This document shows positions 1-64,000 of a DNA stretch of 64,000 bases, piece after piece. The position numbers were made by a program, and so were the translations under genes. The DNA comes from Dendrobates tinctorius (taxonomy: Eukaryota): contig NW_027361695.1 in NCBI RefSeq assembly GCF_039654945.1, positions 11,904,001 through 11,968,000 on the forward strand. The letters are read 5' to 3'. Positions within the stretch are counted from its first letter, which is position 1. Each line of letters opens with the position of its first letter. The notes under the pieces are model-generated. The model saw nothing but the letters and a program-made list of their open reading frames with translations, made no database searches and had not been told where the DNA came from.

Positions 1-280
1 GATACACACTGTATACACACTATATACAGAGACACACACTGTATACATAGAGATAGACACTATACACACTGTACATATAAACCCTGTACACACACTGTAT
101 ACATAGAGACACACTGTATACACACTATATACAGAGACACACACTGTATACATAGAGAGACACTATACACACTGTACATATACACCCTGTACACACACTG
201 TATACATAGAGAGACACACTGTACACACACTATATACATAGAGACACACTGTACATATACACCCTGTACACACACTGTAT
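1..280. repeat. Low-complexity minisatellite (CACACTGTATACATAGAGA-type units)
   Basis: Tandem degenerate units from the window start; explains ORF 60..275. Confidence 0.85.
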
Positions 281-790
281 ATGCCTCACACAGACGCCGC
301 CGCCTATGCCCCTGTACACACAGGTCACACTATGGCTGCCGCCGTCCTGCTCTCGGTGTATGGAGGACACAAACACGACACGAGCAGAGTGCGGACCTGT
401 GTGGCCCCGGGGCCCCGCTTTGAGCTCCCGGTTGTCCGGCACTCACCTGGGGGTCGGAGCCGCCTGTACTCTGGAGGTTGGGGGCGGGGGAGCCTATAGA
501 GCGCTGCGGGGCGGCGGGGCGGTGAGCGCGGCCTCCATGCTGCTCCCCGGCTGCTGCATTGTGGGAGTCTGACCTCACTACTCGCCGACATGGGAGCCGT
601 CACTGACGGTAAGTTGCGGCCCGCGCCTCCCTGCCCCCTCCCGCGGCACCGGGCCCTGCCGCCGCGGGTAGTAGCTGTGTACCTGCAGTCTCAAGCTAGG
701 CCTGAGAAGCAGCGGGCTCGCGTGGTGGAGTGGCCGGGATTCGAACGCTGCAGCCGGCAGGGAGGCATGCCCAGGCCGCGGCCTGTGTGG
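281..790 (+). promoter_or_regulatory. CpG-island promoter of THOC7
   Basis: GC/CpG-rich stretch around exon 1 with a GGGGCGGGG GC box at ~481; the flanks are CpG-poor. Confidence 0.7.
590..608 (+). CDS. THOC7: THOC7 exon 1 (MGAVTD)
   Basis: ATG at 590, donor G|gtaagt at 609. Confidence 0.93.
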
Positions 791-3700
791 ATGGAGCGGG
801 ACTGCTGTGATCCTCTGACTTCTGTACACTGCAGCTGCTCTCCGTCCTGTCACATATTGTGTGATCCTGTATGTGACTATAGATGTGTGGTGTGGTTTAG
901 GCCTGAATGTTACAGGTTAGATCTCTGCTGTCTGCAGTGAATGGAAACTGGTTTATGGTTTTTTCACCGGGTTTTAGACATAAAACACCTAGTGCCCCTC
1001 GTACGTTATAATGCCCTCACAGTGCCCCTGATACATTATAATGTTCTCACAGTGCCCCTCGTACGCTATAATGCCCTCACAGTGCCCCTCGTACGTTATA
1101 ATGCCCTCACAGTGCCCCTCGTACGTTATAATGCCCTCACAGTGCCCCTCGTACATTATAATGCCCTCACAGTGCCCCTCGTACGTTATAATGCCCTTAC
1201 AGTGCCCCTCGTACGTTATAATGCCCTCACAGTGCCCCTGATACATTATAGTGCCCTCACAGTGCCCCTCGTACGTTATAATGTTCTCACAGTGCCCCTC
1301 GTACATTATAATGCCCTCAGTGCCCCTCATACATTATAGTGCCTTCACAGTGCCCCTTGTACATTATAATGCCCTCAGTGCCCCTCGTACATTATAGTGC
1401 CCTCACAGTGCCCCTCGTACGTTATAATGGCCTCACAGTGCCCCTCGTACGTTATAATGTTCTCACAGTACCCCTCGTACATTATAATGCCCTCAGTGCC
1501 TGCCCCTCATACATTATAGTGCCCTCACAGTGCCCCTCGTACGTTATAATGGCCTCACAGTGCCCTCGTACGTTATAATGGTCTCACAGTGCCCCTCGTA
1601 CATTATAATGCCCTCAGTGCCCCTCATACATTATAGTGCCTTCACAGTGCCCCTTGTACATTATAATGCCCTCACAGTGCCCCTCGTACGTTATAATGCC
1701 TTCACAGTGCCCCTTGTACATTATAATGCCCTCACAGTGCCCCTCGTACGTTATAATGCCCTAAGTGCCCATCATACATTATAATGCCCTCACAGTGCCC
1801 CTCATACATTATAGTGCCCTCACAGTGCCCCTCGTACATTATAATGCCCTCAGTGCCCCTCATACATTATAGTGCCCTCACAGTGCCCCTCGTACGTTAT
1901 AATGGCCTCACAGTGCCCCTCGTACGTTATAATGTTCTCACAGTACCCCTCGTACATTATAATGCCCTCAGTGCCCCTCATACATTATAGTGCCCTCACA
2001 GTGCCCCTCGTACGTTATAATGGCCTCACAGTGCCCCTCGTACATTATAATGCCCTCAGTGCCCCTCATACATTATAGTGCCTTCACAGTGCCCCTTGTA
2101 CATTATAATGCCCTCACAGTGCCCCTCGTACGTTATAATGTTCTCACAGTACCCCTCGTACATTATAATGTTCTCACAGTGCCCCTCGTACGTTATAATG
2201 TTCTCTCAGTGCCCCTCATACATTATAGTGCCCTCACAGTGCCCCTTGTACATTATAATGCCCTCACAGTGCCCCTCGTACGTTATAATGCCCTCACAGT
2301 GCCCCTTGTACATTATAATGCCCTCACAGTGCCCCTCGTACGTTATAATGCCCTAAGTGCCCCTCGTACATTAGAATGCCCTCACAGTGCCCCTCATACA
2401 TTATAGTGCCCTCACAGTGCCCCTCGTACATTATAATGCCATCACAGTGCCCCTGCATGTACACAGGCGCAGAGCACATGATGCCAGTTCTGGGGAAACC
2501 TTTACGTAATGGAAGGATGCACTCATTTTTAGTCCCTGGCAGTCAGGACTGTGAGGCGGTGTTCATATACATCATGTACACAAGGAAGGATTTGTAAGGA
2601 TTTCTTAATTCATGGTGTGATTGTCTCTGGCAGATGAAGTTATCCGCAAGCGGCTTTTAATCGATGGTGACGGTGCTGGGGACGACCGAAGAATCAACCT
2701 ACTGGTGAAAAGTTTTATAAAGTGGTGCAACTCTGGATCGCAGGAAGATGGGTGAGAAGTTTAGGAGCTACTTCATAAAGAGACAGCTTAATTTTTTTTT
2801 TTTTTATGTTATCTCCGAAAATGAAAACATTTGGTATTTTATTGGAGGCATACACGGGGGGCTTAGGGTTCCCCATCACATGGCCATGGTATGACTGTCT
2901 GTGGCGCTCCAGCAGGTTGGGATTCTTGAGTCCTATATGTGCGGGTCTAGATTGGAGGACATTATAGCGATCGTGTCATACTCCTGCTCTTCCCTCTCAT
3001 CCCTCAGATACGCCCAGTACCAGCGCATGCTCAGCAGCCTGTCCCAGTGCTCCTTCTCCATGGGGAAAACTCTCCTGGTGCATGACATGAACCTGCGAGA
3101 AATGGAGAACTACGAGAAGATATACAGCGATATAGGTAAGAGGTAGCAGTGCACTAATGGCAGGCGGACTCTCTGCAGCCGTCACGTGGCATACATCTTT
3201 CTACGTTACTGGCCCACGGTTGATGCCGGTGTCATGGGTGGCTAGTGATTATCAGTCATGTGAATGAAGTATGCAGTCAATAAATTCTACCCTTTTCCCA
3301 GCTGTGTACAATCCCCTTTTAAACATTTGACGATCCTATACCATACATATACAACACATGGGTGCAAAGGGTGTATCGAAAAAGCCCTTCATACCTTATG
3401 ATGCCCCCACAGTGTTCCTCTTACATTATAATGGCCCCCACAGTCCCTCTCCTACATTATAATGGCCCCCACAGTCCCTCTCCTGCATTATGATGGCCCC
3501 ATAGTACCCTTTGTTCATTTCAATGCCCCCACAGTTCCCCTCGTACATTTTGATTCCCCCCACAGTGTCCCTTGCTCTTAACAATGCCCCCACAGTCTCC
3601 CTCCTACATTATGATGGCCCCACAGTCCCTCTTTCTCATTTCAATGTTCCCACAGTTCCCCTCCTACATTATGATGGCCCCCCCCTGTTCATTATAATGC

Positions 3701-6700
3701 CCCCATGGTCTTCCTCCTAGATTATGGTGGCCCCCACAGTCCCCCTTGTTCATTACAATGCTCCCAAAGACGCCCTTCTACACTATGATGGCCCCCACAG
3801 TCCCCAGGCGTGAAATACCAATGGGAATGGGTCACAATTTCAGCTGATAGTCCATCAAAGACCCCTTTCACCATCATCTTTGTACTCCTATGAAGCTACT
3901 GACTTTGCTTCATAGGAGATGGTCGTCTACTATATACTGTCATACCAAAGCATTGCAATAGTGTATAGAGTACTGGTACTCAAACGATCGCAGGGTTTTT
4001 TTTAATTATTATTTAACCCTTTTAGGAACTGTTGATTTTTTTTCCTTGCACTTTTTCTTTATCTTTTTGTTGTTTCAAGAGACATAACTTTTTTTTTTTT
4101 TTTACATTTTCATCCGGTTAGCCGGACTCGTTTATTGCAGGTCGAATTTTAGTTTTACCATGCGATGAAGTGAAAGGCAAGGAAAAAAATATCCATGTGG
4201 GGTGAAATAGTGAAAAAAAAACAATGGCAGACATTGTGTTATGAAAAAATGACCTGGCATCATGATTCATCATGTTTTGGTCTCCTGAGGGGCCTTGAAC
4301 CTGTGATTATTCGTCTGCTCATATTATATATTGCAATACACAGCACAGGTGGCACTTCGCTGAAGGCCTGAAATGGCATATATGGAGACCTCCATGGCGT
4401 CCCATTGGTCCCCCATGATCGTACCAGTGATGATAGTGGGATCGAAGAGCCAGTGAGCGATACCATCATTAGGCCATTTAAATACCGCAGTCGGTGACCA
4501 GAATTATTTTTGTTACTGCTATTTCACCCCACTTGGAATTTTTGTTCACATCTTCATGACATTTATAGGATAAGATGAACGGTGTCTTTCCAAAGTACAA
4601 CTCGTCCCGCTATAAACCGACCCTCATGTGGTTATGTAGAAGCAAAAAAAAGTTATGGCGTTTGGAAAAGGGGGGGAGGAAACTAAAACACAAAAATGAA
4701 AAATGTAACTTCATTTTAGTCAGTTGCCCATCCAGATTGCATCCCAGAAAGAGAAATCACCTTTAGGCCTCTTTCACACGTCAGTATCTCTGGTACTTGT
4801 GGTGACAGTTTCCACATGTGCCAGAGACACTTACACACATAGACCCTTTAAAATCTATGGGTCTGTGCACATGTCAGTGTGCTTCCGCAGACCGTGTGCA
4901 AAACACGTTGACATGTCCGATTTTTGCTGGCAGCACGGTCCGCAATATGTCCCACACTTGTGCAATATAGAGAGAGGTTGCCCACCTCATATATTTACTA
5001 ACCAGCAAAGGCTAAACAGTCAGCTGTGGACTTATCTTAATAGACTGGGATGGGGCCCTCCTCCCAGACTAAGAACATCAGCCCTCAGCTGCCCCAGAAA
5101 TGGCACATCCATTAGATGTGCCAATTTTGACGCTTAGCCTCTGCTCTTCCCGCTTGCCCTGGTGCGGTGTCAAGTGGGGTAGTAGTTGTAGGGTTGATGT
5201 CAGCTGTTTTATGTTCGCTGACATCAAGCCCAGGGGTTAGTAATAGTAACATAGTAACATAGTAATTAAGGTTGAAGGGAGACTTTAAGTCCATCTAGTT
5301 CAACCCATATCCTATCCTAACTTGCCCTAACATGGAGAGGTATCCATCAGTCACCCCCATTATTAACCTAGTCAAATTTAATAAAGACACACACAGAATA
5401 CAGTCCTTTAATTGAAATAAACACTTTCCAACCCTCTAACTCATTTATTAACCAAAAAATGAAAATAAAAAATCAAAGTAATCCTCACCTGTCTGCCGAT
5501 AATCCATTAATTCTCATGTCCCACGACGATCCGGATGGTTTGGTGAGCAGTGATATCAGTAATGTGACCGCTCATCACACCAGCCAAAACACACTGAACT
5601 GATCGTGAGAACACAACTGCCTATGATCAGCGGTGACGTCATTAAGGTCACCGCCAGTGACAGGCAGCGGTTATCACGCTCAGTGTGTTCCGGCTGGCGT
5701 GATGAGCGGTCGCATTACTGATGTCACTGCTCACCAAACCATCCGAATTGTCGTGGGACTTGAGCATTAATGGATTATCGCCAGAAAGGTGAGTATAACT
5801 TAGATTTTTTAATTTTTATTTTTTGGTTAATAAATGGGTAAGAGGTTATTGTAGTATTTATTTCAATTAAAGGACTTTACTATGTGTGTGTGTCTTTATT
5901 AAATTTGACTACGGGGTTAGTAATGGGGGTGTCTCATAGATACCTATCCATTACTAACCCCTGGGCTTGATGTCAGTGGACATTACACAGTTGACATGAA
6001 CCCCAAAAGTATTACCCCACTTGCCACAGCACCGGGGCAAGTGGGAATAGTGAGGTTAACGAAGTTGTCCACTACTTCGACAACTTCTTCTTATACTCCT
6101 CGATTTGCCCCGATAACAAAATAAAGCCTATACTCGCCTCTAGTGCTGGCGCCAGTTCCTGCGGTGTTGGCAGTCACTCTTACCGGGCCTCTCGTGTGGT
6201 GTTGTGGCACGTGACGCCAGTGCTGTAGTCACTGTCCCCACCTTTGGACAAATCGAACATGAAGACGAAATCAAAGATCAGCTACAGCCCAGACTTCCTC
6301 TTCATGTTCGATTTGTCCAAAGGCGGGGACAGTGACTACAGTGTTGATTGGGCGCTGGCGTCACATGTCACAACACCACACGAGAGTCCCGGGGAGAGTG
6401 GCTGCTGACATCACTGGAAGGATGCCGGCATTGGAGGTGAGTATAGGCTTTTTATGTATGATCAAGAAGGAGTTATCCTAGTAGTGGAAAAACCTTTTAT
6501 GCGTCAGAATTGGTCGCATCTAATGGATGCAACATTTTTTATGTGGCCGAGGGCTGATGTTCTTAGTCTGGGAGGGGGGCCAATATCCATGGCCCCTTCT
6601 AAGCCTATTAATATCAGACTGCAGCTGTCTTTTTAGCCTTTGCTTGTTATTAAAATTAGTGGGGACACCATAGCATTTTTTGGAAACGTGCCCCCTTTTT

Positions 6701-9700
6701 AATAAAAAGGAAAGGCTACGCCGACAGCTATGAGCTGCTATTAGTACTCTGGAAGCTTTATGGCTGTTGGCCCCTTCTCAAAATATTAACATCAGTCCCC
6801 AGCTGTCTGCTTTCCCTCAGCTGATTTGGAAAATTACGAGGGACCTCACATCAGTTTTCTAGTTTTCTTATTTATTTGTTTATTTAATTATTTAATATGC
6901 GCAATACACAGACTTCGGTACTCACTACAAGTCTCATCTCGGTCACCTAGTCACATCAGGGTCACCTAGTCTCGCTGCTCTCAGGAGACCAACCGACAAT
7001 GGTGAGAGCTGCATTCAGCACCCGGCGCATGGGAACAGCGCAAACTGTACTGCTATTCCCAGGTGCCAGTATGTGTCACACTGATGTGGCACAGGTATGT
7101 TACACACGGATAGCATCAGTACTGGTGTTTCCAGTGCTGGAAATATCAAGAAAGATTTGGTTCCATCCTCCGGCTGTAATGAAAGTGTCTGGTAGTTGTG
7201 TGGACTGAGATCGTGTTTACCAGCAAGATCAATGGTCTATATTGTCATACATGTGCTCCCTTCCACCACCTTGTGGTAGATGCCGCTTGCTACATTATTG
7301 TTTGCACAATTGCCTTATCACCAAGCCTTGTAGATATTGTGTCTTGTTTGTAAATGATGTATTGTTTCTCAAGGACAATGCGTTCTCCCTTTATTTCAGT
7401 TTTATCTAATTTATCTTTGCTTTTGAGAACTTAATATTATGTTTCTATTTTAGATGTGATCTCTTGTGCTTTTCTTTCACTTGCAGAGAGCAGCATCGCG
7501 GCTGCACATGAAAAGATTGCTGAGTGTAAGAAACAGATATTGCAAGCCAAACGTATCCGGAAAAATCGCCAAGGTACGATAAAGTACGCAGAGGTCCTGT
7601 GTGACTGGATTATCCGATCCTTCTGACATTTACCCTTCTATATGCAGGAGGAAGTCAGGCTATTTCTTTAAAGGCCCCTTTACATTTAGCGATGCACCAG
7701 CGATCCCGACCACAATATGACCCGGTCAGGATCGCTGGTGCATCGCTAAATGGTCGCTAGTGAGCTGCCAAACAGGCAGATCTCACCAGCGATGCAGCAG
7801 CGCTCGGCGGTTGCTCCTACCTTTCAGACGCGGCGAGGGTGTCCGTCTTCTGCCTGCGTCCATGGCTCGCTCGTCAGCGCCAGCAGGAAGCCAACGACGA
7901 GAAATGGACCAGGCCGATCTCGCGCGATCTGCGATAGCCAGCGGGGGAGCTGGTCGGAGGTAAGTATCACATGTAGCGATATTGCTAGCAATATCGCTGC
8001 TGCGTCACAAAATCGGTGACGCGTTAGCGATATTGTTAGCGATATCACTGTGTAAAGCCCCCTTAAGTCTACATTCCCAGTCCTTTATTACCCAAAAGAT
8101 AAGCACAGGCAACAAATTTTTATTACTGTGTGTAAGGGAAGAGGCAGACGGCCGTGTAAATCGAACAAGGATCTAAACACAATTAACAGACTGTCCTTCC
8201 GCTTTCTTGACCCGAGTATGACAGCTGCATAGAAATGCATACTGTCACACTCGGGTTGGGACAGTCCATCTGAGCATTGCGTTGTTAACTTTCTGTCAGT
8301 TATATGGCCATGTGACTGTTTCCTAAGACTGCATACTCAATAGTGATGAGTGAACCTGCTCAGATAAGATGTTATCCTCCCATGCTCGGGTGCTAACTGA
8401 GTGTCTTTGGCGTGCTTGAAAAATATGTTCGAGTCCCTGCGCCTGCATGTCTTGCGGCTGTTGGGCAATCCCTGCATGTGTTGCGGCTGTTGAACAGCCA
8501 TGGGGACTCAAACATATCATTCAAGCACATCGAAGACACTCGGTTAGCACACAAGCATGTTCGGATAGCACCTTTTTCGAGCACGTTCGCTCGTCAGTGA
8601 TGCTCATCTTGATCCAGGAATGTGTGTTAATGGGTTTGTCTTACCAGTAGATGTATATATGTACCGCCATCCTTAGGTTTATGTGTGTTGTAGCGCTACT
8701 TGAGATTTAGATATCCAAGTCCTAATGCTTTCCGATATGTGATTTATTTCAGAGTATGATGCATTGGCCAAAGTCATCCAGCATCACCCAGATCGACACG
8801 AGACGTTAAAGTACGTATTCAGCATCCATGCACAACTTGTCTCTCCTGTCTTGGTAACGTAAAGGGTTTGGCCACTTTTGCAATCTAATATCGCTCCGTT
8901 TGATAAATCTTACCCTTTTGTGCCTGCAGCTTCTGTAGTCTTGTGTTAGGGTACCGTTACACTTAGCGATGCACCAGCGATCCCGACAACGGTATGGATC
9001 GCTGGTGCATCGCTAAGTGGTCGCTAGTGAGCTGCCACACAGGCAGATCTCACCAACGACATCGCAGGGGTCGGGGGTTGCTACTTACCTGTCAGACGCG
9101 GCGATCCAGACGTCCTCCACGCGTCCCTCGTCGGCGCCACAGGAAGCGCCCGACGAGAAATGATCCAGGACCTTCTCGCGCGATCAGCGATGAGCAGCGG
9201 GGGAGCCGGTCGGAGGTAAGTATCACATGTAGCGATATCGCTAGCAATATCGCTATAACGTCACAAAATCGGTGATGTTACAGCGATATTGCTAGCGATA
9301 TCGCTATGTGTAACAGGGGCTTTAGTCTTCTGGACTTTTCTCCCTTGCCTTCAGAAAGTGAAAAAGTGACAAGTTTAACACATGAGTGCAGAAGATTCTA
9401 CACAAAGGGGTTGTAACTATGTAGACACATGTCTCTGCATTGGAGCTGTATATTCAAAATGGTACAATATATTGTTTATTTTCGCTTCAATGCATGTAGA
9501 ATATATTTAGTTGCATATGTGCATGTATCCTTTAAGTACATTTAACTAATGTTTGGCATTTTTAAGTAGTCATTTTGATGCCTTTTAATAAATACTTGTG
9601 TGTTACACTTTAGGCAGCTGGAAGCGTTGGACAAGGAGCTGAAGCAACTGTCTCACACCAAAGAGAGCGTGGAAGATAAGGTGAGATTTTGGACTTGAGG

Positions 9701-12700
9701 ATTGTCTTGAAAGGATTGTTTGCCTGAGAGCTTATTCACATGACCATATAGTGGGTGTAAGATCATAGAATGTTCGAGTTGGAAAGGACTTCCAGGGTCA
9801 TCATGTCCAACCCCCTGCTCAATGCAGGATTCATTAAACCATCTCAGACAGATGTCTGTCCAGCCTCTGTTTGAAGACTTCCATTAGAGGAGAACTCCCC
9901 ACCTCTCGTGGCAGCCTGTTACACTCATTACTCACCCTGTCAAAAAGTATTTTTCAAATCTGTATCTTCTCTCTTTCAGTTTCATTCCATTGCTTCTCGA
10001 GTTTCTATGCGTAAATGAGAATAAGGATGATCTCTCTACATTGTGACAGCCCTTCAGATATTTGTAGACATATTTTAAGTCTCCTCTTAACCTTCATTTT
10101 TGGAAACTAAACAATTCCAGATCCTTTACTCGTACCTCATAGGACATACATTGCAGTCCGCTCACCATCATAGTCAATCTTCTCTGAACTTGCTCCAGTT
10201 TTCAATATCTTTTTTAAAATGTGATGCCCAGAACTGGACACAGTATTTTAGATGAGGCCTGACCAAGGAGGAATAGAGGGGGATAATTACTTCACGTAAT
10301 TTAGACTCTATGCTTCTCTAAATTCATCCTAGAACTGTGTTGCCTTTTTAGCTGCTGCACCACACTGTTGACTCATGCACAGTCTGTGATCTAATAGTAC
10401 AACCAAGCCTTTTTCTCCTTCGCCTCATTGGGGGACACAGATACTGTGGGTGTATTCTTCTGCCGCTAGGAGGCTGACAGTAAGTGAAAAAAAGAGGCTA
10501 GCTCCTCCTCCGCCGTATACACCCTCGCCCCTATTGCGGGCGGAAATCAGTTTTTGCTTAGCGTCTGTCTTTTTTCTTTTTCCCCATGAAGATAAGACAG
10601 GGGCGACAGACCCTATTGAAAGGGTCCGATCTCCCCAAACCAACAACGGGCGAGCACGTGCGAGTGTCCCTCCACGTATCCTCTCCCGCAACGCAGATTT
10701 TTTTCCGGATGTTCCCTTTTTTCACATGAAGATGAGATAGGGGCGACAGATCCTATTGAAAGGGTCCGATCTCCCCAAACCAGCAACGGGCGAGCACGTG
10801 CGAGTTTCCCTCCACGTATCGTCTCCCGCAACGTGGGATATTGTCAGACCACGGAGGTGAGATACGGGCGACGGACCCTATTGAAAGGGTCCGATCTCCC
10901 CAAACCAAGAACGGGCGAGCACGTGCGAGAGTCCCTCCACGTATCCTCCCCGCACCGTGGGACATGATGCCGGACTTGGCCCTGTCCATCCGAGGGTATT
11001 GAAACTCCAGGCTGCACAGAGACACAAGCGTAGTCCGTGCGGCCCTCACTGCCCCACCAATACTAGGACTGCGGTGATGCAAGGCGGCGGACGGTCCCTC
11101 TCCTCACCCCTTGAAGGGGCTAGATGGAGCTAAGGTGCCTGCACCGTCCTTGTTTCATATGGCCCTCCTCCCCTCTACCTGACATGGACGGAGGTGGATG
11201 GCCAGGGAGGGCTCCTGCCGTGGCACAGGGCTGGAGCCCTTGGCCTCTCCTGGGTAGCAGCAGGGACGGGCGTCCAGCAGCGGCGGGTCCTGTCCCAGCC
11301 TTGATTCTGGAGTCCCGGCGGTTCCGCCCGCAACCCCCCCCCCCCCGGGCAGATAGTAAAAATCGAGGCCTCGGCTTCAGGCTAGGCCGCGGCTGGAAGT
11401 CCCCGCCCCCGGTGTCACGGCGGCCCCGCTCCCCATAGCCTGGGCGGACGCCGAAAAAATTTAGGCCCCGGCTTCAGGCCGAAACTAGGCCACAAACGGA
11501 AGTCCCCCCCCGGGGGCCTGCCCACAGTGCTGGCGCGCAGATAAAGCGACGCCTCGCATGCTGAAGACACAGGACAGGACTGGGGTAAGTCTCTCCTGTC
11601 GGTCCGTTTTTTTTTTTTCTTTCTTCTGCGGGCGCAGAGCGAAGTCTGCAAGTCCGAACACCCTCAGGAGCCCTCCCCTGCGACCGAGCCCCGGAATGGG
11701 CGTTATCACTGTCACAACCTATGGCGTCACTTACGAGAGGTTTTGAGTCCCTTCGGGCCCCAAATAGGGGCAGGGACAGTGGCTCGCCTGTCTTAGAGGG
11801 GTTCTCTACCTCACAGGAGCCTCCGGCCTGCAGGGGCCGCTCTCACTCCAGGCAGACCCGGGGGGGAAACGAACCCATACGGTGTCTCCTGGTGCATCGG
11901 CATCCGTGAGCTCTGCTTCTCGCTCCCCGTCACCAGTGGTTGATAGCGAGCAGACCTCAGATGGCGTCTCGGACGAGCCCTTGACCTGGACACTCCAGGG
12001 TCACGTGAAACAGTGGACAGCCTCATAGATGCCGTCAATCAGACCCTGGGGATTGAGGATGATCACGCAGTGGCTACGGGGCATAAAGTGGCATTTAAGC
12101 GAGTGAAGCGCCCGCACAGAATTTTTTCCTCTCACCCGGAGTTTGAGGACATAGTGCAGCGGCACAGAGAACGTCCAGACAGGCGTTTCTCGGGTCAAAA
12201 GGCACTCGAAACAAGGTATCCGTTTGCTCCGGACCTCCGTAAAAAATGGGTGGAATCCCCGATGGTGGATCCTCCGGTTTCGCGCCTAGCCACTAAGACC
12301 CTGCTATCCATCCCTAGTGTTTCCTCGATTAAGGATCCCACGGATCGCCTTATAGAGAGCTTAGCTCGCTCAGTATATGAGGCGTCAGGGTCTGCGCTTG
12401 CTCCCTCACTCGCAGCAACTTGGGTAGACAAGGCTATGATTTCATGCTCAGAAACATTAAACAAGGTCGCGCAGGAGCAGGATCTACCTGCAGAGATTTC
12501 GGAGGTCGCAGGTCAGATGGCGATGGCCGGAGACTATGTAATCAATGCGTCTTTGGATGCGTCCAGTTTCTCGGCACTTGCTACCGCCAATGCAATTTCT
12601 ATCAGAAGAGCCCTATGGTTAAGGACATGGCGAGCCGCTTCTACTTCTAAGAAGTCCTTGACTTCCCAGCCTTATCAGTGCGGCCGCCTATTTGGGGAGA

Positions 12701-15700
12701 AGTTGGATCAACTTATCTCTGACTCCACAGGAGGAAAGAGCGGGTTTCTCCCTCAACAAAAGGTCAAAACGCTTTTTCATCACCCGTTTCAGGCACGTTT
12801 TCGGGCCTTTTCGCAACCACGGGTGGACTACAGCGGCCATTTCCGCGGCCTCAGGCCACCCCAACCAGGATAGGGAGCGTCAGGTCTCATATAGAGCCAA
12901 CCCATTGGGGAGAATGCGTACTCAGCAGCCCAGATCGAGGGAATCCAGATCCCAAAGATCATCGGCCAAATGACTCGAGGCCTTTACCAGATGACACCAG
13001 CAAGGGGGCGGTCGCCTACTCTGGTTTCACCACGTCTGGGTCAATGTCGCTCACGATGCATGGGTAAAGGAATTGGTGGCCTCCGGTTACAAAATAGAAT
13101 TTGTCAGATACCCTCCAAGACGGTTTTTTCTTTCCCGGCTTCCCAGGGTGGATACCCAGGCAAGGGCTGTATTGGGAGCCATCAAATCGCTCCAGCACAA
13201 TGGAGTCATTGTTCTAGTGCCGGAACACGAAAGCTCAGGGGTTCTATTCCAACCTTTATGCGGTTCCCAAAAAGGACGGGTCTGTCAGGCCTGTTTTGGA
13301 CCTGAAGCTTCTGAACAAATTCATCAGGATCAGACATTTCCAGATGGAGTCTCTCCGTTCAGTCATATCGGCCATGGAGCAGGGAGAATACTTGGCCTCA
13401 ATAGACATCCAGGACGCATATCTGCATATTCCCACTTTTCCTCCTCATCAGAGGTTTCTACGCTTCGCCACCAGCGATCAACATTTTCAGTTCGTAGCGC
13501 TACCCTTCGGGCTAGCCACGGCTCCCAGAGTGTTCACAGAGGTTATGGCAGTTGTCATGGCCATACTGCATTCTCGAGGCATAAGTCGTCTTGCCTTTTC
13601 TGGACAACCTCTTGGTCAAGGGCTCGTCAATACGGGCATGCGAGGGAAATGTCAACATCACGCTAGATACTCTTGCCCGATTAGGATGGTTGGTCAATGC
13701 GAAGAAGTCATCCCTTGTGCCAGCTCAGAGGATCTCCTTCCGAGGAATGAGCTTTGACACTTGCCGAGGGTTAGTAATTCTCCCTCAGGAAAAGGCGCTA
13801 GCTCTCCGGCAGGGAGTCCGGACACTTCGCCAACCAGTCCCTCGTACCATCCGATCCGGGATGAGGATTCTAGGGAAAATGGTGGCAGCAATGGAAGCGA
13901 TACCTTTCGCCCAGTTCCATCTTCGCCCCCTGCAGCGCGCCCTCTTGTCAGCCAGGGACAAGAAGAATCCTTTCACGCTCGATCGGCGGTGCCGACTGTC
14001 CTCTCAAGTCGGGCAGTCGCTCGGATGGTGGATAACCAGTTCCTCTCTGGCCCAGGGGAAACCTTTCCCCCCAGATCATTGGCCGGTAATGACAATCGAC
14101 GCCAGTCTCCTCGGCTGGGGAGCGATGTTTCGCCACCACACAACCCAGGGACGGTGGTCACCACAGGAGGCACGCCTCCCGATAAACTTAATGGAGATAC
14201 GAACAATTCGGCTGGCTCTGCAGAAGTTTCATCACTTTCTAGCAGGCCGCCCCGTCCGGATTCAATCGGACAACGCCACGGCGGTGCCTTACATAAATCA
14301 CTAGGGGGGCACCCGCAGCAGAGCAACCAGGCGTGAGGTGGGGCACGTTTTTTTCAGGGGGCCGAAGCAAACCACTCGGTGATTTCGGCTGTCCACATCC
14401 CGGGCGTGGAAAATTGGGCGGCAGACTTTCTCAGCCTGCAGTGTTGTGAGTTCATTTTCCCCTTCACTACTGAGGCCCGAGGAACTCCCTCTTCTGGTAA
14501 AGAAAGGTAGTGAGCCTGATTATCAAACACCTGAGTCTGATGATGATGACTGGCTGAGTGGAGTTACTGACTGGATATAAGGCTGACGACGCCCTTCTGC
14601 CCTGTGGGTGATTTCTCTGTGGGATCCTTGGAGACCAGTCTGAATTCCTGCTCCTCTAAAGCTAAGTTTTCTGCTCGGCCTTTTGCATTTGTGCTTAGAC
14701 TTTGTTTTGCTTTGTTTTTCTGGATTTCTGCCATTCCCTGCTGGGGTATGCTGAATTCCTTTAGCTCTGTCTTCTGAAAATACTTGAGTGCTGATTTAGT
14801 TTTTGAAGCCTAACTGCTTCAGGGTCTTTTTCATATCAGCTTGTTGGCTTATGTCTTTGAAAGGGTTTTGGCAGATTGCAGACAGCAACCTTCCTTTCCT
14901 GTTCTGTTTAGCTAGCTTGGGCCCCATCGTTTGCTCAGCCTATCTTTCTATCTGTGTGAGTGTTTTTTCATCTTGCTTCACCGTCATTATATGTTGGGGG
15001 CTGCCTTTTACTTTGGGGTCTGCTCTGGGGCAGTTTAGATTTCCTTTTCTGTCTTTAGGCTATTTAGCGCTCCGGCTGTGTTCGAGGGGTCTAGGGCATC
15101 GTAGGAACCCCCCACGGCTACTGCTAGTTGTGTTGATAGGTTCAGGGGTCTGCAATCTGATAGTTGCCAACTTCTCTGGTTTTCTGGACGTAGCTTCTAT
15201 TTTTGTGTCTGCCTCCTACGGTGACTCAATCATAACAGAATCACCCGCCATACCGCAGATCCTAGGGTACTCAATAGCAGGAAAGAATTGTAAAAAAAAA
15301 AAAAAGTGTGTATATTTTTTCCTCTATATCTCTGAGGCCGTAGGGGGAATTTTTTTTCTCTCAATGGAGATAAAGCAATTGTCTGATCGTGTGGAGCAGC
15401 TCGCTGCGGAAGTGCGGGGAATTTCCGCCTACCTTGCTCATTCACATGCTGCTGAACCAAAGATTCCTACACCTGATGTATTTTTTGGGGATCGGTCTAA
15501 ATTTTTGAATTTCAAAAATAATTGTAAATTATTTTTTGCCTTGAAGCCTAACTCGTCAGGGAGCTCCGTGCAGCAGGTTAAAATTGTCATCTCTTTGCTG
15601 CGTGGCGATCCCCAGGATTGGGCGTTTTCTTTGAAACCAGATGATCCTATTCTGACTAATGTGAACGCATTTTTTCAGGCCTTGGGGTTGTTGTATGACG

Positions 15701-18700
15701 AACCTAATGCCATTGATCAGGCTGAAAAGACCCTGCTGGCATTGAACCAGGGTCGTGATTCTGCAGAATTGTACTGTCAAAAATTCCGAAAGTGGGCAGT
15801 ACTTACTACCTGGAATGATAATGCCTTGGCTGCTCTCTTTCGGAAAGGGTTGTCAGAAGCCGTAAAAGATACTATGGTGGGATTTCCTGTTCCCTCTGGT
15901 CTTGACGATTCTATGTCATTAGCCATTCAGGTTGATCGGCGTTTGCGCGAACGCAAAGCTGCTCGAGAGGTGTTGCCACCTGTTGAACAAATGTCTGAAC
16001 CTATGCAATGTGATAGAGTTTTTTCCAGAGAGCAGCGTCAGGAGTTCAGAAGGCGTAATAAGTTGTGTTTTTTCTGTGGAGATGCCTCGCATATTATTTC
16101 TGTCTGTCCTAAACGAGAGAAACGCTTTGCACACACTTTTTCTGTTGGTGGTGTTCAACCTAAGTTTCTTCTGGCTATTACTCTGATCTGCTCCCTGTCC
16201 ACATTTTCCGCCAAGGCTTTTGTGGATTCGGGAGCAGCCCTAAACCTAATGGACTTGGATTTTGCTAAACGTTGTGGATTTCCGATGACACCTCTGCAGA
16301 CGCCTATCCCTTTGAGGGGGATTGATGCTACTCCTTTGGCTAAAAATAAACCTCAGTTTTGGACCCAGGTGGTAATGCGGGTCGCCCCAGACCATCAAGA
16401 AAATTGCAGATTTTTGGTGTTGCATAATCTGCATGATACAATTGTTCTGGGGTTTCCCTGGTTACAAATTCATAATCCAGTTTTGGATTGGAAATCTGTG
16501 TCTGTGGTGAGTTGGGGTTGTCGGTGTGCCTTTAGTGAGGCTCCGGTGTTTTCCACCTCTCCTCAGTCGCATGATGTTCCTGATTATTTGGCGGACTTTT
16601 ATGATGTATTTAGTGAGAATGAGTCTGCGTCTCTGCCTCCTCATAGGAGTTATGACTGTGCAATTGAACTGAGCCCGGGGTGTAAATTTCCCAAGGGTCG
16701 GCTCTTCAATCTATCTGTACCCGAGCACGAGGCTATGCGATCCTATATTAAGGAGGCGTTGGAGAAGGGTCATATTAGACCATCCTCGTCACCCTTAGGT
16801 GCCGGTTTTTTTTTTGTAGCCAAAAAGGATGGATCATTAAGACCTTGTATTGATTATCGTGCCCTCAACAAAATTACTGTTAAATATCAGTATCCGTTAC
16901 CCCTGATTTCTGATCTATTCTCCAGAGTTAAAGGTGCTTGCTGGTTTACCAAGCTTGACCTCAGGGGGGCGTATAATCTTATTCGCATTAAGCATGGGGA
17001 TGAATGGAAGACGGCGTTTAATACTCCGGAGGGACATTTTGAGTACCTGGTGATGCCTTTTGGGCTCACTAATGCCCCTTCTGTCTTCCAGTGCTTCATG
17101 AACGATATTTTCCGAGATTTTGTCGATAAATTTTTGATTATCTATCTGGATGATATTTTGATCTTCTCCAAGGATTGGGATTCTCATGTGGAACATATTC
17201 GGACTGTGTTCCAGATCTTGAGGGAGAATTCCCTGTATGTCAAAGGATCTAAATGCCTTTTTGGAGTACAGAGGATTTCTTTTTTGGGATTTATTTTGTC
17301 CCCGTAAACTATTGAAATGGACCCGGCCAAGGTACAGGCCATTTATGATTGGGTTCATCCCACTTCTTTGAAGGCCCTCCAGAAGTTTTTGGGTTTTGCT
17401 AATTTTTATCGGAAATTTATAGCAAAATTTTCTAGTATTGCCAAGCCATTGACTGATTTGACTAAGAAGGGTGCTGATGTGTTAAATTGGTCTCCGGAGG
17501 CTGTTTCTTCCTTTCAGGAGCTGAAGCGAAGATTCACCTCCGCCCCGGTTTTGCGGCAACCTGATGTCTCACCTCCGTTCCAGGTAGAGGTGGATGCTTC
17601 TGAGATTGGTGCAGGAGCTGTTTTGTCCCAAAAGGATCCTGTAACATCTAAAATGAATCCCTGTGCTTTCTTTTCCCGAAAGTTCTCTCCATCTGAACGT
17701 AACTATGATGTGGGGAATCGGGAACTGTTGGCCATGAAATGGGCATTTGAGGAGTGGAGACATTGGTTGGAGGGAGCTAAGCATCAAGTCGTGGTCCTCA
17801 CTGACCACAAGAATTTGATTTACCTAGAGTCGGCTAAGCGCTTGAACCCTAGACAGGCTAGGTGGGCCTTGTTTTTTACACGTTTTGATTTTGTGGTTTC
17901 TTTTCTTCCTGGAACTAAGAATGTCAAGGCAGACGCCCTCTCTAGGAGCTTCTTTGCTGATTCTCCTGTGGTGACCAAGCCTGCTACCATCTTAGGCGAA
18001 GGGGTAGTTCTTTTTGCCATCTCGCCCGATTTGAGACGTGCTCTGGAAGAGTTCCAGGAGGACAAACCTGAGCGTTGTCCCAGTGGAAAGTTGTATGTTC
18101 CTGACCAGTGGAAGAAGAGAGTGATGTCTGAAGTTCATTGCTCTGCTTTGGCTGGTCATCCAGGTATTTTTGGTACTAGAGATCTAGTGAGTCGGTCTTT
18201 TTGGTGGCCCTCCTTGTCTCGTGATGTCAGGAATTTTGTGCAGTCCTGTGGGACGTGCTCCCGGTCTAAATCGTGTTCTCGCTCTAGTGGGTTGTTGATG
18301 CCTTTGCCTGTCCCCAAGAGGCCATGGACCCATATTTCAATGGATTTCATCTCTGATATGCCTGTCTCTCAAAGGATGACTGTTATTTGGGTGATTTGTG
18401 ATAGGTTCTCTAAGATGGTTCATCTTGTACCACTCCCTAAGTTGCCGTCTTCCTCTGAGTTGGTGCCCCTGTTTTTACAATAGGTGGTTCGCTTGCACGG
18501 GATTCCTGAGAACATTGTATCTGACAGAGGAGTCCAGTTTGTGTCTAGATTTTGGAGAACTTTCTGTTCCAAGCTGGGAATTCAGTTGTCCTTCTCCTCT
18601 GCTTTTCACCCTCAGACCAATGGGCAGACAGAGAGAACAAACCAGACTTTGGAGTCATATTTGAGATGTTTTATTTCTGCTGATCAGGATGATTGGGTTT

Positions 18701-21700
18701 CATTTTTGCCCTTGGCCGAATCTGCTTTAAATAATAGAGCTAGTTCTGCCACTTTGATGTCACCTTTTTTTTTGTAACTTTGGGTTTCATCCTCGATTTT
18801 CTTCAGGGCAGGTGGAGCCCTCTGCCTGCCCAGGTGTTGACACTGTGGTGGAGAGAATGCACCAGATCTGGGACCAAGTGGTGGATAAGTTATCTCTCTC
18901 CCAGGAAAAGGCCCAGCGGTTTTCCAACCGACATAGGACCATTGGTCCCCAGTTTAAGGTTGGTGATATGGTGTGGTTATCATCAAAAAATATTGCTTTG
19001 AAGGTGGCTTCTCCTAAGTTTAAGCCTAGATTTATTGGACCTTACAAGATTTTGGAGATTATTAATCCAGTCTCTTTTCGTTTGGCTCTTCCTGTCACAT
19101 TTAAAATCCATAATGTGTTCCATAAATCTTTGTTGAAGAGGTTTGTTGAACCTGTTGTTCCGGGGGTGGCACCTCCAGACCCTGTATTGGTTGAAGGTAA
19201 CATGGAATATGAGGTAGAGAAAGTACTGGATTCCCATCTGGCTAGACGGAGACTCCAGTATTTGGTTAAGTGGAAGGGTTATGGTCAGGAGGATAATTCC
19301 TGGGTCTCTGCCTCTGATATTCATGCCAAAAGATTGGTGCGTGCCTTTCATCGGGCTCACCCTGATCGCCCTGGTGGCGTGGTGGAGGGTTCGGTGACCC
19401 CTCCTCAAGGGGGAGGTACTGTTGTGAGTTCATTTTCCCCTTCACTACTGAGCCCCGAGGAACTCCCTCTTCTTGTAAAGAAAGGTAGTGAGCCTGATTA
19501 TCAAACACCTGAGTCTGATGATGATGACTGGCTGAGTGGAGTTACTGACTGGATATAAGGCTGCCGACGCCCTTCTGCCCTGCGGGTGATTTCTCTGTGG
19601 GATCCTTGGAGACCAGTCTGAATTCCTGCTCCTCTAAAGCTAAGTTTTCTGCTCGGCCTTTTGCATTTGTGCTTAGACTTTGTTTTGCTTTGTTTTTCTG
19701 GATTTCTGCCATTCCCTGCTGGGGTATGCTGAATTCCTTTAGCTCTGTCTTCTGAAAATACTTGAGTGCTGATTTAGTTTTTGAAGCCTAACTGCTTCAG
19801 GGTCTTTTTCATATCAGCTTGTTGGCTTATGTCTTTGAAAGGGTTTTGGCAGATTGCAGACAGCAACCTTCCTTTCCTGTTCTGTTTAGCTAGCTTGGGC
19901 CCCATCGTTTGCTCAGCCTATCTTTCTATCTGTGTGAGTGTTTTTTCATCTTGCTTCACCGTCATTATATGTTGGGGGCTGCCTTTTACTTTGGGGTCTG
20001 CTCTGGGGCAGTTTAGATTTCCTTTTCTGTCTTTAGGCTATTTAGCGCTCCGGCTGTGATCGAGGGGTCTAGGGCATCATAGGAACCCCCCACGGCTACT
20101 GCTAGTTGTGTTGATAGGTTCAGGGGTCTGCAATCTGATAGTTGCCAACTTCTCTGGTTTTCTGGACGTAGCTTCTATTTTTGTGTCTGCCTCCTACGGT
20201 GACTCAATCATAACACTGCAGGGTCTTGCATCCGGAGAGTGGTCTCTACATCCTGAAGTTTTTCAGCAGATTTGTCAACTGTGGGGAGCTCCGGATGTGG
20301 ACCTGATGGCTTCCAGAGTGAATGCCAAGGTCCCCACATACGTCACTCGGGCCAGGGACCCGCAGGCATTCGTGGTGGACGCGTTGGTTCTGCCATGGAT
20401 CCAGTTTCGCCTCCCATATCTATTTCCCCCACTGCCACTACTTCCGAGAGTCATCAAAAGGATCAAGACGGAAGGGGTGCCGGAGATTCTGCTGACACCA
20501 GACTGGCCCCGTCGAGAGTGGTACGCAGATCTAATGCAGCTGCTCGCCGACATTCCTTGGCGCCTGCCAGAGCGCCCAGATCTACTGTCTCAAGGGACGA
20601 TTTGTCACCCGAACTCAGGGACCCTGTGTTTTGACGGCATGGCCGTTGGGTCTTGGATTCTAACCCAGGCAGGGTTCGGGAGCGAGGTGGTCGCTACAAT
20701 GATTAGCGCCCGGAAGCCTGCTTCAGCACGAATTTACCACCACACCTGGAAGGTGTTCTTTGCTTGGTGTCGAGGCCGCGGTGTTTCTCCTCAGAGATAC
20801 TCGATCCCCATCATCTTGGCTTTTTTCCAGTCGGGCTTAGACTCGGGCCTTACCCCAAGTTCCCTCAGGAGACAAATATGGGCCTTATCCGTCCTGTTCC
20901 AGTGCAGAATTGCTACCAATTTGCAGGTGAAGACTTTCATTCAGGGAGTCTCCCACTTGGTACCTCCCTATAAGGCGCCTATGGACGCCTGGGACCTTAA
21001 CATGGTCCTAAGTGTTCTCCAGGAAGCTCCATTTGAACCGCTTCAGGATATCTCTTTAAGATACCTTTCCTGGAAAGTGGTGTTCCTAGTGGCCATCACT
21101 TCCATCAGGCGGGTTTCAGAGCTGGCGGCCCTATCCTGCCAAGCTCCGTTCCTCACTTTCCATAAGGATAAGGAGGTCATCAGACCAGCCCCTCCTTTTC
21201 TGCCCAAAGTGGTGTCCTCTTTTCACCTTAATGAAGATGTGGTTTTGCCTTCATTTTGTCCAGCATCGGTGCACCGTGTGGAAAAGGCTCTTCACACGTT
21301 AGACCTGGTAAGAGCCAGAGGTACGTGTCGCGGACGGCACCCTTTCGTCAGACGGACACGCTGTTTGTGCTCCCCGAAGGGCGCAGGAAGGGACTCGCTG
21401 CCTCAAAATCGACCATAGCCAGATGGATTCGTTTGACTATTCAGGAGTCCTAGAATCATAGAATCATAGAATCGTAGAGTTGGAAGGGACTTCCTGGGCC
21501 ATCTGGTCCAACCCCCTGCTCAAAGCAGGATTCGCTAAATCATCCCAGTCAGATGTCTGTCCAGCCTCTGTTTGAAGACTTCCATTGAAGGAGAACTCAC
21601 CACTTCTCGTGGCAGCTTGTTCCACTCATAGATCACTCTAACTGTCAAAAAGTGTTTTCTAATATCTAATCTGTGTCTCATTAGAGGCATGCCGATTCCA

Positions 21701-24700
21701 GCAGGGATCAGAGCGCACTCTACTCGGGCAGTGGGCGCTATTATGATTGCGTCACCGAGGAGGAAAAAACAAAAATGCAAGCTCAGCCCAGAAGATCAGA
21801 GAGGTTGGAAACTAGCGGATTGCAGACCCCTAATCCTATCACACAACTAGCAGTAGCCGTGGAGTGTTCCTACGGTGATCCTAGACACCTCGTCACAGCC
21901 GGAGATCTAAATAAGCCTAAAGAGAGAAAAGGGAAAAACTGACTGCCCCAGAGCAGACCCCAAAGCAATAGGCAGCCCCCAACATATAATGACGGTGAAG
22001 CAAGATGAAAACACTAACACAGATAGAAAGATAGGATGAGCAAACAATGGGGCCCAAACTAACTAAAAAGGACAGGACAGAAAAGCTGCTGTCTGCAATC
22101 CGAGAAAACCCTGCTAAAAATATTACCAACACAACTGATAAGCAAAAAGGACCCTGAAGTCACTAGACTTCAAACCCTATATCAGCACTCAGAATATTCT
22201 GAAAGCAGAGCAAAAGAGAACACTGATCAAGGAATAAGAATCCAGCACACCCCCAGCCGGGGATGGCTGAATTCCAAAACAAGGTAAACAAAACCAAAAC
22301 TAATAAGTTCAATAGCAGAGCAAAAACTTATCTTTGGGAAGTAGGAATCAGACTGGTCTCCAAGAATCCAGCAGAGAATTCACCAGCCACTCAGAAGGGC
22401 GTCGGCTGCCTTATATCCAGTCTGAAGTTCCTGTTACCCAGTCACAATCCACCTGATCAGGTGTTTGGTTTCTTTCATCCAAATCATCCTCACTACCTTC
22501 CTTCACCAGAAGAGGGAGATCCTCGGACACAAAATGTGAATGAACAGATGAGCTCACAACAGGGCGCCTCTTGGGTGCTTCGGCACCAGGCTTCGACGGA
22601 ACAGGTTTGCAAGGCAGCAACCTGGCCCAGCCTGCACGCTTTTGCCAAACATTATAATATCCATACTCAGGCCTCAGCGAATGCGAGCCTGGGTAGGATT
22701 CTCCAAGCAGCGGTGGCGCACCTTTAAACAAGAGGTGCATGTAGCTTGGATCGGTGAGTCAATCTCCAACCCAGGGACTGCTTTAGGACGTCCCACAGTA
22801 TCTGTCCCCCCCAATGAGGCGATGGAGAAACATGGATTTTTGTGATAACTCACCGTAAAATCCTTTTCTCCGAGACGCTGATTGGGGGACACAGCACCCA
22901 CCCTATTAGCCAGTTGGCTCTTGTTTTGTTTAAATTAATTTACTTATTTGATATAAGAGTGGTGTTTTCTCTGGACATGTTGTACCTTTATTAAGGCTGA
23001 TTTTGTTGTCCTCCTACTGCTTTGGCACCAAACTGATTTCCGCCCACAATAGGGGCGAGGAGCTAACCTCTTTTTTTCACTTAGTGTCAGCCTCCTAGGG
23101 GCAGAGGCATACACCCACAGTATCTGTGTCCCCCAATAAGCGTCTCGGAGAAAAGGATTTTACTGTGAGTTATCACAAAAATCCATGTTTCACAAGTGCT
23201 GTTCCTCAATTCTGTTCCTCCCATTCTGTATATGTAATTTTCATTTTTCTTGCCCAGATGTAGAATCTTGCATTTCTCCCTGTTAAATACCATTCTATTA
23301 GTTGCTGCCCATTGTTCAAGCTTATCTAGATCCTTCTGAATTCTTACTGTCTTCTGTAGTGTTGGCTATCCCTCATAGCTTTTCATCGTCTGTAAATTTG
23401 GTTAGTTTACCTCCAGTTCCCTTATCTAGATAATTTATGAAAATGTTGAACAACGCAGGGGCTGGGGCCAGGACAGAGCCTTTTGGTACCCCACTTGAAA
23501 CACTTTTCCAATTGGATGTGCAACCATTTATCACCACTCTGAGTACGATCACTGAGCCAGTTATGAATCCACCTAACCATAGTCTTGTCAATCCCATACT
23601 TGGTCTTTTTTTCAATTAAAATAGTATGAGATACTTTATCAAATGCTTTGCTGAAGTCGAGATATAGTATATCTACCGCATTTCCCTGATCCACCTCGTC
23701 ATTGATTCCATCATAGAAGGAAATTAGATTAGTCTGGCATGACTTGTTTGCTAGAAACCCATGCCGGCTCTTGTTAATTACTGTATTCTTATACAAATAC
23801 TTACATACATGCTGTTTTCCTGGTATAGAAGTAAGGCTCACTAGCCTGTAATTTCCTGGCTCCATCTTCTTTCCTTTTTAGAAGATAGGGACAACATTTC
23901 CCTTCTCCAATCTTCTCAGACTTTTCCTGTTCTCCAGGACTTTTCAAAGATTCTGGCTAGTGTCTCTACAATTTCTTCTACGATATCTTTCAGTACCCTA
24001 GGATGTAATTCATCTGGACCAGGAGATTTAAATTCATGTAAATTAGCTAAGTGTTCCCTCACTATCTCTCTGTTTATGGATAGTGTGGATTTTTTTATTG
24101 CTTTGATGGCACCGTGAAGATCATCTGACGTTAAGTGTTTTCTTAGAGAACACAGATGTAAAAATAGAAATTTAAAGGAAACCTGTCACCTGTTTTGTCC
24201 GCTATGAGATCCAATCATCGCCTTTCAGGTCTTATCTACAGCATTCTATAATGCTGTAGGTAAGCCCCCAGTCCAACCAGAAAGATAAGAAAAATAACCT
24301 TTATTATTCTCACCCGGGGGGCGGGCCGCTCCGATGGGTGTCGCAGGTCCGGGTCCGACGCCTCCCATCTTTCTGCAGTGCCGCCCTCCTGCTTGCTTCA
24401 TGGTTCCCCAGCATTGCACTTCTGCGCAGACGTACTTCTCTGCCCTGTTGAGGGCAGAGCAAAGTACTGCACTGCGCAGGGACTGGAAAAGGCCTGAAGT
24501 CCTCGCTGGTCTTCATACTCTTGTAATCCAAAATTCGAGGATAGCTTGATTGCTGCCTCCTAAATTCCCGTCCACTTTTACTTCCTCAACTATTTCTTCC
24601 CTGTTGGTAACAGTTAGGTCCAAGGTTGCTGATCCCCTTGTTTTCCCTTCCAACTTTTGAAAGATAAAGTTGTCAGTGAGAGAAGATAAGAATTTTCTGG

Positions 24701-26874
24701 ACCCATTACTTTTGCCTGAGAAACAAATATCTGGATAGTTAAAATCTTCCATGATCACTATGTCGTACTTTTTTTGAGAACAGAGACCTCTTTACAGTCA
24801 GTGTTACCGGTGCAATTCTCAGACCGGTTGCTGGTCTCCTGACCACGGCTAACCGGGTAAATCCAATTTTTATATGATCTATCTATGCACTGCAAGTTAC
24901 AGGATGTGAAGTCCGACACCTATGTATGTACACATATATGGCACACATGTCACGTATCCCCTCCACTGATAATCCATGCTTCTTTATTCAGCAGTAGGGC
25001 AAGGAGGTGCTGGATCCTGATGAGGGTCCGTCCTCCTCCGTGCTGATAAGAAATGCAGTCGGAGGCTTGAGTGAATCAGGTCCATTCTCATACTCAGTAT
25101 GAGACTTGTGTAGTCTGGAGAAGTAAAATATACTTAGCAGGAATAACGCCTACTATTTCCTCTCTGTCCCCCATGGGACAATCAGATATGAGCGTTATAT
25201 TATAGGTACAATGTACTGACAGTTTTGTTCTTTCTTTGTAGCTGGAGTTAAGGAGGAAACAGTTCCACGTCCTGCTCAGCACCATCCATGAGCTTCAACA
25301 GACGCTAGAAAGTAAGTATCTGCCGATGCAGTGATCTATGAGGGTCTCCATGTACAGTTGACAGTCTGCTGCAATGGTCTCTGCCACCCCGTCAATATGA
25401 TTGCAGGATGCCTGTGGGTGGCTATGGCACCTGGGAATCTTAAAAGGACTGCATCAGCACGAAATGACTGTTCCAACCAAGCACAGTTGCTCAGTGCACG
25501 CCTAGCTTTGATAAACATTTCCGTGCACCTTCTCACCTACTTATTTTCCTTCCATCTCCGATCCTTTTCTGGATCTATAAAACCAGAGCTGTCAATCAAG
25601 GAATAAGGGGGTGGACATAGAGGGAGAACAAGCAGGTGGGAAGGTGTACTTAAAGGATCGGCCGCGCCATGTTGCGCCTGTGCTTATTTTGAACAGTCAT
25701 CCTGTGCCGATAGATAGTCCCTTTAACAGTAGAGCTGCCAGTTCTGCAATCCTAATATACCTATTTATGCCCTGCCAGGATTTGTGAGGTTACAAAAAAA
25801 CAGTTTAATTTCCATTAAATATTGGAGAATAAATAATAAAAAAATGCTGTTTTATATCAAAGTAAAGAAAAATAGTAAAAGTAGACGTCTGGAGTGATGG
25901 AGAGATTTCTCTGTATAACCGCGCTGCCCTCGAGTGGTGCGATGTGTCTGGAGTTGTTCCTGGATGACCCCTCGCAGCCAAGTGGTGATAAATGATAGTA
26001 ATCTCTGTGGCCAGTCTCCCGGTTGGCGGTCGGCCTTACATCGTCATGAAAACGCACATAATACAGGAGAACTGCTGAAATGATAAGTTGGATGCAATTT
26101 TTCTGAATGAGCAGAGGCAAATAATATAGCGTCCCGTACCTTGTGGTCATCTGCTGTGAAGACTTTTCACGTCCATCCACCCACTCTGCTGCTTGACTTT
26201 CGATCCTCAGAGGCAGATGTCAATCCGAAATCTTCAATTTAAGAAGAAACTTTGCAAATCATCTTGATTTTAAAAATTGTTTCTGTGTCTGCGGCTCCTG
26301 TGCAAATTTATGCGTCTCCTTACAGGCTACAAAATAATCCCCTATTTAGTCTGATTCTGCAGCCTTTCTACCGTCTATATGTTCCCCGTAGGTTAGGAAA
26401 AAGAAGGGACGGATTGTAAAGGGGGGGTATGACTGCAGGTTCAGACTACGCAGGGTTTGTTTGTAGTCTGTAACCATGGAGATACAATAATTCACATAGG
26501 AGCTGTGTTCGCAAATCGCTGGGAAAACTTTAAGAAGTTTCTTTTTTTTTTTTTTTTGGGGGGGGGGGGGTTAAATCAAAGTGTTGGCTTTATTGCTGCG
26601 ATATAGTCAAAATCCGGAACCCCCGACCGATCCTAAGATCCTGCTGTTTGTGAATGGTTGGAACTGCAACATGGCTCCATGCGAGTGAATAGGACCATCT
26701 GCAGCTTCCTGCATAGGGATCGGTGAAGGTCCAAGTTGTCGGGTCTCTGTCACTAGTCATCACTCTATTGTTTTTGCTAAAAATCTTCATTATTTATTTA
26801 TTTTTTACCCCCCAGATGATGAGAAACTGGCCGAAGAAGCTCAAGATTCTCAAATGGCAACGAGCGCTCAGTAG
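590..26874 (+). CDS. THOC7: THO complex subunit 7, complete gene, join(590..608,2634..2751,3008..3135,7487..7573,8753..8810,9614..9680,25242..25311,26816..26874), 201 aa
   Basis: Exon lengths 19+118+128+87+58+67+70+59 = 606 nt; all introns GT-AG and phase-compatible. Translation [46 protein letters not shown]...[42 protein letters not shown] is recognisably THOC7. Confidence 0.97.
990..2455. repeat. 30-bp minisatellite (CAGTGCCCCTCGTACGTTATAATGCCCTCA)n in THOC7 intron 1
   Basis: About 50 tandem units with 28-31 bp variants; source of the periodic ORFs 941-2597. Confidence 0.95.
2634..2751 (+). CDS. THOC7: THOC7 exon 2
   Basis: cag|AT GAA GTT ATC CGC AAG...GAA GAT GG|gtgag; [32 protein letters not shown]. 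Confidence 0.97.
3008..3135 (+). CDS. THOC7: THOC7 exon 3
   Basis: cag|A TAC GCC CAG...GAT ATA G|gtaag; [42 protein letters not shown]. Confidence 0.97.
3395..3805. repeat. Degenerate ~31-bp minisatellite (CCCCCACAGTCCCTCTCCTACATTATGATGG-like)
   Basis: Recurrent cccccacagt...cattat units, related to the 990-2455 array. Confidence 0.75.
4763..7150. mobile_element. Large foldback non-autonomous DNA element (imperfect palindrome centred ~5640) with nested insertions
   Basis: 5040-5600 is the reverse complement of 5680-6055 plus 6500-6620. The left arm is interrupted by a CR1-type 3' end ((agtaacat)n, 5245-5332). The right arm is interrupted by a T2-type MITE (6056-6500, gttgtccactact...agtagtggaaaaacc). 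Outer limits approximate. Confidence 0.65.
7487..7573 (+). CDS. THOC7: THOC7 exon 4
   Basis: ttgcag|AG AGC AGC ATC...CGC CAA G|gtac; [28 protein letters not shown]. Confidence 0.97.
7672..8063. mobile_element. ~390-bp MITE (PIF/Harbinger-like, TAA/TTA flanks), copy 1
   Basis: Ends aggcccctttaca...tgtaaagccccct with internal agcgat/atcgct palindromes; homologous copies at 8949 and 47334. Confidence 0.75.
8341..8600. mobile_element. hAT-like MITE (TAGTGATGAG...TTCGCTCGTCA)
   Basis: Internally palindromic; homologous to 27193-27500 and 57623-57780. Confidence 0.65.
8753..8810 (+). CDS. THOC7: THOC7 exon 5
   Basis: ttcag|AG TAT GAT...TTA AA|gtac; [20 protein letters not shown]. Confidence 0.97.
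8949..9321. mobile_element. Harbinger-like MITE, copy 2
   Basis: tta|gggtaccgttacac...gtgtaacaggggct|tta; body homologous to 7672-8063. Confidence 0.75.
9614..9680 (+). CDS. THOC7: THOC7 exon 6
   Basis: tttag|G CAG CTG GAA...GAT AAG|gtgag; [22 protein letters not shown]. Confidence 0.97.
9762..10411 (-). mobile_element. CR1 LINE, 3' part (outer element, split by DIRS)
   Basis: atcatagaat = reverse complement of the CR1 (ATTCTATG)n tail. Minus-strand ORF2 C-terminus; it rejoins 23192 in frame as STCEKGL. Confidence 0.9.
10600..10952 (+). repeat. Three tandem copies of an ~88-nt two-hairpin cassette in the DIRS 5' leader
   Basis: ggggcgacagaccctattgaaagggtccgatctcccc-aaaccaacaa-cgggcgagcacgtgcgag...ctccacgtatcctctcccg at 10600, 10740 and 10865. 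Confidence 0.85.
12013..12873 (+). pseudogene. DIRS ORF1 (gag-like, LAP2alpha-like domain), partial
   Basis: [14 protein letters not shown]...IKDPTDR...[12 protein letters not shown]...[12 protein letters not shown] is typical of vertebrate DIRS gag; upstream part is frameshifted. Confidence 0.8.
13000..14441 (+). pseudogene. DIRS ORF2 reverse transcriptase + RNase H (frameshifted, interrupted by the LTR element)
   Basis: [33 protein letters not shown] (YLDD site), [10 protein letters not shown] and SDNATAV spread over ORFs 13073, 13296 and 13591. Confidence 0.9.
14442..15237 (+). repeat. 5' LTR
   Basis: TGTTGTGAG...CATAACA with TATAA at 14576; direct repeat of 19420-20215. Confidence 0.95.
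15238..15248 (+). promoter_or_regulatory. Self-priming PBS (GAATCACCCGC)
   Basis: Complementary, with G-U pairs, to GYGGGTGATTT at 14604-14614, 28 nt after the LTR TATA box; no TGG tRNA-type PBS. Confidence 0.8.
15364..19558 (+). pseudogene. Gag-pol polyprotein with two premature stops (17305, 18481) and a frameshift in a T-run (~18770)
   Basis: Zinc knuckle [14 protein letters not shown], protease FVDSGA, RT YLDD, RNase H VDAS...TDHKNL, integrase H..H..C..C / MDF / VSDRG / GQTER, GPY motif, chromodomain YEVEKVLD...YLVKWKGY. Confidence 0.95.
19420..20215 (+). repeat. 3' LTR
   Basis: Direct repeat of the 5' LTR, preceded by the PPT and followed by CTGCAG. Confidence 0.95.
21451..21679 (-). 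mobile_element. 5'-truncated CR1 3' end inside DIRS YR
   Basis: (tagaatca)n tail; minus-strand [42 protein letters not shown]; similar to 9762-9960. Confidence 0.9.
21739..22561 (-). mobile_element. Solo LTR (same family as 14442 LTR, diverged), antisense
   Basis: Reverse-complement similarity to the LTR. TSD GGGCGC at 21733-21738 and 22562-22567; removing the LTR restores [11 protein letters not shown]. Confidence 0.92.
22792..22894 (+). other. DIRS internal complementary region (ICR)
   Basis: Its reverse complement reads ...ttatcacaaaaatccatgTTTCtccatcgcctcattggggg..., i.e. the element 3' end joined to its 5' end. Confidence 0.92.
23192..24780 (-). mobile_element. CR1 LINE, upstream part (RT and endonuclease remnants) with a T2-type MITE fragment at ~24172-24510
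   Basis: [33 protein letters not shown] and KFTDD (RT); EDFNYPDI...RGSATLDL (endonuclease). Confidence 0.9.
25242..25311 (+). CDS. THOC7: THOC7 exon 7
   Basis: ttgtag|CTG GAG TTA...CTA GAA A|gtaagt; [23 protein letters not shown]. Confidence 0.97.
26816..26874 (+). CDS. THOC7: THOC7 exon 8 (terminal)
   Basis: cccag|AT GAT GAG AAA CTG...CAG TAG. Confidence 0.93.
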
Positions 26875-26992
26875 TTACTGGCCTGAACGAAGAGGAAAGG
26901 AGAGGACCTCGTTCGTCCCATAAAAGAACATGTCTGGTCCAGCGCTCAGCATCATACGCCATCAGTTTTTTTCTGTTATGTTACCTTAAGTC

Positions 26993-26998
26993 ATTAAA
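26993..26998 (+). terminator. Candidate THOC7 polyadenylation signal ATTAAA
   Basis: About 120 nt after the stop; alternatives are AATAAA at ~27527 and ATTAAA at ~27899. Confidence 0.45.
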
Positions 26999-27192
26999 TA
27001 AGACTGAATAATTGATGTAGCAGATGACCTTGAGTGCTGTGCATATATATATATGTATATATATAATGACGTCTGGTCCTACTCATCCGCTAATCAACTG
27101 CATTCATGGCTGACCGTCCCCTCGTAAACCACCAACCTATAGAATATGGATTAGAAGGCAAGCCACAGAATTCTTCATTAAGACTTGCTCTT

Positions 27193-27500
27193 TAGTGATG
27201 AACAAACATGTTTGGATAGGGTGTTATCTGAGTATGCTCGAGTTCTAACAGAGTGTCTTTGACTTGCTCGAAAAATATGTTCGAGTCCCTGCGGCTGCAT
27301 TTCTCACAGATGTTCAACAGCTGCAACACATGCAGGGATTGTCTAACAGCCAATCCCTGCATATGTTTTTGCTGTCGGAACAGCCGCGAGAAATGCAGCC
27401 GCGGGGACTCAAACATGTTTTTTGAGCACGCTGAAGTCACTCTGTTAGTACCCAAGCATGCTCAGGTAACACCTTATCCCAGCACGTTCGCTTATCACGA
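27193..27500. mobile_element. hAT-like MITE
   Basis: Homologous to 8341-8600; palindromic. Confidence 0.65.
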
Positions 27501-28865
27501 CTGCTCTTCTTTATTTAAAAAAAAAAAATAAAAAGCGTAAAATACTTTCATCACAAGATAGTCGTAATCTAATCTCAGAAATATGGGGGGAACAGTTAAA
27601 ATCTGTAAAATCGACAGTCCGACATTCATCCGTTAGTTAGAAACCAAATAGGACCGAGGAAGCAAAAATTTACAGGAATTCACCAATTGTTAGCTGCGCA
27701 GTTAACGTTTTCTATGACAAAAAATTTTTTGTAGATCATCAGTTATGCCGTTTTCTAAAAAACGTTTGGTTACTCCCAAGTATGTACACAGCAGAGATGA
27801 TACATTTCGTCATTCAGTCTGTAGTTTTGTTTTGTTTGTTTTTTTTCCAATAGAAATATTGTTGTGTTTTTGTTTTTATAAGTTTTGACTACTTTACGAT
27901 TAAAGCTTTTTCATTAATGTGTTTTTTTTTTTTTATTTTTCTTACATTTATGTTGAGGAATGAAAATATATATATATATTTTTTTTTTTTTTTCAATTGC
28001 CATATTATTTTGGACGATAGGCTGTACCGTGCCATGAGACGGAGCCCAGGTTTAGCTATCAGAAAATAGGAAAAGCAGGCTTCCTTCTAAGACTTCTTTT
28101 GTGGTGTAAATAAGTGGAGGGGTCAATATCGCTAATTTGAATACTGTATTGTGGGGGTGGGCAATTAATTTTCCCAAGGGGCAAAATGAGAGACCTTGAT
28201 TGTTGCGGAGGCCAAACCAATAGGCTGAAATAAATTCTGTTCAATATTAATTATATAATTATTTAATATTAATTATGTGATTTAATATTGAGCAGAATTA
28301 TGCTGACATCTCCCTATATACCATATGAGCCCCAACATAGCCCCCTATATACCGTATGAGCCCTCACATAGCTTCCATATGTACAGTATGAGCCCCCACA
28401 TAGCCTCTTATATACAGCATGATCCCCCATATACAGTATCAGCCCCCTAATAAACATATAATTATCTCATACACATGAAAAATAAGCAACACATACTCGC
28501 TTCCGTTCCCCCTGCGCTCTGCCTCTGCTCCTGCCACAATGCACTGACTCTACAGAGCACAGCGGAAGCAATTAAATGACGTTATCGCGACTGCTGGCTC
28601 ACACATTGGTGGAAGATGGAGCCAGCGGCGATGTTCTTTATCATTATATTCACTGCTGTCTGCATCCAGAGGATGTGGAGAGCGGTGACAAGAAGCTGCG
28701 ACAGATGCACGCACAAGGGGGGGAGGGCACCATGCAGCCTGTGGGCCACTGTTTCAGCCCTTCAGCAGTCTCGATCCGTGGGATGGACTAGAACTGCCAG
28801 AGGGCCAGATGTAGCCCACAAGCCACTCTCTGCAGCACACCCAACTCTGCTGTATACGTACAAAT

Positions 28866-30073
28866 AGACACAGGTCTGCTACGTGCGCACAGACACAGGT
28901 CTGCTACGTGCGCACAGACACAGGTCTGCTACGTGCGCACAGACACAGGTCTGCTACGTGCGCACAGACACAGGTCTGCTACGTGCGCACAGACACAGGT
29001 CTGCTACGTGCGCACAGACACAGGTCTGCTACGTGCGCACAGACACAGGTCTGCTACGTGCGCACAGACACAGGTCTGCTACGTGCGCACAGACACAGGT
29101 CTGCTACGTGCGCACAGACACAGGTCTGCTACGTGCGCACAGACACAGGTCTGCTACGTGCGCACAGACACAGGTCTGCTACGTGCGCACAGACACAGGT
29201 CTGCTACGTGCGCACAGACACAGGTCTGCTACGTGCGCACAGACACAGGTCTGCTACGTGCGCACAGACACAGGTCTGCTACGTGCGCACAGACACAGGT
29301 CTGCTACGTGCGCACAGACACAGGTCTGCTACGTGCGCACAGACACAGGTCTGCTACGTGCGCACAGACACAGGTCTGCTACGTGCGCACAGACACAGGT
29401 CTGCTACGTGCGCACAGACACAGGTCTGCTACGTGCGCACAGACACAGGTCTGCTACGTGCGCACAGTCACAGGTCTGCTACGTGCGCACAGTCACAGGT
29501 CTGCTACGTGCGCACAGACACAGGTCTGCTACGTGCGCACAGACACAGGTCTGCTACGTGCGCACAGTCACAGGTCTGCTACGTGCGCACAGTCACAGGT
29601 CTGCTACGTGCGCACAGTCACAGGTCTGCTACGTGCGCACAGTCACAGGTCTGCTACGTGCGCACAGTCACAGGTCTGCTACGTGCGCACAGTCACAGGT
29701 CTGCTACGTGCGCACAGTCACAGGTCTGCTACGTGCGCACAGTCACAGGTCTGCTACGTGCGCACAGTCACAGGTCTGCTACGTGCGCACAGTCACAGGT
29801 CTGCTACGTGCGCACAGACACAGGTCTGCTACGTGCGCACAGACACAGGTCTGCTACGTGCGCACAGACACAGGTCTGCTACGTGCGCACAGACACAGGT
29901 CTGCTACGTGCGCACAGACACAGGTCTGCTACGTGCGCACAGACACAGGTCTGCTACGTGCGCACAGACACAGGTCTGCTACGTGCGCACAGACACAGGT
30001 CTGCTACGTGCGCACAGACACAGGTCTGCTACGTGCGCACAGACACAGGTCTGCTACGTGCGCACAGACACAG
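28866..30073. repeat. Near-perfect 25-bp minisatellite (AGACACAGGTCTGCTACGTGCGCAC)n, ~48 copies
   Basis: The only variant is A>T (AGTCACAGG), in a central block ~29466-29800; explains the three overlapping 400-aa ORFs. Confidence 0.97.
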
Positions 30074-30749
30074 CCGCACACAGATTCAGCTGTGCTACAA
30101 AATTTCTGTTATATTCCAAAAAATGCAGTAGTTATCCTCTTGTTTCAGTGGTAATTTAGAATATATGAGGCTTTTATCACACACATTTTTAGTTCTGTAT
30201 TCTGTCCATAAAGAGTAGTGGTAATAGGTTAAGGAGGAGCTAGATGATCCAGCTGTAATCTTTGGGAAATGTTGTACCCCAGGTGTAAGGAGAGACAGAT
30301 TGCCAACCTGATGAAGGCCATAATCTAGAGTGGAAACGTAACAGTTTACTAATATAAATGGATTTTGTGTTGTACAGTTTTTCAGATTTTCTTCCTCTAC
30401 TGGGAGATCGGGAGGTAAACCATCAGACCTATTTTTTTATCCTAATTCTGACATCCTTGAGTAGATATTTTAGTTTCAGCCATAGACTACGTGGCCTTTT
30501 TAAACGGGAATTTCGAGATCAAGAAAAGGGTTTCCTTTTTTTCCCCACCAAATAAGAGCAGCATTCTTAAGCATAGTTATTTTCTGATATTGTAGTTCAG
30601 CTTTGTGAAAATGAATGAAGCTGAGATGTAATACCAGATACAACCCATAGACAAGCATTGGACCTTAGAGGGAAGCTGTCGACATGGTTTTATATGTGGG
30701 AAGTAGCTGCATGACTACTAGATTGGTTCTTGTTCCCCGATAGCAATGA

Positions 30750-30958
30750 TACCTTTTTTGTAGAGATCCGATGTGCCAATCATAAGAAATGTACCGTAGA
30801 AGCAATATGCAAATCAGGCTGAAAGTGCACTGTGGAGGAGGTGTGTCAGTGCACATAGACTGCTTGGACACACCCCAGTGCACTTCCAGCCTGATTTGCA
30901 CATTGCTTCTACTGTAGATTTCTCATGATTGGCACATCGTATCGCTACAAAAAAGGCG
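30750..30958. mobile_element. Palindromic MITE core
   Basis: ccttttttgtagagatccgatgtgccaatc...gattggcacatcgtatcgctacaaaaaagg inverted arms of ~80 bp. Confidence 0.6.
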
Positions 30959-31268
30959 TCATTTTTAGTGGAAGCCAAGCAGCTATACGTGCTGATAATT
31001 TAGACACCACAGCTGTTATTTCAGACACTGGAGCCATTTATTTGCCCGCGAATCGCGTTCCCTTCCACTTATTCGTCGCAGTTCACATGAAACGGTATAA
31101 ATAATGAGCCGCAGCGGGTGATTATTAGTTTGGTTTTTCGCTCCACTTTATTTGATGCTGTAATTGAGCCTGTCACATAACCAAGGGACCGCAATCAAGA
31201 TCCAGGTTATCATCACTGCCGGGGGAGGAGGATGAAACTTTCCATGTGACGTCGAAGATAATGATCCT

Positions 31269-31466
31269 CTAGTAACAGCAGCAGATACAAGGGAAGCAAA
31301 CGTTCTTAAATTTGTACTTTCTCGTGTTCTTTTTGGAGATTTTCTGAAACTGCTTAGAACATTGAAGTATTTCGTCCCCGAGAGATTCGCACTCCCGCAG
31401 CTCCTCGTGTCGCTGCGCCAGGAGTTTACTGGACTTGTCTGCAATCGTTTCGATTAGATCATCGAC
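31269..31466 (-). CDS. C3orf49: C3orf49 exon 5 (terminal; SNARE-like helix + CFPCICCCY*)
   Basis: ccag|GTC GAT GAT...TGT TAC TAG; minus-strand AATAAA at 31147-31152. Confidence 0.9.
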   Translation of the reverse strand, partial: VDDLIETIADKSSKLLAQRHEELRECESLGDEILQCSKQFQKISKKNTRKYKFKNVCFPCICCCY

Positions 31467-34400
31467 CTGGAATTGGAAATCAAGGATCAGATGCTGTGAC
31501 GGTCATGAAAATTCAACGGTTGCACCGATGCAGACCGCTTTATATAGACAGTGCGCATAAATGGCTGAACATTATATTGAAATTGTATTATCTTGTAGTG
31601 ATCTCCATTTGGAGGGTGTATCTTCTTTAAAACCCATAGAAAAGCCTGTTCTTGGTGTCCTTATCCCTCATAACCAAATAAAACTGCATTTAGTACAAAA
31701 AACTGTCTACTATGTCCTGAGACTGTCCCAATTCTCATGCGCTGAGACTCGCCAGCTATTGTTTCTGATTGGGTGGTTCCACTTCATCAGAATTCTGCCA
31801 GCACAATCAGTGCAGGAACGTCCTTATCTCAACTTCCCAGCAGCTGCTAAGCCTGCCATTGTCTAATATCTTGCCTAACCTGAACTGAAAGCCAAACTCC
31901 TTTTTATTATGTCTTTTTTCTGTCTCATCTTTCTGGTTTGTTTGTTTTTTGGCTGCTGGGCCGAGAACATCTGGATAATGAAAATTACATCCATCCTCGT
32001 TAGTGCGCAAGCCTAAAAAATGAGGATTGAAAAAATAAACTGGTGTAAAACTTGTACAAAAGCCTTAAAAGTGAATTTGATGTAAACTGAAAAATGTAAT
32101 GTTTTTAGAGGTAAAGTAAATTATAAATTAAGCGATTTGCAGATTGTTTTTCACATGATCAATCAAATTAGATCAAGTTGTCCGAAAGTGAAGAGACCAC
32201 TTCCTAAAGCTGGCTCTCTTTGATGCACGGGGTGAGGATAATTGTCAATTTCTTGGTCTACACAGAAGGTACAGTTAGGTCCATATATATTTGGACAGAG
32301 GCAACATTTTTCTAATTTTGGTTCTAGACATTACCACAATGAATTTTAAGCAAAACAATTCAGATGCAGTTGAAGTTCAGACTTTCAGCTTTCATTTGAG
32401 GGTATCCACATTAAAATTGGATGAAGGGTTTAGGAGTTTCAGCTCCTTAACATGTGCGACCCTGTTTTTAAAGGGACCAAAAGTAATTGGACAGATTAAA
32501 TAATTGTACATAAAATGTTCATTTCTAGTACTTGGTTGAAAACCCTTTGTTGGCAATGACTGCCTGAAGTCTTGAACTCATGGACATCACCAGCCGCTGT
32601 GTTTCCTCCTTTTTGATGCTCTGCCAGGCCTTCACTGTGGTGGTTTTCAGTTGCTGTTTGTTTGTGGGCCTTTCTGTCTGAAGTTTAGTCTTTAACAAGT
32701 GAAATGCATGCTCAATTGGGTTGAGATCGGGTGACTGACTTGGCCATTCAAGAATATTCCACTTCTTTGCTTTAATAAACTCCTGGGTTGCTTTGGCTTT
32801 ATGCTTTGGGTCATTGTCCATCTGTAGTATGAAACGACGACCAATCAGTTTGGCTGCATTTGGCTGGATCTGAGCACACAGTATGGCTCTGAATACCTCA
32901 GAATTCATTCGGCTGCTTCTGTCCTGTGTCACATCATCAATAAACACTAGTGACCCAGTGCCACTGGCAGCCATTCATGCCCAAGCCATCACACTGCATC
33001 CGCCGTGTTTTACACATGGTGTGGTATGCTTTGGATCATGTGCTGTACCACGCCTTCGCCATACTTTTCTCTTTCCGTCATTCTGGTAGAGGTTGATCTT
33101 GCCTTCATCTGTCCAAAGAATGTTCTTCCAGAACTGTGCTGGCTTTTTTAGATGTTTTTGAGCAAAGTCCAGTCTAGCCTTTTGATTCTTGATGCTTATA
33201 TGAGTGGCTTGCACCGTGCAGTGTACCCTCTATATTTACTTTCATGCCGTCTTCTCTTTATGGTAGATTTGGATATTGATACGCCTACCTCCTGGAGAGT
33301 GTTGGTCACTTGGTTGGCTGTTGTGAAGGGATTTCTCTTCACCATAGAGACTATTCTGCGATCATCCACCACTGTTGTCTTCCGTGGGCGCCCAGGTCTT
33401 TTTGCATTGATGAGTTCACCAGTGCTTTCTTTCTTTCTCAGGATGTACCAAACTGTAGATATTGCCACTCCTTATGTTGTAGCAATTTTTCGGATGGGTT
33501 TTTTCTGTTTTTGCAGCTTAAGGATGACTTGTTTCACCTGCATGGAGAGCTCGTTTGACCGCTTGTTTCTTTCACAGCAAAACCTTCCAAATGCAAGCAC
33601 CACACCTCAAATCAACTCCAGGCCTTTTATCTGCTTAATTGAGAATGACATAACGAAGGGATTGCCCACACCTGTCCATGAAATAGCCTTGGAGTCAATT
33701 GTCCAATTACTTTTGGTCCCTTTAAAAACAGGGTGGCACATGTTAAGGAGCTTAAACTCCTAAACCATTCATCCAATTTTAATGTGGATACCCTCAAATG
33801 AAAGCTGAAAGTCTGAACTTCAACTGCATCTGAATTGTTTTGTTTAAAATTCATTGTGGTAATGTCTAGAACCAAAATTAGAAAAATGTTGTCTCTGTCC
33901 AAATATATATATGGACCTAACTGTAAATCTCCAGCAGGGGATGCTAGGATTTCATTCTTGTATCCTACAGAATTCTGTGAATGCATCTTTAGACTGTGAT
34001 TGCCTTCTATTACAATTTAGAGGGTTATTTCCATTTTTTAGAATGTATCACCTATCTATAGAATCTGTGCTAACTTGCTGATTGATGGGGGTTCGACAGC
34101 TGGGACCCTCAGCAATCACAGTAGTTATGGTTATATAGGAGTGTTACAAGAAGAAGCAGGATAAATAATCATCCATTGAATTCAGTGGCTGCCGTTCCAC
34201 CCAGCGTCACTCATTTATGTTTTCATTTTATGGGGTCTTAGGTGGAAGTCATAGCCAAACATCCCCGAAGGAATCGTCAAAAACTCAGCTGACCTCCCAG
34301 ACACAGCAGTCATGTGCATCACTCCCTACATTTCCAGGATAACTGTGCAGCTTGTTATGTATTCTTGTGTCATTGTAGTGAAGTTCTGTTCATGGTCGGC

Positions 34401-37400
34401 AGGCAGCTCTTAACAGGAACACCTGAAGAGGATTACTGTATTACTGTCCTTATCATTTTCTCTTGGCTTTGTATTTTGTGCAAAGCCTTTATGAGTGAAG
34501 AAGTGCCACAACTACATTTTCATATTTTTTTTTATGAGGCACTACATTTGGTGCCTTCAAGTGTGTTTGGATAACCCTTCTTATAATTTTCTTTCTGGCT
34601 TTGCACTTTGTAGAGAGCTATTACGAGTGTAGGAGTACCACAACTACACTGTATTCACAACATTTGAATGAGGTTCTACAGTTGGTGCCTTCAATGGTGT
34701 ATTGATGACTCTGCTTGTAATTTTTGGCAGGCTTTGCACTTAGTGCATAGCTTTTATGGGTCTAGGAGTACCACTACAGGACAATTTGAACCTAATGTGA
34801 ATGAAGCCCTCCTTTATGTCTAATACACGGTGTATCTGAGTCCCTCTTCCATCTAATTTCGTCAGCTCTTGCTTCCTTCATAAATTACACTGAAATTTCC
34901 AATTGTTTAATGAAAATTAATAAAAATTAATAAAAAATCAAATTTGGTTTCACTAAATTATTATTTTTTAATTATTTAATTTTTTCCTTTTATACAAGTC
35001 ATTATACGAGAAGGAATGTTTCTTAACATCTTTTTTCCTGTAAACTCCAATTTCTTGTTGATTTTGAATGTTTTATTGTCAGTCCTTAAAGTGGAAGAAA
35101 AGTATGACACCATTGCTCTCAGCAGCGATGTGGGAGTCAGAGATGCTTCCAGGCGTCTTACCCATGCTTTTCTCCTTCCATTCAGCAATTTTTCCATCCA
35201 TTTCAACATTTTTACAGCCCCCCCAGTCCTCTTTCTAGGGTCTACCAGAAAAATGATCACATTTCTCATTGATTCCCATTACTCAAAACGAGCCTCCGAG
35301 CATTTTAGTGCTCGCTCATCTCTAGTAAGAAGTACCTGCGTCTGCAGACTGCCGACTGTGTACTCAGACTGATGTTTCACCTTGTCTATGGCTTTCTTCT
35401 TCCTTTTAACCAGAGCAAATTGCCTTTTTTTGGATGAATATGACCCCTAGAAAAAAGTAATACAATTACATATCTAAAACATGTATGTGTGCAATGCATG
35501 TGTGCACGAGCAGTCAGGCGGGCAACGTTCTCCTATATGAATATGCCAAAAATGTTTTATGTTGGTTTATAATGGCAAGCAGTACCATCTGCAGTCTACA
35601 GGTGGCGCTACATTCCCTTTATATGCTATTGCCCTTATACTGGCGGGGTTTACATTTGGAGTAGGTTTTTTTTATACATTTTTCCACCTGTTACAGTTTG
35701 TTTGTAGGGAGCTTTTTGTCATAGATTTTTGGAGCAGATTGTGCTCTATAACACACATGAAAAAAATACTTTTTGAATAATCTTCCTATTTATATCAAAT
35801 GGGCAATATGAGAAATATGCTTGTAGTGCACATGGTACCGTTTTTGTCCACATTTGTTTTAGTGTGGAAAAAAAAAGCAATCTGGGTATGTGCACATTTT
35901 CTTTGCGGAGAATTTCGGAGCATAAACTGAGCAGAATCTTAAGTTTTTGAGGAGTTGTGATTTTTTGACGAGAATTTGGAGAGAGTTTGTTCTACAAAAG
36001 CTATGAAAAAAAACTCAAGTTATTTAAATAATTTAAAAAAAAAACACGGTATGGGGACCCCTCTATTCTTGACAACCAGCCTTGCTGAAGCTGACAGCTG
36101 AGGGTTGCAGCCCCCAGCTGTGAGTTTTTCCTGGCTGGTTATAGAAAATACTAGGGAACACACGCCAGATTATTTATTTATTTACAGGTGAGTGGCGGGT
36201 GATGAATACTTCCATCAGCCGCTCCTGCTCTCACTGATATTACCAGCTGCGGGTGTACGCTGATGGAAGTAATAATTCCATCAGCTGCCGCCTGCTCTCA
36301 CTGGTATTAGCGGCAGCAGGTGCATGCCGATGGGAGTAATAGTCGAATAGTAATAGTTGAATATAACTCTCATCATTCTCTTTCTGCTCGCGCTGATCGC
36401 CGGCAGAACATAGGAGAATGATGCGATCCATCTTCAGCACCTGGCGCCGGAGAACAGCGCTAACAGTACTGCAGCTTCTCAGGTGCTGGTACATGTGGTA
36501 CTGATGCGGCACGCGGGCACCATATGGTTGCCACACGTGCGCTGCAAGTATTACACACGGACACTGACATCTCCGGTACCATTTTTTTTCTGGATACTCC
36601 TGGAAAAAAAAAGGATCTCATAATTGTAAAGTATGGCATTGTTTTTTACATACATTTCCATCCTGGGACTAGCTTTACAATCAATTACAGCAGGAACACG
36701 GAGGAACATTCACTGCAGGAAATGATTTCCACCATGAATTAGCTGTGTCGGTTCCTATCGTCAGCAGCATGTGTTGGAGAATATGGCTGACTTCTCCTGA
36801 TTATATCCCAGGGATGGACACCTGACAAGAATGAAATCAGAGCTGTACCTTCTGTAGACCTGCGGGCAGCGAGGTGACAGACACTCGCCTGGTGGTTTTC
36901 TTGGAGCGCACTATCACTTTGTCCGTGGTGATCCACTCCGTCTCTGCCTCTACAACATGAACATCCAGTTGAAGAATTGCTTTCAAAGAAAAACAACAAG
37001 TAAATCTGAATATGTAAGACTATGTCTCCTCTCCAGGTGAACTGTCAGCTCCATCATTAAAGGAGACACTAAGAGTAGATTCATTATTACATTTGCGCTT
37101 TTTTTTTTTTGTTGCTAATTTTGATGTTTTCCGCCTGTTTTTCATTTGCACCTTAGACTACGTTCCCACGGTGAGTATCTGGTGCGTTTCCGATGTTGCA
37201 GTTTTAGGTAAAATAGGTTACTTACGTTTTTTTAATTGAAATTACACAGTGTAAAAAAATCACCCAAAAATTATCTTGGAAATGTAGACTTCTTTTTATT
37301 TGGGTCTTTTTATGTGTTCCTTATAAAAATAGATAAAAGAGAAAAAGAAGAACTCACCATCCCTTAGGCGGTAAGGGCAGACAGCAGTAGAAATCGGACT

Positions 37401-40400
37401 GAGACTCGACCTTAATGCACGGACTGGCCGGCGGCTCTCCCCACCCAAGCGTGACAGCTTCATATATTTCTATGCAGCTGTCACACTGAGGACGGGAGAG
37501 CCGCCGGCCAGTCCGTGCATTATGGTCCAATCTCGATCTCATGTATATGGCACCCTTAAAATGAGTCCTTTATTGCTTAACGTAGAAGCCATAGAAACTG
37601 GTTGCAGGGGAATACGGGTAGCGTGAGGACTATGGTCGTTTCGCGTTATACCAATGATTCTTCCAGTCCTGGTGCGTGCTTCTTTTTCTCTTTTATTTAT
37701 TTGGATTTATTTTTGTACACGGTATCTTAAGAAGGTAGTACCACAACACCTTGTTATTTTATGTGGTCACCCTTGTATCATTTCTTTATGTTCTTCAGTA
37801 TAGGCAATAATTGGGGTTTACCATTCCCAAATTTTTCAGTCTTTCAAAGCCACAACTCGTCTTGAAAAAAAATGGAAAAATAAAAAAAACCTCCATAATG
37901 ACATATTGACGGAAAAATAAAAATAAAATTACGTCACCTCTGAAAAGGGAGGGAAAAAACTAAAAAGCAAAAAAAAAAAAAAAAAAAAAAAATTGCCCTC
38001 TCATGACTTGGAAAAAAGCTGGATCATACAAGGGGAAGATTTAACAAAGATGGGTCAAAGGAAAAATGGAGCAAAATTCCTGTAATAACAGGTTAGGTTG
38101 CTGCTTTTAAGGACACCTAAAAACAAGAGCTGGAATCTGATTGGGCGTGAGATTCCATCGACTTTTCCGGGATTCTATGAGTTTTCCTGGAAATGAGCAG
38201 GAATGTGATGGACAATACATTCTGTGCACATAGTTTACATGTTTGTCCCTGCTAGACAGATGTAGCCGACATAGCCTAAATGACATTTGTACATTTTTCT
38301 TACCAGCTCGTGAGATCCTCCTTCCTGACCCCTTGACTCTTTCCCGTGGGAGTGCGAGGTGTTGAATCATTTTAGGAAGATGATGCCGTTTGTGGGACAT
38401 CACCAGTGACTCATTTCTAGAAGACGCAGCCTGTAGGACGTTCACATGCTTGGCTTCTTTTATTCTGGTGGTTAGCACTTTATCCATAAAAATTTTCACC
38501 TTTTGCCCAAGACTTTTTTTTTTGTGTTCTCGGGTCATGGAGGATTCCGACTCGCTGTCACTTGATAGTTCTTCGTTGGGGACAAGGACTTTTTGGTTTA
38601 GTAGGTTGGTTGAGACAGCTCCATGCCACCTGCATGAAGAGTATCATGAGTGATGGTTTCCAGGAGAGTATACAGCCATACTATTGTAATTAGTCAGTTA
38701 TAAATGATAGTTAAGAAATTAATTTCAGGAAGATTCGCTCAATTTGGCTGGAGGATCAGATTCGGTCCAAATCAATGTTGCGAAAAGACGTTTGTTATGC
38801 TCTGACCCCAAGGTTGATGCCAGAGATTGGCCACGTGGGGGTGATGCATGTCGCTGATGTCAATAACGTGCGTGACCCCTTCCCACTTGACCTGGAAGTA
38901 TTGGAGACCAACATGGAGGACACGAGAACGGCAGAGGCGGCATATGGACGGGTGATGTGCTTTATCTTCTTCTTAACCCCTTTCCAATCCATCAAAATAA
39001 GATCGCAAATTGCTCACTGACTGGTTGCCATTTTGCTGGATGTGTGCGAATCAAATGCCAAAAATTTCATAATTTTCAGAATCCAAAATTTTGGGGAAAA
39101 TTTAAACAAATATGATTTGTTGATTCACTAATCTCTAGGTAAGATCTTCATATACCGAAAGAAAAATATAAGAAAAATATTTCAAATTGGGCCAGTAGTG
39201 CTACAGTATAACCAAACCCATCGGTGCTGATGGATATCTATAGGGCCCAAGAGTACGCTTACGGGCCAGGGTTACATTTTGATCTTATGTAAAAAATGAC
39301 CATAACAATTGGGTAATCTGTTGTCCAAAAGTTAAGCAGCCGGCAGTTTTCACACGGTCACCCAATGCCTACGTTATTCTTCCCATCTGTCCAATTCAGT
39401 GCTGACTGCTTCAATGGCATACATCCATAGTAAAAAAAATGTATGGGGGCCACAATGAGGGACATCATTAGGCTATGGAGCCACATTAGAGGACATTATT
39501 AGGATATGGGGCCACAACTGGGGACATTATTAGGTTATGGAGCCACAATGGTTGACATTAAGGTATAGGGCTACAATGAAGGACAATATTAGGGTGGGGT
39601 GCTACAATGGAGGATATTATTAGGGTATGAGGCCACATGGGGGACATTAAGGTATAGGGCTACAATGAAGGACAATATTAGGGTGGGGTGCTACAATGGA
39701 GGATATTATTAGGGTATGAGGCCACAATGGGGGACATTAAGGTATAGGGCTACAATGAAGGACAATATTAGGGTGGGGTGCTACAATGGAGGATATTATT
39801 AGGGTATGAGGCCACAATGGGGGACATTAAGGTATAGGGCTACAATGAAGGACAATATTAGGGTGGGGTGCTACAATGGGGATATTATTAGGGTATAGGA
39901 AAAAAATATTTTTTCCTTCATCGTCGGAGTCTGAGACTGGGACTGCGTCGCGCGGATGATACTTATGAACAAGGTGCAAGGCATTTTGGTGAGCTGACTT
40001 TCCTTATTTCCCCTTTCTGTTTTTTAGTATTATTAGAGTATGCACCGACCTCTGCACCTAGGAGTAGGGGCCACAGCGCGCGGGAAATCGGTTAGTTGCT
40101 GCGGGAACGTGCAGCACGCAGGAGGGTAGTGTCAGGGCTCCTGCAGAGAAGCCAACTGCCAGAGCGGGCCTAAACCAGCAGAGGCTAAAATCCGCTATCA
40201 GAGACTGCCGACAGCAATGTACCTGGTCCCATCACTGACTGTGAGTGGCAGGACACCCAGTCAGGACATAAGCGCCGGCATGCACCAAAGGGAGAATTGG
40301 GACACCCACTGTGAGGGGTTTCCCTTTATACCTGACTGGAGTCACTCATTGTCCCTGTACGCTGACAGGGGGAAAGACTGTGCTCTGCCCGGCTCGTCGT

Positions 40401-41229
40401 TTCCTGACACACCGATCACCGACCGGACCACGAGGAATCACTGTCACCGTCAAGAGCCAAGACATAATCTTTTCCAGGACTACACCAGACCACGAGGAAT
40501 CACCGCAGCCAGGATCCAGGACGCTATCTTTTCTAGGACCATACCTGACCCCTTACACGCCACAGCTTTGGCGCCAAGTCCACATCCTGAACAAACCGCA
40601 TTCTGAAGTCGTCGGACTGATAAGTTTGCTATTCTTGAACTTTCTACCCTATTCTTCACACCCGTTTCACCTGAGCTACGTACCCTGTGTACCTTTATAC
40701 TGTTTTCCCTGTTTTCTCCCTGTGAGGAGTATACCTGTTAAATTAAACCCCACGTTAACCCTTGCTTTGCCTCCGCCCCTTTACTGCACCTGCTCACAAT
40801 TACACAATGGATGACATTAGGGTATAAGGTCACAATGGGGGACAATATCAGGGTATGGGACCAAAATGAAGGATATTATAAGGGTATGGGGCCACAATGT
40901 GGAACATTGTTAATGTATGAGGGCACAGTTGGGGACATTATTAGGGTATGGAGCCACAATGGGGATCATTATTATGGTATAGAAGTACAATGGGGGACAT
41001 TATCGGTCCGACAGCTATATAAGGTGTCTGTCCAGCCTAACTGTAGTGCAAAGTACACAAAATTGGACCTTTTTTGATCATCTTTGCCTGAGGTCAGCAT
41101 CGACCATTAGTATTACCTGATAATGCCTTTTCGTTTCGTCTGAGAAGAACGGCCCTTGTTTGCCTGGGATCCTTTGCCGCTCTTCTTGATAAGGGCCTGA
41201 GACTCCGATGCCTTCGGCTTTGGTTCCAT
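31269..41229 (-). CDS. C3orf49: C3orf49 homologue, complete gene, complement join(41117..41229,38304..38629,36849..36979,35336..35446,31269..31466), 292 aa, C-terminal R-SNARE-like coiled coil
   Basis: 113+326+131+111+198 = 879 nt, GT-AG and phase-consistent. Motifs KRKGIIRWHGAVSTNLL, RRVSVTSLPAGLQK and VDDLIETIADKSSKLLAQRHEEL match C3orf49 as recalled; convergent with THOC7 as in mammals. Confidence 0.88.
32272..33923 (-). mobile_element. Tc1 (DD34E) transposon, full length, transposase disrupted
   Basis: TA|CAGTTAGGTCC...GGACCTAACTG|TA with ~220-bp TIRs; WTDE, DNDPKH, SPDLNPIE; stop at 32975 and frameshift ~33200. Confidence 0.95.
35336..35446 (-). CDS. C3orf49: C3orf49 exon 4
   Basis: ctag|GGG TCA TAT...ACG CAG|gtac; GSYSSKKRQFALVKRKKKAIDKVKHQSEYTVGSLQTQ. 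Confidence 0.87.
36849..36979 (-). CDS. C3orf49: C3orf49 exon 3
   Basis: aag|CA ATT CTT CAA...CAG AAG|gtac; ILQLDVHVVEAETEWITTDKVIVRSKKTTRRVSVTSLPAGLQK. Confidence 0.87.
38304..38629 (-). CDS. C3orf49: C3orf49 exon 2
   Basis: gcag|G TGG CAT GGA...CGA GCT G|gtaag; overlaps ORF 38107..38538. Confidence 0.85.
39440..41005. repeat. ~31-33-bp minisatellite interrupted (39900-40803) by an LTR-like fragment
   Basis: gccacaatggggacattattagggtat units on both sides. The insert ends ATTAAA...gctcacaattacaca like an LTR U5; its 5' end is not recognisable. Confidence 0.6.
41117..41229 (-). CDS. C3orf49: C3orf49 exon 1 (MEPKPKASES...TKRKGII)
   Basis: ATG at 41229 with an in-frame upstream TGA; donor AG|gtaat; joins exon 2 as R-W-H. 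Confidence 0.78.
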
Positions 41230-41858
41230 GACTATTTTACCTTGAAGTCTCGAGCCGGTGGTCTGGTCATGATCTATAGACTTGAATCATATCCAAGATC
41301 GAATGTTATTCCATTAACGTTCCCACTACTAATTGCAATGAGATTTCCAGCAAATCACATCGGCTTATAAGCCATACGTATCCTTCATGTAGAAGAGATA
41401 GAAGGAGTCAGAACTTTTCCCAGACTTTCTGAAGCTTTATTGGAGCATGAAACATTCATCGGAAGCTTGTGAAATTCCTCTTCCATCGCTCCTCTGTCCT
41501 TGAGAGCTGAATGTTGAAGAACTTGAAGCAAATATGTATCACTACGGTGAAAATACAGGGATCTTTGACGAAGCGTAAAAGATGAGGAAGGAAAACAACA
41601 AAGGGCGAAGTCTGTTATTTGTCTAAAGTCACTGATCAGAGCAGTCAACACTGTAGAAACTATAGGGCAGTGGTGTCCAACGCGTGGATTTTCAGATGTT
41701 GTGAAGCTAGAACTTCCACCATGCCGGGACAGCCATGATTGTATGGGCATGCAGGTTCAGCTCACTTATGTCATATGTAATGGAGGCAATAACTACAGGA
41801 AACCTCTTTAAGTTCACCTTTTGGTTTAGAAAACCATTTTTAAATGTTCAGCCTTTAT

Positions 41859-43860
41859 AAAGGGAATTTGTTAGTAGGATTTCGCCCCCTGAACTAATTT
41901 TATATGCACATGTAACTTTTTTTTAAAGATAATTCCAGGAATACATTTACATGACCAGTCCTTTCCTCCATTACTGAGAAATTAGAGTTTGAATTGATAT
42001 GCAAATGAGGCTGAAGCAGTGGCGTAACTACAAAGTTATGGACCCCGGTGCGAACTTTCAAATGGGGCCCCCCCATGCCAAAATACACGCACATCTTTGC
42101 TCCGTACACCTCGTACACACACGGCTCCGCTCCGTACACCTCGTACACACACGGCTCCTCTCCGTACACCTCGTACTCACGCGGCTTCGCTCCGTACACC
42201 TCGTACACACGCGGCTCCACTCCGTACACCTCGTACACACGCGGCTCCACTCCGTACACCTCGTACACACGCGGCTCCGCTCCGTGCACCTCGTACACGC
42301 TACTCCACACACCTCGTACACACACGGCTCCATACACCTCGTACACACACGGCTCCACTCCGTACACCTCGTACACACGCGGCTCCGCTCCGTACACCTC
42401 GTACACACGTGGCTCTGTTCCGTACACCTCGTACACACGCGGCTCTGCTCACCTCGTACACACACAACTCCGCTCCGTACACCTCGTACGCACACGACTC
42501 CGCTCCGTACACCTCATACACACGCAGCTCCGCTCCGTACACCTCGTACACACGTGGCTCCACACACCCCGTATACACACGGCTCCGCTCCGTACACCTC
42601 GTACACATGCGGCTCCGCTACGTACACCTCGTACACACGCGGCTCTGCTCCGCACACCTCGTACCCACACGGCTCCACACACCTCTTACACACACGGCTC
42701 CATACACCTCGTACACACATGGCTCCGCTCCATACACCTCGTACACACGCGGCTCCACACACCCCGTATACACACGGCTCCGCTCCGTACACCTCGTTCA
42801 CACACGGCTCCGCTCCATACACCTCGTACACACGCGGCTCCACACACCCCGTATACACACGGCTCCGCTCCGTACACCTCGTACACATGCGGCTCCACAC
42901 ACCCCGTATACACACGGCTCCGCTCCGTACACCTCGTACACACGCGGCTCCGTTCTGTACACCTCGTACACACATGGCTCCACTCCGTACACCTCATACA
43001 CACACGTCTCCGCTCCGTACACCTCGTACACACAAGGCCCTGCTCCGTACACCTCGTACCCACACGGCTCCGCTCCATACACCTTGTACACACACAGCTC
43101 CGCTCTGCACACCCCATACACACACATCTTCGCTCCATACACCTCGTACACACACAGCTCTGCTACATCCACCCTGTAAACCCCTCCTGACCCCACACAG
43201 AAACTTCCCCTCATCCAGCATCATGACAACCAGCACAGCAGAGTCCTGCAGCCACAGAGGCCCCTGATCATGTGGCCCCTGACTTCTCCCCTCCTGTGAC
43301 CTCATCACCGGTCCTGTGCACACAGAAAAGGACTTCATTGCAGACTGTGGGGGGCTGGCTGCGGTGAGTCTATATGGGAGGGCGAAGATGGGGTGCATGG
43401 GTGGCAGTGGCGGCTCAGTGCGGGACGCGGGGGGGAGTCAAAAACAGGACTATCCCGCGAGAATCGGCACGGTTGGGAGATATCACGGTCTGACCTGCCG
43501 GGCCCTTGACCCCCCCTGGGCCCAGCGACCGTGGTAGTTACGCCCCTGGGCTGAAGAACTATGGTAGATCTGAAGCCTCTGTCACTCCAGCTCTATTCCT
43601 GTCCCAGCATCACCTCCTCCTGCTGCTTGACTGACGTCTCTTTAGCCAGAAGTCACATGACATAGAGTCTGTCATTCAAGGAGGAGGCGCTGGGCAGGAA
43701 ATAGAGTTGGAGTGACAGAGGCTTTAGATCTGCTATAGTCCTTCAGCCTCATTTGTATATCAATTCAAACACAGATTTCTCAGTAACGGAGGAACGAACC
43801 GGCCATGTAAAGGTATTGCTAGACTTGTCTTTGAAAGAGCTACATGCACATAACAGTATA
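41859..43860. mobile_element. T2/Kolobok-like MITE (aaagggaat...) hosting a hAT insertion
   Basis: 41900-42016 is inverted at 43740-43850; internal palindrome 43557-43750. Confidence 0.6.
42017..43548. mobile_element. Non-autonomous hAT element carrying a ~30-bp minisatellite (42095-43165)
   Basis: TIRs CAGTGGCGTAACTAC / GTAGTTACGCCCCTG; exact 8-bp TSD GGCTGAAG (42009-42016, 43549-43556). Confidence 0.92.
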
Positions 43861-45405
43861 TTATATATTTCTTTTTTTGTGGGGAATCATATTGATAGTC
43901 CCTGTAAAGGGATATTACCTTTAATTTTTACTGATTTTATATTGATGATGTTTAATTGGGAAATGTGTAATGCTTGATGCCACCTCTGGGGCTGCTGCAG
44001 GGAAACTGAACACTAGCTGTCAGGTTCCTCTTCGGATTACAGTTGACCAGCTAGATGTTTGCCAGCAGTTGGATAATCTTCTTAATGTATATTATTAGCA
44101 TTAGAGATCTGTATCATGAGCTGTGCTGAAGGATATAATGATGTATGCAAATATATATATATAATATATATGAGATGCAATGCTAAGCAAGTGCATGTTA
44201 CTGTGCAGCTTGGTAGAATTCTGCCATGATGGTGGCTCCTCTGTCATCAGATGCAGTGATAACAGCAGAGGGCAGCAGAATCTTACAATCTACCTACGGC
44301 TGGTACTCTGAACACAACCAGCTCTGCTACCTTTTGCATCAGTACCATTATTAATTATACTGAAAAGTACAGTTTAGCAAAATGCTGTGGAATATGCTTG
44401 CACCTTATAAAAGTATATAATGATAATTAGAATTATGGAGATCGAGACCATAACCAACCTGGTGAGTACATCTTAGTAGCCTTACATGGGGACTGTCCTT
44501 GTAAGGGCAGGAGCAATGCATGGGCACAACAGGAGATATTAGAAATTTTGCCCCCCTGTGCCTACATGGTCATCTTCCATACTCCTGTATACCTTCAACC
44601 TGCAGTGAAGTTCTACAACAGTGGTGAGATAAAGCCATTTCTTATCCAGCACTGGTAACGTTTTCGCACTTGCACTTAATCACTTTGTGTTTTTTTCATA
44701 TATGAATTATCCAGTTTTATATTATTAGATTAAAAGTTATGTTTTAATTTATAACATTTCTCCTTGCTAGTCGGTGATATATTAACTGAGAGTATTTACA
44801 AGTGGGTCATATAGACAATACTATTGCTGACTCTCCTTTGGACTACCAGTAACGTGGAAGCCCCCTATATTTCCATTGACAGATGACAGATCTGAATGAG
44901 GACATGCTTTTTTTGTGGATTGAGCTGAAGCTTTTATTGGGAAAATTAAACATAACATTTGAGATCACATTTATCCTGCACTCTATGCTGAGCACTTTGG
45001 GGTTTTCATCTAAATCTCTGAGTAACATGATTCAAATAAAACCCCTGAGGGATCCATTCACTATAATGAGGCAGCAGAGTTACTCTGGAATCTTGCTGGC
45101 CTCTGTTCAGCGATGCCCTTCTTTTCAGAAGTGTACAAAACTGTGGCCGACAGCACTTTTATGCAATCCTAAAAAGAATGAAAGTGCTGAATCACAGGTC
45201 AGACGGCATCCTCAGTGCCTCCATCAGCCTCATTATACGGAATCTTCCATCGAGGGTTCCGTCTGAATCACGTATTTTGGAGGTTTACACGGACACCCTG
45301 GTGTAAGTGCACTGGTCAGATAGGCATCTCTGGTCTTGATCTGGCACCTACACTGGCGTGACTAGGACCCTGGACCACCGCCCCCCCCCCCCTTTCTGGC
45401 ATATA

Positions 45406-46295
45406 CAGTCATGGCTGAAAATATTGGCATCCTTTAAACTGTTCCAGAAAATGAAGTATTTTTCCCTGGAAATTATTGCAATTAAACTATTTGTTATGAA
45501 CATGTTTATTTCCTTTGTGTGTATTGGAACAGAACAAAAAAAAACAAAGAGAAAAAAAGACAAATTGGACATAATTTCACACAAACCCCCCAAAATGGGC
45601 CAGACAAAATTATGAGTAAACAACTTTGTTTTAAGCATGTGATGCTCATTCAAACTCACCCGTGGCAAGTAACAGGTGTGGGTAATATGAAAATCACACC
45701 TGAGACCAGATAAAAAGGGAGATGTTGACTCAATCTTTGCATTGTGTGTCTGTGTGTGCTGCACTAAGCATGGAGAACAGAAGGAGGAGAAGAGAAATGT
45801 CTGAAAACATTATGAACAATCTCAAGGTTACAAGTCCATCTCCAGAGATCTTGATTTTCCTTTGTCCACAGTGTGCAATATAATCAAGAAGTTTACAACC
45901 CATGCCACTCCAGCTAATCTCACTGGATGTGGACAGCAGAGAAAATTTGATGAAAGGTTGCAACACAGGATAGTCCGGATGGTGGATAAGCAGCCCCAAT
46001 CAAGGTCTAAAGGAATTCAAGCTGTCCTGCAGGCTCTGGGTGCATCAGTGTCAGCGCGAACTATCTGTCAACATTTGAATGAAATGAAACGCTATGGCAA
46101 GAGACCCAGGAGGACCCCACAGCTGACACAGACATAAAAAAGCTAGACTGCAGTTTTCCAAAATGTACGTGAGTAGCCCAAAATCCATCTGTGGAAAGAT
46201 ATGACCAAGAGAGAGCTTTTTGGTAAAGCACATCATTCTACTTTTTAACGAAAATGGAATGAGGACTACAAAGAAACGAAAACAGTACCTACAGT
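45406..46295 (+). mobile_element. Tc1 5' fragment (TIR + DNA-binding region), within a hAT-like remnant ~45351-46601
   Basis: TA|CAGTCATGGC start; GYKSISR / STVCNIIKKF / VSARTI homeodomain-like remnants. Confidence 0.75.
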
Positions 46296-47333
46296 CAGAA
46301 AAGCCCATTATACTCATCTTCCCTCCGCTTCTGCCGCCATTTGGTGTCTTCTTCTGAAGCTGACAGCTGACTTAATGTAGGCGTGTAACCGAAAGGGAGC
46401 ACATGAAGTCACTGCCATGTTCCTCCCAAACACATGCACGCCAACGTCAGCTGCTGGCCTCTGATCGCCGCTGTGCATTGCTGAATACGGACCCGGCGGG
46501 TCTCTACACCGCAATACACCTCCCCTGAATGTGTGTCAAAGATAAAGTTTGTGCTGGCGGTAACAGTCTTAACCTTTGCGACCACGGTCGTTACGCCCAT
46601 GAGCGCCTCCTTTCTTCTTCTGATCACCGTCCTCCTTCTTGCATTGTATGGATGACGCATTCTAAGTCATCCACACAGTGTCCCCTATAAAGCTCCTGCA
46701 CAGGCGCACTTCTCTCTACCCTGTGCATGCACCAGCTTTACCTAAAGGTCATGGCCACGCTTTGGCCTTTCCCGGAGCACATGCACTACAGTAGGTAGGA
46801 CGCGTCATCCACACGATGCAGGGAACGAGGACACAGTGGAGGAGAAACAATCCAGTTTGAGTCATAGCAGTATGGTCTGGATAGAAACAAAAAGGAAGCA
46901 GAATGTTTAGAACTAAAGTGTCATCTGGGAGTCCCAGGATTTAAAAGGTAACTGTAGTTTCATGAAGATTATCTCTGCGTGATAGTCGATGTACTAAGAA
47001 GCAATTTTGCAAATCAGAAAATGTTGCCATAGCCCTGTAAAAATGCTGTAATGTGCTGACTGCTAGGTGTCTGCCTCCTCTGTAACTTTTTGAAATCTGT
47101 CCTCAGTAACAGAGAAGTAGAGAATGGATCACAAGAAGTGGGGCTGGGGCTTAGCATCTGCCAGCTGTGACCTGCTGTACACAGGAGATGGAGCTGTTTT
47201 TTTAAATAAATAAATATTGTGATACAGAAAAAAAACACCATTTTCAAATATTTAAGACAAATATATATTTAACACAAAAGCTTGATTTTAAACACTAAAT
47301 TTTTTTCTGATGATAGCTTCCCCTTAAGACTTA

Positions 47334-47737
47334 AGGCCCTTTTACATTTAGCGATGCACCAGCGATCCAACCAGCGATCCGACCCGGTCAGGATCGCTGG
47401 TGCATCGCTAAATGATCGCTAGTGAGCTTTCATACAGAAAGATCTCACAGCGATCCAGCAGCGACGCAGCGCACGATACTTACCATTCACACACAGCGAT
47501 CCTGCGTCCTCCCGCCCGCGTCCAGCGTCGCTCGTCGTCACAGCAGGAAGCCCAGCAGGAAGCGCCCGACGAGAAATGGAGCCGGACATTCTCGCGCGAT
47601 CAGCGATGGACAGCGGGGGAGCCGGTCGCTGGTAAGTATCACACATAGCGATATCGCTAGCAATATCGCTATAACGTCACAAAACCAGTGACGTTTTAGC
47701 GATATTGCTAGCGATATCGCTTAGTGTAAAACCCCCT
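47334..47737. mobile_element. Harbinger-like MITE, copy 3
   Basis: Homologous to 7672-8063; ttaa at both flanks. Confidence 0.75.
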
Positions 47738-48004
47738 TAACTGTCCATTCATCCAAAACAAGATTAAGAGAATGGACGTACTGATCTTATCCCCCACAAA
47801 TCTAATATGTCCAGGACCTGTCCCAATGCTCAGACTCGGCAAATTGCCATTTACTTTAGAGATGGGATTCCGCCAGCAATATAGCAGCTCATACTTTCTT
47901 TTTTCCTACTTTCCAGTATGTATTGCTTTTGCCAATAGCTTGCCTGCTGCAAATTGAAAGCCCACCTTTCGGATAAGCCTGTATGCAGTTTACAGACAGG
48001 AGAG

Positions 48005-50275
48005 AAGTAACAGAGACAAATACCCACCCCCACTTATTGTAAAGAGACAAAGACCCTCCCCCACTTAGTGTAGACAGACAAATACCTACCCCTTATTTCT
48101 GTAGAGACAAAGACCTGCCTCACTAACTGTAGAGACAAAGACCTGTCCTCACTTACTGTAAAGAGAAAAGCACCATCTCACTTACTGTAAAGAGACAAAG
48201 ACCCAATCCACTTGCTGTACAGCCAAAGACCCGCCCCACTTACTTTAGAGTCAAAAACCCGCCCCCACTTAATGTAGTGCCAAAGACTCACCCTCACTTA
48301 CTGTACAGACAAGGACCCCTCCCTCTTACTATAGAGACAAAGACCCACCTCCACTTACTGTAGAGACAAAGACCCACCTCCACTTACTGTAAAGACAAAG
48401 ACCCACCCCCACTTACTGTAGAGACAAAGACCCACCTCCACTTACTGTAGAGACAAAGAGCCACCCACACTTACTGTAGAGACAAAGAGCCACCTCCACT
48501 TACTGTAGAGACAAAGACTCACCCCCACTTACTGTAGAGACAAAGAGCCACCTCCACTTACTGTAGAGACAAAGACTCACCTCCACTTACTGTAGAGACA
48601 AAGAGCCACCCCCACTTACTGTAGAGACAAAGAGCCACCTCCACTTACTGTAGAGACAAAGACCCACCTCCACTTACTGTAGAGACAAAGAGCCACCCCC
48701 ACTTACTGTAGAGCCAAAGACCCACCTCCACTTACTGTAGAGACAAAGACCCACCTCCACTTACTGTAGAGACAAAGAGCCACCCACACTTACTGTAGAG
48801 ACAAAGACCCACCTCCACTTACTGTAGAGACAAAGACCCACCTCCACTTACTGTAGAGACAAAGAGCCACCCCCACTTACTGTAGAGCCAAAGACCCACC
48901 TCCACTTACTGTAGAGACAAAGACCCACCTCCACTTACTGTAGAGACAAAGAGCCACCCCCACTTACTGTAGAGACAAAGAGCCACCTCCACTTACTGTA
49001 GAGACAAAGACCCACCTCCACTTACTGTAGAGACAAAGAGCCACCCCCACTTACTGTAGAGCCAAAGACCCACCTCCACTTACTGTAGAGACAGAGACCC
49101 ACCTCCACTTACTGTAGAGACAAAGAGCCACCCACACTTACTGTAGAGACAAGGAGCCACCTCCACTTACTGTAGAGACAAAGACTCACCCCCACTTACT
49201 GTACAGACAAGGACCCCTCCCTCTTACTGTAGAGACAAAGACCCACCTCCACTTACTCTAGAGACAAAGAGCCACCCACACTTACTGTAGAGACAAAGAG
49301 CCACCTCCACTTACTGTAGAGACAAAGACTCACCCCCACTTACTGTAGAGACAAAGAGCCACCTCCACTTACTGTAGAGACAAAGACTCACCTCCACTTA
49401 CTGTAGAGACAAAGAGCCACCCCCACTTACTGTAGAGACAAAGAGCCACCTCCACTTACTGTAGAGACAAAGACCCACCTCCACTTACTGTAGAGACAAA
49501 GAGCCACCCCCACTTACTGTAGAGTCAAAGACCCACCTCCACTTACTGTAGAGACAAAGACCCACCTCCACTTACTGAAGAGACAAAGAGCCACCCACAC
49601 TTACTGTAGAGACAAAGAGCCACCTCCACTTACTGTAGAGACAAAGACTCACCCCCACTTACTGTAGAGACAAAGAGCCACCTCCACTTACTGTAGAGAT
49701 AAAGACTCACCTCCACTTACTGTAGAGACAAAGAGCCACCCCCACTTACTGTAGAGACAAAGAGCCACCTCCACTTACTGTAGAGACAAAGACTCACCCC
49801 CACTTACTGTAGAGACAAAGAGCTACCTCCACTTACTGTAGAGACAAAGACACACCTCCACTTACTGTAGAGACAAAGAGCCACCCCCACTTACTGTAGA
49901 GACAAAGAGCCACCTCCACTTACTGTAGAGACAAAGACCCACCTCCACTTACTGTAGAGACAAAGAGCCACCCCCACTTACTGTAGAGACAAAGAGCCAC
50001 CTCCACTTACTGTAGAGACAAAGACTCACCTGAACTTACTGTAGAGACAAAGAGCCACCCCCACTTACTGTAGAGACAAAGACTCACCCGCACTTACTGG
50101 AGAGACAAAGTCCCACCTCCACTTACTGTAGATACAAAGACCCACCCCCACTTACTGTAGAGACAAAGACCCCTCCCTCTTACTGTGCAGACAAAGACCC
50201 ACCCCCTCTTACTGTAGAGACAAAGACCCACCTTCATTTACTGTAGAGACAAAGACTCACCTCCACTTACTGTAA
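48005..50275. repeat. 29-bp minisatellite (AGAGACAAAGASCCACCYCCACTTACTGT)n, roughly 75 copies
   Basis: Homogeneous core with degenerate edges. Confidence 0.95.
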
Positions 50276-52842
50276 CTTGTCTTGGTATCTTTGCTGCTAG
50301 AGATGGATTACACCTAACAACAGGCAGATTGTTCAAGTTATGTAGAAGGTAGACAGCCAGTAATCGGCCACAGCACAATTTTTAAAGTGATTTTTTAGAG
50401 TGATTGAAAATATAAATAAATTACGGTGAACATTCAGTCCTAGGAAAACCTTTGTGTTGTCATGAAAACTACAGGGAAAGATGACGTCATTAAACCTAAA
50501 TAAAGAATCCAGTCTTTACCTGGCAGAGTCTGTGTTGTTCTCGGTTCCTGCACTGTCAGGTTGCGATTGCACACATATAAATAAATATAACCGCCAGAGT
50601 CATTTGTACATTTTTATAGCCAAGAATCTAACAGTTGAGTGTAATATATCCATGGGATGAGCTCTGAGCTATCGCTTGTAAATCAGTCAATGAATAATAG
50701 TCATGTGAAAAGACTACCCCACGTCTAAAGGTAGAAGGCGCTATCAAAACTCTGTTATGCGCAACACCACATCCTAAATCCTACAGGTGACGGATTATAG
50801 AATGTTCTAGATGATTAGATTGCATAAGGACACATCGGGTACCAATGCAGCCAAATATAAATTTGGCACATTACTTATACTTGTCAACTGTCCTGAGATG
50901 TTTTTATGTAAACCCCACCCAAAAGTGAGCATTCTAGGGTGCGCCAAGGGTTCTCCAAAGAGGTGGTGGAGCTGAGGTCAGGTCTTAAACCATCCCAGAA
51001 ATGTTGTCAAGAGTCTTTAAAGTGAACCTGTCATCAAGTTTCCTTCTTCTAAAGTGTTGCTATCATGTTTTGTGCAATCAAACCAACAATCCTAACGTCC
51101 TTACGTCGCCTCCAAAAATGATCTTTGAATATTGTTTTCGCTACATACTAATGAGCTCTAAGTGGACCAATAGGTGTCTAAAGACCTTGACGCCTGCTAT
51201 CCTAGTCCTTCTGATGACAGGTCCCCTTTATTTGCAGCACAGTATGTTCAGTAACAGAACTTTTTAGAAATCCATCATCCATCATCTACCAGGAATAGTC
51301 TCCTGAAACAAGCCCATTTTCATCTGGGTATTTGGACTTTTGTTCTCTTGGGATCATCCTCTATGAAATATCGTAGGGAGCCGCCCAGTAGGGTCCAGTC
51401 CACTGATACATTACTTGGACAGGTACTAATTTGATTGGCACCATTTAATGCCACACACGCTGCAGGTGAAAGTGAATCTGGAATGCTGGGAGGTGAAGAG
51501 GATGGACCTACATGCCATATCATTTATTGCTTTTTGGGGGGAATACAGGTCCTCATATAGGTATCATGGACAGTTCAACATTGCCTAGAGACCTACAGGC
51601 ATCTTCATTCAGGGTTCAGTCTGTCATTGTGCAGGACCAGTGTCAAATAGGTATTGTGCTGTTGGGGGGAGGTGAGAAGGACCTTAAAAGTAGGAACTGT
51701 TTGAGCATATATGGTACCTAGAGTTGTGCACAACCTCTAAGACATGGTCGGGTTCTTCAGTGTAACACAGGTGCCCCATACGCTACAAAAGTGTCCCCTT
51801 GATCCAGTGATGGTGGAAATTTCAAAACTGAGTGTATTAACTTCAGATCTTTGGGCACAACCAACCGATTTATAAAGTCACACGCATCAACTTATTTTTT
51901 ATAGAAGAGGTGGTTTTATGGAGTGAACACGTAAGGTCCCAAAGTGACACTTAGCATTTGATGCAGCAGAAAGTTGGTGAGAATATCAACAGAATAGGTG
52001 ATAAGTTGCCGATCCCTGGAGTCCTGACTGCTGGAACCTCCACTAATCCACTGCTTGAATGCTCCTTTCATTGTTTATGAGATGGAGATGACAGCCGAGT
52101 ACAGTGCTTGCCAACCTACATCAGTCCCTTAAAATTTGAAAGGAACGTTATTGTTTATTACCAACCACGTCTCCATTCCTATGGTGGACTCCAGAGCTCT
52201 ATTCTTCAATGGTCACTCAGAACACCAGTGTTCGGCAACTTATGACCTCACTGGTGGATAGATAATACATTGATTAAATCAATTCCTTTAAGCAACTTTC
52301 AGTTGCAACCACCAATTTCAGGGTGTTCCCCCAAGATTAATAAATGAGCTTGTTGTTTTGAACCCTCAACCCTGTTTTGGGGTTCTAAATCCTCATCTTC
52401 ATCATGTAACCCTGTGGCACAGGACACTGCCATGTGCATAAATCGACGAGTGGAAAATCCTTTGGAATCCATTGTCTGAATGAAACGTGTTTAGGATCTG
52501 AGTGGGATTAACTTTCGATCTTCCCAAGAGTAGAACATTGTCTTCTTGGCCAGTTCCTCCTTACTCCACCTGTATGTAGTAGGTGCTATTCTAGCATGCA
52601 TAGACTAGCCTGGTATTAATAATGTGGTTTCATGTGTTGTAACTATCTCTTTATATCACGGATGGCAATGTTTGTAGCTTTCGGCTTGACCTCCTCTGAA
52701 TTCTATGATCATGCGAGTAATGTTGTATCTAGATAAACACTTTTGGTAATACTAAGTGCTCCGCTGGTCATTACTTGTGTCTACAACCAAAACACACCTT
52801 TGTGAGGTGTAATGTTTCTCTGGAAGGAGTGGCCCTGCTCGG

Positions 52843-52847
52843 TATAA
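52843..52847 (+). promoter_or_regulatory. Candidate TATA box of the cadherin gene
   Basis: TATAAGAA ~60 nt upstream of the signal-peptide ATG. Confidence 0.4.
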
Positions 52848-52906
52848 GAAATCATCTAGTGGCAGTATTGTAAGGTCACACAGGTCTGCTCTTCATCATT
52901 AGCAGG

Positions 52907-52949
52907 ATGAGCGTGCGACTGCTGCCGTTATTGTTCAGCATTTTTCAAG
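52907..52949 (+). CDS. Cadherin exon 1 (signal peptide)
   Basis: ATG AGC GTG...TTT CAA G|gttag; hydrophobic, and its phase matches the next exon. Confidence 0.72.
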
Positions 52950-53575
52950 GTTAGTCTATATGACTTTGATATTTCGGCTTGTGCCTAGTTCAAAGGCATT
53001 GGCGTAGCTGTGCTGTAGTTATATGGGGGGCAGACATAGTCATATCTATGCTTTGACACCTTGGGGGCCCTTACGGAGTATAAGAAGATGCTAGTTTTGG
53101 AACATGTCAGAAAAAGTCAACTGTTGACCCTTGAATTTCGGCCACAGTTTTGCCATTTAAAGAAACAACTTTCACCAGGTTTTTGCTATGTAATATGAGA
53201 GCAGCATAATGTGTTGGCAGGGATCCTGATTCCAATGATGTGTCACTTACTGGTCTACCTGGAGTAGTTTTGATAAAATCACTGTCTGCTGCAAATCTAG
53301 CAGTGCTTTGAATGCTCAGCTCTGTATAACCCCACCCCCACACCACTGATTGGCCAGTTTCTGCGTACAGTGTGCATAGGCAGAAAGCTGCTAATCAGTG
53401 CTGGGGGCGGGGTTACACAGAGCAGGAGTACTTGGAGGCACAAGGCAACTAGTAATAATCTCCTGGTGATAAAACAATGATTTTATGGAAGGAAAAACAA
53501 TACACAGTCCCGTAAGTAACACATCACGGGAGATGGTCTCATCACCTACATCAGATTACAGAGCAAATACCTGCT

Positions 53576-53607
<32 letters not shown>

Positions 53608-56600
53608 GTATATATATTATATACAGTCTTCTGTCATTTGCTTTCCTCTTCATCAGTGATTTATTCTGCTCCAACATTAAATTTGCCAAACAACGTGACC
53701 ATTCCGGAAAATGCCCCTCGAAGCACGCTGGTGGCCAAGATCACGGCGACTGCTCTACAATATGATTCGATAGTCGGAGCACCTTTTATAGTGAACTCAA
53801 ATCCAGTGACGCACCCATTCACGATTATTCGAAAAGCTGTGAATTACTGGGAGGTAAGAAAAGCTACTGATTCCGATCTGCGCTTTTATAATAGTTGAAT
53901 CACCATTAAAAATTCAGTTTTTTTTTTTCATCTCCTGCAGTTTATTTAGTGGCATCGGATCATTTTTCTATGTAGATTCAGATTAACTGGAATTTATTTC
54001 CCATGTCGATGTCGCTGTGATAACTATTGATATAATTCAGGGAAGATGATGAACAGGTTCTAGATCTAAGGGATTTGGGGGCAAGCTGTTCCCTTGTAAA
54101 TGACACATCACATTACTTAGCCTTTGTGAAAACAATATATTTATTGGATATATAGTACAGTCTTGCTCTTTTATAAAATATATCACAGTTTATTGTGGAC
54201 TATTGGAAAGATAAATCTAAAGTAGATATTTTATTGACCTACATGTATGTAAAGTTTTAGCTCCAAAGCACTGAGTCATTCTCAAACAATATTTTGGAAC
54301 TAAAAGGTGTTATACATAAAAGTCAATAAAATACCCCATTTTTTCACCTGCACATTTTCAGTGACACCTGTTTTGTTTCTTTATATTTCGAGGGAACACA
54401 AGTAAAATCAAAATGCTAATTTTAAATGAAAGTTATTATTATTAAGGGAAAAAGAAATCCAAACCTACAGGGCCCTGTGTGAAAAATGATTGCCCCCTTA
54501 ACCTAATAACTGGTTGGGCCGACCTTAGAAGCATCAACTGCAATCAATTGTTTGCGATAACTGGCATTGAGTCTTGTACAACGCTCTGGCGGAGTCTTGG
54601 CCCACTCATCTTTGCAGAATTGTTGTAATTCAGCCACATTGGAGAGTTTCCGAGCATGAAACTCCTTTTTAAGGTCACGCCACAGCATCGCAATTAAGGT
54701 CAGGACTTTGACTAGGCCACTCCAAAGTCTTAATTTTGTTTTTCTTAAACCATTCAGAGGTGGACTTGCTGGTGTGTTTTGGATCATTGTCCTGCTGCAT
54801 AACCCATGTGCGCTTCAGCTTGAGGTCACGAACGGATGGCGGGACATTCTCCTTCAGGATTTTTTGGTAGATAGCAGATTTAATGGTTCCATTTACCACA
54901 TCAAGTCTTCCAGTTCCTGAAGCAGCAAAACAGCCCCAGACAATGACACTACCACCAACACATCTTACTGTTAGTATGATGTTCCTTTTCTGAAATGCTG
55001 TGTTACTTCTACGCTAGATGTAATGGAACAAATACCTTCCGTTCAACTGTTCTTTCATCAGTCCACAGAGTATTCTCCCAAAAGTCTGAGGATCATCAAG
55101 ATGTTTTCAGGAAAAACAGAGACGAGTCTTTGTTCTTATTGCTCAGCAGTTACAGTATTTTCATCCTTGGACTATGCCATGCAGGCCAACTTTGCCCAGT
55201 CTCTTTCTAATGGTGGAGTCATGAACACTAATCTTAACTGAGACAAGGAGGGTTGCAGTTCTTTGGATGTTGTTGTGGGGTCTTTTGTGACCTATTTGAT
55301 GAGTCGTCGCTGTGCTCTTGGGATAATTTTGGTCAGCCAGCCCCTCTTAGGAAGATTCACCACTGTTCCATATTTTTGCCAACCGTGGATAATGGCTCTC
55401 ACTGTGGTTCGCTAGAGTCCTAAAGCTTTACAAATGGCTTTATAACCTTTTCCAGACTGATAAATCTCAATTACTTTGTTTCTCATTTGCTCCAGAATTT
55501 CTTTGGATCACGGCATGATGTCTAGCTTTTGAGGAGCTTTTGTTCTAGTTCACTTTGTAAGGTAGGTCCTATTTAAGTGATTTCTTGATTGAGAATAGGT
55601 ATGGCAGTAATCAGGCCTGCATGTGGATAGGGAATTTGAGCTCTGCTTCCCAAACATGTGATAAACCACATTTAATTTGTGTTTTAAGGGGGGCAGTCAC
55701 TTTCTCACACAGGGCCCTGTAGGTTTGGATTTCTTTTTCCCTTAATAATAAAGAACTTCATATTAAAACTATACTTTGTGTTTACTTGTGTTATCATTGT
55801 CTAATTTTTAAATTGGTTTGGTGATCTGAAACATTTAAGTGTGACAAAAATGCAAAACAATAGGAAATCAGGAAGGGGCAAACACTTTTTCACCCAACTA
55901 TACATATGTATGTATGTACATTTCTGACAGAGGCGCATGGCACTTGTAAGATTCATAATTTATTAAGTGGTGTCCGCCTTTTAATGAATTAGGCACATGT
56001 AACTCCAGTGGCCCCATTCATTAAGTCTGGCTTGTACAACGCCAGCGTTAGAGTCAGGGCCATTGTTCTCATTAGTACATCGCCCGGTGTAAACAGGAGA
56101 TGTGCTGCCGATAACATATGTATGTATGGGAACAGAATGAACTATTGGTGATCATTCTAACCCCTTCGTTCTTCTTCGGCCTGTTTAAGGAGAAGATTGT
56201 TGTACATAGAAAAAGGATATGGGATCTCAAGAAATGCAGGGTTTGGAGAGTTTTGCTGATGTCCCAGAATGTGATGACATGATTATATTCAAATAAATGT
56301 TTTATTTTTTTGTTTAAGAATAAATATGGGAAAAAAATAAGACATCCCCTGAAAATAAGCTCAATTGGAATTTCTTCAGTCAAGCCTTTTGTTTTCGGAA
56401 GTGTCTGGTAATAAGACATGGTCTTTAAGACCATGTCTTATTACCAGACACTTCCGAAAACAAAAGGTTTGACTGAAGAAATTCCAATTGTCTAATCCTT
56501 CTCCTCTCTGACATCATCTCTCGGAGCCCCTCATGGACACCAGATGGTCGGACGGTCCCCCCAACATTTGGCTGACTTGAGAAAACCACCTCCTTCTCCC

Positions 56601-59600
56601 GTTATCTCCACTTTCAGATCCCACAAGGATCTGGATTGACACATGTGACATATTTTTTCTACGCTTTATGGTGGATGATTGTTTCTTCTTTTCTTTGTCC
56701 ATTTTTCTAACCAGCTAATAACAACCAGTACACCCAAGCTGGACTTTGAAGCCGTCCCTCTATACACCCTTCAAATCCTCGTTGAAGACAGTAAAGGGAC
56801 CACAGCCACTCAGTCCATTGTCATTGAGATATCCAAGGTCAACAAACCCCCAGTGTTCACCGGAACTTTGGCCGAAAAAGGTAAATTGAACCCGATATAT
56901 GGGATGGGATTAATCACTCTTGAGTTCAATGCATGATAAAAAAAAGTATTGACAACCAGATAGCATTGAAATAAATATCCATCTTTTATCATCAGGGTTA
57001 TCTGCTCTGATTATTATATTTGCTTATTGTGGTCAGAGCTGTATTTTTCTTAAGAGAGCTCCAAATCTATGGCATAAGCAAGGGGTGACATGATAATATG
57101 CGGTCTACATGCAGACACCACTAGGGGGAGCTTACTGTATACTGATCTACTATTAAGTCTATGAACTGTATGCAGTGAGCTCGTAGTCTCCCTCTAGTGG
57201 TGGCTGCAGGTGGAAATAATTCTGTCTGTCTGTACTGGGTACCGTATTTAGAGTTCTGGATCATGTAGCAGAATAGTAAATGCATCTGTGGTTGATGATG
57301 GGCTACTATACATGAAATAGTTTAAGATAAATGCATAACAAGTGGTGTTCAACTTTTTAAGTGAACTACATATATATATAAGACATGAAGCAAAAATGAA
57401 TCTACCCTTTAAAGTGACACTCAGCAAAAGTTTTTTTTTGAGTAAGGCCAGTTTATTGAGTTTGTGAAACACTAGCGAAGACCTGGCCAAATCGCTGGGT
57501 CTTCTGACCTGAGCTAAATGCCTCATTTATTCTCATAGGGCAGTTTTCTTAAGTCAAGAGACTGGGAACTTGGGCTGGGTCTGCTCATCTGAGCATGGAG
57601 TCGGCCTGAGGGCTATAGCTTGTAGTGATGAGCGAATGTGCTGGGATAAGGTGTTATCTGAGCATGCTCGGGTGCTGAGTGCTTTCGGCGTGCTCAAATA
57701 ATATGTTCGAGTCCCCGTGGCGGCATGTCTCGCAGCTGTTCGACAGCCAGAACACATGCAGGGATTGTTTTTAGGGAACTGAAACAATATGTTGGACTTT
57801 GAGCATTTGCTGGAATGCAGCTTTAAAAGGGATCATGTCTATATTTGTATTCATAAAAATCTCCTTTGTGCTGTTCCTCTATCAGCCTGGTGTCACAATT
57901 TCAGTAGTCAAAAGGTTGTGTCCCTATATGGTCTGTCGCCATCAGCATGAATTGTATAGTGTCACAGTGTACAAGGATCCAAGGGGTAACATTTCTCCTC
58001 GTGGAGAGTGACATGTCATGCCTGACATGCCAAGGTGAGGAGACTTTTAAGCCTTGCAATGCTCCTCTGGGTACAATGCAAATTCTCTTCAGAGAGGAAG
58101 AGGACTAGAACTCTAGCACCACCTATAGGAAGTAGCAATCCTAAAAGTCAATATCGATTCTCTAATGAGCCTTGTCACATGACTTAGGATAAAAGACAAA
58201 AACAAAATCTCAAATTACAGACAGTGTGTTTCGGGATACTGCCCCTCGTCAGTGCAAAGTGTGAGATCTGACAAATTGAGATTTTGGCTTTTATCCTGCA
58301 AATTGTCTCTTCAGAGAGGAAGAGGATTAGAACTCTAGTGCCACCTATTGGAAGTAGCAATCCTATTTCCCAGAGGAGCATCGCGGCTTTAAGTCTCCTC
58401 ATCTCGGCATGCTTAGGCTGGTTTCACACTTGCGTTTTTTTGAGCTGTATTTTAGCGCTAAAAAACGCATGCGCTTTTTTTCCTATATTTTGCATGGGAT
58501 GCGCTTATGTGCGCATACACATGCGTTTGTATGCGTTTTTACACGCATGCGTTTTTTTGTGTGTGCTCGGGCATACAAAATGCATCCTGTTGCATTTTTT
58601 GGGCGTCCGACTTGCGTTTTTTTTACAGCAAGACACCCATTATAGTCTATGGGTGCGCATATGTGCGCATTGGCATGCTCATGTATGCGTTTTTTTGCGC
58701 ATGCGTTTTTTTGTTGACCATTGGTTAGACAATGGAAATTAGGGGTTTGGGTTAGAGTTAGGGTTAGTTAAGGGGGTCTAGGGTTAGGGTTTGGGTTAGG
58801 GTTAGTATGGTTTGGTTAAGGGTTAGGGTTTAGGGTTAGTTAGGGTTTAGGGTTAGGGTTAGGGTTTGGGTTAGGGTTAGTAGGGTTTAGTTAAGGGTTA
58901 GGGTTAGTATGGTTTGGTTAAGGGTTAGGGTTAGGGTCAGGGTTAGGGTTAGGGTTAGGGTTAGGGTATGGTTTGGTTAAGGGTTAGGGTTAGTAAAGTC
59001 ATGGTTTGGGTTAGTGTGAGGGGCCAACTAATGTTGGAAAAAAACGCAAACGTGGTAAAAACGCATATAAACGCATAAAAACGCTGCATTTTTTTATGCA
59101 TGCTCATAAAAATGCTTGAAAAAAACGCAGCATTTGTATGCGTTTGTATGCATTTTTTCCATGCGTTTTTTTGCGGGAAAAATGTGCTGCAAAACAAAGC
59201 AAGTGTGAAAGTAGCATGTCAATCTCTACAGGAGAAATGATACTTCTTGCTTTTATCCTAAGTCATGTAACAAGGCTCGTTATAGACACAATGCTGACTT
59301 TTAAGATTGCTACTTCCTATAGGTTGCGATAGAGTTCCAGTCCGCTTAGTCTCTGAAGAAATAATTTGTAGTGTACAGGGAAACACCCCAATGACAGTCG
59401 GAATGGTGACACATTGTTATCAATTTATTCTTACATTTCCAGGAAGAACAGCAGAGGCACAATGCAGAGTTAGGCTAAAAAAAAAATGCCCTAGGATTGT
59501 TGTTTCTTGGGAAAAATTCAAGTATTTATTAAAACAGGCATGTCAATAGAGGTGATGGGACGGCTTACATTCCTTTGTGGACCCTTTCTGCACAAATCAT

Positions 59601-59756
59601 TGGATGTTTTGTGTTGGAAACAATGAAGATAACTTCCCAAATTGTAAGTCAGGCGTTTCTCTTACAGATGCCGAGATTTATATTCCTGAAAATACTCCTG
59701 TTTCCACCATCATTTACAAAGTGGCGGCCAAGGACCCGGATAAAGATGTTCTGCAG
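52907..59756 (+). CDS. Cadherin-related family member (CDHR3/CDHR4-like; probably CDHR18 by synteny), 5' partial, join(52907..52949,53657..53853,56715..56880,59668..59756)
   Basis: Signal peptide MSVRLLPLLFSIFQVIYS; EC1 IPENAP...LDFE...YTLQILVED; EC2 IPENTPVSTIIYKVAAKDPD; phases 1/0/1 consistent. The gene continues beyond the visible exons. Confidence 0.88.
53657..53853 (+). CDS. Cadherin exon 2 (EC1 N-half)
   Basis: catcag|TG ATT TAT...TGG GAG|gtaag; PEN motif. Confidence 0.88.
54360..55900 (-). mobile_element. Degenerate Tc1 transposon
   Basis: QQDNDPKHTSKST, WPSQSPDLN; inverted repeats 54430-54495 / 55688-55760. Confidence 0.88.
56362..56490. repeat. Near-perfect 129-bp palindrome (64-bp arms, 1-nt centre)
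   Basis: caattggaatt...catggtctt-t-aagaccatg...aattccaattg with one mismatch. Confidence 0.92.
56715..56880 (+). CDS. Cadherin exon 3 (EC1 C-half, linker)
   Basis: ccag|CTA ATA ACA...GAA AAA G|gtaaa; LDFE, VNKPPVF. Confidence 0.9.
57623..57780. mobile_element. hAT-like MITE fragment
   Basis: tagtgatgagcgaa start, homologous to 8341. Confidence 0.6.
58415..59215. mobile_element. Harbinger-like MITE with a central telomeric array, nested in another palindromic MITE (~58030-59375)
   Basis: TIRs ggctggtttcacacttgc / gcaagtgtgaaagtagc; aaaacgcatgcgtttt subterminal repeats. Confidence 0.7.
58739..59015 (+). repeat. Interstitial telomeric-like (TTAGGG)n with variants
   Basis: Runs of ttaggg interspersed with tttggg, tcaggg and tagtatggtttggttaaggg. 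Confidence 0.9.
59668..59756 (+). CDS. Cadherin exon 4 (EC2 start)
   Basis: tacag|AT GCC GAG...CTG CAG|gtga; IPENT, AKDPD. Confidence 0.9.
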
Positions 59757-60659
59757 GTGACAATCACGCAGCTTATATTGATGTTAATTAATCTGAAATG
59801 CTCCGATACATCTGATCGCTGATGTTTAAATATTTACATGTCACTGCCAATATCCCTATCGGGGGGGCTTTTAAGTGGCACGATTAGTTCCCCCGATGGG
59901 ATCGTACGGTGCTTATTGTCCTGGCTGCCATCTACGTTTTCCTGTGAAGTCCAGCCTTTGGACCTTTTTAAACAATTTTTTTTTAATAAAAATATGAAAA
60001 CTTTTACAAAAACTCAAAACACCTTCTTTATTTAGTTTAAAAATCGAGAAATAAAATAAATAAATAAAATAAATCTTTTAAATTCGCATCTGTAAAATTC
60101 CGATCTATCAAAATATAAAATGAATAAACTTGAAAAATGTAAACAACGAGAAGAAAATGAAAACACCAAATTTGCAATATTTTGGTTGCCACATCTCTTT
60201 TAAGAAACGCTATAAAAGAGGTGATGAATGGTATTAATAAAAACGTCAACTCGCTACATAGAAATCGCGTTAAAAAAATGGTACACATCTCAGAAAACGG
60301 CGCCACAAACAAAATAGTTTTTTTTTTGTTTTTTTTACATATGTCCAACATTTTTTTTTCTCCACTTAAATAACGAAACACTCCAAAAACAATAGCTGCG
60401 AAATTGTGGTGTTGTTTGTTTTTTTTTTCAACACTTTACCTCATTTCATTTTTTTTTCCCTTTTTCACAATACATTATTTGTTAAAACGAACGGTTTCAT
60501 TCAAAGCAACAGCTTGTCCCAAAAGCCCTAATTTGGCTAAGTCAATGAAAAATTAAAATAAAAAGAAAGGTATGGTTCATGTAAGAAGGGGAGGAAAATA
60601 TGAGAATGCAGAAAACAACAATTGGACATGGCACAAAGGGTTTAATGCTGTGGCTGTTC

Positions 60660-60660
60660 A

Positions 60661-60726
<66 letters not shown>

Positions 60727-60739
60727 ATCTATGTATCTA
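60660..60739. repeat. (TATC)n microsatellite, left part
   Basis: Direct observation. Confidence 0.95.
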
Positions 60740-63182
60740 CAGTTGTGCTCAAAAGTTTACATACCCCAGCAGAATTTCGTCTTTCTTGGCCTTTTTTCAG
60801 AGATTATGAATGATAACACTAAAACTTTTTCTCCACTCATGGTTAGTGGTTGGGTGAAGCCATTTATTGTCAAACTGCTGTGTTTTCTCTTTTTAAATCA
60901 TAATGACAACCCAAAACATCCAAATGACCCTGATCAAAAATTCACATTCCCCATTTCTTAATACCGTGTATTGCCCCCTCTAACACCAATGACAGCTTGA
61001 AGTCTTTTGTGGTAGTTGTGGATAAGGTTCTTTATTTTCACAGATGGTAAAGATGCCCACTCTTCTAGGTAAAAAGCCTCCATTTCCTGAAAATTCCTGG
61101 GCTGTCTAGCATGAACTGTGAGCTTGAGATCTTCCCAGAGTGGCTCAATGATATTGAGGTCAGGAGACTGAGATGGCCACTCCAGAACCTTCACTTTGTT
61201 CTGCTGTAGCCAATGACAGGTTGACTTGGCCTTGTGTTTTGGATTGTTGTATTGTTGTATTGTTGTCATGTCCAAGTACACCCCATGCACAGCTTCTGGG
61301 CTGATGATTGCAAATTTATCTCCAGTATTTGCTGATAACGTGCTGCATTCATCTTTCCTTCAACTTTGACCAAGTTTCCTGTGCCTTTGTAGCTCACACA
61401 TCCCCAAAACATCAGCGATCCACCTCCGTGCTTTACAGTAGGAATGGTGCTCTGTTATGAATGAGTCACCGTAGGAGGCAAAAACAGAAATGCTAGCTAA
61501 GTCCAGAAAACCAGAGAAGTTGGCAGCTATCGGATTCCAGACCCCTGAACCTATCAACAACAACTTGCAGTAGCCGTGGGGGGTTCCTACGGTGCCCTAG
61601 ACCCCTCGATCACAGCCGGAGAACTACATAGCCTAAAGACAGAAAGGGAAATCTAAACTGCCCCAGAGCAGACCCCAAAGCAATAGGCAGCCCCCAACAT
61701 ATAATGACGGTGAAGCAAGAAGAAAAAACACTCACACAGATAGAAAGATAGGCTGAGCAAATGATGGTTCCCAAGCTAACTAGATAGGACAGGATAGAAA
61801 AGCTGCTGTCTGCAATCCGCCAAAAACCCTATCAAAAACAAGAGCCAACAGACTGACAGGGAAAAAGGCCCTGAAGACGCTAGGCTTCAAAAAGACTATG
61901 TCAGTACTCAGGTATTTTCTGAAGACAGAGCAAAAAGACACAAAGGAATTCAGCTCACCCCAGGAGGGAATGGCAGAATCCAGAAAAGCAAGGCAAAATA
62001 GAACCAAAACACAAATGCAAAAAGCAAGGCAGAAAACTTAGCTTTTGAGGAGCAGGAATCAGACTGGTCTCCTAGAATCCCTCAGAGAAATCACCAGCGA
62101 GGCAGAAGGGCGTCGGCTGCCTTATATCCAGTCAGCAATTCCCGTCACCCAGTCATCCTCTACCAGCTCAGGTGTTTGTTAATCAGCCTCACTACCTTCC
62201 TTCACCAGAAGAGGGAGTTCATCAGACCTCAATGGTGAAGGGAAAATGAACACATAACTGTGTTTCTTTCATCATAGGCCTTGTTGGCCTCTCTCCAAAT
62301 GTAACATTTATGATGGTAGCCAAAAAGTTCAATTTTGGTCTCATCACTCCAAACTACCTTGTTCCAGAAGTTTGAGGCTTGTCTCTGTGCTGTTTTGTGT
62401 ATTGTAACCTAGATACTTTTTTGGCATTTGCTCAGTAATGGGTTTATTCTAACGACTCAAACATGCCTCCTTATTGTGCATCTTGAAACAGCCACACCGC
62501 TAGTTTTCAGAGAGTCCATTATTTCAGCTGATGTTATTTGTGGATTTTTCTTTGCATCCCGAACAATTTTCCTGACAGTTGTGGACGACATTTTTGTTGG
62601 TCTACCTGACCGTGGTTTTCTTTTTACAGAGCCCCTGATATTCCACTTGTTAATCACAGCTTGAACGCTGCTAACTGGCATTATCAATTCCTTGGATATC
62701 TTTTTGTATCCCTTTCTTGTTTTATACCGTTAAACTACCTTTTCCCGTAGATCTGTTGACAATTCTTTTGCTTTCCCCACGACACACAATCCAGAAACGT
62801 CAGTAGCTGGATGATGGATGCAAGAGTCTGTCTGGATCCTAGAAACTCACTCAGCTTTTATGCACACACACTGATTACAAGCAAACAGGTCACAGGTGAG
62901 GATGTTACCTTTAGTAGCCAGTCAAACCCATTTGTGTCAACTTCTGTGCATGTTATCAGGCCAAAATCACCAGGGTATGTGAACTTATGATCAGGGTCAT
63001 TTGGATGTTTTGGGTTGTCATTATGATTTAAAAAGAGAAAACACAGTAGTTTGACAATAAATGACTTCACCCAACCACTAACCATGAGTGGAGGAAAAGT
63101 TCTGGTGTTATCATTCATATTCTCTGAAAAAAGGCCAAGAAAGCAAAAATTCTGCTGGGGTATGTAAACTTTTGAGCACAAC

Positions 63183-63184
<2 letters not shown>
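60740..63184 (-). mobile_element. Tc1 transposon, degenerate, interrupted by a solo LTR
   Basis: TA|CAGTTGTGCTCAAAAGTTTACATACCCC...TTTTGAGCACAACTC|TA, ~210-bp TIRs; RSGRPTK, NPKH, SPDLNIIE. Confidence 0.93.
61453..62259 (-). mobile_element. Solo LTR of the same chromovirus family
   Basis: Reverse-complement match to the 14442 LTR; degenerate 6-bp TSD GTGCTC / GTGTTT. Confidence 0.92.
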
Positions 63185-63239
<55 letters not shown>

Positions 63240-63272
63240 TATCGTTCTGTTATCTATCTATCTATCTATCTC
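63185..63272. repeat. (TATC)n microsatellite, right part
   Basis: Direct observation. Confidence 0.95.
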
Positions 63273-63282
63273 TCATATCCTT

Positions 63283-63717
63283 NNNNNNNNNNNNNNNNNN
63301 NNNNNNNNNNNNNNNNNNNNNNNNNNNNNNNNNNNNNNNNNNNNNNNNNNNNNNNNNNNNNNNNNNNNNNNNNNNNNNNNNNNNNNNNNNNNNNNNNNNN
63401 NNNNNNNNNNNNNNNNNNNNNNNNNNNNNNNNNNNNNNNNNNNNNNNNNNNNNNNNNNNNNNNNNNNNNNNNNNNNNNNNNNNNNNNNNNNNNNNNNNNN
63501 NNNNNNNNNNNNNNNNNNNNNNNNNNNNNNNNNNNNNNNNNNNNNNNNNNNNNNNNNNNNNNNNNNNNNNNNNNNNNNNNNNNNNNNNNNNNNNNNNNNN
63601 NNNNNNNNNNNNNNNNNNNNNNNNNNNNNNNNNNNNNNNNNNNNNNNNNNNNNNNNNNNNNNNNNNNNNNNNNNNNNNNNNNNNNNNNNNNNNNNNNNNN
63701 NNNNNNNNNNNNNNNNN
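63283..63717. other. Assembly gap (435 N)
   Basis: Run of N. Confidence 1.
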
Positions 63718-64000
63718 CGCTGTCATCGGTCTCTACGGGGGCTTGCTCCTGTTTTGGGGAACTCCTGGACAAAAACACAACGATCCAAAGTGACTGAAAG
63801 CCATCGTCATGCGGTTTGGCCTGTAAATGGCCGGATTCTGCACAATGTGGCCACCGGGCAGAGGTTGGCAGCGTCCACATTCCTATTCATCGGCCTTTGT
63901 CTCCTGGTTTAGCACTTGCAGTGTGTGTCGTGTTACCAGGAGACGTCGCTCCTCCGCAGGTTTACGGTGTCTTACGGTAATTGCCGACTTATTGTTAATC

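Follow-up and report, generated by a model that had tools for sequence, protein, structure and literature searches.

The window analyzed here comprises 64,000 nucleotides of the genome of Dendrobates tinctorius (contig NW_027361695.1) and includes a run of N at 63283-63717. Its minus strand carries this frog's C3orf49 orthologue (Pfam PF28264; Gm11100 in mouse). The coding sequence (CDS) comprises five GT-AG exons that extend from 41229 to 31269 and splice to 879 nt, and its translation matches, in all 292 residues, the protein listed by NCBI as 'putative uncharacterized protein C3orf49 homolog'. The gene had been named as C3orf49 in a preliminary description of the locus, and the five-exon model agrees with this. 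That description delimited the feature as 31269-35360, a span that holds the whole of exon 5 but, of exon 4, just the final 25 bases, with the gene reaching 41229; it also counted five junctions, whereas a CDS with five exons has four. The exon model and the span 41229-31269 refer to coding exons. PF28264 is annotated on the frog protein and about 120 homologues, and its name derives from an Atlas cluster titled 'Predicted gene 11100'. In Callorhinchus, C3orf49 retains THOC7 as a neighbor and has an intron at the identical position after exon 4; conserved neighbors were sought within the 64-kb frog window, where only transposon ORFs were found.

Coding exon 1 (41117..41229, minus strand) encodes Met1 to the first bases of Arg38, is basic and predicted to be disordered, and was assigned by the splicing match, its GT donor, and a tblastn match of 100%. 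Coding exon 2 (38304..38629, minus strand; splicing match and tblastn) contains the motif RWHGAVSTNL, an acidic Ser-rich stretch, and a basic low-complexity region, which AF2 models mostly as coil with a pLDDT < 60. Coding exon 3 (36849..36979, minus strand; splicing match and family conservation) carries a block that ranks second in conservation within the family and includes the invariant RRxS serine S180 at 36879-36881, and AF2 models residues 150-180 as a beta hairpin with low confidence. Collectively, the N-terminal ~220 residues form a strongly basic, mostly disordered region that contains the invariant RRxS site, and the full protein has a pI of 10.1 with 61 K+R in 292 residues.

Coding exon 4 (35336..35446, minus strand; splicing match and AF2) encodes a polybasic linker followed, from V221 (35354-35356), by SNARE layers -7 and -6; it ends in GSLQTQ at 35336, where a GT donor opens a phase-0 intron. 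The acceptor AG of this intron is at 31467-31468. Coding exon 5 (31269..31466, minus strand; translation and splicing match) encodes the SNARE core, a juxtamembrane linker, and a Cys tail, and its translation runs from VDDLIE through CICCCY to a TAG stop (31269-31271). Together with the splice sites, this reproduces the C-terminal peptide quoted in the preliminary description. Layers -5 to +8 of the SNARE motif (V228 to N274) occupy 31326..31466 on the minus strand and form, with 35336-35356, one helix; this assignment draws on AF2, on profile alignments to VAMP8 and VAMP2, and on the position of conserved columns at layers. AF2 models the helix as a single confident unit (residues 221-279, pLDDT 88-97). 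Within it, Q245-R246 (31410..31415, minus strand) comprise an extra residue and the zero-layer arginine, as placed by the HMMER gap and by family counts. The linker RKYKFKN (31302..31322, minus strand) is basic and aromatic and is the counterpart of RKYWWKN in VAMP2 in an ungapped alignment to VAMP2 and VAMP8. The tail CFPCICCCY (31272..31298, minus strand; C284, C287, C289-C291) is a predicted S-acylation site based on its translation, its conservation from lamprey to mammals, and its analogy to syntaxin 11.

Judged from profile comparisons, the last 72 residues of frog C3orf49 share homology with brevin-type R-SNAREs. The profile built from the C-terminal domain of the C3orf49 family matched VAMP8 (E 1.1e-8), VAMP2 (1.6e-6), VAMP4 (2.9e-4), VAMP7 (9e-4), and Snc1 (1.7e-3) in the PDB. 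The best 16 solved-structure matches were all R-SNAREs (16/16), the next match had an E of 0.059, and no Q-SNARE had an E < 1 among the PDB matches. The Pfam Synaptobrevin model (PF00957) matched 21 of 22 C3orf49 members (best 1e-7), and Amia, at 27.9 bits, and Callorhinchus, at 28.1-28.3 bits, exceeded its curated cutoff of 26.4 bits, whereas the frog protein alone fell under it (20.4 bits over the full length, E 4.5e-4; 23.1 bits for the domain). A single-sequence phmmer search of the PDB with the frog protein yielded an E of 0.16. Thus, the resemblance of the lone frog sequence to VAMPs is only suggestive, whereas at the family level it is far beyond chance. The ESM Atlas clusters nearest to C3orf49 are Synaptobrevin clusters. 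Four short fragments of C3orf49 were all that a word search with the C3orf49 domain alignment recovered, with no VAMPs among them.

These results uphold the R-SNARE helix that had been proposed by eye: it is a genuine R-SNARE (brevin) motif. At the sequence level, nothing was found of what the preliminary description had named as speaking against its proposal, such as a lack of profile matches to R-SNAREs or of conservation of the Arg and the Cys tail. It had also supposed that databases might already note the coiled-coil homology, and several orthologues do carry the automatic UniRef name 'V-SNARE coiled-coil homology domain-containing protein'. A v-SNARE homology domain is already flagged by automatic naming in UniProt, Pfam 38 includes a family 'C3orf49', and the literature searched contained no link between C3orf49 and SNAREs.

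Conservation was counted across 159 C3orf49 family sequences, from lamprey to mammals. HMMER aligns R246 with the zero-layer Arg of VAMPs, and the layer-0 residue is R in 155/159, K in 3/159, and C in 1/159. The extra residue ahead of this Arg, noted previously from a manual alignment, is conserved across vertebrates: HMMER places exactly one additional residue directly ahead of the Arg, all C3orf49 members have this insertion between layers -1 and 0, and the inserted residue is Gln in 144 of the 159 sequences. The heptad register from -7 to +8 is thus not uninterrupted, although the flanking layers otherwise correspond to VAMP positions. Columns of lowest entropy coincide with layers +1, +2, +3, +5, and +6, and also with -1, -4, -5, and -6 in a register shifted by one; layer +8 is non-hydrophobic. 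The most conserved part of the protein is the VAMP-like C-terminal half (layers +1 to +7) together with the linker, which argues for force-coupled, membrane-proximal pairing over a soluble decoy. We know of no working R-SNARE with a register skip at the ionic layer.

The tail holds five Cys among nine residues, as the preliminary description had pointed out, in the place of a TM helix. Only ten residues (V283 and the nine-residue Cys tail) follow the KN of the linker, and there is no C-terminal TM anchor. The tail is present in nearly all full-length family models, with the pattern C-x-x-C-x-C-C-C from lamprey through mammals and with ends that read CCC, CCCF, CCCY, or CC. A conserved CaaX box is absent from orthologue tails, many of which terminate in CCC. 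No longin domain was detected by Pfam, and AF2 gives no folded N-terminal domain. Ykt6-like prenylation, one of two anchoring modes suggested earlier, is therefore unlikely, and with the conserved CaaX box missing we set it aside as the anchor. Given the lack of a TM helix, a longin domain, and a conserved CaaX, S-acylation of the kind known in syntaxin 11 and 19 is the likely anchor by analogy. Syntaxin 11 has no TM domain, and its S-acylated C-terminal Cys-rich region is required for membrane association and function (PMC4049605).

Homologues named C3orf49 were identified in lamprey, chimaera, rays, bowfin, lungfish, amphibians, squamates, and mammals, and the family is so far vertebrate-only among the matches found. 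Among the matches listed there were none from birds or clupeocephalan teleosts, and turtle models, which are flagged as low quality, have Lys at layer 0; C3orf49 is therefore dispensable in some lineages. Several mammalian gene models leave out the tail, exiting their exon at KN|V, and a human predicted isoform retains both motif and tail. Contigs from a related frog are colinear from the 3' UTR, through the codons of the Cys tail, to 80 nt inside the intron, although their origin from RNA is a guess; they are unspliced at KN|V and offer no proof of expression. As regards selection, each of the three differences that they show in exon 5 is synonymous, and one of these falls in the codon for Arg246. 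The exon 4-exon 5 junction was not among the joints listed in the putative RNA contigs. In one primate single-cell study, C3orf49 is listed as a marker of notochord/nucleus pulposus cells.

Our favored interpretation, which we consider somewhat probable, is that C3orf49 is a membrane-anchored brevin-type R-SNARE that has an S-acylated Cys tail and zippers with Q-SNAREs. The polybasic linker would carry the Cys tail to the membrane, where DHHC enzymes may S-acylate several of its cysteines in the manner of syntaxin 11/19 and SNAP-25. Once anchored, the helix could then zipper with Qa, Qb, and Qc SNAREs to form a four-helix bundle, with R246 of helix 221-279 presumably at the ionic layer. Q245, between layers -1 and 0, would constitute a one-residue heptad skip, which is expected to slow or gate N- to C-terminal zippering. 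Counting against this reading are the sub-cutoff Pfam score of the frog protein, the skip at the ionic layer, the non-hydrophobic layer +8, a report of nucleolar human protein, the tail-less mammalian models, the absence of the gene from some lineages, and the behavior of SNAREs with lipid anchors in a single leaflet. The gene model, the orthology, the R-SNARE homology, and the conservation of Arg, skip, and tail are shown directly, whereas lipidation, partners, and a driving or restraining role in fusion are points that we infer. In its strongest form, the proposal would make C3orf49 a working vertebrate R-SNARE outside of the accepted inventory that is multiply palmitoylated, uses the Gln-Arg skip as a zippering gate, and serves a specialized fusion step, perhaps in vacuolated notochord/nucleus pulposus cells; we view this extended form as speculative and rather doubtful.

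An inhibitory or clamping R-SNARE is a possible, if unlikely, alternative, in which the anchored protein binds Q-SNAREs but the skip and a lipid confined to one leaflet keep zippering from completing or force from being transferred, such that acceptor complexes are blocked. The conserved skip residue and the loss of the gene from some lineages are both compatible with a clamp. In classic tests, SNAREs held by lipid in one leaflet did not bring about liposome fusion or were inhibitory to exocytosis, behaving as fusion-incompetent or dominant inhibitory proteins both in vitro and in yeast cells (PMC2185554, PMC2192637). However, syntaxin 11 is functional with a Cys-rich anchor (PMC4049605), and a decoy could do without a tightly conserved linker of the VAMP type and without conservation of the C-terminal half. 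Tomosyn and amisyn, which are known decoys, are soluble, and a soluble decoy of that type, which had been raised in the preliminary description, does not fit the conservation of the juxtamembrane linker and anchor.

It is slightly less likely again that C3orf49 derives from a SNARE and no longer acts as one, being instead a basic nuclear or nucleolar coiled coil whose helix serves other oligomerization and whose Cys cluster is a metal-binding or redox-active site. Its high pI, K+R content, and disordered N-terminal part would suit such a role, and over-expressed human C3orf49 was targeted to nucleoli rather than membranes in a preprint whose available passages give neither isoform nor tag (10.1101/2023.03.09.531820). 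Over-expressed, highly basic proteins are, in our judgment, often nucleolar, and a tag or a tail-less isoform would also block anchoring. Moreover, conservation tracks the R-SNARE layers, including the Arg and the small residues at +3, +5, and +7, and the geometry of linker and anchor is of the VAMP type. A chance likeness of an ordinary coiled coil to synaptobrevin is highly improbable: the weak single-sequence scores (in the PDB and under the Pfam cutoff) would allow it, but the register, the Arg, the Phe at +6, and the linker all match VAMPs. We rejected it given the family profile E of 1e-8, the exclusive presence of R-SNAREs at the top of the matches, and passage of the Pfam cutoff in several orthologues.

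To our knowledge, the vertebrate SNARE set has been regarded as complete for about two decades, and a conserved brevin-like gene that lacks a functional literature would extend it. C3orf49 may be an unstudied membrane-fusion protein common to vertebrates, from lamprey to mammals. If so, it would offer a natural test in an old dispute as to whether a TM helix is required for SNARE-driven fusion or lipid anchors are sufficient, and the one-residue skip beside the ionic-layer Arg would be a simple, mutable feature with which to probe zippering past the zero layer. Since the gene is present in humans and mouse (Gm11100), knock-outs and biochemistry are straightforward.

Among known systems, VAMP8/endobrevin and VAMP2/synaptobrevin 2 (PF00957) share with C3orf49 a homologous SNARE helix that has Arg in the zero layer, small residues at +3, +5, and +7, Phe at +6, a basic/aromatic juxtamembrane linker that ends in KN, and a disordered, non-longin N-terminus. 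Unlike these VAMPs, C3orf49 has a nine-residue Cys cluster and no TM helix, one residue more between layers -1 and 0, a far longer basic N-terminal region (about 220 aa), a conserved Cys at layer +2, and a non-hydrophobic layer +8. Ykt6 is likewise a lipid-attached R-SNARE without a TM helix, and the anchor of C3orf49 is putatively lipid, but Ykt6 combines a longin domain with a farnesylation/palmitoylation box of the CCaaX type, both of which C3orf49 lacks. Tomosyn and amisyn also carry a VAMP-like helix beyond the classic VAMP set, and C3orf49 may share their regulatory character, whereas they have WD40 or PH domains and neither juxtamembrane linker nor anchor. Zhou et al. reportedly worked in 2013 with engineered lipid-anchored SNAREs that have a synaptobrevin-type helix. 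Such a helix, with lipid in place of the TM segment, is also a feature of other engineered lipid-anchored SNAREs (McNew 2000, PMC2185554; Grote 2000, PMC2192637); these are laboratory constructs, of which C3orf49 would be a natural version conserved in vertebrates. In syntaxin 11 and 19, as in C3orf49, a SNARE motif is followed by a Cys-rich tail that replaces the TM domain, but these are Q-SNAREs with a Habc domain and a tail that is S-acylated. By analogy, C3orf49 would be their R-SNARE counterpart.

The gene lies on the minus strand as five coding exons (41229-41117, 38629-38304, 36979-36849, 35446-35336, and 31466-31269), and splicing these reproduces P0154, a D. tinctorius protein that a word search with full-length alignment identified as 'putative uncharacterized protein C3orf49 homolog.' The joined exons comprise 879 nt, their translation is identical to P0154, and every intron is GT-AG. 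This exact match assigns the window to D. tinctorius. The last codons of the fourth exon read GSLQTQ, with a GT donor directly after 35336; an AG acceptor adjoins 31466, and minus-strand translation of 31269-31466 yields VDDLIE...KFKN...CFPCICCCY followed by TAG, with Cys at five of the last nine residues. The preliminary description of this C-terminal peptide and its five-Cys tail was therefore accurate, although the coding sequence has four junctions rather than the five it had counted.

Within the window, the only neighbors of the gene are transposon ORFs. Ty3/gypsy-type LTR retroelement ORFs (14803-19555) encode gag, protease, RT, RNase H, integrase, and a chromodomain, and are preceded by an ORF with a LAP2alpha-like match (12013-12870; whole region 12013-19555). 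A 30-nt unit repeated 37 times forms a minisatellite (42099-43164) located ~870 nt 5' of the start codon, which gives long spurious ORFs on both strands. Intron 4 harbors a degenerate, TA-flanked Tc1/mariner copy with terminal inverted repeats (32270-33925) and a DDE_3 ORF fragment (32525-32971, minus strand). In a 2554-nt contig from a related organism, 32268 is contiguous with 33923, an empty site indicating that this insertion is lineage-specific.

Taken singly, the frog sequence scores weakly as an R-SNARE, whereas the family-level signal is clear. Pfam Synaptobrevin scored the exon at 18.7 bits, the full protein at 20.4, and the domain at 23.1, all below the curated cutoff of 26.4 bits; in a phmmer search of PDB the E-value reached 0.16, and the six top matches were all VAMP2. 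A profile of 22 C-terminal domains of the family matched PDB chains of VAMP8 (1.1e-8), VAMP2 (1.6e-6), VAMP4 (2.9e-4), endobrevin (rat VAMP8; 6.6e-4), VAMP7 (9.3e-4), and yeast Snc1 (1.7e-3). All 16 best matches were R-SNAREs, an unrelated protein first appeared at E 0.059, and neither syntaxin nor SNAP-25 chains were found at E < 1. Chance similarity to synaptobrevin was rejected on the VAMP8 value and the identity of these 16 matches. Pfam Synaptobrevin matched 21 of the 22 family members (best 1e-7) and its cutoff was surpassed by Amia (27.9 bits) and Callorhinchus (28.1-28.3 bits), while the closest ESM Atlas clusters to the domain were Synaptobrevin clusters. The R-SNARE relationship proposed from the frog sequence is thus significant at the level of the family. 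Several orthologs are named 'V-SNARE coiled-coil homology domain-containing protein' in UniRef, so the homology is also visible to an automatic domain profile.

With positions numbered from the zero-layer Arg (R246 = 0), the C-terminal half of the motif aligns with VAMPs without gaps. Layers +1 to +7 are occupied by L (+4), C (+7), G (+11), I (+14), S (+18), F (+21), and S (+25), including the small residues at layers +3, +5, and +7 that mark R-SNAREs, and these columns are among those of lowest entropy in 136 weighted sequences; layer +8 is non-hydrophobic and variable. The linker RKYKFKN shares columns with RKYWWKN of VAMP2. N-terminal of R246, hydrophobic residues (-4, -11, -15, -18, -22, and -25) occupy VAMP2 layer positions offset by one, with LL at -4/-3 corresponding to VL of VAMP2, which places an extra residue between layers -1 and 0; in the HMMER alignment the gap falls at Q245. 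Both the Arg and the one-residue insertion remarked on earlier are conserved: Arg is present in 155 of 159 family sequences (replaced by K in three turtle models and by C in one), and the preceding column is Q in 144/159. The skip before the Arg is a family trait.

A query with the 65-aa exon matched 33 proteins among 1.84 billion representatives, with the domain C-terminal in all. Homologs named C3orf49 at source come from lamprey, chimaera, sharks/rays, sturgeon, gar, bowfin, eels, mormyrids, and lungfish, and from salamanders, caecilians, frogs, squamates, a turtle, and many mammals. None of those listed is from birds or clupeocephalan teleosts, which suggests loss of the gene in both. Pfam 38 includes the family as PF28264 ('C3orf49'), and its ESM Atlas cluster is named 'Predicted gene 11100,' which we take to be mouse Gm11100. 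THOC7 lies tail to tail with the Callorhinchus milii gene, 1.9 kb apart (L001:10001-21951, the locus in that genome). The last exon there opens with VD, directly behind a Q codon, and includes both the Cys tail and the stop; the intron before it sits at the codon boundary Q|VD in Callorhinchus and frog alike.

Ten residues follow KN, too few for a TM helix, in the pattern x-C-x-x-C-x-C-C-C(-x). This pattern is common to lamprey, cartilaginous fishes, ray-finned fishes, amphibians, reptiles, and mammals. Ykt6-like prenylation, one of the anchors proposed earlier, is argued against by the absence of a conserved CaaX box, many orthologs ending in CCC or CC. Rab-type motifs require a Rab fold. Syntaxin 11 is without a TM domain and depends on an S-acylated Cys-rich end (PMC4049605), and by analogy the tail is best read as a putative S-acylation site.

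Some models exit the last exon at KN|V into unrelated, non-conserved sequence (killer whale, seals, cat, mole, wolverine, macaque, proboscis monkey, and gibbon). The Val codon after KN (31299-31304) serves as an alternative splice donor in several mammals, giving models without the Cys tail; the same site in this frog, AAC|GTTTGC, is by eye a poor donor. The Ranitomeya imitator gene model P0002 exits at KFKN|V into a repeat family with copies in the window whose translation matches the extension (30596-30956, 27201-27489, 8349-8597, and 57624-57732), and the extension looks transposon-derived. Because alternative ends vary by lineage and the Cys tail has been kept for ~500 million years, we take the tail-bearing form to be the one under selection, although mammals may also have a soluble isoform. 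Among the matches listed from public runs, which are contigs only, no spliced joint was found. Related-frog contigs are colinear through the tail codons (30903-31546 and 31051-31553) and differ in exon 5 at three positions (31296, 31323, and 31410), all synonymous and one in the Arg246 codon; the flanks show ~2x the density of changes and an indel.

An AF2 model of P0154, run with 53 orthologs, has a single confident element, a helix at 221-279 (pLDDT 88-97). Everything N-terminal of it falls below about pLDDT 60, including a weak helix (78-91) and a low-confidence beta hairpin (150-180). The hairpin region (36849-36979, residues about 147-190) ranks second in conservation among the blocks of the protein and could serve as a binding element or regulatory phosphosite; S180 (36879-36881), the serine of an RRxS invariant in the family, is a likely kinase site.

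With moderate confidence, we propose that C3orf49 is an S-acylated, membrane-tethered R-SNARE of the brevin type. S-acylation of the tail would tether the helix to a membrane, and the tethered protein would pair with Q-SNAREs, close to the membrane because the C-terminal layers and linker are conserved, with the one-residue skip at the ionic layer acting as a gate. The same S-acylated molecule might instead act as a clamp, which we consider unlikely; the skip at the ionic layer is consistent with this, as are classic tests in which lipid-anchored SNAREs were non-fusing or inhibitory (PMC2185554, PMC2192637).

A nuclear or nucleolar protein of basic composition could also have re-used a SNARE-derived helix. 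The frog protein is very basic (pI 10.1), and a preprint describes nucleolar targeting of expressed human C3orf49 (10.1101/2023.03.09.531820); we regard this re-use as unlikely, too. In the searched literature C3orf49 is named by nineteen papers, in gene lists or screens throughout; a proteomics preprint includes the human protein among those changed, and a monkey single-cell study reports it as a marker with TBXT and KRT19 of a cluster dominated by nucleus pulposus cells. No paper in that literature combines C3orf49 with SNAREs, and nothing relevant was found for Gm11100. The domain is thus already flagged by automatic annotation and unstudied in the literature searched.

Collectively, the S-acylated R-SNARE that we favor would be anchored like syntaxin 11/19 and SNAP-25 and unlike Ykt6. 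C3orf49 is homologous to brevins and is predicted to work like them, although two hallmarks of that group, an unbroken register and a TM anchor, are missing from it.
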